Assembly (NCBI GenBank): GCA_021324075.1
Contig: JAJPJW010000025.1
Span: 43,306 to 107,305, forward strand
Source: Pseudomonadota bacterium
GTDB taxonomy: Bacteria > Oederibacteriota > Muellerivitia > Muellerivitales > Muellerivitaceae
Direction: 5' to 3'
Length of the DNA: 64,000 bases
In this document: positions 1-64,000 of the stretch, piece after piece
How the letters are laid out: every line of letters begins with the position of its first letter
Numbering within the stretch: position 1 is the stretch's first letter
Position numbers and translations under genes: made by a program
The notes under the pieces: model-generated
What the model was told of the DNA's origin: nothing
Databases searched by the model: none
What the model saw: the letters and a program-made list of their open reading frames with translations, nothing else

Positions 1-1
1 C

Positions 2-1585
2 ACCACCCAGAAGTTTCCCTATACCCCCATGCTTTACATCGGCCGGGGCGGCAAATGGGACGACGTCCTGTTGTCGGTCTTCACCGACGAATTCGAGGCG
101 CGGGTCCGGGAGAACGCCCAAAAGGCCGCGAAACTCAAGGACGATCCCAACCTGATCGGCTATTTCCTGGACAACGAAATGCCCTGGTGGGGCGATTACG
201 GCTGGCGCTCGGAAGGCCAGAAGACCCTGCTGGAAAAATACGCCCTGGGCGGGATCGACGACGCCAACAAGGCCGCCCTCAAGAAATTTTTCGAGGACAA
301 GTACGACAAGGACATTGAGGCTTTCGACGACGCCTGGAAACAAAACCTGAAAAGTTTCGATGAATTGGAAGGGCCGGTAACCCTGGCGGTCAAGACCCGG
401 AACCAAAAAGAAGCCGCCGAGGAATGGGCGGGTCTGGTGGCCGAGCGGTATTTTTCCGTGGCCACGAAGGCCCTGCGGGAAGCGGACCCCCACCACCTGA
501 TCCTGGGCGTGCGTTTCGCCGGCGAGGCCCCCTGGGCCGTGGTGGAAGCCTGCGGCCGATACTGCGACGTGGTGTCGGTGAACCATTACGCCAAGAGTGG
601 CGACATCGACCAGAACCTGCTCGACAACTTCTACGCCAAGTCCCAGAAGCCCATCCTCATCACCGAATATTCCTTCAGCGCCATGGAAAACCAGAGCGGC
701 GACCCCAACACCCACGGCGCCGACGTGTCCGTGCCCACCCAAAAGGACCGGGTGGAACATTTCAACCGCTACGCCCACGAGGCCCTCAGCCTTCCTTATA
801 TCGTGGGGCTGCACTGGTACGAATGGGCCGACGAGTCGCCCGAGGGGCGCTTCGACGGAGAGGATGCGGACTACGGCCTGGTGGACATCCACGACCATGA
901 ATACACCCTGATCACCCAGGCCCAGGCCAAGATCAACCTGATCGCCGCCTCCCTGCACAAGAAGTCCGACGCGGCTCTACCCCAAACCTTCCAGGAACCC
1001 AAGGGGGTGGATTACCGCCGGGCCGACGCGGGGACGACGGTGGCGGCCTCCCGCGATTTCCTCAAGATCGACAAGACAGCCCATGTGGATACCTGGGGCG
1101 ATAACGGCAAGGGGGGCAAGGCGGTAGCCAATACCACCACGGGCGTGATCGCGCTGGATTACGAGACAGGCACGGGCTGGGGCTGCGGTGCTTCCATGCC
1201 TTGCAACATCCAACCCCTCGTGGCCTGGGGCATCGCAGACCTGAGGGGCTACAACTTCCTCGACTTCAAGGCCTTCGTTCCGGTGGGCGTCACCTTCGAT
1301 GTTTACATGAGCGAGTCGGGTTCGGCCGCGCCGGGTATGGCCCAATACGCCGGCCAAAACGGGGCCGACGGCGAATCCTATTCCTTCCCGCCCTTCACCG
1401 GCACGGGAAAGTGGGAGGACTACCGGGTGGACCTGTCCGAACTGGAGCTTCGCAACAGCTGGGGCAACCAGAAGGGGAACAAGATCCTGGATACGCAGGC
1501 CATCTCGGACGTGCAGCTCTACCTGCCCGGCAACCAGGGCGCGGGACGGATGCTGGTGAAGGATCTGGTATTCCGGGTGAAGTAA
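2..1585 (+). CDS. Glycoside hydrolase-like protein (TIM-barrel GH-type N-terminal region plus C-terminal beta-sandwich/carbohydrate-binding-like domain); 5' end truncated by window edge
   Basis: The ORF is open to position 2 with no upstream stop. Motifs GYFLDNEMPWWGDYGW and LILGVRFAGEAPW...VVSVNHY resemble glycosidase active-site regions. High-GC codon usage matches the host. Confidence 0.45.
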   Translation, partial: TTQKFPYTPMLYIGRGGKWDDVLLSVFTDEFEARVRENAQKAAKLKDDPNLIGYFLDNEMPWWGDYGWRSEGQKTLLEKYALGGIDDANKAALKKFFEDKYDKDIEAFDDAWKQNLKSFDELEGPVTLAVKTRNQKEAAEEWAGLVAERYFSVATKALREADPHHLILGVRFAGEAPWAVVEACGRYCDVVSVNHYAKSGDIDQNLLDNFYAKSQKPILITEYSFSAMENQSGDPNTHGADVSVPTQKDRVEHFNRYAHEALSLPYIVGLHWYEWADESPEGRFDGEDADYGLVDIHDHEYTLITQAQAKINLIAASLHKKSDAALPQTFQEPKGVDYRRADAGTTVAASRDFLKIDKTAHVDTWGDNGKGGKAVANTTTGVIALDYETGTGWGCGASMPCNIQPLVAWGIADLRGYNFLDFKAFVPVGVTFDVYMSESGSAAPGMAQYAGQNGADGESYSFPPFTGTGKWEDYRVDLSELELRNSWGNQKGNKILDTQAISDVQLYLPGNQGAGRMLVKDLVFRVK

Positions 1586-1605
1586 GCTTAGTTGAGGAGG
1601 CCCCC

Positions 1606-1929
1606 ATGCAAAAATTCCTTTTTCTTTTCAAAGGTCTGGCTTTGAACCCCCAGCAAGTGACCGAGTCCTATTCCAACAAGTGGGTGGACTATATGGGCAA
1701 ACTGGTCCAAGGCGGCCACTTGGAGGCTGGGTCTCCGCTGGAACCCGGCGGCAAGGTGGTTGTGGGCCAGGACAGCGTCTCCGATTTCAAGGGCGAGCAG
1801 GTCGACATCTACGGCTATTTGCTCATCAAGGCTTCTTCCCTCGACGAAGCGGTGGAGCTTTCCAAGCAGGCGCCCCATATGGCCCTCGGCGGCACAACGA
1901 TCGTGAGACCCTGTAGGGAAGTTCCATAA
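1606..1929 (+). CDS. YciI-like small protein (107 aa)
   Basis: GAGGAGG RBS at 1592-1598 precedes the ATG at 1606. Size and the C-terminal segment YLLIKASSLDEAVELSKQAPH resemble YciI/Dabb-type proteins. Start chosen inside the longer track ORF 1201..1929. Confidence 0.4.
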   Translation: MQKFLFLFKGLALNPQQVTESYSNKWVDYMGKLVQGGHLEAGSPLEPGGKVVVGQDSVSDFKGEQVDIYGYLLIKASSLDEAVELSKQAPHMALGGTTIVRPCREVP

Positions 1930-2083
1930 GGAAACGCACCAGGCTCGAGTTCAACCCGGGGAGCATAAAAAGGTAAATATCGATGTCGAAAACTGTCCCA
2001 AATGTGGTCTTGAAAATAAATTCAAAAGTCTTTTTTGCAGAGCTTGCGGGACGCCCATTTCTGATAAGCCGAAACGGGTAGGC

Positions 2084-2347
2084 ATGAATAGAAGGAAAAA
2101 TAGGTTAAATGCGAATCAACGCCTAGATAGAATTTTGCTGGAGGAAAGAAAAAAACTCTACGGGTTTGTCGTGTTTACAGGTTTTTTTATCATCGTTTTT
2201 TCAGTTGTTTGTTATTTTTATTTCAATGCTTTTGGCCATTTCATTCGTCATCCGCGAATAGTGATGATTGGAATTTCGAGTTTTTTTATCACGAGGGCTA
2301 TTTGGTATTTATTTGAAAAACTTTTTAAAATTAGCCCCCCGTTTTAA
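2084..2347 (+). CDS. Small hydrophobic membrane protein in an AT-rich islet; an in-frame zinc-ribbon motif (CPKCG...CRACG) lies just upstream of the first ATG, so the true start may be non-ATG and further upstream
   Basis: Two predicted TM helices and very low GC. In-frame upstream translation reads ...NCPKCGLENKFKSLFCRACGTPISDKPKRVG-MNRRKN. Confidence 0.3.
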   Translation: MNRRKNRLNANQRLDRILLEERKKLYGFVVFTGFFIIVFSVVCYFYFNAFGHFIRHPRIVMIGISSFFITRAIWYLFEKLFKISPPF

Positions 2348-2436
2348 TAAGAGTCCGGGTCATATAATGTGTTTTGAAACCGCATTATCTCAAATTTGAT
2401 GGTTCGCAAATCGTACGGAACGGGGAGGGTTGTTAA

Positions 2437-2862
2437 ATGAGCCCGCTTAACTTGAAACCTATCGGTAAAGTCCACGAAGGAAAGATCGTCATCGACTCCA
2501 AATGGGCCAAGGGGCTCACGGGCATCGAAGGCTTTTCCCACGTGGTTGGGCTTTTCTGGATGGACCGCGCCCACAAGCCCGACATGTTGATCCACCCGAA
2601 GAGCCGGATAAAATTTCCAGATATCGGGTTCCTGGCCACCCGCACGGCGCACCGTCCCAATCCCATCGGCCTGACAGTCTTGAAGCTGATCAAGCGCAAA
2701 GGCAACGTTCTCTTTGTCAAAGGTTTGGATGTTTGGGAGGGAACGCCGGTGTTGGACCTCAAGCCCTATACCAAGCGGGAGATCCAAGGCTACCGCCTGC
2801 CCGGCTGGGTGAAGAAACTCGACGCCCTGGAAACGGACCCGCTGCGCAAATACGGAACTTAA
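2437..2862 (+). CDS. trmO: tRNA (adenine37-N6)-methyltransferase TsaA/YaeB/TrmO family
   Basis: Full-length match in size and motif order to TsaA-like SAM-dependent MTases: GFSHVVGLFWMDRA, RPNPIGLT, GTPVLDLKPY. GGGAGGG RBS upstream. Confidence 0.7.
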   Translation: MSPLNLKPIGKVHEGKIVIDSKWAKGLTGIEGFSHVVGLFWMDRAHKPDMLIHPKSRIKFPDIGFLATRTAHRPNPIGLTVLKLIKRKGNVLFVKGLDVWEGTPVLDLKPYTKREIQGYRLPGWVKKLDALETDPLRKYGT

Positions 2863-2872
2863 AACTCCTTTA

Positions 2873-3030
2873 ACCACAGAGGGCACAGGGTACACAGAGT
2901 ACGGCGGGTAAGATTTTCGACCAATGAATACAGATAAATTTTAATTAAGAAGACTTCAAGAAAAACCGATGTTTGTCCATAAAGAATAAGGTTTTGGTTT
3001 GCTCTGTGACCTCTGTGTACTCTGTGGTTC
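2873..3030. repeat. Miniature inverted-repeat element, family 3: CCACAGAG/TACACAGAG-type imperfect terminal inverted repeats flanking an AT-rich core
   Basis: Left arm ACCACAGAGGGCACAGGGTACACAGAGTAC; right arm reverse-complements to AACCACAGAGTACACAGAGGTCACAGAGCAAA. A related copy lies at 48001-48081. Confidence 0.5.
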
Positions 3031-3048
3031 AAGTTGTCTTGATGTGAG

Positions 3049-3645
3049 GTGTTGATGGAAGTCACGCAGACCCTTTACGTCCATACCGTTTCCGCATGGC
3101 GCACCTGGCTGAAGAAACACCAAAAGACCTCCAAGGAAATCTGGCTTATCTATTACAAAAAGGACAGCGGGAAGCCTCGCATCTCCTACAACGACGCGGT
3201 GGACGAGGCCATGTGCTTCGGCTGGATCGATTCCACGGTCAAGGCCATCGACAAAGACAGCTTTTGCCAGCGCTATTCCCCCCGCCGCAAGGGCTCGCCC
3301 TGCTCGGAAATGAACAAGGCCCGCGCCCACCGCATGATCAAAGAGGGAAGGATGACCCCGGCGGGCCTGGAGGCCCTGCAGGGAGTGTTGGGCCATGGGG
3401 CGAAAATCACGAAGCGGGGGATCCAACACCCGAAGGGCTGGGTCATCCCCAAGGATATCCTGGCGGCCATTAAAAAGGATAAGGACACCTGGAAACACTT
3501 CCAGAAATTCCCGGAGACCTACAAACGCATCCGCATTGCCTTTATTGAAGGCGCCCGCAAGCGCCCCCAGGAATTCAGCCGTCGACTCAACAGTTTTTTG
3601 CGCCGGACGGCCCAAAACCAGAAGTTTGGAATGATCCAGGAATAA
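3049..3645 (+). CDS. YdeI/OmpD-associated (OmdA) family protein
   Basis: WRTWLKKHQ...IWLIYYKKDSGKPRISYNDAVDEAMCFGWIDS matches the conserved N-terminal core of this family. Confidence 0.6.
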   Translation: MLMEVTQTLYVHTVSAWRTWLKKHQKTSKEIWLIYYKKDSGKPRISYNDAVDEAMCFGWIDSTVKAIDKDSFCQRYSPRRKGSPCSEMNKARAHRMIKEGRMTPAGLEALQGVLGHGAKITKRGIQHPKGWVIPKDILAAIKKDKDTWKHFQKFPETYKRIRIAFIEGARKRPQEFSRRLNSFLRRTAQNQKFGMIQE

Positions 3646-3705
3646 CCAGACAAAAATTGGTATTCTTAAGGGGCTTTGGCCGGCATTCATCCCCAAGGAA
3701 CTGAT

Positions 3706-6700
3706 ATGACGACCTTCCGAAAAATCGTTTTAATCTCCTCGGCGGTTATCCTCGTTTTGGCGGGCCGGCTTTCGGCCCAGACGGTTGTCACCACCAACGC
3801 GGGGGATGAAAGCAACGGCTCCCTCGGCTGGGCCGTCACCACCCTCAACAACGCGGGGGCGGGGGCCATCAGCATCGGTAACGTAGGCACCATCACGCTT
3901 ACCCAGCCTTTACCCGCCTTTACCCAGGATGTCACCCTCCAGGGCGGCAGTTCCAACGTCATCGGCTCTCCTTTCTCTTTCCAGGGGTTTACCCTCGATT
4001 CCGCCGCCGCACTCACCCTCACGAACAATACGGGGTTGGATACGGCCATGACGGCCACTTCCGGGAACCTTTCCAATAATTCTTCCTTTTCCTTCACCGG
4101 CGGCGCGGGCGCGACGGGAACGGGTTTAGGTGGCGGCAACGCCGGCTCGGCCTCGGTGACGACGACCTCCTTGGCCCTTTCCGGCGCCCAGGGGACCATC
4201 GAAGGCGGTTTAGGCGGGGCGGATTCCTATCAAGACGGAAATGGCGGCTCAGCGACTCTCTCCACCGGTTCCCTCACCCTGGATACGGCGGCCCAGCTCC
4301 AAGTGGTTGGTGGCAGTGTGGGCCTGGGCAACGGGGCCCTGGGCAACGGCGGCAACGCGGTCCTTACGGCCAACTCGGTTTCCTTGACCGGATCGGGCAC
4401 CCAGTTGGCCCTCTTCGGCGGCGACGGCGGAAGCCCCCAGGCGGTCAACACCGGGCCGGGGCCGGTCAATGGCGGCGACGGCGGTTCGGTTTCCTTCGCG
4501 GCTTCCTCGGTTACGATGGATTCCCAGGCCCTCTTCACCGTCACCGGCGGCCAGGCTGGAAGCGTTTCAGCCACCAGCTCGGGCCGGGGTGGAACGGGCG
4601 GGTCCGTGACGGTTCTTTTAGGAAGCTTGGATTTCACCAACAGCGGTGCCTTGAGCATCGTGGCCGGGGATGGCGGCACAGGTGCCAAGGGCTGGATCGG
4701 CGGTAATGCCTTCGTGACCGTGGGCGCGGCCAACCAGGGAACGGGTTCGACCCTCAGCATCGTCAGCGGCATCGGGGGCGGCAATTCCAGCGGCGGTTCC
4801 GTCAACTTCTTCGCCGCTTCCCAAACCCTGGCCTCGGGTGCGACCTTCATCGCCCAGGGCAACGCCGGGGGCTCGGGCGCGTCGGCGGGCGGCAATGGCG
4901 GCTCGGTACAGGTGGGCGTCCAGGCCTTGACCCTCACTTCCGGTTCGCTTTGGGAAGTTTCGGGCGGGGCGGGAGGAACTGGAACCTCCACCAACGGCGC
5001 CGGCGGCAGCGCCTTCGTCAATATCCACGACCTGGAAGGGTCGGGTACGGTCAGCATGGGCGGGCCCGGCCAGGATACCCTACAATTGACCAACGGAAAT
5101 TTTTCGGGCGTCATCGCCGGCAGTGAAGGCCTGAACCTCACCGGTTTCGGCACAGTGACCCTCACGGGCAACAACACCTATAGTGGCGGCACCACCCTTT
5201 CCATCGGAACGGCCGTGGTCAACAACGAGAACAACCTGGGAACGGGCAACCTGACCCTGGACACGGGTACCCTGGTCCTGGGCAACTTCAACACCACTAA
5301 GTCCATCAGCCTGAGCTCCAACGGCGGAACCATCGTCACAACCCCCACCGACATCGCCCTTTTCAGCGGTGTCATCTCCGGCCCGGGCGGCCTGCTGTTG
5401 ACGGGGGGTGGTTCGGTCATCCTCAACGCGGTGGACAGCTACACGGGCCAGACCACGCTTGCCGATGGAAGCCTGGTCCTGGACGGCGGGTCCCAAGTGG
5501 GGGGAGCGGTGGTGGTTGCGGGCGCCGCCTCCACGCTGACCGGAACGGGCAGTATCTCGGGCGCGGTCACCAACAACGGTACGGTGCAAGCGGGGTCGGG
5601 TTCCGCTACCGGCACCCTGGCGATGGGCGCTTACACCCAAGGCGCGGGCGGAACCCTGGACGCCCTTGTCTCCCCGACCGGCGCCAATAGCCTCGCCGTG
5701 GCGGGTGCGGCCAGCCTGGCCGGGGCGGTCACGGTGGACCAGACCGCGGGCACCTATACGGGTTTGCGCTACCGTTACGTCCTGCTCTCGGCCGGATCGC
5801 TGGCTGGGACCTTCACTACGACGGATTTTACTGTCCTGCCCAGTTGGAACCCTCTCGTAACCTACGGCTCCAACGCGGTGACCTTTATCCTTTTCCACAA
5901 CGTGGATTTCACCCCCTGGGCCGTGGGGGCCAACCAGACGGCGGTGGCACAGGCCTTGAACGCGGCGGTTCCAACCGGCAGCGACAGCCTGGTCAACAAG
6001 CTAAACGAGATCAACCAACTACCCTCGGGCCAGGGGCTGGCCCTGGGCCAGTTAACGGGCGACCTCTACACCGCCCTTCCGGGAATCCTCTTGGACAACG
6101 CGCAGTTCGAGGACAGCCTGCTCTTCGACCGGCTCGACGGCGGCACAGGTACGGGCATGGGTTCGGCCCAGGCGGGCCTTGTTCGCAACATCCTTTCGGC
6201 GGAAGTTTCAGGCCCAGGCGGCCAGGCCGCCGGCTTGGCGAATCCCGGTGCGGGCGGCCTGTGGATCGAGAACACCGACAGCGCAGGGTCGGTCAACAGC
6301 GACGGCAACGTGGAAGGTTTCAACCAATCCAACTACGGGTTCCTAGCGGGCTATGATACCGAGCTTTCCAAGGGGCTCACCGGCGGGATCATGGGCGGCT
6401 GGGTGCACACGGACGCCACGGGAACCTATACGGGCGCCAAGGCGGGTGTGGACAGCGCCCAATTCGGCGTCTATGGCAGCAAAAAGTTCGGCGCGGTGGA
6501 ACTGGGCCTGGTGGCGGGCTATGGCTTGGACCACCTGACGGCCAACCGCACGGTTTCCATCGGCAGCGACGTGACGGCCCTGGCGGGCACCGCGGACGGC
6601 AGCCAGATCCAGGCGGCGTTGCAGGGGTCTTACGACCTGGGGGTTCCAGGCTTTACCCTGAAGCCCCTGGCGGGAATGGCCTATGCCCATTTGAGCGAGA

Positions 6701-7083
6701 ATGCCTTTACGGAAACCGGCTCGGACAGCCTGGCCCTGGCGATACCGGCCCAAAGCACCGATTCCCTGAGGCCTTACCTGGGCGTGGAGGGAAGCAAATA
6801 TCTTGTCGTGGACCAGGACCTGGGATTACTGCCCCGGCTCAATCTTTCGGTCAGCCAGGAGCTGATGGCATCGGCTACCAGCTTCCAAACTTCCCTGTCC
6901 GGTGCCACAGGCAACCCCTTTACGGTCACCGGAATCACGCCCTCGGCCACGACCATCGGCGTGGAGGCGGGGGCCAGGCTCATCTTCGGCAAACAGCTCA
7001 ACCTCTTTGCCAATTACCAGGGCCATTTCAGCGCCACCGAAAACCTCAACACTTTCAACGGCGGGTTGGATATTTCGTTCTAG
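3706..7083 (+). CDS. Autotransporter (type Va) with long Gly/Thr/Ser-rich beta-helical passenger and C-terminal beta-barrel translocator
   Basis: Signal peptide MTTFRKIVLISSAVILVLAGRLSAQ. Repetitive GGxGG/GT passenger. C-terminal barrel with alternating hydrophobics, ending in the terminal aromatic ...GGLDISF. AAGGA RBS before the ATG at 3706; the track ORF starts at 3676. Confidence 0.7.
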   Translation: MTTFRKIVLISSAVILVLAGRLSAQTVVTTNAGDESNGSLGWAVTTLNNAGAGAISIGNVGTITLTQPLPAFTQDVTLQGGSSNVIGSPFSFQGFTLDSAAALTLTNNTGLDTAMTATSGNLSNNSSFSFTGGAGATGTGLGGGNAGSASVTTTSLALSGAQGTIEGGLGGADSYQDGNGGSATLSTGSLTLDTAAQLQVVGGSVGLGNGALGNGGNAVLTANSVSLTGSGTQLALFGGDGGSPQAVNTGPGPVNGGDGGSVSFAASSVTMDSQALFTVTGGQAGSVSATSSGRGGTGGSVTVLLGSLDFTNSGALSIVAGDGGTGAKGWIGGNAFVTVGAANQGTGSTLSIVSGIGGGNSSGGSVNFFAASQTLASGATFIAQGNAGGSGASAGGNGGSVQVGVQALTLTSGSLWEVSGGAGGTGTSTNGAGGSAFVNIHDLEGSGTVSMGGPGQDTLQLTNGNFSGVIAGSEGLNLTGFGTVTLTGNNTYSGGTTLSIGTAVVNNENNLGTGNLTLDTGTLVLGNFNTTKSISLSSNGGTIVTTPTDIALFSGVISGPGGLLLTGGGSVILNAVDSYTGQTTLADGSLVLDGGSQVGGAVVVAGAASTLTGTGSISGAVTNNGTVQAGSGSATGTLAMGAYTQGAGGTLDALVSPTGANSLAVAGAASLAGAVTVDQTAGTYTGLRYRYVLLSAGSLAGTFTTTDFTVLPSWNPLVTYGSNAVTFILFHNVDFTPWAVGANQTAVAQALNAAVPTGSDSLVNKLNEINQLPSGQGLALGQLTGDLYTALPGILLDNAQFEDSLLFDRLDGGTGTGMGSAQAGLVRNILSAEVSGPGGQAAGLANPGAGGLWIENTDSAGSVNSDGNVEGFNQSNYGFLAGYDTELSKGLTGGIMGGWVHTDATGTYTGAKAGVDSAQFGVYGSKKFGAVELGLVAGYGLDHLTANRTVSIGSDVTALAGTADGSQIQAALQGSYDLGVPGFTLKPLAGMAYAHLSENAFTETGSDSLALAIPAQSTDSLRPYLGVEGSKYLVVDQDLGLLPRLNLSVSQELMASATSFQTSLSGATGNPFTVTGITPSATTIGVEAGARLIFGKQLNLFANYQGHFSATENLNTFNGGLDISF

Positions 7084-7121
7084 CCAACGAGTCTTTTCGG
7101 ACATCCTTCATCATTTATTTA

Positions 7122-7176
7122 GTCCCCCTCACCCCAACCCTCTCCCTGGTAGGGAGAGGGTTGGGGTGAGGGGGAC
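7122..7176 (+). repeat. Family 2 GC-rich perfect palindrome (22-bp stem, 5-nt loop) with AT-rich flanks, immediately 3' of the autotransporter gene; possible terminator
   Basis: CCCCTCACCCCAACCCTCTCCC-TGGTA-GGGAGAGGGTTGGGGTGAGGGG. A related half-copy lies inside addA at 16208-16244. Confidence 0.5.
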
Positions 7177-7324
7177 ATTAATTCATTAATCTTTTCTTTT
7201 AATCCTGAACCGCCGTTTTTCGTCCGCCAGCCTCCGCTTCCTCCCGCCCGGTACGGCCCTAAATCCGGGCCCTCCCCGTCTTAACCCTGTAAGCTTTAAA
7301 AAAACGGGTTCCCTAGGAGGCACC

Positions 7325-7594
7325 ATGACCATCACCGATACCGTCCTCGTCAAACAACCCCACGGCCTTCACCTGCGGGCCGCGGTCAAGCTGATCCTCT
7401 TAAGCCGCAAATACAAAAGCCGCATCACCCTCAAGAACGGCAGGACTTTGGCGGACGCCCAAAGCATCCTGGGCATCATGAACCTGGGGGCGGCGCATGG
7501 GACGGAACTGGAAGTGGTCTCGGAAGGGGACGACGCGGGGGAAGCCCTGGCGGAAGTACGGGAATTCTTCAACCATCCCCAAAGCTGGTCCTAA
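7325..7594 (+). CDS. ptsH: HPr-family phosphocarrier protein
   Basis: 89 aa. GLHLRAA corresponds to the GLHARPA active-site His region. GGAGG RBS. No ptsI is adjacent. Confidence 0.7.
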   Translation: MTITDTVLVKQPHGLHLRAAVKLILLSRKYKSRITLKNGRTLADAQSILGIMNLGAAHGTELEVVSEGDDAGEALAEVREFFNHPQSWS

Positions 7595-8448
7595 GTCCTG
7601 CGGGCCTTGCCGCTTTTAGGACGGGCGATTTGGATCTTCATCACCGCCTCCATCAAAAGCCCCACCAGGATGGCGAAACCCAATCCCAGTGACGTCTCGA
7701 TAAAGCGGTCCGTGGCGTAAACCCAGGGGGAATCGCCGTGGAACAGGATCACGATGCCGGTGATATAGCCCGTGATCTTGGCGGCCTCCCGCAGGCCGGT
7801 CAATTCGCAGAGAACGATCGAAACCAGGACGCCTCCCGCCATGACCAGCGGGCTGTGGCCCAGGAAGGTGCCGATACCCCCGCCCAGGATAGCCCCGATG
7901 ACGTTCCCGACCAGGCGAAGCAGGCCGGTGCGCCGGGTGACTTCGGGGGAGGCGTCGGTGACGACGATGGCGGCGATGACCGCGTAAATGGGATAGTCCA
8001 TGCCCAGCCGCAGGGCCGTCCAGGCGGCCAGCAGGCTGGCGATGGCGGCCCGCAAACCGATCTGAAGGCCGTAGGCCGGGCTTTGGGACGGGGGTTTGGC
8101 GGGTTGGCTTGCCGGTGTTTTTGAGGTTTTCATTTCCAATCCACAATGAGCGCATTTCCGGCCCAAGGCTACTTTCCAATCGAAAAGATTGCCCCCGGTA
8201 ACCAAACTATATAAGAACCGCTGATGGCATCTTGGACAATTAAGCCTTTGATAGGAAATTCTTAAGAGAATCCAGGCCAAAAAATAGAAAAAACCAAGGG
8301 CGAGGCTGGGCACGAACAACCAAGCCCAAATTTTCGAGAGAAACTCCAAACCTATTCCCAATAGAGGAAACGTAAAGAACATTCCAATAACGGAATAACC
8401 GAGATTGTTTCGCCTCTTGAAGAACGCTTCATACTTATCGGTTTTCAT
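7591..8448 (-). CDS. Integral membrane protein (FUSC-like?) with a compositionally distinct AT-rich N-terminal module bearing a zinc ribbon (CPRCHQRF...CAHCG)
   Basis: Multi-TM ORF. The first ~105 codons (8134-8448) are AT-rich and the remainder GC-rich. An internal Met at 8133 could be an alternative start. Overlaps the ptsH stop by 4 nt. Confidence 0.4.
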   Translation of the reverse strand: MKTDKYEAFFKRRNNLGYSVIGMFFTFPLLGIGLEFLSKIWAWLFVPSLALGFFYFLAWILLRISYQRLNCPRCHQRFLYSLVTGGNLFDWKVALGRKCAHCGLEMKTSKTPASQPAKPPSQSPAYGLQIGLRAAIASLLAAWTALRLGMDYPIYAVIAAIVVTDASPEVTRRTGLLRLVGNVIGAILGGGIGTFLGHSPLVMAGGVLVSIVLCELTGLREAAKITGYITGIVILFHGDSPWVYATDRFIETSLGLGFAILVGLLMEAVMKIQIARPKSGKARRT

Positions 8449-8466
8449 TTGAAGGGAGGCGAAGGC

Positions 8467-9309
8467 TCAGGCCGGAACCAGCGAATCGTAGGAACGGATC
8501 TTGGCGATGACTTCTTCGATCAGGTAATCGGGCGTCGAGGCCCCGGCGGTGATGCCCACCTTGTTCTTCCCCTCGAACCACTTGGGGTCCAACTCCTGGG
8601 CCGTCTCGATATGGTAGGTGGCCTCGGGCAGGTTCATCTTGCAGGTGTCCGCCAGCTTGTGGGTGTTGCTGGAATTGCGCCCCCCGATGACGACCATGAT
8701 GTCCACCGTCCTGGAAAGGGCGGCGGCGGCGCTCTGGCGGTCCTTGGTGGGTTTGCAGATGGTGTTGACCGGCACCACCTCGGCGCAACGGGCCTTCAAA
8801 AGGGTCACGAACTTGTCGAACTTCTCCATCAAAAGGGTGCTCTGGCAGACCACGCCGATCCTCGATCCCTCGGGGACGTTGGGGATATCCTCTTCGTGGT
8901 ACACGATGACCGGGTTCTTCATGCGGCTGGCGATGCCCTTCACTTCCACATGCTTGGGGTCGCCGATGATGACCATCTGCAGGCCCTGGGCTTCCAGTTT
9001 GTGACCCTCGTTATAGATCTTGGTGACCAGGGGGCAGGTGGTGTCCACGATCTCCAGGTTGCGTTCCTTCATCTGGCTGATCACGTTGATGTCCAGGCCG
9101 TGGGCGGTGATGACCACCTTGTTGTCCTCGACCTCCTCCAGCTTGTGGACGATCTTCTTGTTGAGGGAGGCCAGGCGCGCCACTTCCTGGGGGTTGTGGA
9201 TGAGGGAGCCGAAGATGAAGGCGCGGTCCATGGTCTCGGCCTTCTGGATGGCCTTCTTCACGCCGAAGCAGAACCCGGCGGCGTTGGCGATTTGGATTTC
9301 ACGGGGCAT
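8467..9309 (-). CDS. ispH: 4-hydroxy-3-methylbut-2-enyl diphosphate reductase (IspH/LytB)
   Basis: N-terminal GFCFGVKKAI, TTCPLVTK and SSNT motifs; typical 280-aa length. Confidence 0.9.
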   Translation of the reverse strand: MPREIQIANAAGFCFGVKKAIQKAETMDRAFIFGSLIHNPQEVARLASLNKKIVHKLEEVEDNKVVITAHGLDINVISQMKERNLEIVDTTCPLVTKIYNEGHKLEAQGLQMVIIGDPKHVEVKGIASRMKNPVIVYHEEDIPNVPEGSRIGVVCQSTLLMEKFDKFVTLLKARCAEVVPVNTICKPTKDRQSAAAALSRTVDIMVVIGGRNSSNTHKLADTCKMNLPEATYHIETAQELDPKWFEGKNKVGITAGASTPDYLIEEVIAKIRSYDSLVPA

Positions 9310-9396
9310 TCAAAACCTCTTCTTTCAAACTCGGAAGGTCATTATATATAGTAGGCATTGAATTAAAACCCCTCGTCCTCCCCAAAGGATCGGTCC

Positions 9397-12300
9397 TTGG
9401 CGATTTCCCTCTATTTAGGCCCCTACCAGCCCTTCCTCGAAAACGAACTTGCCGCGACCGTCCAAACCCTCCGTCAATCCGATCCCTTGTCACCCTTGGT
9501 TGTCTTGGTCCCCAACCGGGCCCTGGTCCGGCACCTGCGGGAGGAACTGGCCCGGAGGAACGGGTCGACTGTCAATCTGCGTGTCCTAACCCTGCACCAA
9601 TTCCTACTCGAATTCACCGAGGAAAAATGGATCCGGGAGGAAACCCGGCTCCTGCCCGAATCCATCGTTCCCTGGGTGCTGCGCGAGAACGCCAAGAAGG
9701 TCCGGCCCAAGGGCGGCGGGCCCTTTGCGGCGGTGGACAAGACCCCCGGTTTCCCCAAGACCCTGCGGGCCACCCTTTCGGAACTGCGCCAAGGGGGGGT
9801 CACCGCCAAGGAATTGGCCGAATCCGCCAAGGCTATCGGCAAAGCCCGGGACCGCAAGCGCCTGGGGGAGAAATTGGCCGAATTCGCCGCCCTTTTGGAC
9901 GAGAACGGGCGGTGGAAAGCCAAAAACCGTTGGAAGGATCGGGAAGACCTCTATGAGGACGCGCTGGACTTACCTGTTCCCGCCGCCGCCGTCTGGACTT
10001 ACGGGTTTTATGACGCCTCTGTTCTGCAACAAAAAGTTCTACTCCACTTAACCCAAAAACCTAGGATTGCCACGTCGCCAAACGCCCCGATTGGGGCGGC
10101 TCCTCGCAATGACAGTCATTGGTTCATCCCTTATGAAGAGGACCACCCGGCTTTCGAGTACGCGAAACCGTTCGTGGATTGGGCGAAGACGAAGGGAAAG
10201 GTGGCAAAGGTTGAAAAGTGGAAAGGTGAAAAGGGAACGGCCTTAGGAAGGCTGCAATCTGACCTATTTAAATCGGACGACTTAACTGAGATCACCACGC
10301 CCCAAAGCGCGCCGATTGGCGCTGGGGCTCGTGATGACGGCAATTTTGAAAATTCGACGGTCAAGGTCCTCCTTTGTCCCGGCGAACCCCGGGAAATGCG
10401 GGAAGTGGTGCGGGCCGTCACCGAGGAAGCCGAAAGGCGAAAAACCCACTTCTCCCAATGCGGGCTGTTGCTTCGACAACTGGAAACTTACCGGCGCATG
10501 ATCACCCCCGCCTTCGAGGACCAGCAAGTCCCTTTGGCGAAAAAACCCTCCATCTACCTGATGGAAACCCCCGAAGCCAAGGCCTTCCTCCTCTTGTTGG
10601 ACTGTTTCCAGTTGGAATTCGCCCGGGAAAGGCTGATGGACTTCCTGGCCTCTCCCAACCTGGACTCCGAGGGGTTCGGGGTGAGGGAAGAGGATTGGAA
10701 CCCCCATCTTTGGGACCAGGCTTCCAAGGAAGCGGGCGTGGTGGAAGGGGAGGGGGCCTGGATCGACCGGCTGAAAGAATACGAAAGGCCGAGGTCCGGC
10801 AAAGCCTCGTTTGACGAGGAGGGATTCTCAACGGGGGACTCCGCCTCCCTCTCGGCTTTCCGGGTGAAGGTGCTCCAAACGCTTTTCGACGCAAGGCACC
10901 GGTTTGACAAGGAAAAGAACTGGGTCGGGAAGGCGGGGATCCTTTTCGACCTGGCGGAAAAAATTTTCGTGAAGTCCGACGCCAAGGAAGAGTTGAAGAC
11001 CCTGCGGCGGGGCATGGAGATCCTTTCCCGGGAATCCTTCACGGTGGAGAAGGACGAACTGGGGGCCCTCCTCTCGGGGCTTATGGAAGAGGTGAAAATT
11101 CCCTGGAAGGCGCCCGAGGCGGGCGGGGTCGAAGTGTCGGACCTCATGCAGGCCCGGGGCGTGCCCTTCGACGTACTCCTCCTGCCCGGCCTGGTGGAAC
11201 AGGGTTTTCCCCGGGTACCCCGGCCCGACCCCCTGCTCCTGGACGAGGAGCGGCGCATCCTCAACGAGCGCTTTTCCGGCAAGGCCAAGGTGCCCGAAAA
11301 AGCCGAGGGGCGGCTGGAGGAGAAACTGCTCTTCCTGCTGGCGGTACGCGGCGCCCGGCAATGCGTCATCCTCACCGCCTCCCACCTGCACCCCGGCACG
11401 GGGGCGCCCCGGGTCCCTTCCAGCTACCTGCATGAGACCCTGCGGGCGGTCACGGGCGAGCGCCAAACGAAGTGGGGGGATTCCCCCTATGTCCGCAAGG
11501 TCGCGGTGTCCGATTGGGTGCGTGACGCGGGCGAGACCCGTGTGGACGACCTGGAAGAGGTCTTGAGCCGCTTCCAGGAAGCCCGGGAGGGAAATCCCCT
11601 GCCCGCCCAGGCCTATGCCGCCCAGAAGCCTTTTTTCGACGAGGCCCGGAAGCTCCTCAAGGAACGCCAGGGAAGCCGCAAGTTCACGCCCTATGACGGG
11701 GTCTTCCAGGACCCCGCCGCCGTGGAAAAACTCCGCCACGACTATTCCCTCAAGGCCAAGACCCTCTCGGCCTCGCGGCTGGAAACCTACGCCGCCTGCC
11801 CGCTGCGCTATTTCTACCGCTATGTGCTGGGGCTGCAGGTGCACCCCGAACCGGAAAGGGTTTTCCAATTGGACCCGGCGGAAAAGGGCAATCTCATGCA
11901 CTCGATCCTGGAAGAGACACTGGACCGGGGAAAGCAGGACGGCTGGCTGAAGGACCGGAACGGGGAAAAAGCAGCCCAGGCCCTGGCCGAAGAGACCCAA
12001 AAGACCTTCCAGCAGTTTGAAAAAGACGGGGTGACAGGCTCCCCAGCGCTCTGGCAATGGAGCCAGTTCAGCCTGGGCCTCGACTTACGAAAAGCCCTCA
12101 AGAAGGTCCTGGCGGATGAGGAATGGACCCCGGTGGACTTCGAAAAAGCCTTCGGCCGCGAAGGCCAGCCCGAGGTGACCTTTGAAACCCCGGCGGGGAC
12201 TTTCCGATTGGAAGGGTTCATGGACCGGGTGGACCTGTCGGCGGAGGGGAAACACTTGAGGGTGGTGGATTACAAATCCGGGAGCAAGGACGGGTTCAAG

Positions 12301-12657
12301 AACGACAGCGTGAAGGAAGGCACCAAGATCCAGATGCCGCTCTACCTCTGGGCCTGCCGCACCCTTTACCCCGGGGTCGTGCCGCAAGAGGCGGTCTATG
12401 AGTTCCTTACCGCCAAGGGCGATTATGGTTCCATCGGTTTCGACGCGAGTGATTGGAAAAAGGTCGAGGAACCCCTGAAGGCCCTCCTCACCACGGCGTC
12501 CGAAGCGGTGGAGCAGGGGTTGTTCCCGGCGGTCGCCAAGGCGTGCGACCGGTGCGATTACCGGACCCTTTGCGGGCCAGGGGTGGAGAAGCGGGGGGAA
12601 AGAAAGTTAAGAGATCAAAAATTAGAAAAATATTTGAAGTTGACCGAATTGCCATAA
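9397..12657 (+). CDS. addB: AddB-type PD-(D/E)XK nuclease subunit of helicase-nuclease complex (no Walker A), with C-terminal Fe-S cysteine cluster
   Basis: Nuclease motifs SRLETYAACPLRYFYRYVLG and VVDYKSG. Cys cluster CDRCDYRTLCG plus the upstream Cys completes a 4-Cys AddB-like Fe-S signature. ~1086 aa. Confidence 0.65.
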   Translation: MAISLYLGPYQPFLENELAATVQTLRQSDPLSPLVVLVPNRALVRHLREELARRNGSTVNLRVLTLHQFLLEFTEEKWIREETRLLPESIVPWVLRENAKKVRPKGGGPFAAVDKTPGFPKTLRATLSELRQGGVTAKELAESAKAIGKARDRKRLGEKLAEFAALLDENGRWKAKNRWKDREDLYEDALDLPVPAAAVWTYGFYDASVLQQKVLLHLTQKPRIATSPNAPIGAAPRNDSHWFIPYEEDHPAFEYAKPFVDWAKTKGKVAKVEKWKGEKGTALGRLQSDLFKSDDLTEITTPQSAPIGAGARDDGNFENSTVKVLLCPGEPREMREVVRAVTEEAERRKTHFSQCGLLLRQLETYRRMITPAFEDQQVPLAKKPSIYLMETPEAKAFLLLLDCFQLEFARERLMDFLASPNLDSEGFGVREEDWNPHLWDQASKEAGVVEGEGAWIDRLKEYERPRSGKASFDEEGFSTGDSASLSAFRVKVLQTLFDARHRFDKEKNWVGKAGILFDLAEKIFVKSDAKEELKTLRRGMEILSRESFTVEKDELGALLSGLMEEVKIPWKAPEAGGVEVSDLMQARGVPFDVLLLPGLVEQGFPRVPRPDPLLLDEERRILNERFSGKAKVPEKAEGRLEEKLLFLLAVRGARQCVILTASHLHPGTGAPRVPSSYLHETLRAVTGERQTKWGDSPYVRKVAVSDWVRDAGETRVDDLEEVLSRFQEAREGNPLPAQAYAAQKPFFDEARKLLKERQGSRKFTPYDGVFQDPAAVEKLRHDYSLKAKTLSASRLETYAACPLRYFYRYVLGLQVHPEPERVFQLDPAEKGNLMHSILEETLDRGKQDGWLKDRNGEKAAQALAEETQKTFQQFEKDGVTGSPALWQWSQFSLGLDLRKALKKVLADEEWTPVDFEKAFGREGQPEVTFETPAGTFRLEGFMDRVDLSAEGKHLRVVDYKSGSKDGFKNDSVKEGTKIQMPLYLWACRTLYPGVVPQEAVYEFLTAKGDYGSIGFDASDWKKVEEPLKALLTTASEAVEQGLFPAVAKACDRCDYRTLCGPGVEKRGERKLRDQKLEKYLKLTELP

Positions 12658-12684
12658 ATGTGAACGAAAAAGGGATTTGAATTA

Positions 12685-14310
12685 ATGAACGATGACATCA
12701 AAATTTTAATTGAATTACTTAATGCTGAAGGGCGACCTGATATTTCAGAAATTTTTCAAAACGCAGTAAGTGAGCTTAGGGTTTCAGATCAATATGGGAG
12801 TTACTTATTTTCTTTAATTTCTAGTTTTTTAATTTATTTGCCACCGAAAGCTTACGTAAAAGCAAAAAAATTAAAAGAAGAAGACATCAAGTTAATTTTG
12901 GAGTTAGTTTGTGGAATATATCCTTTACAAGACAATGAACCGGAAGTTGTTAAGATCGAATTCATAGTTCAAAAAAATTACTCAACCCAAGAAGTAACAA
13001 ATCAAAAGACATCTAATTCTCGAAAAGAACTTTATTCATTGAAAGGTTTAATTGGAGATGGTGGTTTTGCCGAGGTTTTTGAGGCTGTGGGAAAAGACGG
13101 TAAGATTTATGCCATGAAGTTTTTAAGGGAAGGTCATGATGAAGAAGATATAAAAAGATTCAAACGAGAAGTAAGAATTCAATCTACTTTAAAACATAAC
13201 AACATTGTTTCAGTAATTGACATGGATCTTGAGGCGGATTCTCCTTGGTTTCTAATGCCGAAAGCTTATTTCAATTTAGAAGATTATCTGAAGAAGAATT
13301 ATGGAGAAAGGGAAATACCATTATTTTTTCAAATAGCTGAAGGTGTTTCTTTCGCTCATTCGCAAGGAATTATTCATAGGGATTTGAAACCTTTAAATGT
13401 ATTGATGTTTCCAAGTCAAGATGGAGAAAGCCTTTTTCCTGCAATATCTGATTTTGGTTTGGGCAAAATAATTGAAGGTGATTCTCCCGCGGTAACTTAT
13501 TCAAACACCCCTATTGGAACGATTGGATTTGTTGCACCTGAACAAATTGTAGATGCTAAAAATGCAAGAGAATCAGCAGACATTTATTCTTTAGGAAAAA
13601 TTTTATATCAGATTCTTTCCGGAAAAAATCCTTACCCATCTTTAGACTTTGAATCTTTTCCCAAGAAGTTTTTTTATTCAATTAATAAAGCTACCAACAA
13701 TGATCCAAAACAGAGATACCAAAGTGTGAAAGAATTTTTGGGGGATATTGAATTATTAACTAAAAAAGATATGGAATTTGAAGAGTCTTCGGAAAGTATT
13801 TTAAAAAGAGCCGACGAATTAAAAGAAACTAGTCGTGTTTCGAGCGAGGAGGTAGAAAAATTCGTCAAAACACTCTTTGATATAACTGAAAATAAAATCG
13901 CAATGATTAGGACTCTACCCAAAATACCAGAGCTACTTTTGAAAAGAATGGTAGAAGAACAACCAACGATGTTTAGAGAAATTCTAAAATCCTATGAGTC
14001 ATATATTGATGAAGTTAGTTTTGAATATTGTGATGTTGTTGCCGATCTATATAAAAAAATTTTCTTTTGGACAAATGACAAAGACGTTCAGTTTATAGTC
14101 TTGAAACGCTTGCCAATTCTTGGACTCTCGCATAATCGTTGGCATGTTGGAGAAGTATTTGCTGAATTAGTTCAAAGTTTGAAAGAAGAATCTTTAATTT
14201 TGTTTACAAGAGATGTTTTAAATGAAAACAAACGCGGAGCCGAATGGTGTGAAGCATATCTTTCAAGAGTAAATATTCCGAAACTTGTTAGAAATATATA
14301 TACAAAATGA
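12685..14310 (+). CDS. Hanks-type Ser/Thr protein kinase with unknown N-terminal (~115 aa) and helical C-terminal (~190 aa) domains; strongly AT-rich foreign gene
   Basis: All catalytic motifs are present: GDGGFAEV (Gly loop), YAMKF (Lys), HRDLKPLN, DFG, VAPE, DIYSLG. The gene is roughly 30-35% GC in a >60% GC neighbourhood. Confidence 0.85.
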   Translation: MNDDIKILIELLNAEGRPDISEIFQNAVSELRVSDQYGSYLFSLISSFLIYLPPKAYVKAKKLKEEDIKLILELVCGIYPLQDNEPEVVKIEFIVQKNYSTQEVTNQKTSNSRKELYSLKGLIGDGGFAEVFEAVGKDGKIYAMKFLREGHDEEDIKRFKREVRIQSTLKHNNIVSVIDMDLEADSPWFLMPKAYFNLEDYLKKNYGEREIPLFFQIAEGVSFAHSQGIIHRDLKPLNVLMFPSQDGESLFPAISDFGLGKIIEGDSPAVTYSNTPIGTIGFVAPEQIVDAKNARESADIYSLGKILYQILSGKNPYPSLDFESFPKKFFYSINKATNNDPKQRYQSVKEFLGDIELLTKKDMEFEESSESILKRADELKETSRVSSEEVEKFVKTLFDITENKIAMIRTLPKIPELLLKRMVEEQPTMFREILKSYESYIDEVSFEYCDVVADLYKKIFFWTNDKDVQFIVLKRLPILGLSHNRWHVGEVFAELVQSLKEESLILFTRDVLNENKRGAEWCEAYLSRVNIPKLVRNIYTK

Positions 14311-17300
14311 GTTATTGGAAAAAATTGTGATTTCAGACCAATCCGTTCGGGACCAGGTCATCCATGACCACGAAAGCCTCTTCGCGGTGGACGCGGGGGC
14401 GGGAACTGGCAAAACGACGCTCCTGGTGTCCCGGCTCATCTCGCTGCTCCTGGAAAAGCAGGCGCCCTTAAGCCGCATCGCGGCCATCACGTTCACTGAA
14501 AAGGCTGCCGCCGAACTGGCTGAGCGGTTGCGCTCCAAACTCGAAGAGGCTTTGGGGAAACATCCCGAATCCAAAACCCCTATTCCTCAAGCATTGGAGG
14601 ATATGGAGCGAGCTCCCATTTCCACCATCCACTCCTTCTGCGCGGGGCTCTTGCGGGAATACCCGGTGGAGGCGGGGGTGGATCCCCAATTCACCCTTTT
14701 GGACGAGGTTCAATCCGGGGCCTTCGAGGACCAGGCCTGGGACCATTGGCTCAAGAAGAACCTGGCGAAACCGGTCGAACCCATGTTCCAGTTCTTCCGC
14801 TTGGGCGGCACCTTCGAGCATGTGGATGAACTCAAACAGTTTCTAAAGCGCAACCGCACCCTTTTGACTTTGGCCTCCCCCAAACCCCTGCCTTCCGTGA
14901 AATCTTTCCATGCCCAGTTCAGCACCTTCGTGGCCTTAACGAAGCGGGAAGCCGCCCAATGCGCCAAGCATGAAGACACCCTTTATGAAGCCCTCGAATC
15001 CTTTTGGGCCCAATGTGCGACGATTGAGGGATCGGATGCGGGTGACCTGGACTTCGCCTTGGCAAACCTGAAGGTCCCCAAGGTCGGCAACAAGGGCGCC
15101 CAAGGCAATTGGGGGAAAGAACGGTTGGCGGCACTACGCGAGGGGTTCGTGAAGCTGGCGGAGGACCACCAAACGGCCTTCGCTCCCTTCAAAGAGGCGG
15201 TCATCCTGAACCTGGTCCACTGGGTTGGGAGATACTTGGAGGAATGGGAAAGCCAGAAGGCCCAAGGTGGCTTCCTTGACTTCGACGACCTGCTCCTGAA
15301 GACCCGCGACCTCCTGCGGAATTACCCCGAGGCCCGGGAAGAAATAAAGGGCCGGCTCGACTATCTTTTCGTCGATGAGTTCCAGGATACGGACCCGCTC
15401 CAAGTTGAGATCGTCTTCTTCCTCTGTGAAAAAAAGGGACGGCCCGAAAAGGATTGGAAAAAGGTGAAGCTGGAACAAGGGAAGCTTTTTCTCGTCGGTG
15501 ACCCCAAGCAAAGCATCTACCGTTTCCGGCGGGCGGATGTGGCCATCTACGAAGCCACCAAGGAGCGAATTCTGGCCAACGGGGGCAAGGTCGAGGTGCT
15601 CACCGAAAACTTCCGGACCGTAGGCGGGTTGGTGGAATGGGTCAACGGCTTGTTTCCCACCCAATTCGAGGGGACAGGCATCCACTATCACGCCCTCAAT
15701 GCCAGCCGGGCGAAGGGAAAGACCGAAGGAAGCCTGCCCATCCTCTGGGGCTTGAAGATACCGGCGGCGGGGGAAGAAAAGCCCAGCAAGGCCCTCCTCC
15801 GGCAGCTCGAAGCCGAAACCGTGGCGGCCTTCCTCAAAGACCAAGTGCTCGGCGGCGGGTTCACGGTGTCGGACCCCAAACCCCCTTTCGAGAGGCGTCC
15901 GGTGCGCAAGGGCGATATCGCCATCCTTTTCCGGGACCTCTCCAACGACAACGAGGAATTCTGGGAGGAAGCCCTGCGCAAGCGCGACCTGTCCTACCAG
16001 ATCGTCGGCGGCAAGCGTTTCTACAACCGGCCTGAGATCGTGGCCCTTTCCACCCTTTTGACCTGCCTCTCCTCGCCCGCCGACGAGGCGGCCAACGTCG
16101 CGGTGCTTCGCGGGCCTTTGTTTGGCTTCAGCGACGAGCAATTGTTCCTCCACCGCGCCGGGGGTGGAAATTTTCAATTCCTAAATCCTTCAATCTCAAA
16201 AACAGGCACCCCTCACCCTGGCCCTCTCCCGCAAGGGGAGAGGGGAAATATTAAATTGGCTTTTGTTTACTTGAGGAAATGGCACCAAGCCACCCGGACC
16301 CTGGGGGTGTCGGACACCCTGGCCAAGCTCTATGAAAGCACCAACCTGCTCGCGGTCACGGCGGGCCAGCCCCATGGGGAACAACGCGTGGCCAATTTGA
16401 TGAAGGTCTTGGACCAGGCCCGGGACCTGGAGACTTCCCAACATTTCACCTACCGGGCCTTTACCCAGTGGCTCACCACCCAACAAGAGGAAGGGACGAT
16501 GGAAGGCGAAGCGCCGGGTCCCGATTCCTCCGAGGACCGTATCACGCTCATGACCATCCACAAGGCCAAGGGTTTGGAGTTTCCCATCGTCTTCGTGTCG
16601 GGAATCGCCGCCGACCCCAAGGATTCGGGGAGCCTGGTGGATCGCAAGCATTCGGCGGGCGCCTTCAAGGTGGGCAAGGCAGAGCTGGGTTTGCGCACGA
16701 CGAATTACGAGGCCGTACAGAAAGAGGAGGAAACCCAGCGCAAGGCCGAGGACAGCCGCCTGCTTTACGTGGCCGCCACCCGGGCGAGGGATTGCCTACT
16801 CCTGCCGCATTTTCAATTTACCCCAGGGGGCAAGACCCAGAATGAGAGCCTCTTTGCGGGGCCGCTTCTAAAGGCATTGGAAGAAAAAAACGCTCCCACC
16901 CATTGGGCCGAATCAAAAGAAGGTGAAGAACCTTTGAGCGATCCGCCCGCCTGGGTGGTGCCCCTGGACGAAAAACCAGGCAAAGCTTTGGAGGATGAAA
17001 AAACGAAACTGAAAACCGGGCAGGAAGCCCGCAAGAAGAAAATCGAGGAGATGAGGGGGGAACGCCAATTCAAGTCCGTCAGTTCGGTCCTCCATGTGGA
17101 CGAGGACAAGAAAGATCGGGAAGAACGGGTTTTCGAGGAGCCCGAAGCCGCCTCGCCCTGGGGCGGGAAAGACCTGGGGTCCCTCACCCACCTGCTTTTG
17201 GAAAAGGGATGGGACTGGGACGGGGCGACCTTTGAAAAAGGCGCCGCCTTTTACATTGAGAAAATGGGAATGACGCCCGAACAGGCGGCCCAAGCCTTGG

Positions 17301-17620
17301 ACTGGGTGAAAAAAGCCCTCCAGAGCGACCTCCTCCAAAGGGCCAAAAGATCCGGGAAGGCTTTCCGTGAACTGCCGGTTACCGGCCAAAACCCCGATGG
17401 TTCCTTCTTGAACGCCGTCATCGACCTGGCCTTTTTGGAAGGGGACGAATGGGTGGTGGTGGATTACAAGACCGACCGGGACACGGAAAAACTCAAGGAC
17501 AAGTACCGCCAACAACTGGTCTACTACGGCGACCTCCTGACCCGGTTCACCGGGAAGAAAGTCAAAGAAGCCCACCTTTATTTCCTCCGGCACGACCGCG
17601 TGGACCCCGTTTCTCTTTAA
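14285..17620 (+). CDS. addA: AddA-type ATP-dependent helicase/nuclease (UvrD-like helicase plus C-terminal RecB-family nuclease)
   Basis: Walker A AGAGTGKTT; UvrD motifs; C-terminal nuclease VVVDYKTDR. The track start at 14285 is TTG and overlaps the kinase stop. The conserved N-terminus (SDQSVRDQVI...) suggests the real start is TTG 14315 or GTG 14329, where GC content returns to host-like. Confidence 0.75.
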   Translation: MLEIYIQNELLEKIVISDQSVRDQVIHDHESLFAVDAGAGTGKTTLLVSRLISLLLEKQAPLSRIAAITFTEKAAAELAERLRSKLEEALGKHPESKTPIPQALEDMERAPISTIHSFCAGLLREYPVEAGVDPQFTLLDEVQSGAFEDQAWDHWLKKNLAKPVEPMFQFFRLGGTFEHVDELKQFLKRNRTLLTLASPKPLPSVKSFHAQFSTFVALTKREAAQCAKHEDTLYEALESFWAQCATIEGSDAGDLDFALANLKVPKVGNKGAQGNWGKERLAALREGFVKLAEDHQTAFAPFKEAVILNLVHWVGRYLEEWESQKAQGGFLDFDDLLLKTRDLLRNYPEAREEIKGRLDYLFVDEFQDTDPLQVEIVFFLCEKKGRPEKDWKKVKLEQGKLFLVGDPKQSIYRFRRADVAIYEATKERILANGGKVEVLTENFRTVGGLVEWVNGLFPTQFEGTGIHYHALNASRAKGKTEGSLPILWGLKIPAAGEEKPSKALLRQLEAETVAAFLKDQVLGGGFTVSDPKPPFERRPVRKGDIAILFRDLSNDNEEFWEEALRKRDLSYQIVGGKRFYNRPEIVALSTLLTCLSSPADEAANVAVLRGPLFGFSDEQLFLHRAGGGNFQFLNPSISKTGTPHPGPLPQGERGNIKLAFVYLRKWHQATRTLGVSDTLAKLYESTNLLAVTAGQPHGEQRVANLMKVLDQARDLETSQHFTYRAFTQWLTTQQEEGTMEGEAPGPDSSEDRITLMTIHKAKGLEFPIVFVSGIAADPKDSGSLVDRKHSAGAFKVGKAELGLRTTNYEAVQKEEETQRKAEDSRLLYVAATRARDCLLLPHFQFTPGGKTQNESLFAGPLLKALEEKNAPTHWAESKEGEEPLSDPPAWVVPLDEKPGKALEDEKTKLKTGQEARKKKIEEMRGERQFKSVSSVLHVDEDKKDREERVFEEPEAASPWGGKDLGSLTHLLLEKGWDWDGATFEKGAAFYIEKMGMTPEQAAQALDWVKKALQSDLLQRAKRSGKAFRELPVTGQNPDGSFLNAVIDLAFLEGDEWVVVDYKTDRDTEKLKDKYRQQLVYYGDLLTRFTGKKVKEAHLYFLRHDRVDPVSL
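16165..16272 (+). repeat. Family 2-related element (AT-rich arms plus CCCCTCACCCTGGCCCTCTCCC-GCAAG-GGGAGAGGGG) lying in frame inside the addA ORF
   Basis: ~108-bp low-GC patch inside addA translating to GGNFQFLNPSISKTGTPHPGPLPQGERGNIKLAFVYL. Its left half matches 7123-7144 at 19/22. Confidence 0.4.
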
Positions 17621-17650
17621 CTTTCGGCGGTCGTTCAATTTGAATCGACG

Positions 17651-17745
17651 CCCCCTTTGAAAAAGGGGGGAGGGGGGTATTAGCCTTTGTCTGGGCGAAA
17701 TGATAAGTCTAACTCCCTCTTAGTCCCCCTCTTTCAGAGGGGGAG
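17651..17745. repeat. Family 1 repeat, solo copy: G-tract hairpin CCCCCTTTGAAAAAGGGGGGAGGGGGGTATTAGC plus second hairpin CCCCCTCTTTCAGAGGGGGAG
   Basis: Near-identical copies at 24126-24212 and 25596-25630; an inverted copy at 25982-26018. Confidence 0.6.
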
Positions 17746-17776
17746 AACAGGGGATATTTCAAATTCACCCACTCTA

Positions 17777-19912
17777 TTAATTATCCAGTCCCCATTGCCC
17801 CATTTCCTTTTGGAGCCAGGCGTTCCCTGGTGAAAGCTTCAGGGCCTTTTGGAAAACGGCCTTGGCCTCCTGCTTTTGCCCCTCGAGCGCCAAGAGCCTC
17901 CCGAACTTCTCGCACAATTCCAGGTCCTGGTAGCTCCGGTCGAAGGAGGCCCGGAAGAGGGGTGAAAACCGGGGCCAATCGGACCCTGCCTCGCCGGGGT
18001 AGAAGGTCGTTTCCCAGGCGTAGTTGTACAAAAGCTTTTCGAAAAAGCACGATTGCAGGAAAGGGTCCGCCGGAACGGAAGGATAGACACGGGCCATGTC
18101 CGCCAAGAGGGGCACCCTTCCTTTGCCGTTCGGGAGGTCCATCGCCTGGAAGTTGAACCTGTGGTAATCCGCGTAAAAAGAATTCCAAGCCAGGAAAAGC
18201 GGGCGGTCCGGGGCGGAAATGGGAAAGACACCCAGGACATAGGGGTTTTGGGCGCCGGATTTGGTCCCCGGAAATTCAATCCAGCGCGCACCGGGGAAAC
18301 GGCTCTTGAGGAAGGGTTCGTAATGGGCCTCGGTAAAAAGGCCGCACCAGGACGCTTTTTCCGGTGAAAGGCCCGGATTCATGGCCGCGTTAAAAGGGAA
18401 GCAATAGAACGAGAGGGAATAATCGTCGACGGCGGGGATCATTTCGGGGAAAACCAATCCGGGCCCGAACCTGGAGGAAAGGGTTTCCAGGACGGCGTAG
18501 CTTTCCTTTTTCTCCCGGACCGTTTCCGTCCCCGGATTTCCGGGAAAGAAAGAACGCCCCAAGTCCAGGCCGCAGGAAATCAGGAGCAGCAGGGCTGCCG
18601 CCCAGGCCCTCCCGCGCGGGGGAAAAACGAAGGCCAGTGCTCGGACCCCCAATGTTGAAACCAGGATGAGCAGGGGCAGGACCAGGAGCACACGGTTGGG
18701 CTCCATGCCGTTGGAAAGGAAGCCCGGCGTCATCAAAATCAACAGGCCCGCCCCCGAAAGAAACAAGGGAAAGCGGTCCCGGGAACGGACCAACTCCATC
18801 ATTCCCAAGAAAAAGAAGGATGCGGAAAAAAGGTTCAGGAACCCGCCGCCATGAAGCGGGCCCTTGGGCCCCAGGTTCCAGAAGAGGGTGTAAAGGTATT
18901 GCAAAATGATCCTGGCCTGGGAGAGGACTGAAAAATTCCTCCAAAACCCGACTTTCATCAAATGGCCCCCATAGCCTTCCTGTCCCGCCGCCACCAGGAA
19001 GGGGACCAGGGCCAAAGCGAAGGAAAGGCCGAACCCGATCCATGGACCCGGGCCCCTCCGGGGCTTGGACCTTAGTTTCCAGGCCGCCAGCCCCAGGACC
19101 ACCGGCACCAGGGCGGGCCAGCAGGGAAAGGTGAAGGGACCCAGTCCCAAGGCAAAACCCAGGAGCCCGCTTTCAACCTGCAGGGAGGAAGAGGGCGGGG
19201 CCTTGAGGAACCACGCCAATAAATAAAGGACCAGGCTTTCCCAAAAAAGCAGGCAGAGGAGGTTCCGGGAGGCCTGTAAGGACCAAAAGTTGAGGGCGAA
19301 CAAGGCCAGGAAAAGCAGGGCGAAGGAGGCGGGAAAGCGCAATCGGACCGCCTGGTAACCCGCCAGCACCGCCCCCAGGGCCAACAAGGTGGCGGGCAAT
19401 TGGTAGGCCCAGAAGGGGGAATGGGTGAGCTTCAGGAAAAACCAGCAAAGGTAACAGCCCGTGCTGGGCGTCTGCCCGAAGGTGACAAACAAGCGCAGGT
19501 TCCAGTGCCGAAGAAGGTCCAGGGCGTATAGACCGGGTTGGATCTCGTCGCCGCCCTGCCACCGGGCGGGGGACCCCAAGCCCCAAAAATAAGCGACGCC
19601 GAGGAGGGGCAGGAAACCCAGCAGGAAAGGGAGCAGGGGCATTTCCACGTCGGTCCCGGCCAGGGGTGACGGCGTTCTTTCGCCGGGCGGCAGGGTTGCG
19701 GCGAAGACGACCAGGGGAAGGGCGAGCCCGAATAAGAGGACGGAAAATTTGGCGGCCAGGGACCAGGAGGTCTCCGCCACAAGGATGTTGGAAAGGGTAA
19801 AAAGAAGGAAATAGGGCCAGGGGTGGTAGGGAAGGTAAAGGTCCGACTGGAAAATTTTTTTCATTTGTTTTCCAACCCCAGGCATTATTGAAAAGAACCG
19901 GGCTTTTTCCAA
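17777..19912 (-). CDS. Polytopic membrane protein with C-terminal TPR-like soluble domain (GT-C-fold glycosyltransferase candidate)
   Basis: More than 10 predicted TM helices, an acidic DE motif in the first loop (GDEIQPGLY), and a C-terminal ~250-aa soluble region ending in TPR-like helices. Confidence 0.4.
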   Translation of the reverse strand: MEKARFFSIMPGVGKQMKKIFQSDLYLPYHPWPYFLLFTLSNILVAETSWSLAAKFSVLLFGLALPLVVFAATLPPGERTPSPLAGTDVEMPLLPFLLGFLPLLGVAYFWGLGSPARWQGGDEIQPGLYALDLLRHWNLRLFVTFGQTPSTGCYLCWFFLKLTHSPFWAYQLPATLLALGAVLAGYQAVRLRFPASFALLFLALFALNFWSLQASRNLLCLLFWESLVLYLLAWFLKAPPSSSLQVESGLLGFALGLGPFTFPCWPALVPVVLGLAAWKLRSKPRRGPGPWIGFGLSFALALVPFLVAAGQEGYGGHLMKVGFWRNFSVLSQARIILQYLYTLFWNLGPKGPLHGGGFLNLFSASFFFLGMMELVRSRDRFPLFLSGAGLLILMTPGFLSNGMEPNRVLLVLPLLILVSTLGVRALAFVFPPRGRAWAAALLLLISCGLDLGRSFFPGNPGTETVREKKESYAVLETLSSRFGPGLVFPEMIPAVDDYSLSFYCFPFNAAMNPGLSPEKASWCGLFTEAHYEPFLKSRFPGARWIEFPGTKSGAQNPYVLGVFPISAPDRPLFLAWNSFYADYHRFNFQAMDLPNGKGRVPLLADMARVYPSVPADPFLQSCFFEKLLYNYAWETTFYPGEAGSDWPRFSPLFRASFDRSYQDLELCEKFGRLLALEGQKQEAKAVFQKALKLSPGNAWLQKEMGQWGLDN

Positions 19913-19945
19913 TTAAATTCCTGCCCGATGGTAATAAAATAGGCC

Positions 19946-20917
19946 ATGCCCCACGACCACAGCCACGAACACGAACATTCCCATAGCCGCGCCGGTTTTC
20001 CCCACGGCCATTCCCACGGCGACGCCGGCCACGACCATTCCCACGGATTCTCCCGCCGCAGCCAGATGCTTTGGGCCATCGGCATCACCGGCTCCATCCT
20101 CGTCCTGGAAGTGATCGGCGGATTCCTTTCCCATTCCCTGGCCCTCTTGTCCGACGCCGGCCACATGCTCACCGACCTGGCGGCGCTCTCGGTTTCACTG
20201 ACCGCCATGATCATGGCTGAAAGGCCCGTCAGCGACCGCCACACCTACGGTTTCGCCCGCCTGGAAGTGCTGGCGGCCTTCGGCAACGCCCTGACCTTCT
20301 TCGTCATGGTGGGGGCGGTGGGATGGGAGGCCTTCCAGCGGCTGGCCACGCCCGCCCTGCCCGACTGGAAGACCATGGGCCTGATCGCGGCCATCGGGCT
20401 TTTGGCCAACGTGCTTTCCGCCTGGTTCCTGCACGGGGCGCATGAGGACGACCTGAACATGAAAAGCGCCTGGGTGCACGTGATGGGCGACCTGGCCTCA
20501 TCGGTGGGGGTCCTGGTGGGAGTGGCGGTCATCGCCAGGACCGGATGGACCTGGGTGGACCCCCTGCTCAGCATTGGCATCGCCGTTTTGATCGCGCTGA
20601 GCGCCTTCAAGCTTTTCTGGAAAGCCCTTCACATCCTGCTGGAGTCGGCCCCCCGGGGGCTGACGCCGGAAAAGATCAGTTCCTGCCTGACCTCCCAACT
20701 GCCCCAGGTCAAGGAAGTGCACCACGTGCACCTTTGGGAAGTGGGCTCGGGGGAGATCCACCTGACGGCCCACGTCGTCGTGGAAGACCAGCCCTTAAGC
20801 CGGGCCCAGGATGTCCTGGAGAAGGCCGTGCAGAACCTGGCCAAGGACTGCGGCATCCACCACGCCACGCTTCAGTTGGAAGTGCCGGGGCAGGAATCCA
20901 AAGAGAAGCCTGAGTGA
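19946..20917 (+). CDS. czcD: Cation diffusion facilitator family divalent-metal exporter (CzcD/ZitB-like) with His-rich N-terminus
   Basis: HSLALLSDAGHMLTD metal-binding-site-A motif, six TM helices, C-terminal cytoplasmic domain, and a His-rich (HxHxH) N-terminal leader. Confidence 0.8.
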   Translation: MPHDHSHEHEHSHSRAGFPHGHSHGDAGHDHSHGFSRRSQMLWAIGITGSILVLEVIGGFLSHSLALLSDAGHMLTDLAALSVSLTAMIMAERPVSDRHTYGFARLEVLAAFGNALTFFVMVGAVGWEAFQRLATPALPDWKTMGLIAAIGLLANVLSAWFLHGAHEDDLNMKSAWVHVMGDLASSVGVLVGVAVIARTGWTWVDPLLSIGIAVLIALSAFKLFWKALHILLESAPRGLTPEKISSCLTSQLPQVKEVHHVHLWEVGSGEIHLTAHVVVEDQPLSRAQDVLEKAVQNLAKDCGIHHATLQLEVPGQESKEKPE

Positions 20918-22491
20918 CCCCAAAAACGGATAAAGGCCGCTGGTGGGCCCTCGCCGTCCTGGCCCTGGCGGGCCTGGCCATCGTCCTGGAGCGTTGCCAC
21001 ACCTACTCCGAGCCCCTGGAAAGGGACATCACCACCTACGCGGTCATCGGGGCGGAGATCCTCAAAGGCCGCTCCCTTTATTCCGACCTTTGGGACCACA
21101 AACCCCCCGCCATCCACGTCACCTTCGCGCTGGCCGAAGCCGCGGCGGGTGAGGGGCCCCTGGCGGTCTTCCTCTTGAATGTCTTCGCGGCCCTGGCGAC
21201 GCTGGCCGGGCTTTACCAGGCGGGAAAAAACCTGGGAGGCCGGGCCGGAGGCCTTTGGGCGGCGGCGATCTGGACCGTCGTTTGCGGCGACCTCTACCTG
21301 CAAGCCAACCAGCCCAACGAGGAAGTCTTCCTGAACGCCCTCCAAACTTCGGTTTTCGCGCTTTGGCTTGGGGCGAAGGCGAAAAAACCCGAACCCCGGC
21401 GGTGGGTGATCATCGGCGTCTTATGCGCCGCCGCCTCCCTTTACAAGCCCTTCGCGGCGCTGGAAGTCCCGGCATTGTCCGCGGCCTTCCTGGCGCTCCA
21501 TTGGAACCCGGAGTCCTTGAGGCAAACCGTCCTTCAAAAAATCTCCACTGTTTTCACTTGTGCCTTCGTCGCCTGGGCAGGTTTCGTCGGCTGGTTCGCC
21601 GTGCAAGGCCATTGGGGCGACTTTTGGGACGCGGTCTTCACCTACAATTTTTATTACAGCGGATACCGCAGCTTTTCCCCGGGAGAATTATTGCGAGCCC
21701 TGGGCGGCCAGGACCCGGGCACCCTTGCCTGGCTTTTTCTTCTCTTGGTTTTGGGATGTTGGGGGGCTTTTACCGGGAAAAAGAAAAAGGAAGAAAGGGG
21801 TCCTTGGTTGTTTTGGGCCGTCTTTCTTGCGGTCGCCTTATTGGAAATCCTGCTTCCCGGGCGGTTCTTCCCCCATTACGACCAGCTCCTGCTGCCGCCG
21901 CTGATCCTTGGCGCGGCCTGGAGCATGAACTTACTGGATCGAGGGGTTGGGAAAGGATGGAAAGGCCTGCCGGGCCTTGTCCTGCTGGTCCTTCTTGTCC
22001 TCCACGAGGCCCCTTTCTACCGGCTCGCGCCCGAACAATGGGCGGAAAAAAAATACGCCGCCGATGGGAAATTGTTCCTCCAGTCCTACCAAGTGGGCAG
22101 GGCATTGAACACATGGTTGTGGCCGGGTGAGACTTTCTACGAGTGGGGAAACGAATCCGAACTTTACTTCGCCTCCCGGCGCTCCCCGCCCAGCGGGGTC
22201 TTCTACGGCTATCCCCTCCTGAACAATCCCTTGGCCGGAGATTTGGCCGCAAGGGTGGTCATGGACCTGGAAATGAAAAAGCCCGAGTTGATCGTGCTCA
22301 ATACGACCTATTACCTGTCGAGCGACCTGTTGGAGCGCCATCCGGTACTCCGGTGGGTGAAGGAAAATTATGATCCTGTTGTTGAGGACCCGCCACGGGA
22401 AGCGTTTCATTTCATGATGCTCAAGGGTGGGAATCTGGAAAAACGGATCGCCGGGACTTCCGTCAATCCTCCTTCGGGGAGCAAGCCTTAA
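20914..22491 (+). CDS. Glycosyltransferase family 39 / ArnT-PMT-like membrane protein
   Basis: Multi-TM protein with the DHKPP motif (YSDLWDHKPPAIHV) in the first periplasmic loop, as in the ArnT/PMT family. Overlaps the czcD stop by 4 nt. Confidence 0.5.
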   Translation: MTPKTDKGRWWALAVLALAGLAIVLERCHTYSEPLERDITTYAVIGAEILKGRSLYSDLWDHKPPAIHVTFALAEAAAGEGPLAVFLLNVFAALATLAGLYQAGKNLGGRAGGLWAAAIWTVVCGDLYLQANQPNEEVFLNALQTSVFALWLGAKAKKPEPRRWVIIGVLCAAASLYKPFAALEVPALSAAFLALHWNPESLRQTVLQKISTVFTCAFVAWAGFVGWFAVQGHWGDFWDAVFTYNFYYSGYRSFSPGELLRALGGQDPGTLAWLFLLLVLGCWGAFTGKKKKEERGPWLFWAVFLAVALLEILLPGRFFPHYDQLLLPPLILGAAWSMNLLDRGVGKGWKGLPGLVLLVLLVLHEAPFYRLAPEQWAEKKYAADGKLFLQSYQVGRALNTWLWPGETFYEWGNESELYFASRRSPPSGVFYGYPLLNNPLAGDLAARVVMDLEMKKPELIVLNTTYYLSSDLLERHPVLRWVKENYDPVVEDPPREAFHFMMLKGGNLEKRIAGTSVNPPSGSKP

Positions 22492-22831
22492 GCCACTGGG
22501 ACAGGTGCTGGTCGACGTTGTTCAGGCGCTTGGCCCAGCGCTCCTGAAGCTCGGCCGAGAGCAGGTTCTTGCGGACGCAAAGGCTCATCAGGGGCACGCA
22601 TTCGTTCGTGAGGGCGACGGCCTGCTCCAGGAAGCGGGCGGTGCGGGCGGCGTTGGTGGAATCCTTGGCCTTGTGCACGGCCTGGGAAAGCTCGTGCACC
22701 TGGCGTTTCAGGCGCGAGACGGCCTCGTGCTTCAAGGCCCAGGGCAGGTTCTGGTAGGTCTTGTTGATCTCCCCCGCCAGGTCGTCGCAAACGGCGGTGA
22801 GATCGACGTTCAGGAAGTCCGAAGACGCCAA
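22463..22831 (-). CDS. Hypothetical protein (~122 aa); probable TTG start with GGAGGA RBS
   Basis: Coding-like composition on the minus strand. The upstream part of the longer track ORF (to 23164) overlaps the acyltransferase gene and is rejected. The plus-strand ORF 22427..22936 looks like a GC shadow ORF. Confidence 0.3.
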   Translation of the reverse strand: MASSDFLNVDLTAVCDDLAGEINKTYQNLPWALKHEAVSRLKRQVHELSQAVHKAKDSTNAARTARFLEQAVALTNECVPLMSLCVRKNLLSAELQERWAKRLNNVDQHLSQWLKACSPKED

Positions 22832-22869
22832 GGTATTTTCCTCCGTTCCCCGCCGGGCCCTTTTTCCAA

Positions 22870-24054
22870 TCAAGCCGCCTTTAAGCCGAAAGCCCTTCGA
22901 ACAGCCAGGTTGGCCGGCGCCTCGAAAAAATGGTAGCAAAGGGCGGCAACCCCCGTCGAGATCAATACGAAGAGGACATAGGCGGTCAAAAGGTCCCCAT
23001 GGGCGATCAAGAGGGGGTAGGAAAAATAAAAAACGAAGATGTGTAGGAGGTAGATTCCGTAACTGTATTTTCCCGGCCAGGCCAGGGGGGCCCAAAAGGC
23101 GGATTGGAAAAAGCGCAAGTGCAGCCCACCCAGCAGCAGTAAAAAGGAGCCCAAAGCCACGCAACTGGCCCCGACAACGTCCTCGGACCGGTGGTCATAG
23201 GTGTCGGTCCCCAGGTAGGCCAAGGCCAGCAAGGCCACCCCCGAAAGGCAGGCCAGCGCGCAGAGGCGGGGGCGGAGGCCCAGGAAGGGCCCGTATTTTT
23301 TGGCCACGAAGTAAAGCAGGGCCCCGAAAGCGATCTGGTCGAAGGACCCGAAAGAACCGAACTTCCCCCATTCGGAATAAGAGGGCGAAAGCCGGCCCAT
23401 GGCGAAGCGCCACAAGGGACCCAGGACCACCATGGCCGATAGGAAGGCCAGGTAGGGCCCCGCCCGGCCCAGGCGTTTCAGGAGTAGGGGATAGAAAATA
23501 TAAAACTGCTCCTCCACCGAAAGGGACCACATCACTCCCCAAGCGACGGCGATGAGCTTGCCGGCGCTCAAGGCGCAGTACCAATTGAAGGAAAAGGTGA
23601 AAAGGGAGGACCAAAAGAGGAAATTAAACTGGCCGGGGTCGGCCAGGAAGCAGTAATTGAACCGCGGCATGGCCCGCGGCAAAAGGTAGGCCGCCGCCAG
23701 GCCCAGGAGGATGGTCAGGAAGAACAGGGGGAAAATACGGGCGACGCGCCGCGCGTAAAAGGTTTTGAACGAGGGCGAAAAAAGCCCCTTCCCCTGGCCG
23801 TCGATCAAACGGGTGATGAGAAAACCCGAGACCACGAAAAAAACCCCGACCCCATAGGCACCGTTTTTTTGGAAGTGGTACCACCACCAACCGTAGGCGG
23901 GATCGGGAGGGGGCACGTAGACAAAATGCGCCGCCATCACCGACAAAATGGAAAAGCTGCGCAACAAATCGACGATCTGCAGCTTAACGGGCGCGGCAGG
24001 TTTGGTTTTTGGCCTTGCTTTGATGGACAGCCTCCCGGAAACACCTGTCATCAT
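22870..24054 (-). CDS. Acyltransferase family 3 (OafA/OpgC-like) membrane protein
   Basis: N-terminal VDLLRSFSILSVMAAHF and FFVVSGFLIT motifs; ~10 TM helices. Paralog of 26998..28173. Confidence 0.7.
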   Translation of the reverse strand: MMTGVSGRLSIKARPKTKPAAPVKLQIVDLLRSFSILSVMAAHFVYVPPPDPAYGWWWYHFQKNGAYGVGVFFVVSGFLITRLIDGQGKGLFSPSFKTFYARRVARIFPLFFLTILLGLAAAYLLPRAMPRFNYCFLADPGQFNFLFWSSLFTFSFNWYCALSAGKLIAVAWGVMWSLSVEEQFYIFYPLLLKRLGRAGPYLAFLSAMVVLGPLWRFAMGRLSPSYSEWGKFGSFGSFDQIAFGALLYFVAKKYGPFLGLRPRLCALACLSGVALLALAYLGTDTYDHRSEDVVGASCVALGSFLLLLGGLHLRFFQSAFWAPLAWPGKYSYGIYLLHIFVFYFSYPLLIAHGDLLTAYVLFVLISTGVAALCYHFFEAPANLAVRRAFGLKAA

Positions 24055-24125
24055 AACAAAACAACCGCATAGGACGGACGGCGGGAAACCTTACGGGGTC
24101 TGGGTAATGATTCAGTTTGAACATT

Positions 24126-24212
24126 CCCCACTTTGAAAAAGGGGGGACAGGGGGGTATTAGCTTTTGCGGTGAGGCTAACTCCCCCCCAATCCCCCTCTT
24201 TCAGAGGGGGAG
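24126..24212. repeat. Family 1 repeat, solo copy
   Basis: CTTTGAAAAAGGGGGGACAGGGGGGTATTAGC ... CTAACTCCCCCCCAATCCCCCTCTTTCAGAGGGGGAGG. Lies between acyltransferase-1 and hpnE. Confidence 0.6.
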
Positions 24213-24217
24213 GAAAA

Positions 24218-25570
24218 TCATCCACCAGATGGAGACACTGCCGGGGTCTGGGGTCCCAGGATTTTTCCGGCGGCCCGGTGGCCCGAGAGGCAGGCGCCTT
24301 CCAGGGTGGCCGGCAGGCCCGTGTCGGTCCAATCCCCGGCCAGGAAGACGTTGGGACAGGGTGTCTCGCAGGGCGGGCGCAGCTTGTCCGTTTCACGGCT
24401 CCAAACGAAGGTGGCGGCCATTTCCCGCGTGGCCTTGGAATGGAGGACCCGGACCCCCCGGGCAGTGGGGCAACGGTCGGACAGTTCCTTCAAGGCCATC
24501 TCCACCAGTTCGGGGTCCTTCAGGCGGGCCAAATCGTCGGCCGCGCTGGCGGTGAAAGAAAGGTACTGGCCGTCCATTTTCAAACCCCAATTGGCGTTGC
24601 GGTTGAAGACCCACTCAAACTTTGCGCCGGAGAGGCCCACCAAGTGCCCCTCGAGGACGGGCTTGGCGAGGATCAGGTGCACGGAAACGATGGAGGACTT
24701 GCCCATTTGGGGGAAATGGGCCGCAGCGTCCCAAGTTCCCACGGGCCACAGGGCCGAAAGGGAGGAGGGCGGCACGGCGAGGACGAGGGCGTCCGCCGAA
24801 TAAAAGGCGCCGGAACGGGCTTTTACCCCCACCGTTTTTCCCTCCACAACGAAGGATTGGACTCCTTCGTGAAAAAGAACCCGGGCCCCTTTTCCTTCCA
24901 TGAATTTTTTCGCCTGGGTGGAAACCACTTCGCTCAAGGGAAGGCGGGCCACCCCCAGGGCGCTGTCCCGGCGGCTGCCGAAGAAAACCCGGCGCAGGAC
25001 CTCGCCCAAGCCTTCGATGGGAGCGACCGGGGGCGGCACATTCATGACGGCGTTGCAAAGCGGGCCCCAGAACCTCTCGCGGACCTTCGGGCCCTGGGCC
25101 GTGGCCTCCAGGTATTGGGCGACCGTTTCAACACCTGGCGGGATCTTGAAGGGTTTGCGGGAAAAAGCCGAGAGGGCGCGGGCCAGGGAGATTTTTTCCC
25201 CCCAAGGAAAGGCGTTGGAAAAGAGCAAGCCCCAGGCCAGGTGCAAGGGCGCGGGCCAGGGGGTGCATTTCAGGGAAACCTCCCTGCCGCCGGGGGTGAG
25301 CCAGGCCAGGGCCAGGGGATCGATCCATTGGAGGTTTTTTTCCACGCCGATGCGGCGGAACAGCCGGAGGGTTTCGGCATAACAGCCCATGAAAAGATGG
25401 GGCCCGTTGTCCATGGGCGCGGGAAAGGTTTCCGAAGGGGCGATGGAATAGGCCCGGCCGCCCAGGAAGCCGCGGGATTCCAACAGGTCCACTGAATGGC
25501 CCGCTTCGGCCAGGGCCGTGGCCGCCGCCAGGCCCGCGTAACCGCCGCCGACCACGATGACTTTGGGCAT
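24218..25570 (-). CDS. hpnE: Hydroxysqualene dehydroxylase (squalene-associated FAD-dependent desaturase)
   Basis: FAD-binding N-terminus VIVVGGGYAGLAAA. Amine-oxidase/desaturase fold. Gene order places it after hpnC and hpnD. Confidence 0.7.
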   Translation of the reverse strand: MPKVIVVGGGYAGLAAATALAEAGHSVDLLESRGFLGGRAYSIAPSETFPAPMDNGPHLFMGCYAETLRLFRRIGVEKNLQWIDPLALAWLTPGGREVSLKCTPWPAPLHLAWGLLFSNAFPWGEKISLARALSAFSRKPFKIPPGVETVAQYLEATAQGPKVRERFWGPLCNAVMNVPPPVAPIEGLGEVLRRVFFGSRRDSALGVARLPLSEVVSTQAKKFMEGKGARVLFHEGVQSFVVEGKTVGVKARSGAFYSADALVLAVPPSSLSALWPVGTWDAAAHFPQMGKSSIVSVHLILAKPVLEGHLVGLSGAKFEWVFNRNANWGLKMDGQYLSFTASAADDLARLKDPELVEMALKELSDRCPTARGVRVLHSKATREMAATFVWSRETDKLRPPCETPCPNVFLAGDWTDTGLPATLEGACLSGHRAAGKILGPQTPAVSPSGG

Positions 25571-25595
25571 TTCAAAATCCTTAAGGAGAAAAAAT

Positions 25596-26018
25596 CCCCC
25601 TTTGAAAAAGGGGGGTAGGGGGGTATTAGCTTTTCACAACCGCCCTTAGTATTTCCTCTAGAACCGCCTCTTTATTTTTCAAAACTTGGTGGTTATCCAA
25701 TCGAAGTACCCTTAAACCCTGGTTCTTGAAAAACGAATCCCGAAGAACATCTTTTTCTTTTACTTCGCCATGAAAATGTTGTCCGCCATCTATTTCAATG
25801 ACCAGAGCGGCCTCACGGCAATAGAAATCCACAATGTAGTTGCCGATGATCCGCTGACGATAAAAACAAGCTCCAGCAATTTGTTTGCGGCGAAGATGGG
25901 ACCAGAGAAGACGTTCGGCATCCGTCATCCCGCGACGGAGTTTTCGGGCAGTTTGTGTTTGATTCCTACGATAAGGCAACAACTAATACCCCCCTTCCCC
26001 CCTTTTTCAAAGGGGGGA
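25596..26018. mobile_element. Small element bounded by ~35-bp inverted copies of the family 1 G-tract repeat and carrying a single DUF559 endonuclease-like gene
   Basis: Left end TCCCCCTTTGAAAAAGGGGGGTAGGGGGGTATTAGC (25596-25630). The right end reverse-complements to CTCCCCCCTTTGAAAAAGGGGGGAAGGGGGTATTAGTTGT (25982-26018). Inserted between hpnD and hpnE. Confidence 0.55.
25626..25982 (-). CDS. DUF559 domain protein (Vsr/restriction-endonuclease-like fold)
   Basis: 118 aa. Conserved DUF559 core RKLRRGMTDAERLLWSHLR...IVDFYC...LVIEIDGGQH. The ORF runs exactly from one terminal repeat to the other. Confidence 0.7.
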   Translation of the reverse strand: MLPYRRNQTQTARKLRRGMTDAERLLWSHLRRKQIAGACFYRQRIIGNYIVDFYCREAALVIEIDGGQHFHGEVKEKDVLRDSFFKNQGLRVLRLDNHQVLKNKEAVLEEILRAVVKS

Positions 26019-26074
26019 GCGGCGTTTTACTGCATCGCTGGTTGTGGAAACACTCCTCGCAATGACATAAAAAA

Positions 26075-26914
26075 CTAATTTGAGGACCATTTCCACAACC
26101 AGCACCTTCCCACCGCGCCCAAGACCGACAAGAGCTTGTCCGCCTTCGAGAGGGTGGTGCGCCCCTTGAGGATGCGGTAGGGGTTCGCCCTCAGCTTCTG
26201 GTAAAGCTTCACGTAAACCGCCGCGATGGCCTCGGCGGTGGCCAGTTGGGCGCGCTGGCGGCGGCTCAAGGCCGTCCTCGCCTTTTCCAGGAAGGACCAG
26301 GCACGGTCCAACTGGAACTCCACGAATTTTTTCCAGTGTGAGTTGTCCTCGTCCAAGTGGGAGGGGTTCAGGTGGAAGCGGTTGAAATCCTCCTCCGGCA
26401 GATACCGGCGGCCCAAGGCGCCGTCCTCCCGGTAGTCGCGGGTGATATTGACCAGTTGGAGGAAGACCCCCAGGTTCTCCGCGTAATCCCGGTGGGCTTG
26501 GTCCTTGAAGCCGAAGATCTCCATGCTGGACAGGCCGGGGCCCCCCGCCACCCGCAGGGCGTATTGGTGGAGCTCGGCGAACTTCTTGAAACGGATGGGC
26601 CTTAGGTCCTGCTCCACGCCCCGGAGGATGCGGTTCAGGGGTTCGCGGGTAAGCCCGAAGGCGGGAATCAGGGCCTGGAGTTTCTGGAAGAGGCCATCCT
26701 TCGCCCGGCCCTGGAAGGCGGCGTCCAGCCCCTGCTTGAACCGGGAAAGCCCCCGGCGCTTGGCAACAGGGGAACCGGGGCTGTCGGCGATCTCATCAGC
26801 CACCCAGCAAAACCGGTAAAGCACTTCCATGGCCCGGCGCTGGCCGCGGGGCAAAAGAAGGAGCGGGTAGTAAAAGCTGGTCTTGTTCTCGAGCGATTGT
26901 TTCGGGGGAGCCAT
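26075..26914 (-). CDS. hpnD: Presqualene diphosphate synthase (squalene/phytoene synthase family)
   Basis: SFYYPLLLLP...AMEVLYRFCWVADEIAD matches the HpnD/CrtB N-terminal signature. Start chosen at the Met 12 aa before SFYY; the track ORF extends to 26959. Confidence 0.7.
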   Translation of the reverse strand: MAPPKQSLENKTSFYYPLLLLPRGQRRAMEVLYRFCWVADEIADSPGSPVAKRRGLSRFKQGLDAAFQGRAKDGLFQKLQALIPAFGLTREPLNRILRGVEQDLRPIRFKKFAELHQYALRVAGGPGLSSMEIFGFKDQAHRDYAENLGVFLQLVNITRDYREDGALGRRYLPEEDFNRFHLNPSHLDEDNSHWKKFVEFQLDRAWSFLEKARTALSRRQRAQLATAEAIAAVYVKLYQKLRANPYRILKGRTTLSKADKLLSVLGAVGRCWLWKWSSN

Positions 26915-26997
26915 CCATTCCGTCCCTTTAGGATGGCTGGATTTTAACAGTCCGCCCATTCCGGAAGGGATAAAAGTCCCGCCGGATCAAGGAAAAG

Positions 26998-28173
26998 TCA
27001 CGCCCGGGCCGCGCCCCGGGACCGCCACCGATCCCAGGCCCCGCGGATCAGTCGGTTGGCGGGCCATTCGAAGAAACGGTAGGAAAGGGAAGCCACCAGG
27101 GTGGTGAGAAGGACCAAGAGGGCGAAGCCGCCGAGGAGGCCCAGGCTTCCTAAAAGGGGCCGGCTGATGAAAAGCACAAGGGGGTGGAGCAGGTAACAGC
27201 CGTAGCAGTACCTGCCGGGGTAAGCCAGGGCCTTCAGCCAGGGTGATTCCCAGAAGGAAAGGGAGAGGCCGCCCATCAGGAAAAGGAAGAGCCCCCCGGC
27301 CAGGACTTCGGGGACGAAAATTTCCTGCAGGGGGTCGTTCTCGCGGGTCCCGAAATAGGCCGACAGGAGGACCAGGGCCCCCGCAAGACAAAGGAGAACG
27401 GCGGTTTTTTTCTTCCGCAAAAGAGAGGGGCCGTAGCGCCGGAAAGCCAGATAAAGCGCGATACCGCAGGCGATCAAGTCGAATTTGGCTGGGGAAGCGT
27501 AGGATTCCACGAAGTCGTTGGAGCCCCTGTGGAAATAAAAATAAGACCTCCAGGCCAATCCGGCCAAAACGACCAGGGCCAAAACCACCCGGAAATTCCG
27601 GGTGTTCCGGATCTTTCCCAGGGCCCAGGGATAAAGCAGGTAAAACTGTTCCTCGATAGCCAGGCTCCAGAGGATCATCCAAGGGACCGAATAGTTCCAA
27701 TCAGGCCGGAAGACCAGAAGCCAGTTGAAGAGGAAGGTGGATGCGCAAAACCAGAACCAGCCATCGTGGTTGCCGCCGGGGGTGAAGAATTGCCGGTAGA
27801 GCGCCGAGGCGGGCGGGGCGAGGAAAAAAACGGCGATTCCCCAGGCGAGGCAAAGCAGGAAAAGGGGCCAGATACGGCCGATGCGGCGCAGGTAAAAGCG
27901 GGGAAGGTCGGGCTTGAAAAGGCCGCCCGCGTCGCGCGCAAGGACGTGGGTGATGAGGAAGCCCGAGACCATGAAAAAAAGGAAGACCCCGTAGAAGCCG
28001 TTGACGCAAAACCGGCCCCAGAGCCAGGCTTTCCAGGGGCTGTCGAAGGGGACGTTGGAGTAATAATGGACGCCCATGACGGCGATCACGCAGGCGCCGC
28101 GCACCAGGTCGATGACCTGCCAAGTGGGGGGAGCAGCCGAATTTTTGCGGGTACTGGAAGGACGGGTGGTCAA
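26998..28173 (-). CDS. Acyltransferase family 3 membrane protein embedded in the hpn operon
   Basis: VIDLVRGACVIAVMGVHYY and FFMVSGFLITH motifs. Probable TTG start at 28173 overlapping the hpnC stop (TTGA). The track ORF extends to 28227. Confidence 0.6.
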   Translation of the reverse strand: MTTRPSSTRKNSAAPPTWQVIDLVRGACVIAVMGVHYYSNVPFDSPWKAWLWGRFCVNGFYGVFLFFMVSGFLITHVLARDAGGLFKPDLPRFYLRRIGRIWPLFLLCLAWGIAVFFLAPPASALYRQFFTPGGNHDGWFWFCASTFLFNWLLVFRPDWNYSVPWMILWSLAIEEQFYLLYPWALGKIRNTRNFRVVLALVVLAGLAWRSYFYFHRGSNDFVESYASPAKFDLIACGIALYLAFRRYGPSLLRKKKTAVLLCLAGALVLLSAYFGTRENDPLQEIFVPEVLAGGLFLFLMGGLSLSFWESPWLKALAYPGRYCYGCYLLHPLVLFISRPLLGSLGLLGGFALLVLLTTLVASLSYRFFEWPANRLIRGAWDRWRSRGAARA

Positions 28174-29042
28174 GAGCCCTTCCCCGGGGGCAGCAAGGCG
28201 GCCAAGAAGACCTGGAACTTGTCCCAAACCCCCAAATGGGGGCGTTGCTCCAGGACCTGGTAGTCCATCCCGCGGATTTTCCCCAGGATCCGGGAACCTC
28301 CCCGGCAGGTGGCTTTCAGCTCCAACTTGAGGCGCCCGGTCACCGCGTCCAAAAGGGGCAGGCCTTTCCGAAAGTAACCTTCGGTGAAATCCACCGCGCT
28401 CCGAACCATCCGGCGCACCGGGGGGGAATCCTGCAAGGCCAACAGGCCTTTCGCCCCCACCCCCGCTTTTTTCAATTCGGCCAGGGGGTAGTAAATCCGG
28501 CCGCGTTTCAAATCGATGGAACTGTCCTGCCAGAAGTTGATGAGCTGCAGGCCGCTGCAGATGAAATCCGAATACCGGTGGAGCTTTTCGTCCCGGATGC
28601 CCGAGATGAGCAGGACCATCCGGCCCACGGGGTTGGCGCTATGGCGGCAATAGTAAAGAAGGGCGTTCCAGGTGGAATAGCGGTGGTTCACCACATCCAT
28701 ACGGTAGGCGCGCAGGAGGTCCAGCGGGAGGGAAAGGGGGATTTGGAAGGTCCGGACCGTATGGGCGAAGGCCATGAGGGCCGCGGGGGCTTTTTTGCCT
28801 TTGAGGGCGTCTTTCAGGCCCCTTTCCCATCGGGCGATCTCCTTAAGCCGCCGGCCCTCATATTTTTCCTCGTCGGCGAAGTCGTCGGCGGTGCGGGCAT
28901 AGGCATAGAGGGCCGCCACATGGGGGCGGGAGACCTTGGGCAGGAGCAGGGAGGCCACCGGAAAATTCTCGTAGTGGCCGAAGGCCTGCCTTTGGCAGTC
29001 CTCATAGGCTTTTTCCAGGTGGGACGGGATGGAGACATCCAT
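28170..29042 (-). CDS. hpnC: Hydroxysqualene synthase (squalene synthase HpnC)
   Basis: HYENFPVASLLLP...ALYAYARTADDFADE is the N-terminal trans-isoprenyl diphosphate synthase head-to-head motif. First gene of the hpnC-D-E set. Confidence 0.7.
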   Translation of the reverse strand: MDVSIPSHLEKAYEDCQRQAFGHYENFPVASLLLPKVSRPHVAALYAYARTADDFADEEKYEGRRLKEIARWERGLKDALKGKKAPAALMAFAHTVRTFQIPLSLPLDLLRAYRMDVVNHRYSTWNALLYYCRHSANPVGRMVLLISGIRDEKLHRYSDFICSGLQLINFWQDSSIDLKRGRIYYPLAELKKAGVGAKGLLALQDSPPVRRMVRSAVDFTEGYFRKGLPLLDAVTGRLKLELKATCRGGSRILGKIRGMDYQVLEQRPHLGVWDKFQVFLAALLPPGKGS

Positions 29043-29174
29043 GGTCCCAAGGATAAAGGGGAAAGGTAGGGAGAGAAACGCTTATTTGCCCTTGGAATTA
29101 GGCCAATCGCCTTGCGATTGGCACTACCCAAGCTTAGCCCTTCGCCTCGTGGACCCAGGGCTGGGACGGCCTTT

Positions 29175-29861
29175 TTAGCGACCGCTGCCCAGCACTTCAC
29201 TAGCGGTCTGTGGGCCTTGCCTTAGGAAATTGTAAAGGAGCGCCGCGGCCACGGCGCCCAAGACCGGGCCCAGGGTGTAAATCCACATTTCCCCCAATTG
29301 TCCCTGGAACAGGGCGGGGGCCAGGGACCGGGCGGGGTTCATGGAGGCCCCGGTGACGGGCCCGCCCACGAAGGCCGCCAGCATGACCGTGCCGCCGATG
29401 GCGGCCCCCGCCATGGTGCCCTCGGCCCGGGTGTCGGTGGCCACCGCCATGATGACGAACATGAGGAAGAAGGTCAGGACCCCTTCCCAGGCCAGGGCCT
29501 GCGGGGGATGCACCGAGGAGAAGGTGGTCCCGTAGGCCCGGCCGGAGGGAAGGAGTAGAACCAAAAGCCCGCTGGCCGCGACGGCGCCGGAGAATTGGGC
29601 CAACCAATAAAAGGGGATCTGCCGCAGGGGGAAATGCCTTCCCACCGCGAAGGCCAGGGTGACGGCGGGGTTGAAATGGGCGCCGGAAATATGGCCCACC
29701 GCGTAAATCATGACGGCCACCGCCAGCCCGAAAACCACCGGGACGGCCGCAGGGGGGACGGAACCGGGGAACCGGTCCGCCACCATGACGGCCCCGCAGC
29801 CCGCGAAGACCAGGGTGAAGGTGCCCACCGCCTCGGCGATGGATTTTTTCAGGAGGGTCAC
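29175..29861 (-). CDS. MIP-family aquaglyceroporin (probable arsenite channel, AqpS-like)
   Basis: Two NPA boxes (HFNPAVT and SMNPARS). Six TM helices. Immediately downstream of arsC. Confidence 0.8.
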   Translation of the reverse strand: MTLLKKSIAEAVGTFTLVFAGCGAVMVADRFPGSVPPAAVPVVFGLAVAVMIYAVGHISGAHFNPAVTLAFAVGRHFPLRQIPFYWLAQFSGAVAASGLLVLLLPSGRAYGTTFSSVHPPQALAWEGVLTFFLMFVIMAVATDTRAEGTMAGAAIGGTVMLAAFVGGPVTGASMNPARSLAPALFQGQLGEMWIYTLGPVLGAVAAALLYNFLRQGPQTASEVLGSGR

Positions 29862-30280
29862 GGTTGGATTCCCTCCAGCGCGGCCCTCTTGAATTTCTCC
29901 TGGATCATGTCCCGGACCCTGCGGAACTCCTTCAGGAATTCCTCATTGGGTTCCTCGGTCTGGGGCGGGTCGGGGAAGGACCAGTGCAGGCGGTGCTTGG
30001 CGCCGGGGAAGACCGGGCAGGTTTCGTTGGCGTTGTCGCAAACCGTGATGACGTAGTCGAAAGGCTGGCCCAGGAACAGGTCCAGGCCCTTGGAAGCCTG
30101 GCCGGAAATGTCGATGCCGACCTCCTCCATGACCCGCACGGCGTTGGCATTGACGTGGGAAGCCACGGTGCCGGCGCTGAAAACCTCGAACTTGCCGGAA
30201 CCGTAGTGACGGAGGAAGCCTTCGGCCATTTGGGACCGGCAGGAGTTCTTGGTGCAGAGGATGAGGACGCGTTGTTTCAT
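29858..30280 (-). CDS. arsC: Arsenate reductase, LMW-PTP / thioredoxin-coupled type
   Basis: ILCTKNSCRSQMAEG P-loop. 141 aa from the internal Met. ATGA start-stop overlap with the upstream regulator and a 4-nt overlap with the aquaporin gene. Confidence 0.8.
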   Translation of the reverse strand: MKQRVLILCTKNSCRSQMAEGFLRHYGSGKFEVFSAGTVASHVNANAVRVMEEVGIDISGQASKGLDLFLGQPFDYVITVCDNANETCPVFPGAKHRLHWSFPDPPQTEEPNEEFLKEFRRVRDMIQEKFKRAALEGIQP

Positions 30281-30663
30281 TTTTTCCTTCCGGGCTTTTT
30301 CACCCAGCCGCCCAGGGTTTCCTTCAAACGGCTTTTCATGCCTTCCAATTCCCCGATTTTGGACTCCAATTCCCTGACCTTCCGGCTGAAGAGGTCCTTG
30401 GTCAGGTCGCAGCAGGGCCCCAGGCCTTTTTCCCCGCAAAAGGTGATCGTGTGGATCTCCTTGAGGGTCAATCCCATGGCCTGGGCCTTTTGGATGAACC
30501 GGAGCCGTTCCACCGTTTCGGCGGGGTAGAGCCGGAACCCCCCGGCCGTCCGAGCCGGCTTTTTCAACAGGCCTATTTGTTCGTAATAGCGGATGGTATG
30601 GATGGAGGCCCCGCTTTTTTTTGAAACCTGGCCTATTTGAAGTGCCTGACCCTTGGGCTCCAT
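30277..30663 (-). CDS. MerR-family metal-responsive transcriptional regulator with C-terminal Cys motif
   Basis: HTH IGQVSKKSGASIHTIRYYEQIGLL. Cys residues CGEKGLGPCC in the effector region. GGGAGG RBS. Confidence 0.7.
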   Translation of the reverse strand: MEPKGQALQIGQVSKKSGASIHTIRYYEQIGLLKKPARTAGGFRLYPAETVERLRFIQKAQAMGLTLKEIHTITFCGEKGLGPCCDLTKDLFSRKVRELESKIGELEGMKSRLKETLGGWVKKPGRKK

Positions 30664-30682
30664 GGTTCCTCCCGGTGAAGAA

Positions 30683-30720
30683 TGGTAAGGTCTAGAGCAT
30701 ACTCTAGAGTCAAGGTTTTA
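30683..30720 (-). promoter_or_regulatory. MerR-type promoter for the ars-like operon: -35 TTGACT, 19-bp spacer containing dyad CTAGAG-TATG-CTCTAG, -10 TACCAT-like
   Basis: Minus strand reads CCTTGACTctagagtatgctctagaCCTTACCATtcttcaccGGGAGGaaccATG. A 19-bp spacer with an operator dyad is the hallmark of MerR-regulated promoters. Confidence 0.55.
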
Positions 30721-30988
30721 GAGGAATTTAGGAAAGCGGTCCGAAGCCCGAAGTAACTTGGTAAAAATCCACCATGACATTGGAATTTACCCGGAAATCC
30801 CGTTAAGCTCGTTCCGCTGCGGCAAATAAAAGGATAAAAAGTGGAAAAGGAAAAAGCCCCCAGCCTCCCTGAGGTTTCCGGGCCCCCGGCGGTGGAGCCG
30901 GGGCCGGCCTGCGAGAAGGAAGTCCCCCATTACGAGGATGGGTTCACCCTGTCCGGCGGTTGTTGCAGCGGGGATTAAACGCCGGACG

Positions 30989-32038
30989 TCAGGGCGCGGC
31001 CAAGTCGAATTTTTGGACGCGGTGGTTTTCAGCGTCCACCACGAAGACGGAGCCGCCGGGGCCGAAGGCCAAGGCGGTGGGCCGGTTGAACTGCCCCTTT
31101 TGGTTTCCCGAATCGCCCCACTGCCCCTCGAACCCCAGGTCCGGCCCGAAAACCTGGATGCGGTTGTTGCCGTCGTCGGCCACGAAGAGGTTGTCCTGGG
31201 CATCGAACTTCAAGCCCTGGGGATGTTCGAACTGCCCGGGCGAGGAGCCCCTTTCCCCGAGCACCGAGAGGAACTGGCCGGCCCCATCGAACCGTTCGAT
31301 CCGGTTGTTGTTGAAGTCGGAGACGAAGACCTCGCCGGCCTTGTTGACGTCGATGCCCACCGGCCAATTGAACTGCCCGTCGCGCCCGCCCAGGCTTCCC
31401 CATTGAAGGAGATAATTCCCGCCCGTGTCGAACTTCTCAATCCGGTGGTTCCACTGGTCCGTCACGTAGACCCCGTCCCCGTGGATGGCGATGTCGTGGG
31501 GCTTGTTAAACTGGCCGTCGCCCTGGCCCGGAGTGCCCCATTGCGAAAGGAAAGCCCCAGAGGGATCGAACTTCTGGACCCTGGAATTGCCCGAATCCAC
31601 CACGTAAATGGCGCCGTCCCCGCCCACGGCAATGCCCAGGGGGGTGTTGAACTGGCCGCTTTGGTCGCCACAGGTCCCGAAGGAAAACTGGAATGATCCC
31701 CAGGAATCGAATTTTTGGACCCGGCAATTATGCCAGTCGGTGACCAGGGGAAATCCCTTGGCGTCCACGGCGACACCGATGGGCTCGCGGAACTGGCCAT
31801 TGTCCCCGCCCTCGCCGCCCCAGGAACTTTCAAACCGGCAGCTGACGGAAGCCGGCTTGGAGGAAGGCCTGGAACCTGAGAAACGGCCGGCCTTCGCGAA
31901 GAAAAAATAATAGGCGCCAAAGCCCAGGAGAAAAACGGCCAGGAAGAGGATGAGGACATTCATGAAGGTGAGGTCGATTTTGGGGGGGGAAGGGGGTTGG
32001 GGATCTAATTCCGGCATAGGGGTCCTCCTTATATACAT
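30989..32038 (-). CDS. NHL-repeat (6-bladed beta-propeller) protein with N-terminal membrane anchor
   Basis: Repeated xYVxDxxNxRIxKF units (VYVTDQWNHRIEKFD, VFVSDFNNNRIERFD, LFVADDGNNRIQVFG, VFVVDAENHRVQKFD). Confidence 0.75.
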   Translation of the reverse strand: MYIRRTPMPELDPQPPSPPKIDLTFMNVLILFLAVFLLGFGAYYFFFAKAGRFSGSRPSSKPASVSCRFESSWGGEGGDNGQFREPIGVAVDAKGFPLVTDWHNCRVQKFDSWGSFQFSFGTCGDQSGQFNTPLGIAVGGDGAIYVVDSGNSRVQKFDPSGAFLSQWGTPGQGDGQFNKPHDIAIHGDGVYVTDQWNHRIEKFDTGGNYLLQWGSLGGRDGQFNWPVGIDVNKAGEVFVSDFNNNRIERFDGAGQFLSVLGERGSSPGQFEHPQGLKFDAQDNLFVADDGNNRIQVFGPDLGFEGQWGDSGNQKGQFNRPTALAFGPGGSVFVVDAENHRVQKFDLAAP

Positions 32039-32121
32039 TCCGGCCGAAGGCTTTATAAGGCCTTATCTTAACAAACCCCTCCGGGCGTATTTTCTTTAAT
32101 TTTCGGATTCCTTGATTTCAT

Positions 32122-33243
32122 TTGGTATTCTTCTTCAACATGACCCTTTCCAAATCCTTTTTACGGGGCGCCTGCTTTTCCTTCTTCGGGCTCCTCCTGC
32201 TGGCCGAAATCCTCCTGCGGCTTACCGTTCCCACGGGCTTTTGGTACCGCCATTTCGACTTTTCCGGCGATATGACCAGCCTGGCCGAACTGAGGGACCG
32301 GATCCATTACGCCGTCCCCGGGGACCACCACATCCTGCTTTTGGGGGACAGCGTGCTGGGCGCCAGTTCCCTCATCGAACATCGAATCCCTGGCGCAAAA
32401 CAAAAAACCCTATCTTTTTTTTTACAAGGAGACATCCGGGAAGAAGATAAAAAAGACCCCTATGCGGGTCCCCGCCAAACTTTAAGCGTCCTCAGCCTTG
32501 GTTCGGATGGGCTGCTGCTAACCGATATCCAAGGCTTAAACGCGGAGTTGCCTTCCTCATCTCCAACTAAGATCCTCCTCCTTTTAAATTTCCGGATGTT
32601 TTCCAAGGATTTCGCCGACGGCCCCAAGGCCCTCTCCCGGCATTTTCTTTTAACCGACCTGCCCGAAGACATCCAAAAAAGGCTGGCGCCGGACAAGGCC
32701 CCTTCCGCCGAAACCCAGTTGAGCGACCGGGTCTATGCCGGGATGTGCGACCATTGGTTTCTTTTCCGGGAAACCCAGATGGCCAAGACCCTTTGGTATT
32801 ACCCCAGCCAGGCCGATTTCTTCCAGCGCCGACTGGAGCAGGTGCTGCCCCCCAATGAAACCCTCGCCGAGATCACCGAAGCCAGCCTGAAACAAAAGGT
32901 GGCTCCCTACTACCAAGCCTATCTTTGGGACCCCAGGGCCCTGCCCCTGACCTGCCTGAAGGGGATATTGAACCAATGGGCGGGCCGGCATCTTCAAGTC
33001 ATGGTGGTACTCACGCCCCAGAACCAGAAATACCTGGGGAGTTACCTGGACAAGCCCAGCTTTGAGAAGAACCGGAAAGCCTTGGCGGCCTTCATGAAGC
33101 CCTATAGGAAGCAGGGAATCACCTACCAGGATTGGGCGGACCGATATCCTTCCTCCGCCTTCCTGGACCATTGTCATTTGACGCCCGAGGGGAACCAGCT
33201 CTATGCAAAGGATTTAGCCATTGCCTGTATTGGGTGGGATTGA
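32122..33243 (+). CDS. SGNH/GDSL-family hydrolase/acyltransferase-like protein with N-terminal TM anchor
   Basis: Block I LLLGDSVLGAS and C-terminal block V DHCHLTPEGN. Divergent from the NHL gene; upstream of the MBOAT gene. Confidence 0.55.
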   Translation: MVFFFNMTLSKSFLRGACFSFFGLLLLAEILLRLTVPTGFWYRHFDFSGDMTSLAELRDRIHYAVPGDHHILLLGDSVLGASSLIEHRIPGAKQKTLSFFLQGDIREEDKKDPYAGPRQTLSVLSLGSDGLLLTDIQGLNAELPSSSPTKILLLLNFRMFSKDFADGPKALSRHFLLTDLPEDIQKRLAPDKAPSAETQLSDRVYAGMCDHWFLFRETQMAKTLWYYPSQADFFQRRLEQVLPPNETLAEITEASLKQKVAPYYQAYLWDPRALPLTCLKGILNQWAGRHLQVMVVLTPQNQKYLGSYLDKPSFEKNRKALAAFMKPYRKQGITYQDWADRYPSSAFLDHCHLTPEGNQLYAKDLAIACIGWD

Positions 33244-33450
33244 ATGAAAAACAAAAAATCCAGGGAACAACTGGTCCCGCCAACGCCTTTTCCACCCTTG
33301 AGTTACGGGGGCGAGAAACGGTTTTTCCACCGGTCGGACCCATTCTGGAAGGGCTTTGGGTTGGGGGTCCTCCTCTTTGCCCTTTTCCTGGCGATCCTGC
33401 TTTTTTCGGGGGATCTGTCAGCCTCCAAATTCATCTATGTGGATTTTTAA
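33244..33450 (+). CDS. Small single-pass membrane protein (68 aa), start overlapping the upstream stop (TGAATG)
   Basis: One C-terminal TM helix GLGVLLFALFLAILLF. Tight coupling to the SGNH gene; precedes the MBOAT gene. Confidence 0.35.
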   Translation: MKNKKSREQLVPPTPFPPLSYGGEKRFFHRSDPFWKGFGLGVLLFALFLAILLFSGDLSASKFIYVDF

Positions 33451-33518
33451 GGGCAGTCCACCGTTCGCAGTCGGCAGTCCGCAGTTAAGGCAGAAACTGA
33501 AACCTAAGAGGCTTCCTT

Positions 33519-34736
33519 TTGATTTTTAATACAAGTTGGTTCCTCCTCTTTTTTCTCCTCTTTTACTTCTTCCTCTGGCTCATGCCCAACGCCAAGGTCC
33601 GCTTTTTCTACACGCTCATTTGCAGCGCCATCTTCCATTACCACTTCGCCGGGCCCGCGGGGGTGATGCCGATCATCCTGATGGCCATCCTCACTTTTTT
33701 CATGGCCCTTTGGGTGGCCCGCTGCCCGCAGGGGAGCCCCCGGAAAAAATGGGTCTACGGCGTTTCCCTGTTAGTGCCCGTCTTCGGGCTGGTGTTCTAC
33801 AAATACCGCGCCCTTTTGCTGGGGTCCCTGGGGCCCTTCCTGGGCGGGGCGGCGGGCGGGTGGATGACCGCCAATGCGGTCCAACCCGCCATGCCGCTGG
33901 CCATTTCCTTTTTCACCTTCGAGTTCGTGCATTACCTGACCGACGTCTACCACGGCCACGGACAGCCGGTGAAGAACCCCTTCAAGTTCGCCTTGTTCTG
34001 CATTTTTTTCCCCTCCATCGTGTCCGGGCCCATCAAGCGGTTCCAGCCCTTCCTGGCCCAGTTGGAGCAGGGGTTGGAAAGGCCGGCGGCCTCCCAAGCC
34101 CTCTTGGGGCTCGCCCAAGTCTTGCTGGGGTTCTTCAAGAAGCTGGTCATCGCCGACAACGCCACCCTGGCCATCCACCTGCTGGAAAAGCGCAATGACC
34201 TGACCTCCGGGCCGGTCTGCCTCCTGTTGGCGCTGCTTTCCATCCGCATCCTCTTCGATTTCAGCGGCTATTCGGACATCGCCATCGGCCTGGGCAAGAT
34301 GATCGGCCTGGACCTTCCCGTGAACTTCAACTTCCCCTATGTCGCCCGCAACATCACCGATTTCTGGCGCCGGTGGCACATGTCCCTGAGCAGCTGGATC
34401 CGGGACTACATCTATATCCCCCTCGGGGGAAACCGGCACGGCCCCTTGCGGAAGTTCCTCAACCTCATGGTGACCATGTTCGTCTGCGGGCTTTGGCACG
34501 GGGCCAGCTGGCACTTCGGCCTTTGGGGCATGTACCATGGGGCGGCCCTGGCGGCGCACAACGCCTGGGGAAAATCCCGGGTGGGCCAAAGATGGGCTTC
34601 CTGGCCTTTCAGCCGCTGGGTCGACATCGGGGTGACCAATGTTTTCGTGGCCTATGGCTGGCTTTTGTTCTTTTACCCGGTGGACCAAGTGGTGAAATTC
34701 ACGAAATTCCTTTTTTCGATCCGAGGTGGAATGTGA
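33519..34736 (+). CDS. MBOAT-family membrane-bound O-acyltransferase (AlgI/DltB/PatA-like)
   Basis: Signature WRRWHMSLSSWIRDYIYIPLGGNRHG with the conserved His; ~10 TM helices. Confidence 0.85.
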   Translation: MIFNTSWFLLFFLLFYFFLWLMPNAKVRFFYTLICSAIFHYHFAGPAGVMPIILMAILTFFMALWVARCPQGSPRKKWVYGVSLLVPVFGLVFYKYRALLLGSLGPFLGGAAGGWMTANAVQPAMPLAISFFTFEFVHYLTDVYHGHGQPVKNPFKFALFCIFFPSIVSGPIKRFQPFLAQLEQGLERPAASQALLGLAQVLLGFFKKLVIADNATLAIHLLEKRNDLTSGPVCLLLALLSIRILFDFSGYSDIAIGLGKMIGLDLPVNFNFPYVARNITDFWRRWHMSLSSWIRDYIYIPLGGNRHGPLRKFLNLMVTMFVCGLWHGASWHFGLWGMYHGAALAAHNAWGKSRVGQRWASWPFSRWVDIGVTNVFVAYGWLLFFYPVDQVVKFTKFLFSIRGGM

Positions 34737-36778
34737 GCCGGGGGATAAAAGCTTTTGGGCCCGCCTTGTTTTCGAGGCTCCACCTGGGATGGCTGTTCCT
34801 CTTCTTTTCCGCCGCCCCGGCCTTCAGCCTGACGCCCATGGAATGGTTCAACAGCCTGGTGGCGGGGTCGGACGACCCTGGGTTCCGTGACGGCCCTTTT
34901 TACCGGGCCCAGTTCGACCACCCCGCGGGCCTGGCCCTGGACGCCGCCGGCGGGCGGCTCTTCGTGGCGGATGCCAACAACCACCGGATCCGGGTTGTCT
35001 ATTTAAACGAGCAAAACCGGGTGGAAACCCTGGCCGGTACGGGCCAACCGTTGGAGACGGACGGTCCCCTGGAAAAGGCTTCCTTCGGCATGCCCACGGC
35101 CCTGGCCTGGATTCCGCCGGACCGGCTGGCGGTGTATGACGACGGCAGCCGCCGGTTGAGGATGGTGGACCTGGGCAAGAAGGCCGTTACGACCCTGGGG
35201 GTGGACAACAAGGGGCAAGCGGTCACGGTGGGCGCCCTCTGGAGCCTGGTTTACCGGGCCCAGGACGACAGCCTTTATTTTTCCCTTCCGGCCGCCCATT
35301 CCATCCAAAAGTTGGATTTAAAGACCCAAACCTTCTCGACGCTTTTGGCCAATGAGGAACGCCTTCCCGCCCCGAAGGCCCTCTGTGCGGTCGGCAACAA
35401 GCTTTACGCGGCGGACCAGGATGGTTCGGCCATCTACGAGGTCGGATTGGATACCGCGGCCCAGCAGCCCCCGCTGGCCAAGGTCGGGAAGGGCCGTCAG
35501 GTCCTGGCCCTGGCGGAATCCAACGGCCTGCTCTATGCGCTCCAGGCCGGGGATGAGCCCTTGGCCCAGGTGGCCCCCGCTTACCGGCCCGTCAGCCTGG
35601 CAACCGCCTGGGGCCTCCTGCTGGAGAACCAAAACCCCGGGGCGCCCCCCTTTTTCCAGCTCAACGCCTTCCAACAGGCGGGCCTGGCGTCCTCCCCCCT
35701 GGAGCCGGGGAAACTTTTCATTGCGGGGCATGGGGTGAACCAGATCGTCAGCGTCAAGGACTACCATTTCGATACGACTTGGGGCGCCAGGTCCGTCACC
35801 GAAATGGGGGTGTTGTCCGATTTCACCTATCCGGAGGCCAAGCCCCCCAAAACCTTCCGGATCCTGGTGGTCGGGAATTCCCGGGCCATCACCGCCCCCG
35901 TCCTTGTTCCCGGAGCGGGGGAGAAGGGGTCCCGGGTGGACGCCGGCGCCCAGGGGGAGCTTTCCCTGAGGACGAACACCTTCCCCAAGCAGCTCGAGTT
36001 CCTCCTCAACGAGAAGGCCTCGCTGGAGGGGGTGGACCGGCATTTTGAGGTCCTGACGCTGGCCCATCCGGGACAGCCCACCCATTTTTTCGCCTATTAC
36101 GAGGTACCGGTCATCGCCCGCAAATACGACGCCGACCTGGTTTTCATCCTCGTTTCCCCCTTGAAGGAGCAGGACTACGCCGAATATTTCCTGCGGCCCC
36201 TGACCCCCGAGGGGATTCCCTCCCCCACCATCGACCCGGAATTTTTGCTGAAGCCCTTTTCGAAGCGCATTCCGGACGGGGCTCCCCGGCGATTTTTCGA
36301 GCATTGCCGCCAACAAGGCCTCATCCAGGTCCAAGATTCGGGGGCGGTCGGTTTCCCCTTCTTCGACGGCCTCCTGCGGGCCGCGGACCGGGAGACCCGG
36401 GACGGCTTGATTGAATTAACCGGCAGGCCCCTGGGGCTTTTGGCCCGGAAGATGGAAGGGACGAAGAACGCCGGGGGCGCGGCCGTGAAGTTTTTCCTTT
36501 GCTATACGCCGGCCTTTGACAACGGTTCGGCCCCCCTCGCGGACTATGAATCGTTCTGGGTGGACCTCTGCGCCCGGGAAAAAATCGACCTTTTGGATTT
36601 AACCGACCCCTATACGGCCCTGGAGACCAGCTTTTATCCCGCCAGCGAGGCCTGCTGCCACAACCATTACACGGCCTATGGGAACTATCTCATTGCCACG
36701 CTGTTGAGCTATTATTTACCCGAAAAAAAATGGATCCCTTTCGAACCGGCCCAAAACCGGGGTGAAAGGACCCCCTAA
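34733..36778 (+). CDS. Secreted NHL beta-propeller plus SGNH/AlgX-like domain protein (paralog 1; catalytic motifs degenerate)
   Basis: GTG start overlapping the MBOAT stop (GTGA), followed by a signal peptide. NHL units (LFVADANNHRIRVV). C-terminal domain FRILVVGNSRA (GNS in place of GDS) and YGNYL where the paralog has DGH. The track's longer N-terminal extension is rejected. Confidence 0.5.
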   Translation: MSRGIKAFGPALFSRLHLGWLFLFFSAAPAFSLTPMEWFNSLVAGSDDPGFRDGPFYRAQFDHPAGLALDAAGGRLFVADANNHRIRVVYLNEQNRVETLAGTGQPLETDGPLEKASFGMPTALAWIPPDRLAVYDDGSRRLRMVDLGKKAVTTLGVDNKGQAVTVGALWSLVYRAQDDSLYFSLPAAHSIQKLDLKTQTFSTLLANEERLPAPKALCAVGNKLYAADQDGSAIYEVGLDTAAQQPPLAKVGKGRQVLALAESNGLLYALQAGDEPLAQVAPAYRPVSLATAWGLLLENQNPGAPPFFQLNAFQQAGLASSPLEPGKLFIAGHGVNQIVSVKDYHFDTTWGARSVTEMGVLSDFTYPEAKPPKTFRILVVGNSRAITAPVLVPGAGEKGSRVDAGAQGELSLRTNTFPKQLEFLLNEKASLEGVDRHFEVLTLAHPGQPTHFFAYYEVPVIARKYDADLVFILVSPLKEQDYAEYFLRPLTPEGIPSPTIDPEFLLKPFSKRIPDGAPRRFFEHCRQQGLIQVQDSGAVGFPFFDGLLRAADRETRDGLIELTGRPLGLLARKMEGTKNAGGAAVKFFLCYTPAFDNGSAPLADYESFWVDLCAREKIDLLDLTDPYTALETSFYPASEACCHNHYTAYGNYLIATLLSYYLPEKKWIPFEPAQNRGERTP

Positions 36779-36789
36779 GGGAAGCCCCT

Positions 36790-37302
36790 ATGAAAAAAAA
36801 TATCTTTCTGTTGATGCTGTTCTGCGCCGGAACGCTTCGGGCCCAGGGGACGGACCCGACCCCCGGGGCCTCCCATTACACCACCCCGACCCCCGTCGTG
36901 ATCCAAAAGTGGAGCATGTCCGCCATCCCATGGGACAACTGGTTCAAGTCCAACCCTTACAACATCACCGTCACCGACAAGACCGACTATGTCCATTTCA
37001 TGTGGAACGCCTGGGACTTTAAGGCCGCCTTCGAAGTGAAGGACAAAAAACCGCGGCTCTCCCAATCCGTGCTCCAACTGGTTTTGCGGCTTTACCCTCC
37101 GGACGCCAAGGCCGACCTGGTGAAAGTGGATGTGGTCTACGCCCCGGAGGATGAATACTACGGCACGCCCCATTGGGACAGCCTCCAACAGGTCGCCCAT
37201 TTCGAGTTCCTCAAATCCAAGGCCTTGAAGGCCTTCAAGGGGAAAAAGGACCCACCTCCCGCGGCCCTCCAAAAGGCCTTCGACCAGGCGGTGTTCTATT
37301 GA
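36790..37302 (+). CDS. Secreted hypothetical protein (signal peptide, 170 aa)
   Basis: MKKNIFLLMLFCAGTLRAQG signal peptide. Stop overlaps the next gene's ATG by 1 nt. Confidence 0.45.
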   Translation: MKKNIFLLMLFCAGTLRAQGTDPTPGASHYTTPTPVVIQKWSMSAIPWDNWFKSNPYNITVTDKTDYVHFMWNAWDFKAAFEVKDKKPRLSQSVLQLVLRLYPPDAKADLVKVDVVYAPEDEYYGTPHWDSLQQVAHFEFLKSKALKAFKGKKDPPPAALQKAFDQAVFY

Positions 37303-39272
37303 TGAAAGGATTCCTACTATTTCTTTTTTGCTGCCTGTTGCCGCCCAGAACTTGGGCACTCCTTCCCCTGCAAACCTACGAGGACCTGGCGGCGGGGAGC
37401 CCGGCCATGGGTTACCAAGACGGGCCCTTTTATGCGGCCCTTTTTCACGGGCCCCAAGGGCTGGCTTTTAATACCGATGGAACCCTGCTCTACGTCGCCG
37501 ACGGGGAGAACCATTGCATCCGGGTGGTGGACCGGGGCAAGGGCAACCTGGTTTCGACCCTCACCGGCGGCGGAAAAGCGGGCTATGCGGACGGCCCCCT
37601 CGCCGCCGCCCTTTTCAGCCATCCCACCCTCCTGCTTTTCCTGCCCGGCCAGCAGCTCGTCGTTTATGACGAAGGCAATGCCCGGCTGCGGTTGGTCGAC
37701 CTCGCCCAAAAGACCGTGACGACCCTGGCGGGGGACGGCGAGCCGGGATTGAGCGACGGCCCGGGTGCCAAGGCCTCCCTGGGGAACCTCTCGGGCATGG
37801 CTTATCTTCCTTCCCGCGGGGGGGTCTATTTTTCCAGCTTCGGGGCGCTTCGGAAGGTCGACTTTAAAACAGGACAGGTTTCCACGGTTTTCCGCGGCAA
37901 GGCCGAAGTGCCAGCACTTGGGGCCATGACAGTGGACCAGGGCCGGCTTTACCTGGCGGATGGGACATCGGGGCAGGTGTACCAGCTGACACCCAAGGAA
38001 AAATTCGACCGGGAAGATGAAACTTCCTTCGATTGGCAGCCTTTTGCCAAGGGCCAGGCCATCGGCCAAATGGCCTTCTCCGACGGCGTCCTTTACGCCG
38101 TACAGCGCGGCGGCGCCCCCTTCCTGGCGCGGTTGACGCCCCAATACCAGCCTGTCACCTTCGTTTCCCTATGGGGGGACGAGCAGTCCCAAAGCGTCGG
38201 TTCCAACCCCCTGCTGGGGGGCGAGGGGGAGGGAAACCCCTGTTTCCTTGCGCCCGACCCCCTGTCGCCCCGCAAACTCTATTTCTCCCATCCGGGCGCC
38301 AACATGGTCACCTCCTACCGCGATCTTTTCCTGGAGGAGTTCAAGGATTCGGAATCGGAGAACCCGGAGGGATTGACGGATTTCCGTTATCCCACCGCCA
38401 AGCCTCCGGGAACCTTCCGTATCCTGTTGGTCGGGGATTCCCACACCTTCCACCAATATCCCGACGACGTCAAAAAGAGGGGTTGGAACGCCTTCAACCG
38501 GTTCGCCATCCTTCCCAAAAGGGCGGAGGAAACCCTCAACACCTTGGCGGCCCTGCAGGATGTCCCTTGGCATTACGAAGTCCTGCATTACGGGGAAGTT
38601 TCAGGAAATCACCTGAACCTCTGGCCCTATTACGTCGTGCCGAGGCTCGCAAAGAAATTCGATGTGGACCTGGTGGTCATCATGTATTCACCCGATTTCG
38701 ACCTGGGCCCCTTCTATGATTACCCCTATTCGGCCGAGGGCATTCCGGTGGAAAAGCAGGACAACGAGTTTTTGCTCAAACCAGTCGAACAGCGCATCCA
38801 GGGGGGACTGCCCCGCGAACTCTTCGACTATTGCAAGGCCCACGAGCTTGTCAAGGTCATCAATCACCAGGCCCAATTCGCCCCCTTTGACAGGATCTCC
38901 GGGGACCCCCAGGCCGCGGAGAAATTGATCCAGTTGACCGCGCGGCCCCTGAAGTTATTGGACGAGAAATTAAACGGGATGAAAACCAGCACCGGGGCAC
39001 CCGTCCGGCTGGAAATGGTCCGCTTCCCCTTGGGCCGATTTCCAGGTCCCTATGAAGGAGACCAGGCTTATTGGGGGAAATATATGAAAGAGATCAACGC
39101 GCCCCTGTTGGATTTGACTGCCGCCATGAGCATATTGCGGTTCAGCTATTACCCCCTTTCCCAAGTGGGGGGCTACGACCACTTCAACGCGGACGGGCAT
39201 CTGTTGATGGGTTTCCTGCTGGCGGAAGAGCTGATCCGTGAAAAGCTCATTCCTTTTGAACCGGCAAAATAA
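37302..39272 (+). CDS. Secreted NHL beta-propeller plus SGNH/AlgX-like O-acyltransferase/esterase candidate (paralog 2; motifs intact)
   Basis: Signal peptide MKGFLLFLFCCLL. NHL units (LYVADGENHCIRVV). C-terminal FRILLVGDSHT (GDSH block I) and YDHFNADGHLL (D-x-H). Ends LIPFEPAK, like paralog 1. Confidence 0.6.
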   Translation: MKGFLLFLFCCLLPPRTWALLPLQTYEDLAAGSPAMGYQDGPFYAALFHGPQGLAFNTDGTLLYVADGENHCIRVVDRGKGNLVSTLTGGGKAGYADGPLAAALFSHPTLLLFLPGQQLVVYDEGNARLRLVDLAQKTVTTLAGDGEPGLSDGPGAKASLGNLSGMAYLPSRGGVYFSSFGALRKVDFKTGQVSTVFRGKAEVPALGAMTVDQGRLYLADGTSGQVYQLTPKEKFDREDETSFDWQPFAKGQAIGQMAFSDGVLYAVQRGGAPFLARLTPQYQPVTFVSLWGDEQSQSVGSNPLLGGEGEGNPCFLAPDPLSPRKLYFSHPGANMVTSYRDLFLEEFKDSESENPEGLTDFRYPTAKPPGTFRILLVGDSHTFHQYPDDVKKRGWNAFNRFAILPKRAEETLNTLAALQDVPWHYEVLHYGEVSGNHLNLWPYYVVPRLAKKFDVDLVVIMYSPDFDLGPFYDYPYSAEGIPVEKQDNEFLLKPVEQRIQGGLPRELFDYCKAHELVKVINHQAQFAPFDRISGDPQAAEKLIQLTARPLKLLDEKLNGMKTSTGAPVRLEMVRFPLGRFPGPYEGDQAYWGKYMKEINAPLLDLTAAMSILRFSYYPLSQVGGYDHFNADGHLLMGFLLAEELIREKLIPFEPAK

Positions 39273-39533
39273 CGCCACTGTTCCACTCTTGAACCGAATA
39301 GGACGGTGACCTCCCCGGGGATGGGGATGGTCCTGAGTCTCCCTGTTCGCGACAAAATAGGAACTCATAAATATCTTTAATGTTAAATTTGCGGATTTCC
39401 TTTTGGAATAAGGCCAATTTGCCCCTTTTTTCCTTTGGGAAACCGGTATCCCTCTCTATAGAATCCATTCCACCGGTAGGGTGCTTTTAAGGATGTTGGA
39501 ACAGCCCGCCTATTTTGTCCAAGGAGTTTAGCC

Positions 39534-40727
39534 ATGAAATTCAAAATCCCGGGTATCGCCCTTCTCCTCGTCACTTCCATTCTTTTTGTCATCAGCTGTT
39601 CGAGCAATAACAACAATCCCTCCGCACCCGCCGCCCCCACGCCGACCTTTACGCCCCCCTGCGTGAACGCCAGCAACACCCCCTGCACCTCGACCTTCAC
39701 CGCCACGCCGACCAATACGGGGACCGCCACCCCGACCGGTACGCCGACCAGCACGGCAACCGTTACCGACACCCGCACTCCCACGGCCACAACCACCAAT
39801 ACGGGGACTTCGACGTCGACGGCCACCATTACCAATACTGCCACACTGACTGCGACGGCCACCATTACGGACACGCCCACCGTGACCCCGACCGCAACCA
39901 TCACCAGCACGCCCACCGACACCCCGCTGGTCACTTCGACGGCCACTTCGACAGCGAGCAGCACCCCCAGCAACACGCCGACTTCCACCAGCACGAATTG
40001 CACGGGGAACCCGACTCCTACGAACACGGTCGTGGCTTCCAACGGGATCGCCATGCATGTGACTTATAGCGGTGTCGGAACGGTCAGTGCCAGCAACCCC
40101 ATTTACGTCTATCTTACGGATACCTTTGGAAGCGGCGCCTCTTTCCAGGCGGTGCGGTTCATTGATACCAACAGCGGCGGAATCACCATTTACGGCATGA
40201 ACACCGGAACCTATTACCTGGCGATGTTCTATAACGCCGCGGGCGACGGGCATTTTTACCAAGGCGGGGGCGGCGTCAAGCCCCATGTGGGGGACCAGGC
40301 CCAGTTCCTCGGCGTTTCCAGCGGCTGCAACCCCTCCGGCGCCACGGCCCTCAGCGTGGCCGGCGGCGTTACCAACATTGGAACCGTGAGCTTCACGGGC
40401 GGCGGCCTTTGGGGCTTCGGAGGAACCTTGACCTACAATGGAAGCGTGGGAGGAACGGTGAGCACTTGCAATCCGCTCTGCGTGGGCTTCTATACGGACA
40501 GCGGCTATACCGCCCAAGACACCAACCAGCTTAATTTCACCAATGGCTCCCGCTATGACCTGAACACTTTCGACATCGGAGGCGGGTGCAGCACTGCCAG
40601 CGCCTATGTCCAAGCCTGGTACGCCAAGAGCGGCAATACGGGAAGCCCCCAAGCCGGCGATTCCGTGACCCAATTGGGATTGGTGGCTAACTCCGCCGTT
40701 ACGAACCTCAACATCACCATTCCTTAA
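39534..40727 (+). CDS. Lipoprotein with long Thr/Pro-rich linker and C-terminal beta-rich domain
   Basis: Lipobox-like FVISC after a signal peptide. ~120 aa of (T/P/A/S)-rich low complexity encoded by ACC/ACG-rich DNA at 39650-40010. Confidence 0.5.
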
Positions 40728-40899
40728 TCCATCAACCGTCGAACTGTTTTAAAAGCCCGGGTCAGAGACCTGGGCTTTTTTATTTTTGGCCTTCAGAACG
40801 GTTGAAGCGTAACCCATTAAAACCTAACAAATAATAAACATTTCCCTTGGTTAAACGGATATAATTCGTCCAACTAATCGGGTATCCCCAGGAGGATTT

Positions 40900-41706
40900 A
40901 TGAAAAAGTCTTCAACTGTGATTTCGGTTTTGGCCGCAACGGCTTTCTTAATGGCCAATGCCAAGACCCTGGCGGATGATTCAACGCCTTCGGCCTCCTC
41001 GACACCTTCCTCCAAATCCACCAAGTCTAAAAAGAAGAAATCCTCCGCGACTCCCACTCCCCAGGTGACCGTCGTTGCTACGACTCCGGCCGCTCCCTCA
41101 ACGACCCCCACCCCCTTGCCCAAGGCCACTGCCACCCCCACTCCCGCTCCGGCGGCTTCCGCCGCTCCGTCGCTTTTCTCCGGTAATGCCCGGCTTTACG
41201 ACCGCGTGGGCGCTCCGGGGGACTTACAAAAGGCCGTCTCCACCGCGGCCCGCGTCATCGGTTCGGGTTCCTCGAAACACGACCGGTCGGTTTTCCTGTG
41301 GCTGGGAAGGGTGACGAACGGCAGTGACTACCAAAAAGATAATTCCTACATCCGGTTCAACCTGGAAGGCGTGGCCTTTGCCGGTCCCAAGAAGCCGTCC
41401 CTGGTCCTGACGGGCACGGTCTTCGACCAGTCGGGAAGCAACTGCAAATCCGGCGACCCCATTTCGGTGGCCGTGGATTTCCGCCAGATCCGGGTGGACT
41501 ACGAAGGCACCAAATTGGGCGAGGTGAACAAGGGCAACGACATCGCCGACCAAGTGTTCGCCATCCTCAACGATCGTGCCGCCTACCAATGGGTGGTGAT
41601 CGCCCAGGACCAAGTCAGTGACGCCCAGGAATCCATGGGAGTACCGACCTTCGTGGTCAAGGCCCAGGAAGGCTACGCTTTCCTCTCCAGTACCTCCAAC
41701 CACTGA
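40900..41706 (+). CDS. Secreted protein with Lys/Ser/Thr/Pro-rich N-terminal linker; hypothetical
   Basis: Signal peptide MKKSSTVISVLAATAFLMANA; PT-rich region; globular C-terminal domain. Confidence 0.45.
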   Translation: MKKSSTVISVLAATAFLMANAKTLADDSTPSASSTPSSKSTKSKKKKSSATPTPQVTVVATTPAAPSTTPTPLPKATATPTPAPAASAAPSLFSGNARLYDRVGAPGDLQKAVSTAARVIGSGSSKHDRSVFLWLGRVTNGSDYQKDNSYIRFNLEGVAFAGPKKPSLVLTGTVFDQSGSNCKSGDPISVAVDFRQIRVDYEGTKLGEVNKGNDIADQVFAILNDRAAYQWVVIAQDQVSDAQESMGVPTFVVKAQEGYAFLSSTSNH

Positions 41707-41707
41707 G

Positions 41708-43228
41708 ATGGACATGAAAAAAGACCTTTTTAAACTCCTGCGCCAAGGGGCCGTATTGGTGCTCCTGGCCTGCCCGGCTTGGGCCTCGGCCCTGGGGCTT
41801 CCTTTTGGCTCCCCGCCCCTGGTCATCGAGGCCAAGGGCATGGGCAATGCGGTGGTGGCGGACGGCAGCTTGTTCAACGCCACCGCCTATAACCCCGCCC
41901 TGCTTGAAAGCATGAGCGACTTCGGGGAAGTGCACCTGGAACTCAACTTGGGCAACGATCCGCTCGGCATCATCGATTATTTGACCAACCATTACAACAT
42001 CCAGAACCTACAAGATGCGGTCAGCAATGTTCGCCCAGCTTTCAACCAAATCAATGACGCCCTCAACCTTTCCAACCATGGCGGTTCGGTGGACGTCAAT
42101 GAATACAACCAGGGTGTAGACGGCCTTCAAAACGCCGTCACCAACATCCAGACGGCCATTTCAAAATTGACCAACAAAACCCTCCAGGTCGGCGCGGGCC
42201 TTCAACTGGCTTTCAAGATCGACGACAATTGGGGTTTCCAGGCTTACAACACGTCCCAAGCGGCTTTTTATGTGGGCCGTGGGAATCTGATCCCGTCCCT
42301 GCTGGCGCTTCTATCGCTTCCTAAAATGCAAGGTTCCAGCAACACCCAGATCCAAGCGGCTGCGGTTTCGATGTACAACAATACTTCTTCGGTTGTGAAC
42401 GCCTTCTTAACCCCTTCCCAACAACAGCAATTGAACGCCGCCGTAACAACGTTCCAGGGAAAATCCTCGCCCACCAATACAGACGTCCAGAATTTCACCA
42501 ACAGCGTCAATAGCGTGCTGTCCAGTATCGATACCCAGACTTCCCAGCAAGCCCTTTTCGACGACATCGCCCCGATCACGGCGTTGGTTTATTCCGATAC
42601 GGTCCTGATGGCCACTTATTGCACGAGGCCCTTGGAGAGTGATGGGAATCTCACAACCGGGATCAACGTCAAGGCGGTCAACCGGCGGATCGCTTCCGTC
42701 AATTCGCCCTTCCTGGCCACGCAAAACACCAGCAAGTTCTCGGATATCGGGGATGATCTCAAGAACGATATCGAGCAATCCACCTGGCGCTGGGGGGTGG
42801 ACCTGGGCTTCCTCTACAACTTCGACGACCCCAAGGTGGCGGTGGGAGCTTCGGCTACCGACCTGATCCATTCGACGGCCACACTGAACACGAACCCCAG
42901 CGACCCCCTTTATGGGTTGGTCACCGATTCGGCGCCCACGGTGTTGCGGATTGGGGCTTCTTACAAGCCCATGCCGGAGCTGACCGTGAACGCGGACATC
43001 GACGACCTATTCGGTAATACCTCTTATTACCAGGGCCTGGACGCTTTTTCCCACGTCGATTTCGGCTTCAACTACAACCTATTGGGAATCCTGCAGCTGC
43101 GGGGCGGCGTGACCAACGACAACCTCTGCGGCGGGCTCGGTCTTCCCTTCGGAATCCAATACGCCTTCGCGGTCGACAACCTCACCCAAAGCTATAACCA
43201 TTACCTGCAGTTCGACGTGGCCTTCTAA
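41708..43228 (+). CDS. Outer-membrane beta-barrel protein candidate (TraF/FadL-like fold?)
   Basis: Signal peptide. N-terminal AKGMGNAVVADG...YNPAL motif. C-terminal alternating strands ending in YLQFDVAF with a terminal Phe. The track ORF starts at 41618; ATG chosen just after the upstream stop. Confidence 0.45.
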   Translation: MDMKKDLFKLLRQGAVLVLLACPAWASALGLPFGSPPLVIEAKGMGNAVVADGSLFNATAYNPALLESMSDFGEVHLELNLGNDPLGIIDYLTNHYNIQNLQDAVSNVRPAFNQINDALNLSNHGGSVDVNEYNQGVDGLQNAVTNIQTAISKLTNKTLQVGAGLQLAFKIDDNWGFQAYNTSQAAFYVGRGNLIPSLLALLSLPKMQGSSNTQIQAAAVSMYNNTSSVVNAFLTPSQQQQLNAAVTTFQGKSSPTNTDVQNFTNSVNSVLSSIDTQTSQQALFDDIAPITALVYSDTVLMATYCTRPLESDGNLTTGINVKAVNRRIASVNSPFLATQNTSKFSDIGDDLKNDIEQSTWRWGVDLGFLYNFDDPKVAVGASATDLIHSTATLNTNPSDPLYGLVTDSAPTVLRIGASYKPMPELTVNADIDDLFGNTSYYQGLDAFSHVDFGFNYNLLGILQLRGGVTNDNLCGGLGLPFGIQYAFAVDNLTQSYNHYLQFDVAF

Positions 43229-43447
43229 AGCAATAGGGAAGCACAACTCCCCGATTCAGCACAAACCCGGCCCATTTAGGGCGGGTTTTTGTTTCTTGCA
43301 ACCCTTTTTGTTTCCGAATAAACTACGACCCCTTAAAACCCTTGGTTTTCTCACAAGGATAAGGACATTTATCCATTAGAGCCTCGCTCTAAGGATTAAA
43401 TACCGATTCGGTTTTAAGCTGGCCTCCGGCCAGTGTTTTTTGATATC

Positions 43448-43524
43448 GGACATTTAGCTCAGCTGGTTAGAGCGTCGCGTTCACATCGCGAAGGTCACTG
43501 GTTCAAATCCAGTAATGTCCACCA
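43448..43524 (+). tRNA. tRNA-Val (anticodon CAC), CCA encoded
   Basis: Cloverleaf: acceptor GGACATT/AATGTCC, D-arm AGCTCAGCTGGTTAGAGC, anticodon stem TCGCG/CGCGA with loop TTCACAT, T-arm GGTTCAAATCC, discriminator A plus CCA. Confidence 0.85.
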
Positions 43525-43526
43525 CA

Positions 43527-43566
43527 TGAACCGCCCTCCCTCAGGGGGAAGGGCGGTTTTTTTATT
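43527..43566 (+). terminator. Rho-independent terminator after tRNA-Val
   Basis: ACCGCCCTTCCCCTCAGGGGGAAGGGCGG hairpin followed by TTTTTTTATT. Confidence 0.6.
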
Positions 43567-43632
43567 GGGGCATTGCTGGATTTGGACCAGGTCCCCCATG
43601 ACGCCCCTGCCGGCTTTTGTTAAAATAGCCCC

Positions 43633-44322
43633 ATGTGCTCCCGCTTCGTGCTGAAAAGCCCGCCGAAGGCCATCGCCAACCTTTTCAAGCTGGAAAAAAC
43701 CGCCGATTGGAAGCCCCGCTACAACGTCGCCCCCTCCCACATCATCCCGGTGGTTACCCGCGACCTGGATAAGAAAGAGCGCGAGCTCAAGATGATCCAA
43801 TGGGGTTTCGTGGCCTCCTGGACCCAGGGCGGCCGGCTTTTAGTGAACATCCAAAGCGAGAATATCGGCGAGAAGCCCATCCTGCAGGAGTCCTTCGAGA
43901 AGTGGAGGTGCCTGATCCCGGTGGACGGTTTTTACGAATGGCGGCACCAGGCCAAGGAGACCCACCCCTATTACATCCGGATGAAGGACCGGAAGCCCTT
44001 CGCCCTGGCCGGGCTTTGGGCCCCCCAAAAGCTGGAGGACAAAGCCCAGGACGTTTGCGCCATCCTGACGACGATGCCCAATGACGTGGTGCGGGTGGTC
44101 CACGACCGCATGCCCGTGATCGTGGGGCCGAAGGACTATGACCTGTGGTTGAATTCGGACGATGTGAGGAACTTCAAGGAGATCGAGAAGCTTTTCAGGC
44201 CCCACCCGCCGGAGGAGATGGAAGCCTACCAGGTGGGCGCCTGGGTGAACAAGGTCACCCACGACGATGAGAGGTGCATCGAGCCTTCCAGCGAGCCGGA
44301 AACCCTACCCTTCAATTTCTAA
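43633..44322 (+). CDS. SOS response-associated peptidase (SRAP/YedK/HMCES family)
   Basis: N-terminal MCSRF (catalytic Cys2). Conserved ...WKPRYNVAP...IPVDGFYEW... core. Confidence 0.8.
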   Translation: MCSRFVLKSPPKAIANLFKLEKTADWKPRYNVAPSHIIPVVTRDLDKKERELKMIQWGFVASWTQGGRLLVNIQSENIGEKPILQESFEKWRCLIPVDGFYEWRHQAKETHPYYIRMKDRKPFALAGLWAPQKLEDKAQDVCAILTTMPNDVVRVVHDRMPVIVGPKDYDLWLNSDDVRNFKEIEKLFRPHPPEEMEAYQVGAWVNKVTHDDERCIEPSSEPETLPFNF

Positions 44323-44567
44323 CAGGGTGTAGGGAAAATGTCGTTCACCCTGTCGACAGCCACGGGCTACCCTCATTTTCATTTGTTGTATCGGGCTATG
44401 CCCGGTGAAGGTAATGAGGGTGATACAGTTCTCAATACTTGGGCCGAAGGCCCAATGAGTAAAGAAAAACTGCATATGAGCGAATCGATTTTTATCCCCT
44501 TCATCCCAAGGGGATTATTCGCGACTAAGATACGAAAAACATTCCTTTTGAGTTTTTCATCATGCTG

Positions 44568-45038
44568 TCACCGGCCTTTCCCGCCCCGGAAGGCGGCGGA
44601 GCTGTCGGGCGTTTCCCAAAGGGCCACTTCCACCAGCTTCACTTTTTGTTTTTTGAGGAAGGGCTCGACGAGTTTCCAAATGACCTGGGCCATGTTTTCG
44701 GCGGTGGGTTGGAAGGAAGGGTTGCCTTTGAACGGTTCCACTTCCTTGTTGATGAAACGGTGGTCGAAACGGCCGTAAATCTCGCGTTTCAAGATCTCCT
44801 TTAAGACCCGGAAATCCATCACGAAGCCGGTCACCGGGTCCACCGGGCCCTGGACCATCACTTTGAGCCGGTAGGAATGGCCGTGGGGGTAAAAGGACGC
44901 CTTGGGGTCGTCCTTGCGGTAACCGGCGCATTTTCGGAACACTTCCAGGTTTTTCGCCCGGTCCCATTTGGGATTGTTGAGGTAATGGGCCGCCTCAAAA
45001 GAAATTTCCTTCGAAATTTCCGCGATGTTTTTTTTCAT
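44568..45038 (-). CDS. queD: 6-carboxy-5,6,7,8-tetrahydropterin synthase (QueD/PTPS family)
   Basis: FEAAHYL...CxxxHGHSYRL zinc-binding motif. ATGA overlap with the upstream nadE stop. Confidence 0.8.
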   Translation of the reverse strand: MKKNIAEISKEISFEAAHYLNNPKWDRAKNLEVFRKCAGYRKDDPKASFYPHGHSYRLKVMVQGPVDPVTGFVMDFRVLKEILKREIYGRFDHRFINKEVEPFKGNPSFQPTAENMAQVIWKLVEPFLKKQKVKLVEVALWETPDSSAAFRGGKGR

Positions 45039-46678
45039 GGTTCCTCTTTGAATTTCTGCGCGATGGGCACCCGGCGGCCCATGCCGAAGGCCTTTCCGGT
45101 CACTTTCAGGCCCGGCGCCATCTGCCGGCGCTTGTATTCGTTGCGGTTGACCTTCCCCAGGACTTCCCCCACCAGTTGGGCGTCGAATCCGGCCTTCACG
45201 ATCTTAAGGGGCGGTTGGTTCTCTTCTATATACAGGCGCAGGATGGCGTCCAGGGTTTCATAAGGCGGAAGGCTGTCCTGGTCCGTCTGGTTGGGCCGAA
45301 GCTCCGCCGAAGGCGGCTTGGTAAAGACCGCTTCCGGGATGATGGGTTCCTTGCGGTTCACGTGCCGGGAAAGTTGGTACACCATCACCTTGGGCACGTC
45401 CGAAATGACCGCCAGCCCCCCGCACATGTCCCCATAGAGGGTGCAATAACCCACCGACAACTCGCTCTTGTTGCCGGTGGAAAGCACCAGGCGGTTGAAC
45501 TTGTTGGAAAGGGCCATGAGGATCAGGCCCCGCAGGCGGGCCTGGAGGTTTTCCTCCGCCAGGTCCCTGGCCAGGCCCTGAAAGGCCGGTTCCAGGGTTT
45601 CGAGGGATTTCTCGAAAATCGGGGTGATGGGGATCTCCTTGAACTCCATCCCCAGGGCCTCGGCCAATTGGCGGGAATCCTCGATGGAGCCCCTGGAGGA
45701 AAAGGGCGAAGGCATGGTGACCCCCAGGACGTTTTGGGGCCCCAGGGCTTCGCAGGCGATGGCCGCCACCAGGGAGGAATCGATCCCCCCCGAGAGCCCG
45801 ATCAGGACCTTTTCGAAGCCGCATTTGCGCACGTAATCCCGTGTGCCCAAAACCAGGGCCCGGTAGATGTTTTCGATCTCCCCGCCCGCCGGGGCGGCCT
45901 CCTTCAGGGAAGGCTTTTCGGTGTCGTAGACGAAAAAATCCTCCTCAAAGGCCTTGCCCAACTCGAAAAGGTTGCCCGCGGCGTCCATGGCCATGCTGCA
46001 GCCGTCGAAGACCAGCTCGTCGTCGCCGCCCACCAGGTTGCAGTAAAGCACGGGCGCCTTCGTCTTGCGGCTGACATCCTTGAGCAGGGCCTGGCGCACC
46101 GAAAGCTTGGCGTAATGGAAGGGGGAGGCGGAAAGGTTCAAGACCAGGTCGGGTTTGGACTTCGCTATTTCCTCCACCGGGTCCTTGGCGTAAAGCCGGC
46201 GGGTGAAGACCCCCTCCACGTTCCAGATGTCCTCGCAGATGGTCAGGGCGATCTTGAGGCCCTTGTAGCTGAATGGCGGCTCGGGTTTGGGGGCGGGGGC
46301 GAAATAACGGGCCTCATCGAAGACATCGTAATTGGGAAGCAGGACCTTCTTGTAAACCTGCAGGATGGCGCCGTTTTCCACGGCCACGGCGCAGTTGAAG
46401 AGGGGGTTGCCCGGGTCCCGGTTTTCCAGGACGGTGCCCACCACCGCCAGGATGCCCTGGGCGGCCTGGGCCACCTTTTCCAGGGCCTTCCGGGACTTCT
46501 CAAAGAAGGAGAAGCGGTCCAGCAGGTCCCGGGGTGGATAGCCCGTCAGGGTCAGTTCGGGGAAGAGGGCCAAGGCGCAGCCGGCCTTCCGGGCCTTGTC
46601 CAGGTAAAGGAGGATCTTCTCGACGTTGCCGTCGAAGTCGCCCACGGTCGTGTTGATCTGGCAGACGGCGATTTTCAT
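45035..46678 (-). CDS. nadE: Glutamine-dependent NAD+ synthetase (N-terminal CN-hydrolase domain plus C-terminal NAD synthetase domain)
   Basis: MKIAVCQINTTVGDFDGN...FPELTLTGYPPRDLL (nitrilase domain). SGGIDSSLVAA PP-loop. 547 aa. Confidence 0.85.
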   Translation of the reverse strand: MKIAVCQINTTVGDFDGNVEKILLYLDKARKAGCALALFPELTLTGYPPRDLLDRFSFFEKSRKALEKVAQAAQGILAVVGTVLENRDPGNPLFNCAVAVENGAILQVYKKVLLPNYDVFDEARYFAPAPKPEPPFSYKGLKIALTICEDIWNVEGVFTRRLYAKDPVEEIAKSKPDLVLNLSASPFHYAKLSVRQALLKDVSRKTKAPVLYCNLVGGDDELVFDGCSMAMDAAGNLFELGKAFEEDFFVYDTEKPSLKEAAPAGGEIENIYRALVLGTRDYVRKCGFEKVLIGLSGGIDSSLVAAIACEALGPQNVLGVTMPSPFSSRGSIEDSRQLAEALGMEFKEIPITPIFEKSLETLEPAFQGLARDLAEENLQARLRGLILMALSNKFNRLVLSTGNKSELSVGYCTLYGDMCGGLAVISDVPKVMVYQLSRHVNRKEPIIPEAVFTKPPSAELRPNQTDQDSLPPYETLDAILRLYIEENQPPLKIVKAGFDAQLVGEVLGKVNRNEYKRRQMAPGLKVTGKAFGMGRRVPIAQKFKEEP

Positions 46679-46767
46679 CCCAAATCCTTTTTACCCGGTC
46701 ACCTTGTGGTGAATAATGTGGCTTAGTTTAGGGACAAAGACAGGCTAAGTCAAAATAAGGAGCGTCC

Positions 46768-47280
46768 TTGATCTTCGGGGTTTTGGCGGATACCCAGGGC
46801 GTGCTGGCGGCGGCCCAGCTGGCGGCCTTGAAGAAAGCCTTCAAGGGCGTGGACTATATCCTGCACGCCGGGCCCGTGGGGGACCTGAGGGTCATCGAAC
46901 AACTGGCCCAACTGGCGCCCACGCGGGCGGTGTGCGGCAACGCGGAAAATTCCATCGTGCGTTCCGAGCTTTACGTGCGGCAGTCCTGGCGCGCGGGGGT
47001 CACCACCATGGGCCTGGTGCACGGCTACGGCAAGCCCCATGGCCTCAAAAGCTGGCTGCTCAAACAGTTCGAGGAGGACCCGGTGCAGGTGATCGTCTAT
47101 GGGCGCAACTTCGAGCCGACGGCCCGTCCGGTCGGCGCCCATTATTTTTTCAACCCCGGTTCCTTCTCGGGCAACCTGCCCGAAGGCCAGCATGGCAAAA
47201 AAGGGCCGGCCCGCGTAGGATTGTTGTTCGTCCGCGGCAAAAAAGTGGACGGCCAGGCCGGTATCCCGGCCCACTCCTGA
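46768..47280 (+). CDS. YfcE/MJ0936-family metallophosphoesterase
   Basis: IFGVLADTQG (DxH-like) and CGNAEN (GNHE) motifs. TTG start 7 nt after an AAGGAG RBS. Confidence 0.5.
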   Translation: MIFGVLADTQGVLAAAQLAALKKAFKGVDYILHAGPVGDLRVIEQLAQLAPTRAVCGNAENSIVRSELYVRQSWRAGVTTMGLVHGYGKPHGLKSWLLKQFEEDPVQVIVYGRNFEPTARPVGAHYFFNPGSFSGNLPEGQHGKKGPARVGLLFVRGKKVDGQAGIPAHS

Positions 47281-47297
47281 CTTTGAATCGGACCCTT

Positions 47298-47999
47298 ATG
47301 AACTGGCGGTTGATCCCTTCTTCCAGCGTCCCCACCCCCGGCCAAATGGCTTATGACGCCGAGCTGTTCAAGCGGTTCAAGGCCGGGGAACCGCCCATCC
47401 TGCGGTTTTTCCATTTTGAGCGGCCCACCCTGACCCTGGGAAGGCTGGAGGCCCGCCGGCTGGACCTGGAGGCCCTGTCCTACCCCTGTGAGATCCGCCC
47501 CACGGGCGGGCGGGCCGTTTTGCACGGTGCGGGGGACCTTTGTTATTCCATCGTGGCGGGAACCAAGGACCCCCTGGTGGGGGGGGAATTGCTGGAAAGC
47601 TACCGGAAGATCAGCGGGCTGTTGTCCTATGCCCTAAGGGGATTGGACCGGGAAGTCCGGCTCTCGGAGGAAAGGCACGCGGGTTTGGAGGCGGGCCACT
47701 GTTTTTCGGCGCCGTCCTTCGCCGAACTGGTTTTAAACGGGAAAAAGGTGGCCGGGGGTGCCCAGGCCCGGGAAGGCGGGGTTTTCCTCCAACAAGGGGT
47801 CATCCTCTTGTCCGTGGACGAAGGATGGAAAACCCTTTTTCCGGAAGCCGCGGGCGGCGGGATGGCGGGCCTGAACGACGGGAAGCCGCTGCCCCCCTTA
47901 AGCCGGATGGACGTGGAGAGGGCCATTGTGGCGGCTTTCGAGGAAACGGGAGTGGAGTTCGAGAAACATCGTGCGATCACGGAAACAAGAATCATTTAG
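47298..47999 (+). CDS. Lipoate/biotin protein ligase family (BPL/LPL catalytic domain; octanoyl- or lipoyl-transferase)
   Basis: RPTGGRAVLHG and GKKVAGGAQ motifs typical of LplA/LipM-type catalytic domains. ATG chosen inside track ORF 46932..47999. Confidence 0.55.
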   Translation: MNWRLIPSSSVPTPGQMAYDAELFKRFKAGEPPILRFFHFERPTLTLGRLEARRLDLEALSYPCEIRPTGGRAVLHGAGDLCYSIVAGTKDPLVGGELLESYRKISGLLSYALRGLDREVRLSEERHAGLEAGHCFSAPSFAELVLNGKKVAGGAQAREGGVFLQQGVILLSVDEGWKTLFPEAAGGGMAGLNDGKPLPPLSRMDVERAIVAAFEETGVEFEKHRAITETRII

Positions 48000-48000
48000 C

Positions 48001-48081
48001 CACAGATGCACACGGATGAACACAGATGGCTTTAGATTCAAATCCAAAATAATCTGTGTTTATCTGTGTTAATCTGTGGCA
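48001..48081. repeat. Miniature inverted-repeat element, family 3 (CCACAGATG...ACACAGATGG / ATCTGTG x3 ...CTGTGG)
   Basis: The right arm reverse-complements to CCACAGATTAACACAGATAAACACAGAT, matching the left arm CCACAGATGCACACGGATGAACACAGAT. AT-rich centre. Sits between the lipoate ligase gene and lpd. Confidence 0.5.
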
Positions 48082-48113
48082 AAAGATATTTTGGCCTTTG
48101 TTTGGAGCATTGA

Positions 48114-49397
48114 ATGAAGAAATTCGACGCATTGGTGATCGGCGGCGGGCCCGGAGGCTATACGGCCGCCTTGCTGTTGGCCCAGCAAGGAAAGACCGTC
48201 GCCCTTTTTGAGAAGCGCAGGATCGGCGGTTCCTGCCTGCACGTGGGCTGCATTCCCACCAAGCTTTTGCAATCGGCGGCCTTCCGCTACCACAGTCTTT
48301 CCAAGGAAGGCGCGGCCTGGGGCATCGAGGCCGACAACATCCGGTTCAACTTCAAGGCCCTGGTGGACCGCACCCAGAAGACCCTCTCCATCCTGGAGAG
48401 GGGCATCGTCTCCCAGCTTTCCGCCGCCAAGGTGGAGGTGGTCCAGGGCGAGGCCCAGATCAAGGCCAAGGACCTGGTGGAGTGCAACGGTGAGGAATAC
48501 CGGGGAACCAGCCTTATCCTGGCCCTGGGATCCCGGCCCCGGCAACTGCCCGCCTTTCCCCTGGGGGACGATGTCGTCACCAGCGACGAGCTTTTAAGCC
48601 AGCCCCGGCTGCCCAAATCCCTCCTCATCGTGGGCGCGGGCATCATCGGCCTGGAGTTCGCCTGCCTTTACGCCCAGCTGGGCGTGAAGGTCCGCATGGG
48701 GGACGTGCTGCCCAAGCTGCTTCCCAACATGGACGAGGAGATGGGGCAGGTCATCCTGAATTCGGTGCGCAAACTGGGAGCGGAGGTGGAATTGGGGCTC
48801 CTGGAAGTCAACCGCAAGGACGAGGAGATGGTGCTGGTCTCGGCGGGACGCGTTCCCAATTCGGACAAGGCGGGCGTCGGCAACCTGGGTTTGAAAGCCC
48901 CGGGCGGAAAGATCGAAACCAACGGATTCCTGGAAACTTCGGTGCCGGGGGTCTTCGCCCTCGGCGACATGACCGGTAAATACCCTTACGCCCATACGGC
49001 CTATGAGCACGCCCGCATCGTGGCGGGGAAGATCGGCGGCGGCCGGGAGGAGATGGACGACTTCAAGGTCCCCCACGTGGTCTTCACCTCGCCCGAAATC
49101 GCCTCGGTGGGCTTCACCGAAGCCGAGGCCAAGGGCCGGTTCAAGAACGTGAAGGTGATGAAGCACAACTTCGCGGCCAACAGCAAGGCCCGCATCCTGG
49201 GCGAGATCGGCGGCTGGTCCAAAACGGTTTACGACGGCGACACGGGCGTCATCCTGGGTGTCCATGTGACCGGCCCGGAAGCCACGGACCTTATCGGGGA
49301 GGCCTGCGTATTGGTCTCCCAAAAGATCACCCTGGACCAGTTGGACAAAGTGGTTCATCCACATCCAACATTAAATGAGATATTTGGAACACATTGA
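48114..49397 (+). CDS. lpdA: Dihydrolipoyl dehydrogenase-family flavoprotein disulfide reductase
   Basis: N-terminal FAD motif VIGGGPGGY. Redox-active GGSCLHVGCIPTK. C-terminal HPHPTLNE interface motif. Confidence 0.7.
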   Translation: MKKFDALVIGGGPGGYTAALLLAQQGKTVALFEKRRIGGSCLHVGCIPTKLLQSAAFRYHSLSKEGAAWGIEADNIRFNFKALVDRTQKTLSILERGIVSQLSAAKVEVVQGEAQIKAKDLVECNGEEYRGTSLILALGSRPRQLPAFPLGDDVVTSDELLSQPRLPKSLLIVGAGIIGLEFACLYAQLGVKVRMGDVLPKLLPNMDEEMGQVILNSVRKLGAEVELGLLEVNRKDEEMVLVSAGRVPNSDKAGVGNLGLKAPGGKIETNGFLETSVPGVFALGDMTGKYPYAHTAYEHARIVAGKIGGGREEMDDFKVPHVVFTSPEIASVGFTEAEAKGRFKNVKVMKHNFAANSKARILGEIGGWSKTVYDGDTGVILGVHVTGPEATDLIGEACVLVSQKITLDQLDKVVHPHPTLNEIFGTH

Positions 49398-49528
49398 GGA
49401 TGTGGATGAAAGGGGGAGTGGGGGAAGGGTCCCCCACGGTGGCGATGGGGTAACGTAGGGGGAAATTCCCCTACGAGCGCGGAGCGCGCATCCACATCCA
49501 ACATTAAACGAGATATTTGGAACACACT
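49356..49528 (+). repeat. 40-bp direct duplication of the lpd 3' end (38/40 identical) separated by a ~95-bp GC-rich spacer containing the inverted motif GGATGTGGATG and a 20-bp palindrome GTAGGGGGAAATTCCCCTAC
   Basis: CATCCACATCCAACATTAAATGAGATATTTGGAACACATT (49356-49395) versus CATCCACATCCAACATTAAACGAGATATTTGGAACACACT (49489-49528). Confidence 0.6.
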
Positions 49529-49665
49529 CATAACGGGGGAAATTCCCGGGTTCTCCTGCAAATAAGGCCGGTCTTTTAGTTAAAGCCTTTCCCCTTTTTG
49601 CCGTTAGGAACCCTTGTGGCGCCGTTTTGACCCGAGTTAAATGGGGTTCCTAAGGAGTCGGTCGG

Positions 49666-50022
49666 ATGAAGAAAAATACCGGGTTGTTCCTTCTCTTGTT
49701 CCTCGTGGCGGTCCCCGTATTGGCGGGCCCGCCCCTGAAGGTTATTTATACCTCCGGTTCCACCACCACCTTTAAATGGACCTGGCCCTACCATCCGGTG
49801 CGTGTTTATAACGCCACCCAGACCAAACCCTACTACGCCACCGGCCGTGTCCTTTACTTGAGCGGTGAGGACGTCTCCAAATACCGCTTCCATTATCCCG
49901 ACCGGACCTGCCGCAACGATTGGGGTTATTTTTTCCCCAAGGGTGTGAAGCTTTGCCCCCGCCGTCCCGCCATCATTTTCGGGGCCCCGGCCGCCTATAC
50001 CGAGGTCATCTACCAGAAATAG
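49666..50022 (+). CDS. Small secreted protein (118 aa), hypothetical
   Basis: Signal peptide MKKNTGLFLLLFLVAVPVLAG; GGAG RBS; two Cys. Confidence 0.4.
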   Translation: MKKNTGLFLLLFLVAVPVLAGPPLKVIYTSGSTTTFKWTWPYHPVRVYNATQTKPYYATGRVLYLSGEDVSKYRFHYPDRTCRNDWGYFFPKGVKLCPRRPAIIFGAPAAYTEVIYQK

Positions 50023-50247
50023 CCCGTCTGACCTGGGTTATTTCTACAATTTTGTTCCGTCCTTTTGGCTCTGCTTTTTCTCCTGGCTCCCAAAATTCCG
50101 TTTTGAACCCCGATTCCGAGTTAAAACCTCCCGGTTGGGACTTCCAGGATGACTTTTTTGGGCCTCTTTCAATCGGGGTCTAATGTTTTCCCGCTGGTAC
50201 AACTATTGCTTTAAATCCCCCCGAACTCGGCAGGGCCTCCAAAACCG

Positions 50248-50745
50248 TTGGATATGAGGTCGGGGATGTTCCGGAAATTCAAATTTGAAGAGGATGTCTA
50301 CTCCAAATTGCAGGGAATCCCGATGTCCACCCGCTATAAGCTGGACCGGATCGGGCTTAAGATCGGGGCCAAGACCTGGAACCGCTTCTCGGCGGAGGAA
50401 AAACAGGTGCTTTGCCACCTTTCGGTTCGAAGCCAGGGGGAATTGGAGTGCTACAAGGAATACCTGGTTTACCTTTTGAACCGGCTCAAGGAAAAACCCG
50501 AGTGGCTGGACCCGGAAGCGGGCAAAAAAGAAAGGGCCCAGTGGGAAAACCTGAGCCGCATCCCTGAAAGCGTTTATTTGAAGGTCCTTTCCCTGAAAGG
50601 CCTCATGACCCCGGTGGAATGGATCCGACTGGACGACCTGGAGCGCTACGCCCTTTTCCGCCTGTCCCTCGAAAAATACAGCGACGCCCTTTTCGGCAAA
50701 GCGCTGGAGGAGTTTTTAGGGCTTTCCACGGCCAAACCGGCCTAA
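50248..50745 (+). CDS. Hypothetical protein (165 aa); weak resemblance to the 'nitrate reductase-associated protein' family
   Basis: Coding-like composition; motif STRYKLDRIGLKIG...W..FS..EKQVL. The family assignment is from memory and unverified. Confidence 0.35.
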   Translation: MDMRSGMFRKFKFEEDVYSKLQGIPMSTRYKLDRIGLKIGAKTWNRFSAEEKQVLCHLSVRSQGELECYKEYLVYLLNRLKEKPEWLDPEAGKKERAQWENLSRIPESVYLKVLSLKGLMTPVEWIRLDDLERYALFRLSLEKYSDALFGKALEEFLGLSTAKPA

Positions 50746-50920
50746 TCCGGGGGAATTTTTCAACCTCGCGGACTACTTGTTACCAAGTCGAGGAAGTTCT
50801 GTAACAAAAGATTAACCTTCCTTTGGGACCATTCTACCCAGCGACAACGACCCACGCTCTTTCAACGCCCACTCCACGCCTTAAGTTGTTCCCTTCGGGG
50901 AGGAGGATCGAGGAGGACTT

Positions 50921-51106
50921 ATGTTGAAACTGGACCGATATTCCGAGAGCATCCTGTTCCAATGCGACCGGTGCCAGCGCGCGGGGGAATTGTTCACCGA
51001 TGTGGTGGAAGATGAAGGTTTCTTTTATTGCTGGGGTTGCCTGGGAGAGATGCGGAACAAGAAAGAAAAGAAAGGGGAGGTGAACCAAAGATCCTATGCC
51101 CACTAA
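50921..51106 (+). CDS. Small zinc-ribbon protein (CxxC...CxxC), 61 aa
   Basis: FQCDRCQRAG...FYCWGCLGE. GGGAGGAGG RBS upstream. Paralog of the next ORF. Confidence 0.4.
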   Translation: MLKLDRYSESILFQCDRCQRAGELFTDVVEDEGFFYCWGCLGEMRNKKEKKGEVNQRSYAH

Positions 51107-51278
51107 CGAAGTTTTTGCCGGGGAAACCGCGCAAGAGCGCTGTGATGGTTGCGGGACCGAAGTTGACGCAAGGTCCATATTCACCGAGGAAAGCGGGAAC
51201 CACTACTGCCTGGCCTGCTGGCTGCAAAAGGGGAACCGCAAGACTCCAGGCCGCAAACTGACTCTCGTCGAACTGTAA
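51096..51278 (+). CDS. Small zinc-ribbon protein (CxxC...CxxC), 60 aa, overlapping the previous ORF by 11 nt
   Basis: ERCDGCGTEVD...HYCLACWLQKG. Same cysteine spacing as the upstream ORF. Confidence 0.4.
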   Translation: MPTNEVFAGETAQERCDGCGTEVDARSIFTEESGNHYCLACWLQKGNRKTPGRKLTLVEL

Positions 51279-51342
51279 AAACCAAGCAGCACCAAGAATT
51301 CCAAATCCACAATCAGGTGGGTCTGGAATTTTTTTTGCCCGG

Positions 51343-52086
51343 TTAAATCTGGATCTTCGAGAAGAGATAGCCCCCCACCACCAGCAGGAAGGCCGAACAA
51401 AGGCTCAAGACCAAAAAGTCGGTCCCCATCCCGTAGAAAGAGGCCATTCCCAGCGACGCCCTCAAGCCGTCGATGCCGTAGGAAAGGGGGTTCAAGGTCG
51501 TCACCAGCGCCATTCCGGAAGGCAGTCCTTCCAGGGGGAACATGGCGCCGGAGAGGAAAAACAACGGCATGACCAGGAAATTCATGATCAGGGGAAAAGC
51601 CTGCATATCACTGAGTTGGGACGCCAAGGCCGTACCGAAGGCAGTGAAGAGGAGGGCGATCAGGAACATGAAAACCAGGGCGAGCGGCAGGGCCTGGAGC
51701 TGGGGCCTAAAGCCGAAAAGAAAGGCCAGGGCGAAGACGACGATTCCCTGCATCATGGCCACGGTGGCCCCACCCAGGGTCCGGCCGATCATAATCGTTA
51801 AACGCGGCACGGGCGCGACCAGGGTTTCCTTGAGGAAGCCGAACTGGCGGTCCCAGATGATCTCGATGCCGGAAAAGACCCCGGTGAAAAGAACCCCCAT
51901 GGAAATGACGCCGGGGGCGAGGAACTGCAGGTAATCGCCGCGGCCGGACTGGGAGTAGATCTTGCCGAAGCCGAAACCGAAGGCCAAAAGAAAGATCAGG
52001 GGTTGGCCCAGGGACCCGATCATTCGGGGCTTGGAGCGGAAATACCGCTTTAACTGCCGAAGCCACATGATGTAAATCGCGCTCAT
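51343..52086 (-). CDS. ABC-2 type transporter permease
   Basis: Six TM helices, ABC-2 family pattern, directly downstream of the ATPase gene. Confidence 0.7.
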   Translation of the reverse strand: MSAIYIMWLRQLKRYFRSKPRMIGSLGQPLIFLLAFGFGFGKIYSQSGRGDYLQFLAPGVISMGVLFTGVFSGIEIIWDRQFGFLKETLVAPVPRLTIMIGRTLGGATVAMMQGIVVFALAFLFGFRPQLQALPLALVFMFLIALLFTAFGTALASQLSDMQAFPLIMNFLVMPLFFLSGAMFPLEGLPSGMALVTTLNPLSYGIDGLRASLGMASFYGMGTDFLVLSLCSAFLLVVGGYLFSKIQI

Positions 52087-52087
52087 C

Positions 52088-52885
52088 TTACCGCCTCCAC
52101 ATTTTTTTCATCATCCGCATGGTTTCGGCGTTGGAGGCATCCTCATCCCTCAAGTTGTGGCCTGTCAGGCGGATGAAGGCGTCCTCCAGGGTTTTGGCCC
52201 TCGCCTTCTTCTTCAAGGCGGCGGGCGTCCCTTGGGCGATGATTTTGCCGTGGTCCACGATCGTCACCTGGTCCGCCACCCGGTCGGCTTCTTCCATGTA
52301 ATGGGTGGTGAAAAAGACGGTGATCTTTTCCTTTTTGTTCAGGTTCCTGATGTAGTTCCAAATATGGTTGCGGGTCTGGGGGTCGAGGCCCACGGTGGGC
52401 TCGTCCAGGAAGAGGATCTGGGGGTGGTGCAACAGGCCCCGGGCGATTTCCAGGCGCCGTTTCATGCCCCCGGAAAACTGCTTCACCAGGTCGTTGCGAC
52501 GGTCCCACAACTCCACCACCTTCAAAAGCTCCTCGGTGCGGCTTTTACGCAAAAGAGGCGGGACCTTGTAAAGAACGCCGTGGAATTCCATGTTTTCCTG
52601 GGCCGTCAGTTCATCGTCCAGGCTGGGGTCCTGGAAGACGATGCCGAAGGTCCGGCGCACGCCGGCCTGGTCGGTCACGGGGTCCTTGCCGTCCAAAAGC
52701 ACCTGGCCGCCGGTGGGTTTTAAAAGGGTCGTCAGCATCTTGATGGAAGTGGTCTTGCCCGCGCCGTTGGGACCGAGGAAGCCGAAGATGGAACCCTTTT
52801 CCACGGTGAAGGAAACGCCGTTGACCGCGGTGAAATCGCCGAATTTCTTGGTGAGGTTTTCAACTTGGATGATGGAATTTTTCAT
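52088..52885 (-). CDS. ABC transporter ATP-binding protein
   Basis: Walker A GPNGAGKTT, ABC signature, Walker B LFLDEPTVGLD. Start at the internal Met MKNSIIQVENLTKKFG; the track ORF starts 15 codons earlier. Confidence 0.8.
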   Translation of the reverse strand: MKNSIIQVENLTKKFGDFTAVNGVSFTVEKGSIFGFLGPNGAGKTTSIKMLTTLLKPTGGQVLLDGKDPVTDQAGVRRTFGIVFQDPSLDDELTAQENMEFHGVLYKVPPLLRKSRTEELLKVVELWDRRNDLVKQFSGGMKRRLEIARGLLHHPQILFLDEPTVGLDPQTRNHIWNYIRNLNKKEKITVFFTTHYMEEADRVADQVTIVDHGKIIAQGTPAALKKKARAKTLEDAFIRLTGHNLRDEDASNAETMRMMKKMWRR

Positions 52886-53084
52886 GCCGATTTTCCTTGG
52901 GGCTATGTCGTGCGGCTTGCCGCACGACAATGAGTGGAAGTCGGTATAGTACCGATTTCGAGTTTTGAATCTTCAAAAATGTGAATCGGTACATGGGGAC
53001 AAATCTTTTAAGGAAGCCTTTTTAACACAAAGCCGGGGGTAGAACCAAGAAAGGATTGTAACAGTTTGTTATGGAACGCCGGCC

Positions 53085-54713
53085 TTATCCCATGTCGGCG
53101 AAAGAATAGTCCGGGCATTTGCGGGCGGTGTAGTCCTTGTCCCAACTGGTTTTGAAGAGGATGACGGGGCGGTTCAGCTTATCCTTGGTTTTCAGGACCT
53201 GCACGGGGGGATCGAAGGTATCGGGGTTTCCCACCAGCCAGGCGCTGCTGGTGTAGGGCAGTGTTTCCAGTTCCGTATCCACGCCGTACTCGCTCTTGAG
53301 GCGGTATTGCAGCACGTCAAACTGCAGGCGCCCCACGGCCGCGACGTAAAAATCCAATTCATCCCAGCTTTTGAGCATTTGCACCGTGCCCTCGGCGGTC
53401 ATCTGCTCCACCCCCTTATCGAAGCTTTTGCGCTTGGCCACGTCCTTGGGCCGCACGCGGGCGAAGATTTCGGGTTGGAAGGAGGGCAGGGGCTTGAAGT
53501 TGAAGCCGCCGGTCATGGAAAGGCTGTCCCCGATGGCGAAGACCCCGGGGTTGATGACGCCCACGATGTCGCCCGGATAGGCCACGTCCAGGGTGTTGCG
53601 GTCGGCGGCCAGCATGGTGTGGGGGCGGGAGAGGCGCAGTTCGCGGTTAAGGCGGTGGTGCCGCACCACCAGGTCTCGCTCGAAACGGCCCGAACAAACG
53701 CGCAGGAAGGCCGTGGAGTCCCGGTGCTTGGGGTTCATGTTGGCCTGCAATTTGAAGACGTAGGCGGAAAAAGGGGTTTCGACCGGGTCGATGGTGATTT
53801 CACCCGCCGGGGAATCGGCGGGCCGGGCTCCGGGCGGCGGCGCCATTTCCACGAAGGCGTCGAAGAAGGGCTCAACGCCGAAGTTGGTCAGGGCCGAGGC
53901 GAAGAAGACCGGCGTCACCTTGCCCTTGAGGAATTCGGCGTGGTCATAGGGGTTGCCCGCCACCTCCAGCAATTCCATATCCTGGTGCAGCTTTTCCCAA
54001 AGCTCTTCGGAGACATGGGTCTTCACGTTGGGATCCGATAGGGGGATCCGTTCCACGGCGGCCTTGGCCGCGCCACCCACGGAGACCTTGGTGAAGAGGA
54101 TGAGTTCCTTGGTGTGGCTAGCCTGCCCTGAAATGATTTTGGGCAGGCGTTCCACGACCCCCACGAACTCGCGGCCCGAACCCACGGGCCAGTTGACGGC
54201 GGAGGAATGGATGCCCAGCACTTCCTCCACCTCATGCATCAGGTCCAGGGGTTCCCGGCCGGGCAGGTCCATCTTGTTGATGAAGGTCATGACCGGGATG
54301 CCCCTCAGGCGGCAGACCTCGAAGAGCTTGCGGGTCTGGGTTTCCACGCCCTTGGCGGCGTCGATGACCATGATGGCGCAGTCTGCGGCGGTCAGCGTCC
54401 GGTAGGTGTCCTCCGAAAAGTCCTGGTGGCCCGGGGTGTCCAGCACGTTGATGATGGCGTTCTTGTAAGGGAACTGCATGGCCGAGGCGGTGATGGAAAT
54501 ACCGCGTTCCTGCTCCATGCCCATCCAGTCCGAGACGGCCACCTTGCCGCCCTTGCGGCCGCGCACCATGCCGGCGGTCTGGATCATGCCCGAATAAAGC
54601 AGCAGCTTCTCCGTGAGGGTGGTTTTCCCCGCGTCCGGATGGCTGATGATGGCGAAGGTGCGCCGTTTGGCCACCGCGTTCTTGATTTCGGTCATTAATT
54701 GGGGATCGGACAT
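53085..54713 (-). CDS. prfC: Peptide chain release factor 3
   Basis: VAKRRTFAIISHPDAGKTT G-domain and further GTPase motifs. ~540 aa. Start at MSDPQLMTEIKN by N-terminal length comparison; the track ORF begins 12 codons earlier. Confidence 0.85.
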   Translation of the reverse strand: MSDPQLMTEIKNAVAKRRTFAIISHPDAGKTTLTEKLLLYSGMIQTAGMVRGRKGGKVAVSDWMGMEQERGISITASAMQFPYKNAIINVLDTPGHQDFSEDTYRTLTAADCAIMVIDAAKGVETQTRKLFEVCRLRGIPVMTFINKMDLPGREPLDLMHEVEEVLGIHSSAVNWPVGSGREFVGVVERLPKIISGQASHTKELILFTKVSVGGAAKAAVERIPLSDPNVKTHVSEELWEKLHQDMELLEVAGNPYDHAEFLKGKVTPVFFASALTNFGVEPFFDAFVEMAPPPGARPADSPAGEITIDPVETPFSAYVFKLQANMNPKHRDSTAFLRVCSGRFERDLVVRHHRLNRELRLSRPHTMLAADRNTLDVAYPGDIVGVINPGVFAIGDSLSMTGGFNFKPLPSFQPEIFARVRPKDVAKRKSFDKGVEQMTAEGTVQMLKSWDELDFYVAAVGRLQFDVLQYRLKSEYGVDTELETLPYTSSAWLVGNPDTFDPPVQVLKTKDKLNRPVILFKTSWDKDYTARKCPDYSFADMG

Positions 54714-54815
54714 GGCGCGGTATCTTACCAAATTCCCCTGGAGGGACAAGCGTTCCGCCGGAGGGAAGGGGTGAGAAGGGACATCGGGTTAAGGTAAAAT
54801 GTCCCGTGTTTATAT

Positions 54816-55406
54816 TTGATAAAGGAGTCTTATCGGATGACGGAAATCCAGAAAAAATCAACGTATACGGACATGTTCCTCGGCCTCTTGTGCGGTCTTA
54901 CCTTTATGCCGGGTGTCTTCGGCATTCTTTTGCTTTTCATCGTGTTGGTTTATTTCAGCGGCTTCCAGCGACTGGTGGAATGGGACCCGACCGCCGTCAA
55001 TTATTTTGTTTTTTACCTGACCTATTCGGTCGTTGTATTTCTTTTCATCGGCGCCTTATTTATCTTCGTCAATTATTGGAGCGTCAAACGCAGGGATTCG
55101 CTGCAAAGCCGAATTGTTTTCGATGAGGAGCAGGTCGGTTATCACACCCCTAACACTGATTTAAAGGTCAAATGGGGACAGATCAAACAATGCAGGGCCT
55201 CCAAGAACCGTTTGTTTTTGATCCTGGACCGGTTCGTCATCCTCCATTTCTCACGGAAAAAACTTCCAAAAAACGAATGGGAGGAAATCCTGGAACTGGT
55301 CGGCCGTAAGACAAAAATCCGCGGATTCGGGCTTATTTTTTTGTTGTCCGGAGTTTTGGCGTTATTTTGCGTTTACGGTTGGCTCAGGATGCTGGCTTAC
55401 ATGTGA
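54816..55406 (+). CDS. YcxB-like membrane protein (hypothetical), lower-GC gene
   Basis: Two N-terminal TM helices plus a C-terminal TM helix; PH-like middle region as in YcxB-family proteins. AT-rich composition. Confidence 0.4.
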   Translation: MIKESYRMTEIQKKSTYTDMFLGLLCGLTFMPGVFGILLLFIVLVYFSGFQRLVEWDPTAVNYFVFYLTYSVVVFLFIGALFIFVNYWSVKRRDSLQSRIVFDEEQVGYHTPNTDLKVKWGQIKQCRASKNRLFLILDRFVILHFSRKKLPKNEWEEILELVGRKTKIRGFGLIFLLSGVLALFCVYGWLRMLAYM

Positions 55407-55407
55407 T

Positions 55408-55442
55408 GAAATAAAAAAGCCCCCGGGGTTGACCCCAGGGGC
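55408..55442 (-). terminator. Rho-independent terminator for the small secreted-protein gene (minus strand)
   Basis: Minus strand reads AGCCCCTGGGGTCAACCCCGGGGGC followed by TTTTTTATTT. Confidence 0.5.
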
Positions 55443-55461
55443 TTGAACAACAACGGCTTGA

Positions 55462-55665
55462 TTACTTCGTGGTGGCAGGAGCCGCAGCAGGAGCCGGGGC
55501 GGTGGTGTCAGCGCCCTTCTTGTTCTTCTTGCCGCCCTTGTGGCCCTTCTTGTGGGTCTTGTGGACCTTGGTCGTATCCGTGGAACCCCCGCCCGCTTGG
55601 GCGAAGACCATTCCGGTCGAACCGAGGAACAATACGGCCATCAACGCAACCATTAACTTTTTCAT
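55462..55665 (-). CDS. Small secreted Lys/His-rich basic peptide (67 aa)
   Basis: Signal peptide MKKLMVALMAVLFLGSTGMVFA. Mature part KVHKTHKKGHKGGKKNKKG...APAPAAAPATTK. GGAG RBS. Terminator downstream. Confidence 0.45.
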   Translation of the reverse strand: MKKLMVALMAVLFLGSTGMVFAQAGGGSTDTTKVHKTHKKGHKGGKKNKKGADTTAPAPAAAPATTK

Positions 55666-55851
55666 GGTTTTCAAACCTTTCTCCAATGGAATTAGCCTTT
55701 TAAGGGGCCGCTTATAAGACGGACGGGGTCGCGGAAAAGTTCACGGAAAAAAGCCGGGTTTTCCCAATAAAAAGCCCGGGACCCCAGGCCCCGAAGCTTG
55801 ATAGCCCCCCTTTGGCTCATTAAACTGTGCCGGTTTTGATGAAAGGGCCTT

Positions 55852-56514
55852 ATGAAAAACCCGCGTGAAATTCCGAAAGAAATCGCTATTTTCCTCCGGC
55901 AATGCTGGTTCCTGGTATTGCTGCTGGCCGCGGCCCTGGCGGCCTATCCCCTGGCGCGGGAGAGCCAGTTCTGGGTCTGGGTGAGCCTCTCCTATGTGAC
56001 CTCCTTCATTTTTTACGTCCTGACGATCTACCTGCCCGACCGAAAGAACCGGAAGAACATCCACCGGGTATTGGTACCCTACCTGCAAAAGGTGGTCAAC
56101 GACGCCCGCAGCGTTTCCTATTCCTTCCTGGCGGCCTCCGAAACCCACGCGGACGTGAAGCATCTGACGGCCAACGACTTCCACGAAATCTTCAAACGCA
56201 TCAAGCCCTCCGACCGGTCCACCCGGCTGGACTTCCTGGGTTTCGTCAACTGGCAGGACTACCTGGTCCAGCAAAAGGGCCAGGTGGTGCGCAGCCTGGA
56301 GAGGATACTCACTTACGAGCATTACCTGGAGACGGAATTCATCCTGCAGATCGAGGCCCTGCAAAATTGCGGCCTGTTCGAGATCGTGGATTACATGGAG
56401 AAGAAACCGGTGGAACACGAGGATTTTGCCTTCCTGTCCTCGGCCTATTACGAGTGCTACCTGCTGGTGCGCCAACTGGAAACCTACCTGGAAAAGTACA
56501 TGGCCGACAGCTGA
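55852..56514 (+). CDS. Membrane protein, hypothetical (220 aa)
   Basis: Three N-terminal TM helices and a soluble C-terminal helical domain. No recognisable motif. Confidence 0.4.
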   Translation: MKNPREIPKEIAIFLRQCWFLVLLLAAALAAYPLARESQFWVWVSLSYVTSFIFYVLTIYLPDRKNRKNIHRVLVPYLQKVVNDARSVSYSFLAASETHADVKHLTANDFHEIFKRIKPSDRSTRLDFLGFVNWQDYLVQQKGQVVRSLERILTYEHYLETEFILQIEALQNCGLFEIVDYMEKKPVEHEDFAFLSSAYYECYLLVRQLETYLEKYMADS

Positions 56515-56600
56515 GAAAGGCCTTGCAACCCCTCCCCCTTGGGCTAAAGTAACCCCATTCCAATTCCGGTAAACCATGCGGTGTTTCACACGGGGAGATT

Positions 56601-57383
56601 ATGAAGAAGCGGATGTTCCTGGCTTTGATCCTCGCCTTACCCCTCGCGGCCCACGCGTCTACCGACGCGAAAACCATTGAGTTCATGAAAAAACTGAACT
56701 TGTATTACTATTGCCTGCAGCGGGAAGGGCTTCGGAATTTCACCTGCGATGTCGCCTTCAAATTCCCGCCAAGTTTCAAAAACAACACGGTCATCCAAAA
56801 AAGAGGCCCGGAATGGCTCGCGACGATGGAAAAACTGCGGTGCAAGGCTTCCCTTTCCGATGATGGAACTCTTAGCGTGACCCTTTTACCACCGCCGGCC
56901 ACGGGCGACTCGGCTACGGACCAGGCCGTCCTCTCCTCCGCCGAATCTTTCCGGAAAATGGCCTTGGATGCCACCACCAGCTGGCAGGAAGCGGTGGTCA
57001 AGACGCTCTATGACGAGCGGGACTACTCGGGTGATTGCAAAGTCCAAAACACGGCCGACGGGTTCACGGTGGAAGTTAAAAAAACGGATAGCGACCTCAC
57101 CGGAAGTTTCACCCCGCAAGCGGAAGAAACATCGTCATCCGGAACCCTCGGGGAGATCCCGGTAAAAAGCAGGAACCGTTACCAAAGTGGTCCCAAAGGT
57201 TTTATTTTCATAGGGACGGAGGGTGAATATGGAAACGCCCACCTCAAGGTTGACATCGAAAACCAAAAAGTCGGGGAGTTCCTCATGCCACAGGAAATTC
57301 GGTTTGCTATGTCCGGCATAAGGGCCATTGGAGGGGGACTGGAGATTGACCTTGAGTTTTCGAATTACCTGGTGAACCAATAG
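56601..57383 (+). CDS. Secreted hypothetical protein (260 aa)
   Basis: Signal peptide MKKRMFLALILALPLAAHA. GGGGAG RBS. Confidence 0.45.
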   Translation: MKKRMFLALILALPLAAHASTDAKTIEFMKKLNLYYYCLQREGLRNFTCDVAFKFPPSFKNNTVIQKRGPEWLATMEKLRCKASLSDDGTLSVTLLPPPATGDSATDQAVLSSAESFRKMALDATTSWQEAVVKTLYDERDYSGDCKVQNTADGFTVEVKKTDSDLTGSFTPQAEETSSSGTLGEIPVKSRNRYQSGPKGFIFIGTEGEYGNAHLKVDIENQKVGEFLMPQEIRFAMSGIRAIGGGLEIDLEFSNYLVNQ

Positions 57384-57440
57384 GAAAAGGTCCGCCATAA
57401 GACGGGCCTTGGGTGAAAGAAATTTACAAAAGGATTTTCA

Positions 57441-58529
57441 ATGAGAGACACTTTTTGCCTGAAGTGGGACCAGGAACACGGCGCCAAGCTGGTGGATTTC
57501 CACGGCTGGAACATGCCGGTCTCCTACGCCAAGGGCATCCTGGCCGAGCACGAGGCCACCCGCAATAGCGCGGGGCTTTTCAACATCACCCACATGGGAA
57601 GGCTGCGCATCAGCGGCCCCCAGGCCTATAAATTTTCCCAATACGCCTTCACCAACGACCTCTCCAAGGTCAACATCGGCAGCGCCCTCTACGGGTTCCT
57701 CCTCAACGACAAGGGCGGCATCATCGACGACGTCATCATCTATAAAGAGGCCAACGACCGGTTTTTGTGGATCATCAACGCGGGCGGCCGGGAAACGGAC
57801 GTGGACCACTTGAAGCGCCTGTCGGCGGGCAAGGACCTGAAGCTCGACAACCTTTCGGATGAGACCGCCCTGCTGGCCCTGCAAGGGCCCAAGGCCGACG
57901 CGGTGCTGAAGCGGCTGGTGAAGGACGTGGACCTGGACAAGGTGCCCTATTTCGGCTTCGGCCGGGGGACGATCAACGGCAAGGCCGCTTTCCTCATGGC
58001 GACGGGCTATACGGGCGAGGACGGTTACGAGCTCATGGTGGACGTGAAGGATGCGCCGATGGTTTGGGAAGTTTTAGCGGCCCAGCCCGAAGTGACCGCC
58101 TGCGGCCTGGGCGCGCGGGACTCCCTGCGCCTGGAGGCGGGCCTGCCCCTGCACGGCAACGACATCGACGACAAAACCCAGCCTTACGAAGCAGGCCTGG
58201 GTTGGGCGGTCAAACTGGACAAGGAAGGCGGTTTCTTTGGGAAGGAAGCCTTGAACAAGACTCCCTCGCGCAAGCTCATTGGCCTGACCTTAGAGGGCCA
58301 GAACATCCCCCGAGCCCACTACAAAGTGGTTGAATCCTGCGGCAAAGAGGCCGGGGAAGTGACCAGCGGCGTCTTCTCGCCCACGCTCAAAAAGGGCATC
58401 GCCCTCGCCTATGTGAAAGCCGAGTCACTGGGCCAGCCCTTGGCGGTGGATATCCGTGGCAAAGGCGTCCCCGCCGCCGTCACCAAGCTGCCCTGGGTTC
58501 GGCACGTCACCAAAGCCAAGGCGAAATAG
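57441..58529 (+). CDS. gcvT: Glycine cleavage system aminomethyltransferase (T protein)
   Basis: N-terminal ...DFHGWNMPVSYA..., GLFNITHMGRLRISG, and the C-terminal barrel domain. Confidence 0.85.
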   Translation: MRDTFCLKWDQEHGAKLVDFHGWNMPVSYAKGILAEHEATRNSAGLFNITHMGRLRISGPQAYKFSQYAFTNDLSKVNIGSALYGFLLNDKGGIIDDVIIYKEANDRFLWIINAGGRETDVDHLKRLSAGKDLKLDNLSDETALLALQGPKADAVLKRLVKDVDLDKVPYFGFGRGTINGKAAFLMATGYTGEDGYELMVDVKDAPMVWEVLAAQPEVTACGLGARDSLRLEAGLPLHGNDIDDKTQPYEAGLGWAVKLDKEGGFFGKEALNKTPSRKLIGLTLEGQNIPRAHYKVVESCGKEAGEVTSGVFSPTLKKGIALAYVKAESLGQPLAVDIRGKGVPAAVTKLPWVRHVTKAKAK

Positions 58530-58540
58530 GGGGTCGAACC

Positions 58541-58897
58541 ATGGCAGCCAAGAAAAAAATCGCATCCAAGGCGAATTCCCAACCCAATGAGTTGGATTCG
58601 TTTCTGGCCGGGTTGGTCGGGAAGTTGCCCAAAGTCACGGTGGGCCAGAAGTTCGGCCATGTGAACTTCACGGTGGGGAAGAAGGTCTTCGCCTTCAGCC
58701 GGCCCGACGGGGTGGCGATGAAACTACCCCTGGCCACTGTGGATGCCCTGGTCCTCCAGAAGAAAGCCGCCCGGCTGGTCATGGGCCAGAAGGTCATGAA
58801 GGAATGGGTGGTCCTCAAGCACCCCAAACCCGCCGATTACCGGGGCGACCTGGGGCTTTTCAAGGAATCCGCAAAGTTTGTCGCAGGGGGCAAATGA
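58541..58897 (+). CDS. Hypothetical protein, possibly MmcQ/YjbR-like
   Basis: 118 aa. GHVNFTVGKKVFAF...VAMKLP resembles the YjbR core; unverified. Confidence 0.35.
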   Translation: MAAKKKIASKANSQPNELDSFLAGLVGKLPKVTVGQKFGHVNFTVGKKVFAFSRPDGVAMKLPLATVDALVLQKKAARLVMGQKVMKEWVVLKHPKPADYRGDLGLFKESAKFVAGGK

Positions 58898-59301
58898 AAG
58901 GGTTAAGAAAAACGGCCTGGGCGCTCCTCTTGGTTTGTCTGGGGACAACAGCCTGCGCCCCGAAATCCCAGGTCCAATCCCAGCCAGCCCTTGTCGAAGA
59001 CGACCTTTATTTCGGCCTCTCCACTTCCAACGGCCCTGTGACAAGGGCCCAATGGGAGGGCTTTCTCAATGAGCAAGTGACGCCCCGTTTTCCGGACGGG
59101 CTGACGGTTTTAGATGCCAAGGGACAGTGGAAGAACGCCCAAGGGAACATCGGCAAGGAACCCACTAAGGTCCTCATCCTTATCCACCCGGATAATCCAG
59201 GCGCGGACAAGGCTGTCCAAACCCTCATCGATATCTACAAAAAGGAATTTCATCAGGAATCGGTGATGAAAGTGAGAAGTCGGCCGCAAGTTTCTTTTTA
59301 A
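58894..59301 (+). CDS. Lipoprotein, hypothetical (135 aa)
   Basis: Lipobox LGTTAC after a signal peptide. ATGA overlap with the upstream gene. The track ORF's longer N-terminus is rejected. Confidence 0.5.
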   Translation: MKGLRKTAWALLLVCLGTTACAPKSQVQSQPALVEDDLYFGLSTSNGPVTRAQWEGFLNEQVTPRFPDGLTVLDAKGQWKNAQGNIGKEPTKVLILIHPDNPGADKAVQTLIDIYKKEFHQESVMKVRSRPQVSF

Positions 59302-59312
59302 CTCATTTGAAA

Positions 59313-59660
59313 TCAAGCCAAGACTTTTTCCCGCTCCCGAGCGGCTCTTTTTTTTGTTCTTGGCGCTGGTTCGGGTTGAAGGAAGATGAATTGCGGGGCA
59401 TGGTTCCCAACTTTGACTTTGGATTTCTTCGGGGAATTTTGACGTTTCCATTCGAGCCAAAACACCCAAACTTCAAAAACCAGGAAGAGGGGTGGAACAA
59501 CAAGCACCCAATGGTTGGGGTATAGAAACTCTCTGGGTACGGGGGCGATGGGGCTTGCCGATCCGGCCGAGGCAGGCCCCAGACCGGTCAACATCAAAGT
59601 ACAAAGCAGCAACAAAAGTCCACTGCCGATAAACCATAACCTGAAAAATAATTTTTCCAT
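59313..59660 (-). CDS. Small membrane protein, hypothetical (low GC)
   Basis: Two TM helices and a basic C-terminus. AT-rich. Weak support. Confidence 0.3.
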   Translation of the reverse strand: MEKLFFRLWFIGSGLLLLLCTLMLTGLGPASAGSASPIAPVPREFLYPNHWVLVVPPLFLVFEVWVFWLEWKRQNSPKKSKVKVGNHAPQFIFLQPEPAPRTKKRAAREREKVLA

Positions 59661-59882
59661 GCCGGCACCTCCACCGTTTCTTTGGTGAGTCCTTGAGGAT
59701 TAAAATTATGGGAACGGCTCCGAAGAAATAGAAAGCCTGGGAAGGAAGATTTTCGTTAAGCGTTTTATGTAAAACTGATTTTAGCTTTGGAAAATGCCCC
59801 CAAAGAAAAAATTAAACGATTGTTCGATGAAATTGTTTTATGCCGCGATGGTTTTGGCAGACGCTCTACATCAGTAAGGGTG

Positions 59883-60320
59883 TTAGCCCGCCTTTTCGGA
59901 CTGATCCACTTCCAGCCAGGCCATGGCCTTTTCCAAATCCGTGAAGGTCCTTACCGGCAATCCGTTGTTGACGGCCACGGTTTCCTCGAAGCGGTTGGGG
60001 TCCACCAGGGGATGGCGGCCCAGCACCGCGAAGCGGCAGGGAGGGATGCGGTGGGACAGCCGGAGTTTCAGGAACTTCACGGCGAACTGGGTGGACATGT
60101 AAAAGCGGCTCATGGTGGAGGGGTTGCCGGAAAGTTCCAGGAAGTCGAAGAGGATCTTGGAAGCCTGGTGTTTTTCACAAAGGGCCAGGAGGCGGTCGGA
60201 GGTTTCGCCGATGAGGTTGTCCGCCCATTGGCCTTCCACGCTGATCTTGAGATAGTTGGCCTGGAGATCGTCTTTGATTAAATAACCCATAACATTCTTC
60301 CTGCCCGCCCATTTGGGCAA
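59883..60320 (-). CDS. Hypothetical protein (STAS-like fold?), ~135-145 aa
   Basis: Coding-like. The internal Met MGYLIKDD at 60290 is an alternative start. The antisense ORF 59787..60281 looks like a shadow ORF. Confidence 0.4.
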   Translation of the reverse strand: MPKWAGRKNVMGYLIKDDLQANYLKISVEGQWADNLIGETSDRLLALCEKHQASKILFDFLELSGNPSTMSRFYMSTQFAVKFLKLRLSHRIPPCRFAVLGRHPLVDPNRFEETVAVNNGLPVRTFTDLEKAMAWLEVDQSEKAG

Positions 60321-60370
60321 AACTCCCAGGAATTATTTTCTCGCCAAGGGCATGGATTGGCAATCACCGG

Positions 60371-61087
60371 TCACGACTCACCCAGGTAATCCGGGACGAT
60401 GGATTCCTCCACCACTTTTCCCTTTTGAAGGCCGACTTTATAGGCACGGGCCTGGGGCCGGGAGGAGATAAAACGGGCGATTTTACCGTCGATGTAATGA
60501 ATCGCCACGCCGTCATCGGCGGCATGGCCCGGCTTGATCTTCTTTTGGGCGATCATCCGGTGGTAGGAAGGCCGCCGGTCCTTCTCGCTGTCGTAGTGGG
60601 GACAATTGCTTCCCTTCAAGAAACCCAGGCACTTGAGCGGCATCAGGGGGCTGGTCCAAGAATCGGTCACGCCCTCCTCGAACCAACAAATGGAACCCGC
60701 GCTGGGGCCGCAAAGCAGGATGCCCTTCTGGTAAGCCTTTTTCATGATTTTATCCAGGCCCCAAAGTTCCCAAAGGGCCAGGAGATTCCGGGTGTTTCCG
60801 CCGCCAACGTAAATAACGTCATTGCATAAAAGATATTTCTCCAGGCTGCCCACGGGCGGCTTGAAAAGCGCCAGGTGGGAAGGGACGCAATCCAGTTTTT
60901 TGAAGGCGGAGTTGAGCATCCGCAGGTACCATTCGGCGTCGCCGCTGGCGGTGGGAACGAAGCAAACCTTCGGTTTTTTCTTGCCCGATTGCCGCAGGAT
61001 ATAGTTTTCCAACAGCAGGTTTTCCTTTGTCGAGAACCCACCCCCGCCGATGCAGATGATTTGTTTTTTCGCTTTGCGTTGATCCAT
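60371..61087 (-). CDS. Peptidase S51 family (peptidase E/cyanophycinase-like, class I glutamine-amidotransferase-like fold)
   Basis: GGGGFS...YVGGGNT...LLCGPSAGSI matches the S51 Ser-nucleophile motif. Confidence 0.6.
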   Translation of the reverse strand: MDQRKAKKQIICIGGGGFSTKENLLLENYILRQSGKKKPKVCFVPTASGDAEWYLRMLNSAFKKLDCVPSHLALFKPPVGSLEKYLLCNDVIYVGGGNTRNLLALWELWGLDKIMKKAYQKGILLCGPSAGSICWFEEGVTDSWTSPLMPLKCLGFLKGSNCPHYDSEKDRRPSYHRMIAQKKIKPGHAADDGVAIHYIDGKIARFISSRPQARAYKVGLQKGKVVEESIVPDYLGES

Positions 61088-61102
61088 TATTTGCCTTTCG
61101 GA

Positions 61103-62014
61103 TTAAACGATTTTGCCCGTCAGCCGGAAGACTTCCTGAAGGGAGGGCGGATATTGGGCCGCCGGGAATTTCCGGCAGACGCAGGCGGCCAGGCCCGCGG
61201 CGAAGCGAACGCTTTTGGCATCGTCCCATCCGCGCCAAAGGCCATAAACCATGCCGGCCCGGAAGCTGTCGCCGGCCCCCAGGGTCCCCGAGACCTTCAC
61301 CTTGTACGGTGTGAACCGCCGGAGGGGTTGTCCCCGCCGGGCGTACCAGAGGGGTTTGGAGCCGAAGGTGAAGACCGTCAGACCCTTGGAGGCCGCGGTG
61401 TAACGAGCCAGGAGATCCCGGGGGTCCTTTCCCGGATAGCGCCGTTTGAGGAAGAACTGGGATAGCACGTTGACGGCCGAAAGGCGGTGGCAATCCGAAT
61501 CATAAGGGCAGTCCTGCGTGACGTAGGGAACGGCAGTCGCATGGCAAAGCCGCGCGGCTTGCCGGGACTGGGTCTTGAAATAGGAATCCACGGCGGCCAC
61601 ACGGGCCCGACGGATGGCGGCCTTATCCGGTACGGACCATTTCCGCCCGCCCTTCCGGGAATAGCGCAGGATGAACTGGCCGAATACGGTGCGGTGTTCG
61701 CCGTCCACCAGGATGACGTCCTTCCAACCCTCGAAAGAAGGATCGGCCCTCATCCCGGACGGGTCCACGCCCCACTTCCGGAAGTAACGCAAAAGGGGTT
61801 CCCGGGTCCGGGTTCCCAACCAAGCGCCCTCGGGCCGGACACGCAGGCCCAAGCGGGCCAGGAGGATCGAGGCATTACCGGTCTCCCCGCCGGGAACGGT
61901 CAGGGACCAGTCGATTTCCTGGTAGGAATCGGCCTTAGGATAGGGGCCTTTCAACCGGTGGATGGTGGAAAGCAATGTCATGCCGTAGAGATAAACGTCG
62001 AGTTTTGGAGCCAT
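61103..62014 (-). CDS. PfkB-family carbohydrate/nucleoside kinase
   Basis: C-terminal signature VSGTLGAGDSFRAG (DTxGAGD). Ribokinase-like length from the internal Met MAPKLDVY; the track ORF's 70-aa Arg-rich extension is rejected. Confidence 0.65.
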   Translation of the reverse strand: MAPKLDVYLYGMTLLSTIHRLKGPYPKADSYQEIDWSLTVPGGETGNASILLARLGLRVRPEGAWLGTRTREPLLRYFRKWGVDPSGMRADPSFEGWKDVILVDGEHRTVFGQFILRYSRKGGRKWSVPDKAAIRRARVAAVDSYFKTQSRQAARLCHATAVPYVTQDCPYDSDCHRLSAVNVLSQFFLKRRYPGKDPRDLLARYTAASKGLTVFTFGSKPLWYARRGQPLRRFTPYKVKVSGTLGAGDSFRAGMVYGLWRGWDDAKSVRFAAGLAACVCRKFPAAQYPPSLQEVFRLTGKIV

Positions 62015-62052
62015 TTTTTCCAACCTTCGTTTGGGAGGTCTTCGGGTGATTC

Positions 62053-63453
62053 TTACAGTTTTTCTTTCCGCATGGGTATGAAATCGATCGTCAAGCCGTC
62101 CTTTAAAGGGTAGGTGACCCGTTTTTCCCCGACGTACCCGAATGCCCGGTAAAGCCTTTGGCCGGGAAGGGTGGCCACCAACTCGGCGGACTGGAACCCC
62201 CAAGCCTTGGCTTCCAACTCGCATTTTTCCAAGAGCGCCTTTCCGATTCCCCGGCGGGCCCAGCCGGGGTGGACGAAGAAGGCCCTGATCCGGACTGAAT
62301 CCCGGGCCGGATCGAGGCTCTCGGATTGGCGTCCGGCCTGACCGTCGGCACCAAAGAGGGTTTTCCGGCGGCTCCAGCCGCCACAGGCAATGATCTTTCC
62401 GGCCGACTCCGCGGCGAAAAAAGTCCCGTCTTGGATGAGTTCGGTGTCGACGCCCCAGGCTGTTCCCAAGGCGGCTTCGACCTGCTCCGGCGAGTAATCC
62501 GGCAGGCCCAAACCACGGGCTGATTCCCCGATCAGTTCCTCCAAAATCGGGATGTCTTCCAGGACGGCTTTACGCAAGGTGAAGCCGGCGTCCCTCCAGG
62601 GTGACAGCTTCTTCCAATCCTCTTCGATAAACCGCGCCACGCTGTCCTTGTGATGGGAGCCGATGACGCGGTGGGCCAGCTTTTTCAATTCCGGCGTGGC
62701 ATTTTCCACGGCGATGCCGCGGTGCGCCAACTTGAACATTCTGACGTCGTTGACCTGGTCCCCGAAGACCACCAGTTCCCTGTCCTTCAAACCGTGACGT
62801 TCCTGAAGAACCTGGATGCCCTGGTCCTTTGTGGCCCGGTGGTCGTGGATGGTCAGCCAGTACCATCCTTTGGCGTAAATATCCTCGTAACAATGGGTTT
62901 CTATCCGGCTGCCGTGTTTTTTCCGTATGTCTTTTTCCAGCGGGTCCAACCGGTCGGCTTGCGCGATGACGTTAAAGCAAACCACATTTTGGGCGACAGC
63001 CTTTTCCCAGGTCGGGACTTCTTGAAGCCGGGGGTCGTTGTTGTCCCGGCGGTCCTTCAGGTAGACGTCCATTCCCGCGTTCAAGGAGCGGGTGTAATAG
63101 ACCTGGTCCCGCTCCCCGTCGAAGGCCGAAACAAAGGGCAGCAACCCATGGTCCAGGACGGTTTTGAGGACATCCTCCACGATCGGGGGATCGATGCGGT
63201 TGACGACCTGGTGCCGGCCCGTTTTTAAGTCGGAGATAAAGGCGCCGTTGAATTCGATGATGGGAAGGGAGAGGGGAAGGTTCCCCAAAACCTCGCGGAT
63301 GGAAACGACGCTGCGCGCACTGGCGACGGTGAAGGGAAGGCCTTTCTCCAACAAGTCCGTCAAGATTTGGCGGGAAGGGGCCGACAGCTCACCTTCGCCG
63401 TTGAGGAGGGTTCCGTCCAAATCCGAAACATAAAAGGCAGTCATGGGGTTCAT
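62053..63453 (-). CDS. Fusion protein: N-terminal HAD-superfamily (Cof-like) hydrolase plus C-terminal GNAT acetyltransferase
   Basis: HAD motif I VSDLDGTLL and motif IV VFGDQVNDV. GNAT motif A VHPGWARRGIGKALL. Start among M1/M6/M9 is uncertain. Confidence 0.6.
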   Translation of the reverse strand: MNPMTAFYVSDLDGTLLNGEGELSAPSRQILTDLLEKGLPFTVASARSVVSIREVLGNLPLSLPIIEFNGAFISDLKTGRHQVVNRIDPPIVEDVLKTVLDHGLLPFVSAFDGERDQVYYTRSLNAGMDVYLKDRRDNNDPRLQEVPTWEKAVAQNVVCFNVIAQADRLDPLEKDIRKKHGSRIETHCYEDIYAKGWYWLTIHDHRATKDQGIQVLQERHGLKDRELVVFGDQVNDVRMFKLAHRGIAVENATPELKKLAHRVIGSHHKDSVARFIEEDWKKLSPWRDAGFTLRKAVLEDIPILEELIGESARGLGLPDYSPEQVEAALGTAWGVDTELIQDGTFFAAESAGKIIACGGWSRRKTLFGADGQAGRQSESLDPARDSVRIRAFFVHPGWARRGIGKALLEKCELEAKAWGFQSAELVATLPGQRLYRAFGYVGEKRVTYPLKDGLTIDFIPMRKEKL

Positions 63454-64000
63454 TTTAGTTTTACACAAAGAAAGTGGTAATGCCCGGCTTTACGCTCCCG
63501 GACCAGGGCCTTCCGCAAAACCTTAAAGCCGATTTCCTCGAGCCATTGGTGGTAGGTTTTTTGGTCGGTGTGGCTGAAAAACATCGCGGCCCCGTACCAA
63601 TCCTTTTCCTTCCCGGTCCAACGGCCCCAACCCAGGACGGGCAGGAAAAAACCACCCGGTTTCAGCCAGCGGAAGATCCTCTTGAACAGGGGCTTCTGTT
63701 CCCGCAGGGGCAAGTGGAGGATGGAATAGAACGCGAGGACGGCGTCAAAGGAAGACGGCTTGAACCTCAAACGGCCCATGTCGGCCCTTTGGAAACGGCC
63801 CCGGGGAACCAGTTGCTTCGCCCGCCGGATCTGGACGTCCGAGATGTCCACGCCCAAATAGGCGTGCCGGCGGCTCAAGAACTTCGCCACGGGCACGCCC
63901 ATGCCGCAGCCCAGTTCGAGGATGTGGCTGTCCCGCTCCAGTTTTTTGTCCACGGCTTTAAACCAATAGCGGTCGTATTTCGCGTCCGGGCCGTCGCCCC
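63450..64000 (-). CDS. Class I SAM-dependent methyltransferase (Methyltransf_11-like); N-terminus runs off the window end
   Basis: Motif I ILELGCGMG; post-I acidic LGVDISD; motif II FDAVLAF. The ORF stays open to position 64000. Confidence 0.6.
   Translation of the reverse strand, partial: GDGPDAKYDRYWFKAVDKKLERDSHILELGCGMGVPVAKFLSRRHAYLGVDISDVQIRRAKQLVPRGRFQRADMGRLRFKPSSFDAVLAFYSILHLPLREQKPLFKRIFRWLKPGGFFLPVLGWGRWTGKEKDWYGAAMFFSHTDQKTYHQWLEEIGFKVLRKALVRERKAGHYHFLCVKLK

Follow-up and report, generated by a model that had tools for sequence, protein, structure and literature searches.

An old DUF559 insertion framed by triplex-type arms at an hpnD/hpnE junction, a candidate nuclease-driven selfish cassette with gene-less relatives

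The inserted block between hpnD and hpnE

The 64,000-nt stretch of DNA analysed here, hereafter the window, carries hpn genes on its minus strand, and the genes tested between 22.9 and 29.0 kb comprise hpnC, hpnD, hpnE and two acyltransferases, besides a DUF559 gene (Table 1). ORF calling in the window gave for the latter a 118-aa product with a TTG start, and the ORF exactly fills the interval between two inverted arms, as the initial annotation had described for arms of about 35 bp. The TAA stop (25626-25628) falls within the TATTAG of the left arm, and an in-frame TAG of the right arm stands directly 5' of the start codon. The right arm is the reverse complement of the left arm with AA replacing TA; both measure 34-35 nt, and an inverted-repeat search extends the pair to 39 nt with 92% complementarity and 343 nt between. 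As single-stranded DNA, the left-arm hairpin folds at -7.9 kcal/mol in ViennaRNA, which models hairpins only. Over the window, a 19-nt hairpin pattern with up to three mismatches gave nine matches versus 0.2 expected, and the G-tract/TATTAG pattern four versus 0.

Table 1. Coordinates of the arms, the inserted block, the gene-less pairs and the hpn genes in the window
Feature	Position	Strand	Remarks
Left arm	25596-25629	+	CCCCCTTTGAAAAAGGGGGG TA GGGGGGTATTAG; includes the DUF559 stop 25626-25628
Parts of the left arm		+	C-stem CCCCCTTT, loop GAA, G-stem AAAGGGGG(G), loop TA, mirror strand GGGGGGTAT, then TAG
Right arm (5' side of gene)	25983-26017	-	CCCCCCTTTGAAAAAGGGGGG AA GGGGGGTATTAG, then directly the TTG start
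DUF559 gene	25626-25982	-	118 aa, TTG start, PF04480
Upstream inserted part	26018-26086	-	absent at empty sites; compared with L129, L131 and L117 junctions
Leader of the inserted block	26018-26074	-	57 nt
New hpnD tail and stop	26075-26086	-	12 nt, TCCTCAAATTAG
Trailer, arm to hpnE ATG	25571-25595	-	25 nt
Gene-less arm pair 1	17651-17743	+	G-arm 17651-17683, spacer, C-arm 17709-17743 (hairpin CCCCCTCTTTCAGAGGGGG)
Gene-less arm pair 2	24126-24210	+	G-arm 24126-24161, 14-nt spacer, C-arm 24176-24210
hpnE	24218-25570	-	TIGR03467, E=5e-115; start 25 nt after the arm
hpnD-like gene	26075-26959	-	upstream of the unit, same strand as hpnE
hpnC	28170-29042	-	upstream, same strand as hpnE

A window-wide arm scan returned three loci, all of them intergenic, and one weak match without a hairpin stem (38207-38229). 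Besides the DUF559 unit, these loci are the two solo units that had been noted initially, both of which proved real. The first lies between convergent genes coding for a helicase-nuclease (14285-17620, plus strand) and a PMT_2-type protein (17777-19912, minus strand), and the second lies 7 nt beyond the end of hpnE, counted from its stop codon. Both fold as single-stranded DNA into three stems (z = -3.9 and -5.1, respectively; ViennaRNA, hairpins only), and in both the right arm is of a diverged type, CTAACTCCCCC..CCCCCTCTTTCAGAGGGGG. Rfam searches, with gathering scores over the whole window and in E-value mode over 17.4-26.3 kb, yielded only chance miRNA-like hairpin matches far below threshold; judged by them, the arms are not a known RNA family.

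With regard to the history of the site, the initial annotation had suggested a comparison with empty sites and had placed the landing inside a biosynthetic operon, 25 nt before hpnE. The orthologous site is empty in two relatives, L129 (HpnE 82% identical) and L131 (72%), where the hpnD stop overlaps the hpnE start and no arms are present, and occupied in a third, L117 (84%), as in the window, TTG start included. Because the relatives have hpnD overlapping hpnE, the block of about 516 bp (25571-26086) is, on this comparison, an insertion at the hpnD/hpnE junction, and the placement stands. It was not a recent landing: relative to the L117 ortholog, the DUF559 gene shows a dN/dS of 0.14 at a dS of 0.86, which indicates purifying selection, and since one other lineage shares the insertion and the gene is under such selection, the insertion is evidently old. 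Neither the target-site duplication that had also been proposed as a check nor a defined cleavage site was seen at the hpnD/hpnE junction or between paralogous copies in genomes of candidate division FCPU426, the junctions having diverged. In the paralogous copies, the conserved unit continues past the arms for about 20 nt on the 5' side and about 35 nt on the 3' side, with no obvious outer inverted repeat. The unit contains no classical transposase, DUF559 being its sole ORF.

No promoter-like site was returned in the scanned region around the arm-gene-arm unit, and we propose that this core promoter-less gene would be expressed by read-through from the host operon. The second G-run of the right arm, 6 nt before the TTG, may serve as a Shine-Dalgarno surrogate. 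On the other side of the gene, the arm hairpin runs straight into a T-run in the trailer, which also holds the AAGGA ribosome-binding site of hpnE; a terminator-like match at this 3'-side hairpin and T-run was single and within shuffle expectation.

The DUF559 protein and its triplex-type arms

The profile search matched the ORF to Pfam DUF559 (E=3e-36, 108 of 109 model positions), and the only other families returned by the Pfam scan were MTES_1575 and DUF2726. In the alignment of homologs, E63, D65 and H69 never vary, D52 hardly does, and the N-terminal 18 residues are conserved; the source annotation covers the last 100 residues only. The protein matches PDB 3HRL (E=7e-20), and its AF2 model (pLDDT 84.8) resembles 3HRL, the catalytic domain of the homing endonuclease I-Bth0305I, and Vsr. 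3HRL itself is uncharacterised; the next-nearest solved fold is that of the I-Bth0305I domain (3R3P; Foldseek E=1.5e-4, TM 0.79 normalised to the target), and the likeness to Vsr is a distant one (E=0.11, 18% identity). On this evidence the protein has the fold of a Vsr-type PD-(D/E)XK nuclease, and the gene looks functional, as judged from its conserved catalytic residues and low dN/dS.

At E<=1e-3, the DUF559 family comprises 24,537 representatives of 50%-identity clusters. It has no assigned function, and 3HRL is the one member with a solved structure. JGI annotations name homologs 'very-short-patch-repair endonuclease', and the ORFs are also mis-called, being either truncated or run through the arms as 'PPF.KGG' tails. 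For many homologs the contig is just 0.5-1.5 kb long, perhaps because assemblies break at the repeats. PADLOC and PHROGs gave weak domain-level matches only (DpdF region, HNH-labelled phrog), with no defence system or phage family.

BoxC, PIT and TMECO repeats have been catalogued since the 1990s, with thousands of them across proteobacteria and cyanobacteria; BoxC/PIT repeats were reportedly the subject of work by Bachellier et al. and by Hoyne and Maher in 2000. BoxC/PIT-type repeats are abundant in cyanobacteria and enterobacteria. Each of the arms studied here consists of a hairpin, GC-clamped and with A/T at its base, and of a G-rich strand after it, in which the purine half of the stem is mirrored. 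Of 1361 stem positions in the 166 arms compared, 98% are mirror-compatible; the mirror strand follows the purine-half hairpin in 104 of 132 cases, versus 0 in the 5'-side control; and three-way covariation is seen, for example in CCCCTCTTT/AAAGAGGGG/GGGGAGATT. By this symmetry, the arms fit the intrastrand-triplex pattern (class II purine motif) of BoxC/PIT/TMECO, a kinship that the initial annotation had not recognised (PMC4666352). Both share the order of C-stem, loop (3-6 nt in the known motifs), G-stem, short loop and mirror G-strand, and both are intergenic and multi-copy. Both often come as inverted pairs made of two types, A and B in E. coli (Holder et al., PMC4666352), h1 and h2 here. 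However, the TMECO consensus, CCCTCNCCC N3-6 GGGNGAGGG N3 GGGNGAGGG, is not matched by the window arms, which read CCCCCTTT/AAAGGGGG/GGGGG(A/T)(A/T)T where E. coli has CCCTCNCCC/GGGNGAGGG/GGGNGAGGG. As the stem differs (C5-6 T3), the window arms belong to the same motif class and not to the E. coli family.

For the E. coli motif, Holder et al. (2015) report no triplex formation in vivo; they link triplex motifs to local genome instability and state that genetic-mobility activities were never found near them (PMC4666352). The E. coli DUF559 gene, ycjD, lies about 170 nt from TMECO no. 9 of the 23 published motifs (Table 1 of PMC4666352). The highest TMECO counts come from example strains of ycjD-positive lineages, with 17 in K-12, 25 in IAI1 and 26 in O111, and the count is close to 1 in ST131, whose ycjD site is occupied by eefRABCD; O157:H7 genomes have 12, although ST11 also has eefRABCD there. 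A ycjD 3' remnant is present in K-12. That ycjD presence tracks the TMECO count is suggestive only, these being example strains confounded by phylogeny. No publication linking DUF559 to these repeats was found in a search that covered few subscription journals.

The arm-gene-arm unit in other genomes

The arm pattern was sampled in 113 loci of 8 kb, among the matches listed, poly-G matches being set aside as not relevant. In these, DUF559 HMM matches occurred only in the five scorable FCPU426 loci, each abutting an arm, and arm-pattern matches from Nostoc, Planctomycetes, Magasanikbacteria and Collinsella had no DUF559 within their 8-kb loci. FCPU426 MAGs carry the unit at other sites (L010, L108, L043 and L087), and two further copies are one that is frameshifted (L096) and one that was read by eye, its locus being cut before DUF559 HMM scoring (L037). 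The sampled FCPU426 loci thus hold six gene-carrying copies, the frameshifted and the cut one included, versus at least 41 gene-less pairs among the matches listed, and gene-less pairs are the abundant form of the family. Elsewhere, a copy lies between cytochrome P460-type and aldo-keto reductase genes in a 'bacterium' MAG (L115), another splits a cas4-cas1 operon (L123), and MFD01223.bin.2.21 has at least four copies at different loci.

A flank-unbiased sample consisted of 80 metagenome DUF559 loci, fetched by internal peptide motifs and 49-63% identical to the query. The G-arm ends 0-30 nt upstream of the start in 47 of them, the C-arm begins 0-30 nt past the end of the protein match in 48, and both arms are present in 37 of the 72 loci with enough flank. 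Beyond 600 nt, motifs occur at a background of 0.26 per kb, and none of 1440 shuffled upstream windows contained an arm motif; chance framing of the gene is ruled out by these shuffles and this density. Other arm types occur as well, namely proteobacterial-type CCTTCTCCC/GGGAGAAGG arms (L215, L220) and triplex-type motifs beside DUF559 in Picosynechococcus PCC 7002 pAQ6, Deinococcus, Azospirillum, N. gonorrhoeae and E. coli (ycjD), and the arrangement varies, with C-arm, gene and G-arm in Deinococcus and direct repeats in Neisseria. Neighbouring genes are co-oriented with DUF559 in 53 of 65 cases upstream and 49 of 57 downstream, which is only modestly higher than the estimated 70% or so for adjacent bacterial genes. 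A phage or plasmid vector was rejected, as the family is rare in both (34 of 72,556 plasmid records, 14 relatives on viral contigs). Units of this G-arm, gene, C-arm build form a large family that is spread across phyla. The repeat is abundant and most arms have no DUF559, as would be the case for the ubiquitous intergenic repeat that had initially been set against a selfish element, but, conversely, arms are the usual frame of the DUF559 genes in this subfamily.

These figures bear on two rival explanations. If the arms were REP-like hairpins of a common regulatory kind, which terminate transcription or stabilise mRNA, and the DUF559 neighbour were incidental, one could point to the 3'-side hairpin and T-run, which fit a terminator consensus, and to the repeats mostly lacking the gene. 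However, the arms lie within 30 nt of the gene in 47 and 48 of 80 flank-independent loci versus 0 of 1440 shuffles, the association persists over different arm sequence types, a terminator does not need a mirror third strand, and PIT elements had neither promoter nor terminator activity in earlier work cited by Holder et al. (PMC4666352), so that this explanation, already disfavoured, is hardly credible. Alternatively, the inverted arms could act as an inversion switch by which the DUF559 segment is flipped, and 'DUF559 domain-containing protein' is indeed enriched among predicted programmed-inversion targets, with an odds ratio of 14 (Milman et al. 2023). Yet no recombinase gene was seen adjoining the unit of the window, DUF559 and its neighbours point the same way in most loci, and inversion cannot explain the arm-gene-arm pattern because symmetric arms leave the same pattern after flipping; we consider a switch very improbable.

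The relation of gene-less to gene-carrying copies differs between organisms. FCPU426 short units are composed of h1 (TTTGAAAAA) and h2 (CTCTTTCAGAG), and their left arm is identical to that of full units, but their right-arm type differs from that of local gene-carrying units, so that they are not recent deletion products of the latter. In the L138 organism, an array of pairs has the same two arm types as the gene copy, both identical between short and gene-carrying units, and the gene-carrying unit is a short unit whose 11-nt centre is replaced by the gene and short leaders. Such a swap would suit homing, in which the arm pairs spread otherwise and a free-standing DUF559 homing endonuclease cuts the centre of a gene-less pair, into which repair then copies its gene, using the arms as homology. 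The I-Bth0305I catalytic domain as closest solved fold after 3HRL, the match between a homodimer and inverted arms, and the identical left arm of short and full FCPU426 units agree with this, whereas the differing right arm does not. Moreover, the empty hpnD/hpnE sites have no arm pair, and therefore the arms came with the gene, or earlier without trace; at about 35 nt, the arms offer only a short stretch of homology for repair; and homing endonuclease genes follow a gain-and-decay cycle, of which long retention under purifying selection is atypical. Homing is therefore, in our estimation, rather unlikely.

A proposed nuclease-driven cassette and its known counterparts

The arm-gene-arm design recurs across many phyla, and therefore the nuclease may be what spreads the repeats. 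On balance, we find it reasonably probable that the hpn copy is an old promoter-less DUF559 insertion, framed by triplex-type arms, of a nuclease-driven selfish cassette with gene-less relatives. The DUF559 protein would recognise the arms of its own unit, whether as half-sites in duplex DNA or as folded single strands that replication or repair exposes, and would nick or cut there; host repair or replication could then copy the unit to new intergenic sites, and the gene-less pairs would be copied to such sites in trans. To our knowledge, no transposase is known that consists of a Vsr-fold nuclease alone, and the protein has no evident strand-transfer activity; its action on the arms and the manner in which copies move are what we infer. 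The initial annotation had spoken of a selfish element with miniature derivatives. The recurrence of the unit in FCPU426 and distant phyla speaks for the former, and the lack of a target-site duplication and of a transposase against it; as for the latter, gene-less pairs share termini with the unit and are more numerous, but those of FCPU426 have a right arm of another type.

The hpn copy, long immobile (dS 0.86) yet intact, fits a retained function as well as selfishness. DUF559 might be a host nuclease that is inherited vertically, as proposed for RAYTs, and has the task of maintaining or processing repeats that form triplexes or hairpins; it might sit among them because it resolves, for example, replication blocks there, and not as a selfish gene. 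Selection at a fixed site (dN/dS 0.14 over dS 0.86), TMECO counts highest in ycjD-positive example strains and near 1 in ST131, and motifs tied to local genome instability (Holder et al., PMC4666352) are in keeping with such a role. Less so are the four or more copies at different loci in MFD01223.bin.2.21, the copies in unrelated operons (hpn and cas4-cas1), the 12 TMECO of O157:H7 despite eefRABCD at the ycjD site in ST11, and decayed copies such as the frameshifted L096 and the K-12 ycjD remnant, and we are inclined to doubt it.

The selfish-cassette reading can be extended, tentatively, to DUF559 as the missing protein partner of BoxC/PIT/TMECO, a structure- or sequence-specific nuclease that would recognise the arm of hairpin and mirror strand and possibly drive their spread, tandem amplification and local instability; the literature on these repeats has no associated protein or mobility function, whereas the window arms enclose a DUF559 gene. 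The cross-phylum, position-fixed link gives nuclease and repeat each a candidate function, in units that split operons such as hpnD/hpnE in the window and cas4/cas1 in L123, and makes the question testable in E. coli K-12. If true, a new nuclease-only class of mobile elements would exist in many bacterial phyla, and YcjD of E. coli, a species with 15-29 TMECO copies, would lend itself to testing this.

Among known systems, Vsr-fold homing endonucleases of the EDxHD type (I-Bth0305I, PDB 3R3P) share the catalytic-domain fold and the logic of a selfish gene, but the DUF559 gene is intergenic between hpnD and hpnE and not in an intron or intein or beside a cognate target gene, its unit has inverted arms and gene-less relatives, and its motif is E-x-D-G-G-Q-H instead of EDxHD. 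The Vsr repair endonuclease is alike in fold; the DUF559 protein differs in having about 118 residues and no partner Dcm-type cytosine methyltransferase gene beside it among the genes tested in 22.9-29.0 kb. The proposed system would be analogous to an autonomous element and its MITEs, or to RAYT and REPIN. With insertion sequences and their MITEs (e.g. Correia, ERIC-type), it shares terminal inverted repeats common to long and short copies, of which one arm is identical and the other diverged in FCPU426 and both are identical in L138, and an intergenic and in-operon location; it differs from them in having no DDE, serine or tyrosine transposase and, with its diverged junctions, no visible target-site duplication. 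In REP/REPIN-RAYT systems, too, a nuclease gene under purifying selection is flanked by its own hairpin repeats, whose inverted doublets far outnumber it. However, the RAYT protein is an HUH Y1 transposase, whereas the Pfam scan returned no HUH domain here and the predicted fold is a Vsr-type PD-(D/E)XK one, the arms have a third mirror strand, and one genome carries several copies of the gene.

A DUF559 cassette between hpnD and hpnE

The initial annotation had described a DUF559 gene framed by inverted repeats, and this arrangement is borne out by the ORF call, by a full-length match of the ORF to Pfam DUF559 (E=3e-36; NCBIfam's YcjD model likewise matches, as a domain-level hit), and by an inverted-repeat search, in which the two arms are 92% complementary over 39 nt. 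The TTG start is supported because the N-terminus is conserved among homologs; the source annotation (JGI soil metagenome record) gives the ORF just 100 aa. The stop codon falls within the TATTAG of the left arm, and in the right arm an in-frame TAG of the minus strand stands immediately 5' of the TTG. Searches of the window with arm patterns gave 9 and 4 matches versus 0.2 and 0 expected, and the two solo repeat units suspected at the outset were recovered as gene-less pairs of inverted arms.

Features of the DUF559 unit, the gene-less pairs and the surrounding hpn cluster in the window
Feature	Position	Strand	Basis	Remark
DUF559 ORF, 118 aa	TTG at 25982 to TAA 25626-25628	minus	ORF call	
Left arm	25596-25629			CCCCCTTTGAAAAAGGGGGG-TA-GGGGGGTATTAG
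Right arm	25983-26017			reverse complement of left arm
Gene-less pair 1	17651-17743		pattern search	second arm of a diverged type
Gene-less pair 2	24126-24210		pattern search	second arm of a diverged type
Inserted block	25571-26086		comparison with L129 and L131	new hpnD tail and stop, 57-nt leader, 5' arm, gene, 3' arm, 25-nt trailer
22-nt inverted repeat	26037-26058 / 26082-26103			86% complementary
Acyl_transf_3 gene	22870-24054	minus		
Acyl_transf_3 gene	26998-28227	minus		

Related loci, retrieved via HpnE homologs, confirm that the unit was inserted. In L129 and L131 (HpnE 82% and 72% identical, respectively), hpnD and hpnE overlap, stop codon on start codon (..TGGAAATGGACGGGCGGCTGATGGGAAAAGTG..), and no arms are present at the junction, where the window has ~516 nt in place of ~11 nt; a target-site duplication was looked for and none was identifiable. 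An hpnD-like gene and hpnC lie upstream of the DUF559 ORF on the same strand, and hpnE (TIGR03467, E=5e-115) starts 25 nt past the left arm, the trailer of the block holding a new AAGGA ribosome-binding site. The insertion disrupts the hpnD/hpnE overlap and leaves a hairpin and T-run, recognised by consensus match only, 5' of hpnE. A third locus, L117 (HpnE 84% and DUF559 81% identical), has the same insertion and the same TTG start. Its DUF559 gene and that of the window differ by a dS of 0.86 with a dN/dS of 0.14, and the gene has therefore been maintained intact over a long time.

The last hpnD codons pair with the leader of the block in a 22-nt inverted repeat (GCTGGTTGTGGAAA..), of which L117 retains just part; the repeat may be a trace left by the insertion, or it may form an RNA hairpin. 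Two Acyl_transf_3 genes are interspersed in the hpn cluster of the window, with gene-less pair 2 located between hpnE and one of them, whereas in L117 and L129 hpnC and hpnD are adjacent and a PMT_2-type gene directly follows hpnE; the cluster must therefore have undergone more than one invasion.

Across 31 diverse homologs of the protein, residues E63, D65 and H69 do not vary and D52 hardly does. The nearest solved relative in sequence, the N. gonorrhoeae protein 3HRL (uncharacterised), also heads the structural matches of the AlphaFold model (pLDDT 84.8), the predicted fold next resembling the catalytic domain of the homing endonuclease I-Bth0305I, then the nuclease domains of AbaSI and PvuRts1I and Vsr. 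A function as a Vsr repair enzyme is unlikely, since there is no methyltransferase gene among the genes examined (22.9-29.0 kb). On the best-supported reading, the unit is a nuclease cassette lacking a promoter; its arms would serve as the cognate sites of the nuclease, and the gene-less pairs would be its abundant partners. The insertion, the cassette design and how general it is, the symmetry of the arms and selection on the gene are demonstrated, and action of the nuclease on the arms and the mode of spread are inferred.

Gene-less pairs and gene-carrying units in FCPU426

A genome-collection scan with the pattern GGGGGG N1-3 GGGGGGTATTAG, whose counts are lower bounds, revealed many arm copies in at least six MAGs of candidate division FCPU426 among the matches listed. 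The fetched loci contain at least 41 gene-less pairs, in addition to the two in the window, whereas among the matches listed the DUF559 HMM was positive only in the window and in L010, L108, L087, L043 and the frameshifted L096, all from FCPU426. In L037, the same arm-gene junction was read by eye, the locus ending before the gene does. MFD01223.bin.2.21 alone holds four of the FCPU426 gene copies, and the gene-carrying units have the layout hairpin-ATA-GGGGGGTATTCG-ATG ... GGC-TAA-TACCCCCC-TT-hairpin. The repeat is thus an abundant intergenic repeat, mostly without a DUF559 gene, as the alternative of a plain intergenic repeat had it; the absence of any preference for DUF559, which this alternative also entailed, did not stand, since every DUF559 HMM match among the listed loci adjoins an arm and the repeat lies on both sides of each gene detected there (in L087, the 5' side is without a second G-tract).

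The short units had been taken for miniature derivatives. Gene-less pairs do exist, and their origin as MITEs by deletion of a gene-carrying unit would fit the metagenome locus L138, in which the unit with the gene has the exact appearance of a pair enclosing it centrally. This origin is complicated by the second arm of the FCPU426 short units (CTAACTCCCCC..CCCCCTCTTTCAGAGGGGG), unlike that of the local gene-carrying units, and by the longer palindromes, of at least three kinds (CTTTGGCAAATTCTAAAAG.., CATGCCTATCCGCAAAGCGCA.., GGAACTATGCACTTAACAAACCC..), that have gene-less pairs at their centre, exemplified by L003, L006 and L032, by L014 and L095, and by L034 and L055; the FCPU426 repeats are nested or composite. 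The same L138 unit is what homing of the cassette into gene-less pairs would produce, but the whole unit is missing at hpnD/hpnE in the empty relatives, which argues against simple homing at that site. The nuclease cassette may otherwise have spread in a transposition-like manner or reflect RAYT-like maintenance.

Other short sequences have been inserted just 5' of the GAA loop in arm hairpins (L011, L024, L082, L088, L103 and L105; L012, L081 and L091), as in CCCCATTT[TCATTTTT..AAATGAAGAAATGGGGGT]GAAAAAGGGGGG, and the diverged second arm type, h2, is interrupted by TGCTGTTCCTCATAT..GAGAACAGCATAGTGCTTTAGCAC. Further elements may thus use the loops of these hairpins as targets. L043 and L096 belong to one contig (CAWHOE010000062.1) with two DUF559 units and similar flanks, one unit being frameshifted many times, like its flanking gene; this points to a segmental duplicate in decay or else to misassembly.

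Generality of the arm-gene-arm design

Arms of the same kind accompany DUF559 homologs in Thermodesulfobacteriota (L120), in a MAG of the Hypogeohydataceae (L121) and at a type I-C CRISPR locus (L123), where the cassette lies between cas4 and cas1. A flank-unbiased sample of 80 metagenome loci, including a few near-duplicates, was retrieved by two internal peptide motifs only. A hairpin + G-tract arm ends 0-30 nt 5' of the start in 47 of these loci, and a C-tract + hairpin arm starts 0-30 nt past the end of the protein match in 48, compared with a background of 0.26 motifs per kb beyond 600 nt from the gene and 0/1440 shuffled upstream windows with an arm motif. Most often the units read G-(3..27 nt)-GENE-(2..31 nt)-C. 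Many of the loci in the analysis as a whole stem from MAGs, some of which may be long-read assemblies, and G-run lengths in those could include homopolymer errors. Neighbouring ORFs, by crude calling, are co-oriented with DUF559 in 53/65 cases upstream and 49/57 downstream, figures that just modestly exceed our expectation for adjacent bacterial genes.

The family is large, numbering 24,537 cluster representatives (E<=1e-3). Arms of the proteobacterial type (CCTTCTCCC/GGGAGAAGG/GG(A/T)TGAGGG) accompany more distant homologs on IMG/VR contigs, and triplex-type motifs adjoin the gene, in varying arrangement, in the isolates Picosynechococcus PCC 7002 (pAQ6), Deinococcus proteolyticus, Azospirillum lipoferum and N. 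gonorrhoeae. In L138, the gene copy and an array of gene-less pairs share the same two arm types, and in L196 the arms are tandem-amplified. "DUF559 domain-containing protein" and "endonuclease domain-containing protein" have been reported as enriched among predicted targets of programmed inversion (PMC9881135), an enrichment that probably arises incidentally from the inverted arms.

The cas4-cas1 cassette (L123-L128) was seen on 19 contigs from several sources, with the cas4 ORF running through an arm and the cas1 start overlapped by the DUF559 ORF. Beside the DUF559 gene, L196 (1250-2330) has five or six copies of a ~45-nt or 29-nt arm or half-arm unit and L138 (1860-2900) a longer composite repeat of tandemly amplified arms and half-arms, similar to BIME-like clusters. 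Hairpin + G-tract + TATTAG motifs almost the same as the arm of the window were noticed in unrelated phyla, in Nostoc (L029, L048, L065, L074, L111), Planctomycetes (L013, L036), L018 and L033, with no DUF559 in the 8-kb loci of these matches.

Arm symmetry, known triplex motifs and E. coli ycjD

The arm is more than a hairpin with a G-run, since the strand that comes after the hairpin is a mirror image of the stem's purine half (AAAGGGGG then GGGGGATT). Across 166 arms, 98% of stem positions fit G.G:C, A.A:T or T.A:T triads, the third strand being A or T at 461 of 463 stem A positions. In a test not conditioned on the third strand, the mirror strand follows 104 of 132 hairpins, and none in the 5'-side control. 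Stem interruptions co-vary three ways (CCCCTCTTT/AAAGAGGGG/GGGGAGATT, CCCTCCTTT/AAAGGAGGG/GGGAGGATT, CCTCCCTTT/AAAGGGAGG/GGAGGGATT), as they do in the short-unit arms of the window (CCCCCTCT/AGAGGGGG/GGGGGAGT).

Judged by sequence, the DUF559 arms are predicted intrastrand-triplex motifs of the BoxC/PIT/"TM" type, as defined by Hoyne and Maher and by Holder et al. 2015 (PMC4666352). The E. coli family, TMECO (CCCTCNCCC N3-6 GGGNGAGGG N3 GGGNGAGGG), has 23 copies in MG1655, with inverted A+B pairs at five sites, and 3610 copies of the family motif are known across 262 proteobacterial genomes, G/C-rich triplex motifs in general being very abundant in cyanobacteria (PMC4666352). Holder et al. observed triplex formation in vitro, absence of an in vivo signal, and local instability (PMC4666352).

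In E. coli, the DUF559 gene is ycjD, the stop codon of which overlaps a degenerate arm hairpin, and TMECO no. 9 of Holder's Table 1 (1,351,239-1,351,204; PMC4666352) lies ~170 nt 3' of it. At K-12 NC_000913 1351040-1351410 (L213), ycjD is followed by a decayed duplicate of its 3' end with a decayed arm, after which comes TMECO no. 9, and tandem cassettes may formerly have occupied this locus. We found ycjD in 3378 of 5426 complete genomes; it has been reported in phylogroups A, B1 and C, ST69 and ST182, with eefRABCD at the site in the other lineages examined (PMC12817139). The 36-nt TMECO sequence occurs in 5408 genomes, at up to 29 places in a genome with a median of 15 (IAI1 25, O111 26, K-12 17, O157:H7 12, ST131 1), counts that, together with the ycjD distribution, are compatible with a link, phylogeny being a confounder. 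The literature searched, whose coverage leaves out most subscription journals, yielded neither a link between DUF559 and the repeat nor the design of the cassette; the repeat class and the protein family were already known separately.

Follow-up and report, generated by a model that had tools for sequence, protein, structure and literature searches.

The locus at positions 30989-39272 of the window (the whole 64,000-nucleotide stretch of DNA analysed here) raises the question of how an MBOAT, SGNH-like proteins and NHL propellers encoded side by side might act together, and what part a 68-aa membrane peptide encoded among them would play. The answer we consider most likely is an operon of an uncultured bacterium of the candidate phylum FCPU426 that places acyl groups onto a cell-envelope molecule, with the separate 68-aa peptide serving as acyl carrier. 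All seven genes listed for this interval in an earlier note (A-G; Table 1) were found where that note had placed them, and they are tightly coupled: the start ATG of C directly follows the stop TGA of B, the D and E genes overlap in GTGA (a coupling that the note had also reported), and F and G overlap in TGATG, each junction being read directly in the sequence. The true start of B may be the ATG at 32140, because its homologues are 356-357 aa long.

Table 1. Features of the acylation locus, in positions of the window.
Feature	Start	End	Strand	Length	Description
A	30989	32038	-	349 aa	Divergently transcribed; N-terminal TM helix; TM-anchored canonical six-repeat NHL protein (Pfam NHL, 7e-47)
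B	32122	33243	+	373 aa	Proposed membrane-anchored DltD-like SGNH acyltransferase
C	33244	33450	+	68 aa	Single TM helix; proposed DltX-like acyl-shuttle microprotein (from the translation)
FIYVDF hexapeptide codons of C	33430	33447	+		Read in the sequence; motif definition from PMC12148441
Proposed acyl-accepting Tyr codon of C	33436	33438	+		TAT
D	33519	34736	+	405 aa	Short MBOAT (Pfam MBOAT, 1.5e-25)
E	34733	36778	+	681 aa	Secreted; NHL propeller fused to SGNH-like domain
NHL propeller of E	34850	35758	+		Residues ~40-342; six blades, NHL fold
SGNH-like domain of E	35840	36727	+		Residues ~370-665
F	36790	37302	+	170 aa	Signal peptide; small secreted core protein
G	37302	39272	+	656 aa	Second NHL::SGNH-like paralogue
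H	39534	40727	+		Lipoprotein with Thr/Pro-rich linker
Terminator 3' of H	40751	40779			13-bp stem; terminator scan

As judged from its sequence, C would be the key mechanistic part of the locus, bearing a DltX-type FxYxxF tyrosine acyl-shuttle motif. It has one TM helix, a cytoplasmic N-terminus and a 13-residue outside tail (GDLSASKFIYVDF) ending in SKFIYVDF, of which FIYVDF fits FxYxxF at the extreme C-terminus, just outside the TM helix. In DltX and PatA, this motif has been shown biochemically to carry acyl-Tyr (PMC12148441). Both the topology of C and its FIYxxF tail match DltX of Bacillus thuringiensis, and the tails are closely similar (...TSTFIYNEF in the latter; PMC5541007), although C has no family match in Pfam up to an E-value of 10, the DltX family included. 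Across ~30 loci of FCPU426 and Acidobacteriota the tail is nearly invariant, with only conservative variation ((S/G)(K/R/G)F(I/L)Y(V/A)DF followed by the stop codon), and in these loci of two phyla the C homologue always lies immediately 5' of a ~400-aa MBOAT. The earlier note had recorded the single-TM peptide and its tight coupling, both of which hold, but missed its weight, which lies in the acyl-shuttle motif.

The partners of C carry further hallmarks of the MBOAT-SGNH tyrosine-shuttle class, three features of which are present: the catalytic His of the MBOAT in D, the FxYxxF end in C, and Ser-His-Asp in B. D ends in ...SIRGGM without an FxYxxF of its own, and contains conserved His287 (RWHMSLS) and His327 (LWHG), both aligned to DltB motifs. 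B, for which 121 homologues were found, is an anchored DltD-type SGNH protein with an N-terminal TM helix (residues 11-38), and G75-D76-S77, G130, N156 and D349-x-x-H352 are invariant across 51 homologues; on the basis of these motifs, Ser77, Asp349 and His352 are proposed as putative catalytic residues, with Gly130 and Asn156 forming a putative oxyanion hole. DltD is the top structural match of B in a fold search, in which GDSL enzymes also match, and B has no match in Pfam or NCBIfam. The fold of B confirms its earlier description as SGNH hydrolase-like. The view of the locus as an MBOAT-SGNH system for envelope acylation is likewise supported.

The closest parallel is DltB-DltX-DltD, the extracytoplasmic half of teichoic acid D-alanylation in Firmicutes, in which a ~400-aa MBOAT likewise lacks its own shuttle motif, as D does, and DltX, like C, is a separate single-TM microprotein with an outside tail of ~13-15 residues ending in FIYxxF. 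This raises the alternative of true Dlt-type D-alanylation in a diderm, with D as DltB, C as DltX, B as DltD, DltA and DltC encoded elsewhere, and an anionic envelope polymer or lipid as acceptor. Apart from the present case, a division into a short MBOAT and a microprotein with a FIYxxF tail is reported for Dlt alone (PMC12148441), the solved structure closest to D is DltB (8jem, 6bug; 1e-28), and DltD heads the structural matches of B. Nevertheless, we regard D-alanylation as improbable. No genes for AMP-binding (DltA) or carrier (DltC, PP-binding) proteins occur in the neighbouring genes scanned or in five annotated related loci, and tblastn of the window and of 41 loci with approximate ACP and DltC sequences as queries gave no convincing match, although the genome may encode a carrier protein at another place. 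With the NCBIfam DltB equivalog TIGR04091, D reaches 187 bits where the cut-off is 375, and MBOATs with a fused shuttle motif score level with it (156-187 bits), so the resemblance of D to DltB is generic; no part of the locus matches the DltX or DltD families of Pfam. Moreover, the nearest systems with homologues of B, E and F have fused-motif MBOATs, a type that uses acetyl-CoA in PatA (PMC12148441). The locus also differs from Dlt in its gene order (SGNH, microprotein, MBOAT), in its extra parts (F and the NHL::SGNH proteins), and in its host, which belongs to an uncultured candidate phylum that we infer to be diderm, whereas Dlt hosts are teichoic-acid-bearing Gram-positives.

Relatives of the fused type, themselves uncharacterised, link the parts of the locus to one another. 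In Myxococcota (including Nannocystaceae) and Planctomycetota, an MBOAT of ~470 aa, 33-39% identical to D, ends in FIYFQF and in most loci directly adjoins one protein of ~1100 aa (range ~1000-1300 aa). From N- to C-terminus, this giant protein has an SGNH domain that resembles B (hhalign probability 99.8), an NHL segment like that of E (98.8), a segment resembling the C-terminal domain of E (P 1e-3; z 8-11 vs shuffles), and a C-terminal F-like segment (P 6e-4; z 11.5). Because B-, E- and F-like segments are joined in one polypeptide, B, E and F are tied to a single machine. Compared with the FCPU426 locus the parts are homologous and in the same order, but one protein unites B, E and F, and the MBOAT itself bears the shuttle motif, such that the FCPU426 locus represents the fully split form. 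The separation of C from the MBOAT is probably an independent fission, because in the relatives with B, E and F counterparts the MBOAT bears the motif itself. Hitherto only the Dlt pathway was described as using a separate microprotein as tyrosine acyl shuttle, with other MBOATs carrying the motif fused to their own C-terminus (PMC12148441); the locus is a counter-example, with a DltX-like microprotein in FCPU426 and Acidobacteriota without linked DltA or DltC. Given that the same machine occurs in split form here and in fused form in Myxococcota and Planctomycetota, the split state is not tied to carrier-protein donors.

E and G are NHL propellers fused to SGNH-like domains, as the earlier note had proposed; both begin with a six-bladed propeller of four strands per blade, which in E has an NHL fold, and for the SGNH-like character of the C-terminal domains the support comes from sequence motifs, the predicted order of strands and helices, and an alignment of profiles. 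For E, ~75 homologues of full length were found, with E-values as low as 1e-278. Ser383 is kept in 67 of 67 sequences, within the block I motif VG(N/D)S, and His645 of block V in 65 of 67; these two are proposed as putative catalytic residues. Three residues before the His, where Asp would be canonical, E has C642, and in many members the arrangement is DH. G is 36% identical to E and has the motifs VGDSH and YDHF. We consider it very unlikely that the NHL::SGNH-like genes simply adjoin the MBOAT module and encode a C-terminal alpha/beta domain without catalytic function. Such a reading would fit the lack of a Pfam or PDB sequence match for this domain, a local hhalign score against B that is not above that of motif-retaining block shuffles, and two fold searches of the full-length model that were swamped by the propeller. 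Against it stand the conservation of Ser383 and His645, a global colinear alignment to B (z 8.2) that places Ser on Ser and His on His, an AF2 strand/helix order that is the same as that of B, the occurrence of NHL::SGNH genes beside the module in ~2/3 of loci, in two phyla and at varying positions, and the fusion of the parts in Myxococcota.

The label 'AlgX-like', which had been attached to these proteins, is unsupported: B, E and G have no match to the ALGX family of Pfam, and their Ser precedes the His, as in classical SGNH proteins and DltD. In the ALGX family (AlgJ, AlgX), the Asp/His motif comes before the Ser. No paper that brings together MBOAT, SGNH and NHL repeat turned up in a full-text search, in keeping with the earlier claim that the NHL::SGNH architecture is undescribed. 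The C-terminal family of E comprises ~180 clusters at an E-value of 1e-30 or better and carries no annotation.

More than 30 independent loci have this gene set, and in them the parts are co-inherited around a core of B-C-D-F, while the copy number of NHL::SGNH genes varies from 0 to 3 adjacent copies. The duplicate propeller fusions of the earlier note are thus both present in this locus but are variable accessories across loci. F had been noted only as a small secreted protein, which it is, yet it belongs to the invariant core: wherever the sequence extends far enough 3' of the MBOAT module, F almost always follows it, even if the locus has no NHL::SGNH gene. Its invariant residues are W48, W51, H69, D109, D114, Y124, G125, P127, W129, H137 and E139, and it has no match in Pfam or PDB and no detectable similarity to AlgF or anything else. 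In about one third of the informative loci, NHL::SGNH genes are missing next to the module (L015, L016, L017, L019, L020, L022 and L043); from this, E and G are non-obligatory neighbours that might function at another place or in the opposite direction.

Another reading takes B-C-D, with or without F, as the complete acyltransferase, with E and G as esterases by which the modification would be removed or edited, or as enzymes for another substrate. Ape1, an SGNH esterase encoded beside the transferases PatAB, is a precedent. Several loci have the B-C-D-F core without adjacent E or G; in L003 and L007, E is a decayed remnant of 114 aa beside an intact core; and E diverges much faster than its neighbours (identity to L001 of 43% for E, compared with 81% for D and 68% for B). 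Conversely, the E gene is GTGA-coupled to the MBOAT gene, and the giant proteins join an E-like propeller and an E-C-terminal-like domain to a B-like domain, which fits a relay better, while still being compatible with an antagonist. On balance, we judge a role as esterases to be rather unlikely and favour one as transferases in a relay.

This relay would move an acyl group, most likely the acetyl of acetyl-CoA, from the cytoplasm to the outer side of the inner membrane, where an envelope molecule would receive it as an ester, a proposal to which we give somewhat better than even credence. We infer its chemical steps, the identity of the donor, the order of B before E and G, the role of F and the nature of the acceptor as follows. 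The conserved His residues of D would pass the acyl group from a cytoplasmic thioester to the Tyr of the FIYVDF tail of C, located at the outer face of the membrane, and C would then swing the acyl-Tyr over to Ser77 of membrane-anchored B. From there the acyl group would reach the acceptor either directly from B or, as we favour, through secreted E and G, with the propeller holding the acceptor and the Ser383/His645 site making the last transfer. F may be a small periplasmic adaptor.

With its putative acyl-Tyr and acyl-Ser intermediates, the relay would follow the same route as the PatA system, in which the acyl group passes from the MBOAT to the Tyr of FxYxxF, then to the SGNH Ser, then to the polymer, and for which the donor is acetyl-CoA (PMC12148441). 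PatA differs in bearing its motif on two extra C-terminal TM helices, and the system has neither an NHL propeller nor F. The four-part layout of the locus is shared with AlgI-AlgJ-AlgF-AlgX of Pseudomonas alginate O-acetylation, which combines an MBOAT and an anchored SGNH-like protein with a small periplasmic protein that is not an enzyme and a second, soluble SGNH-like protein that has a polymer-binding domain (PMC10641220, PMC4148444), to which D, B, F and the NHL::SGNH proteins would correspond; F is proposed as an AlgF-like adaptor. AlgX has a C-terminal CBM as its binding module, whereas in E and G this role would fall to an N-terminal NHL propeller, and AlgI, unlike D, would be of the fused-motif type according to the general statement of PMC12148441.

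Alginate synthesis or export genes are absent from the neighbouring genes scanned, and no genes for the synthesis of an acceptor are linked to the locus. We likewise detected no polymer synthase, and no partner gene of the alg, pat or dlt type, among those neighbours, in the five annotated loci related to this one or in loci of the fused type, which agrees with the earlier view that this is not a routine alginate, peptidoglycan or Dlt cluster. The module B-C-D-F, with or without NHL::SGNH proteins, is a conserved and uncharacterised system with two unannotated families (the F family and the C-terminal family of E), in which the NHL propeller is a new candidate acceptor-binding module for envelope acylation. 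Its practical impact at present is limited to enzymology and comparative genomics, since none of the FCPU426 and Acidobacteriota relatives found could be traced to a cultured host.

A more speculative and unlikely extension is a branching relay, in which one MBOAT and its shuttle microprotein would feed both an anchored DltD-like enzyme and a variable set of rapidly diverging NHL-propeller::SGNH transferases, each with a different extracytoplasmic acceptor, with fission and fusion of the shuttle motif occurring independently of, and converging on, DltX in uncultured diderm phyla. Candidate acceptors, perhaps other than a classical polysaccharide, would include glycoproteins, lipids and lipoproteins with Thr/Pro-rich linkers. 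The divergent NHL gene A is present as the earlier note had described, but it occurs at the same position in just one other locus (L011), and its association with the module is doubtful. H is possibly the last gene of the transcription unit, and among the loci compared its homologues lie 3' of the module in L003, L006 and L008 only.

The locus at 30989-39272 represents a split form, not described before, of the systems built on an MBOAT, a tyrosine shuttle and an SGNH enzyme. It combines a DltX-like microprotein (C), here outside the Dlt pathway, a DltD-like anchored enzyme (B) and a conserved small protein (F) with variable partners in which an NHL propeller is fused to an SGNH-like domain (E and G). 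All seven genes listed in the earlier note are present, and its reading of the locus as an MBOAT-SGNH acylation system is supported in part and sharpened by the DltX-like microprotein. The genes do not form a standard cluster of the alginate, peptidoglycan or Dlt kind. Full-text literature searches found no published description of such an arrangement.

Table. Genes of the split locus (positions in the window) and features of its fused counterpart (positions within loci, or residues).
Feature	Position	Strand	Description
A, NHL protein	30989-32038	-	349 aa, N-terminal TM helix, six canonical NHL repeats (Pfam 7e-47)
B, anchored SGNH protein	32122-33243	+	
C, microprotein	33244-33450	+	68 aa, one TM helix
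D, MBOAT	33519-34736	+	405 aa (Pfam 1.5e-25)
E, NHL::SGNH-like protein	34733-36778	+	
F, small secreted protein	36790-37302	+	
G, NHL::SGNH-like protein	37302-39272	+	
Fused-form loci (MBOAT, then giant protein)	L029:6345-11138, L032, L033, L034, L035, L040, L041		
Giant protein, B-like SGNH domain	residues 28-355		hhalign probability 99.8
Giant protein, E-like NHL segment	residues 377-568		hhalign probability 98.8
Giant protein, E-C-terminal-like segment	residues 717-948		hhalign P 1e-3; GxS and His aligned
Giant protein, F-like segment	residues 994-1084		hhalign P 6e-4

The gene junctions, read in the sequence, are tight: the ATG of C follows the stop codon of B without a gap, D shares GTGA with E, and F shares TGATG with G. 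The terminator scan detected a strong terminator with a 13-bp stem at 40751-40779, 3' of the lipoprotein gene H, and no strong terminator upstream of that stem. There are no Rfam elements within the locus; a tRNA gene at 43448-43521 is the sole Rfam match across the 64-kb window. H itself (39534-40727) codes for a protein with a VISC lipobox, ~130 aa of Thr/Pro-rich linker and a C-terminal domain rich in Gly, and follows the module elsewhere only in L003, L006 and L008 (handles of the form L001 denote related loci from other genomes). A 223-aa ORF on the strand opposite H (39383-40054) is a repeat artefact.

The SGNH blocks of B, the shuttle tail of C and the MBOAT motifs of D identify these three proteins as counterparts of DltD, DltX and DltB, respectively. 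In a 51-sequence alignment, B has invariant G75-D76-S77, G130, N156 and D349-x-x-H352, corresponding to the four SGNH blocks, and its AF2 model (pLDDT 92.7) includes an N-terminal TM helix; neither Pfam nor NCBIfam gives a match for B, and a profile search with its family gave no meaningful PDB match. The 13-residue tail of C, GDLSASKFIYVDF, contains the hexapeptide FIYVDF. In characterized systems, the tyrosine of this FxYxxF motif receives an acyl group from DltB (when on DltX) or from PatA (which carries the motif itself), and hands it on to the SGNH partner (PMC12148441); DltX of B. thuringiensis ends in TSTFIYNEF after a 22-residue TM helix (PMC5541007). C did not match the DltX family in a Pfam scan that admitted E-values up to 10. 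D carries the catalytic-type motifs RWH287 and LWH327G, and ends in SIRGGM immediately past the MBOAT core. Its closest solved relative is DltB (1e-28), but a specifically DltB-like identity was rejected: the NCBIfam DltB model scores D and the fused-motif MBOATs equally (156-187 bits, vs. a cut-off of 375), and the DltB resemblance is therefore generic. The microprotein in the window has a 28-residue N-terminal cytoplasmic extension (33244-33330), also present in L006 and L011; its relatives are mostly 38-44 aa long, vs. 68 aa here.

One genome per species was scanned; together with contig look-ups, this yielded 43 related loci. The nearest relatives come from MAGs assigned to candidate division FCPU426 (one of them labelled Firestonebacteria), and remoter ones belong to Acidobacteriota (Thermoanaerobaculia and Holophagales). 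All FCPU426 and Acidobacteriota loci with enough sequence keep the order B, microprotein, ~400-aa MBOAT, F, and the microprotein tail (S/G)(K/R/G)F(I/L)Y(V/A)DF* is kept even where B has only 35-42% identity. In comparison with L001, identity ranges from 85% (C) through 81% (D), 68% (B) and 56% (F) down to 43% (E). Adjacent NHL::SGNH copies number from zero to three, upstream or downstream, and about two-thirds of the informative loci have at least one; in L043, the four-gene core stands alone amid housekeeping genes. A occurs beside the module elsewhere only in L011. A profile search with the F family gave no meaningful PDB match. In L003 (12291-12635; equivalent to L007:10294-10638), a 114-aa ORF lies between the MBOAT gene and F, with the core intact; it matches only the last ~50 residues of E, and looks like an NHL::SGNH gene that has decayed. 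Two FCPU426 genomes encode, a few kb from the split module, a second MBOAT paralogue of 531 aa with the fused tail EFLYFRF* (L014:3197-4792, L019:2518-4113).

The B-like match in Planctomycetota, Nannocystaceae and other Myxococcota forms part of a protein of ~1000-1300 aa, which in most such loci directly adjoins a ~470-aa MBOAT ending in FIYFQF*. One cultivable carrier of this fused form is Nannocystis punicea (L033). The two weak matches within this giant protein, E-C-terminal-like (z 8-11) and F-like (z 11.5), exceed all 30 composition-preserving shuffles. The order of its domains is that of genes B, E and F in the window; thus, the same machine is fully split here and fully fused there, which ties E and F in function to the MBOAT module. 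The fused counterpart also points to an origin of the microprotein through fission in this family, more than to descent from DltX.

For the C-terminal domain of E and G, there is good but not decisive support for an SGNH-like identity. In E, this domain (residues ~370-665) is predicted to have five strands, the third and fourth separated by a helical insertion, in the same strand/helix order as B. Among 67 family members, Ser383, within VG(N/D)S, is present in all, Asp468 and Asn426 in 66 each, and His645 in 65. Profile-profile alignment with the B family spans 258 columns; in it, Ser383 falls opposite Ser77 and His645 opposite His352. Clear separation was obtained only with the global-mode control (real score 33.6 vs. 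3.2 +/- 3.7 for shuffles, z 8.2) and the query-shuffle control; the local hhalign match to B (P 0.0084) does not rise above motif-retaining 8-column block shuffles. The assignment stops short of decisive because the propeller dominated both fold searches with the E model; Foldseek against viral structures matched propellers only. A profile search gave no meaningful PDB match for the domain, and a word-indexed homology search with the E C-terminal profile returned just 10 fragments, all close, and no distant relative that carries an annotation. An exhaustive representative search places 541 clusters in the family at E <= 1e-3 and 180 at <= 1e-30, the best 150 matches all being close members. 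Among the matches listed, full-length members are mostly ~650-690 aa with the domain at the C-terminus, and the NHL::SGNH fusion is therefore its normal form. Faster divergence of the propeller than of the catalytic domain was rejected (mean pairwise identity of 44% for the propeller vs. 39% for the C-terminal domain).

We propose that D would take an acyl group off a cytoplasmic thioester and load it onto the tyrosine of C, from which it would pass to Ser77 of B. These two steps, modelled on the biochemically established chemistry of Dlt and PatAB, are very probable. B would then acylate either the acceptor directly or Ser383 of E and G, which would pass the group to an acceptor bound by the NHL propeller, with F as a putative adaptor; this part follows the AlgJ-AlgF-AlgX layout (PMC10641220, PMC4148444). 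A role for E and G as second-tier transferases is tentative, and we give it a little under an even chance; the main alternative would cast both proteins as Ape-like esterases.

The donor in the proposed relay would be an acyl-CoA, most likely acetyl-CoA, since the nearest relatives are MBOATs with a fused motif, as in PatA, which has been shown to use acetyl-CoA (PMC12148441). No AMP-binding ligase or carrier protein occurs among the scanned neighbouring genes or in five annotated loci, and tblastn with ACP and DltC queries gave no convincing match in the window or 41 loci. The earlier note had proposed a search for neighbouring polysaccharide synthase or export genes; the neighbourhoods of split and fused loci that were scanned or annotated contain none, and flanking genes were accordingly rejected as a pointer to the polymer. 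A hopanoid acceptor was considered on account of adjacent hpnC/D/E-like genes (two squalene/phytoene-synthase-like genes and an amine-oxidase gene, within 20914-29042), and was rejected because this synteny is confined to the close relatives L001 and L003, whereas L004, L042 and L043 have lost it. Given the lack of synthase or export genes nearby and the loss of hpn synteny in distant loci, the acceptor is left to a guess, the most economical being some envelope component of wide distribution whose synthesis genes lie elsewhere in the genome.

The hpn-like genes are interleaved with two AT3-family acyltransferase genes (22870-24054 and 26998-28227) and with a PMT_2 glycosyltransferase gene (20914-22491). 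Downstream, at 40900-43228, gene I (268 aa, secreted, Ser/Thr/Pro-rich) adjoins gene J (536 aa, a TraF_2-like putative outer-membrane protein), a pair that is duplicated in tandem in close relatives (L001:15252-19698, L003:15439-19883). Just upstream of A (29175-30439) lie coupled genes for a MIP protein of the aquaporin family and an ArsC-like low-molecular-weight phosphatase; this pair probably serves arsenic or antimony resistance and has no relation to the acylation locus.
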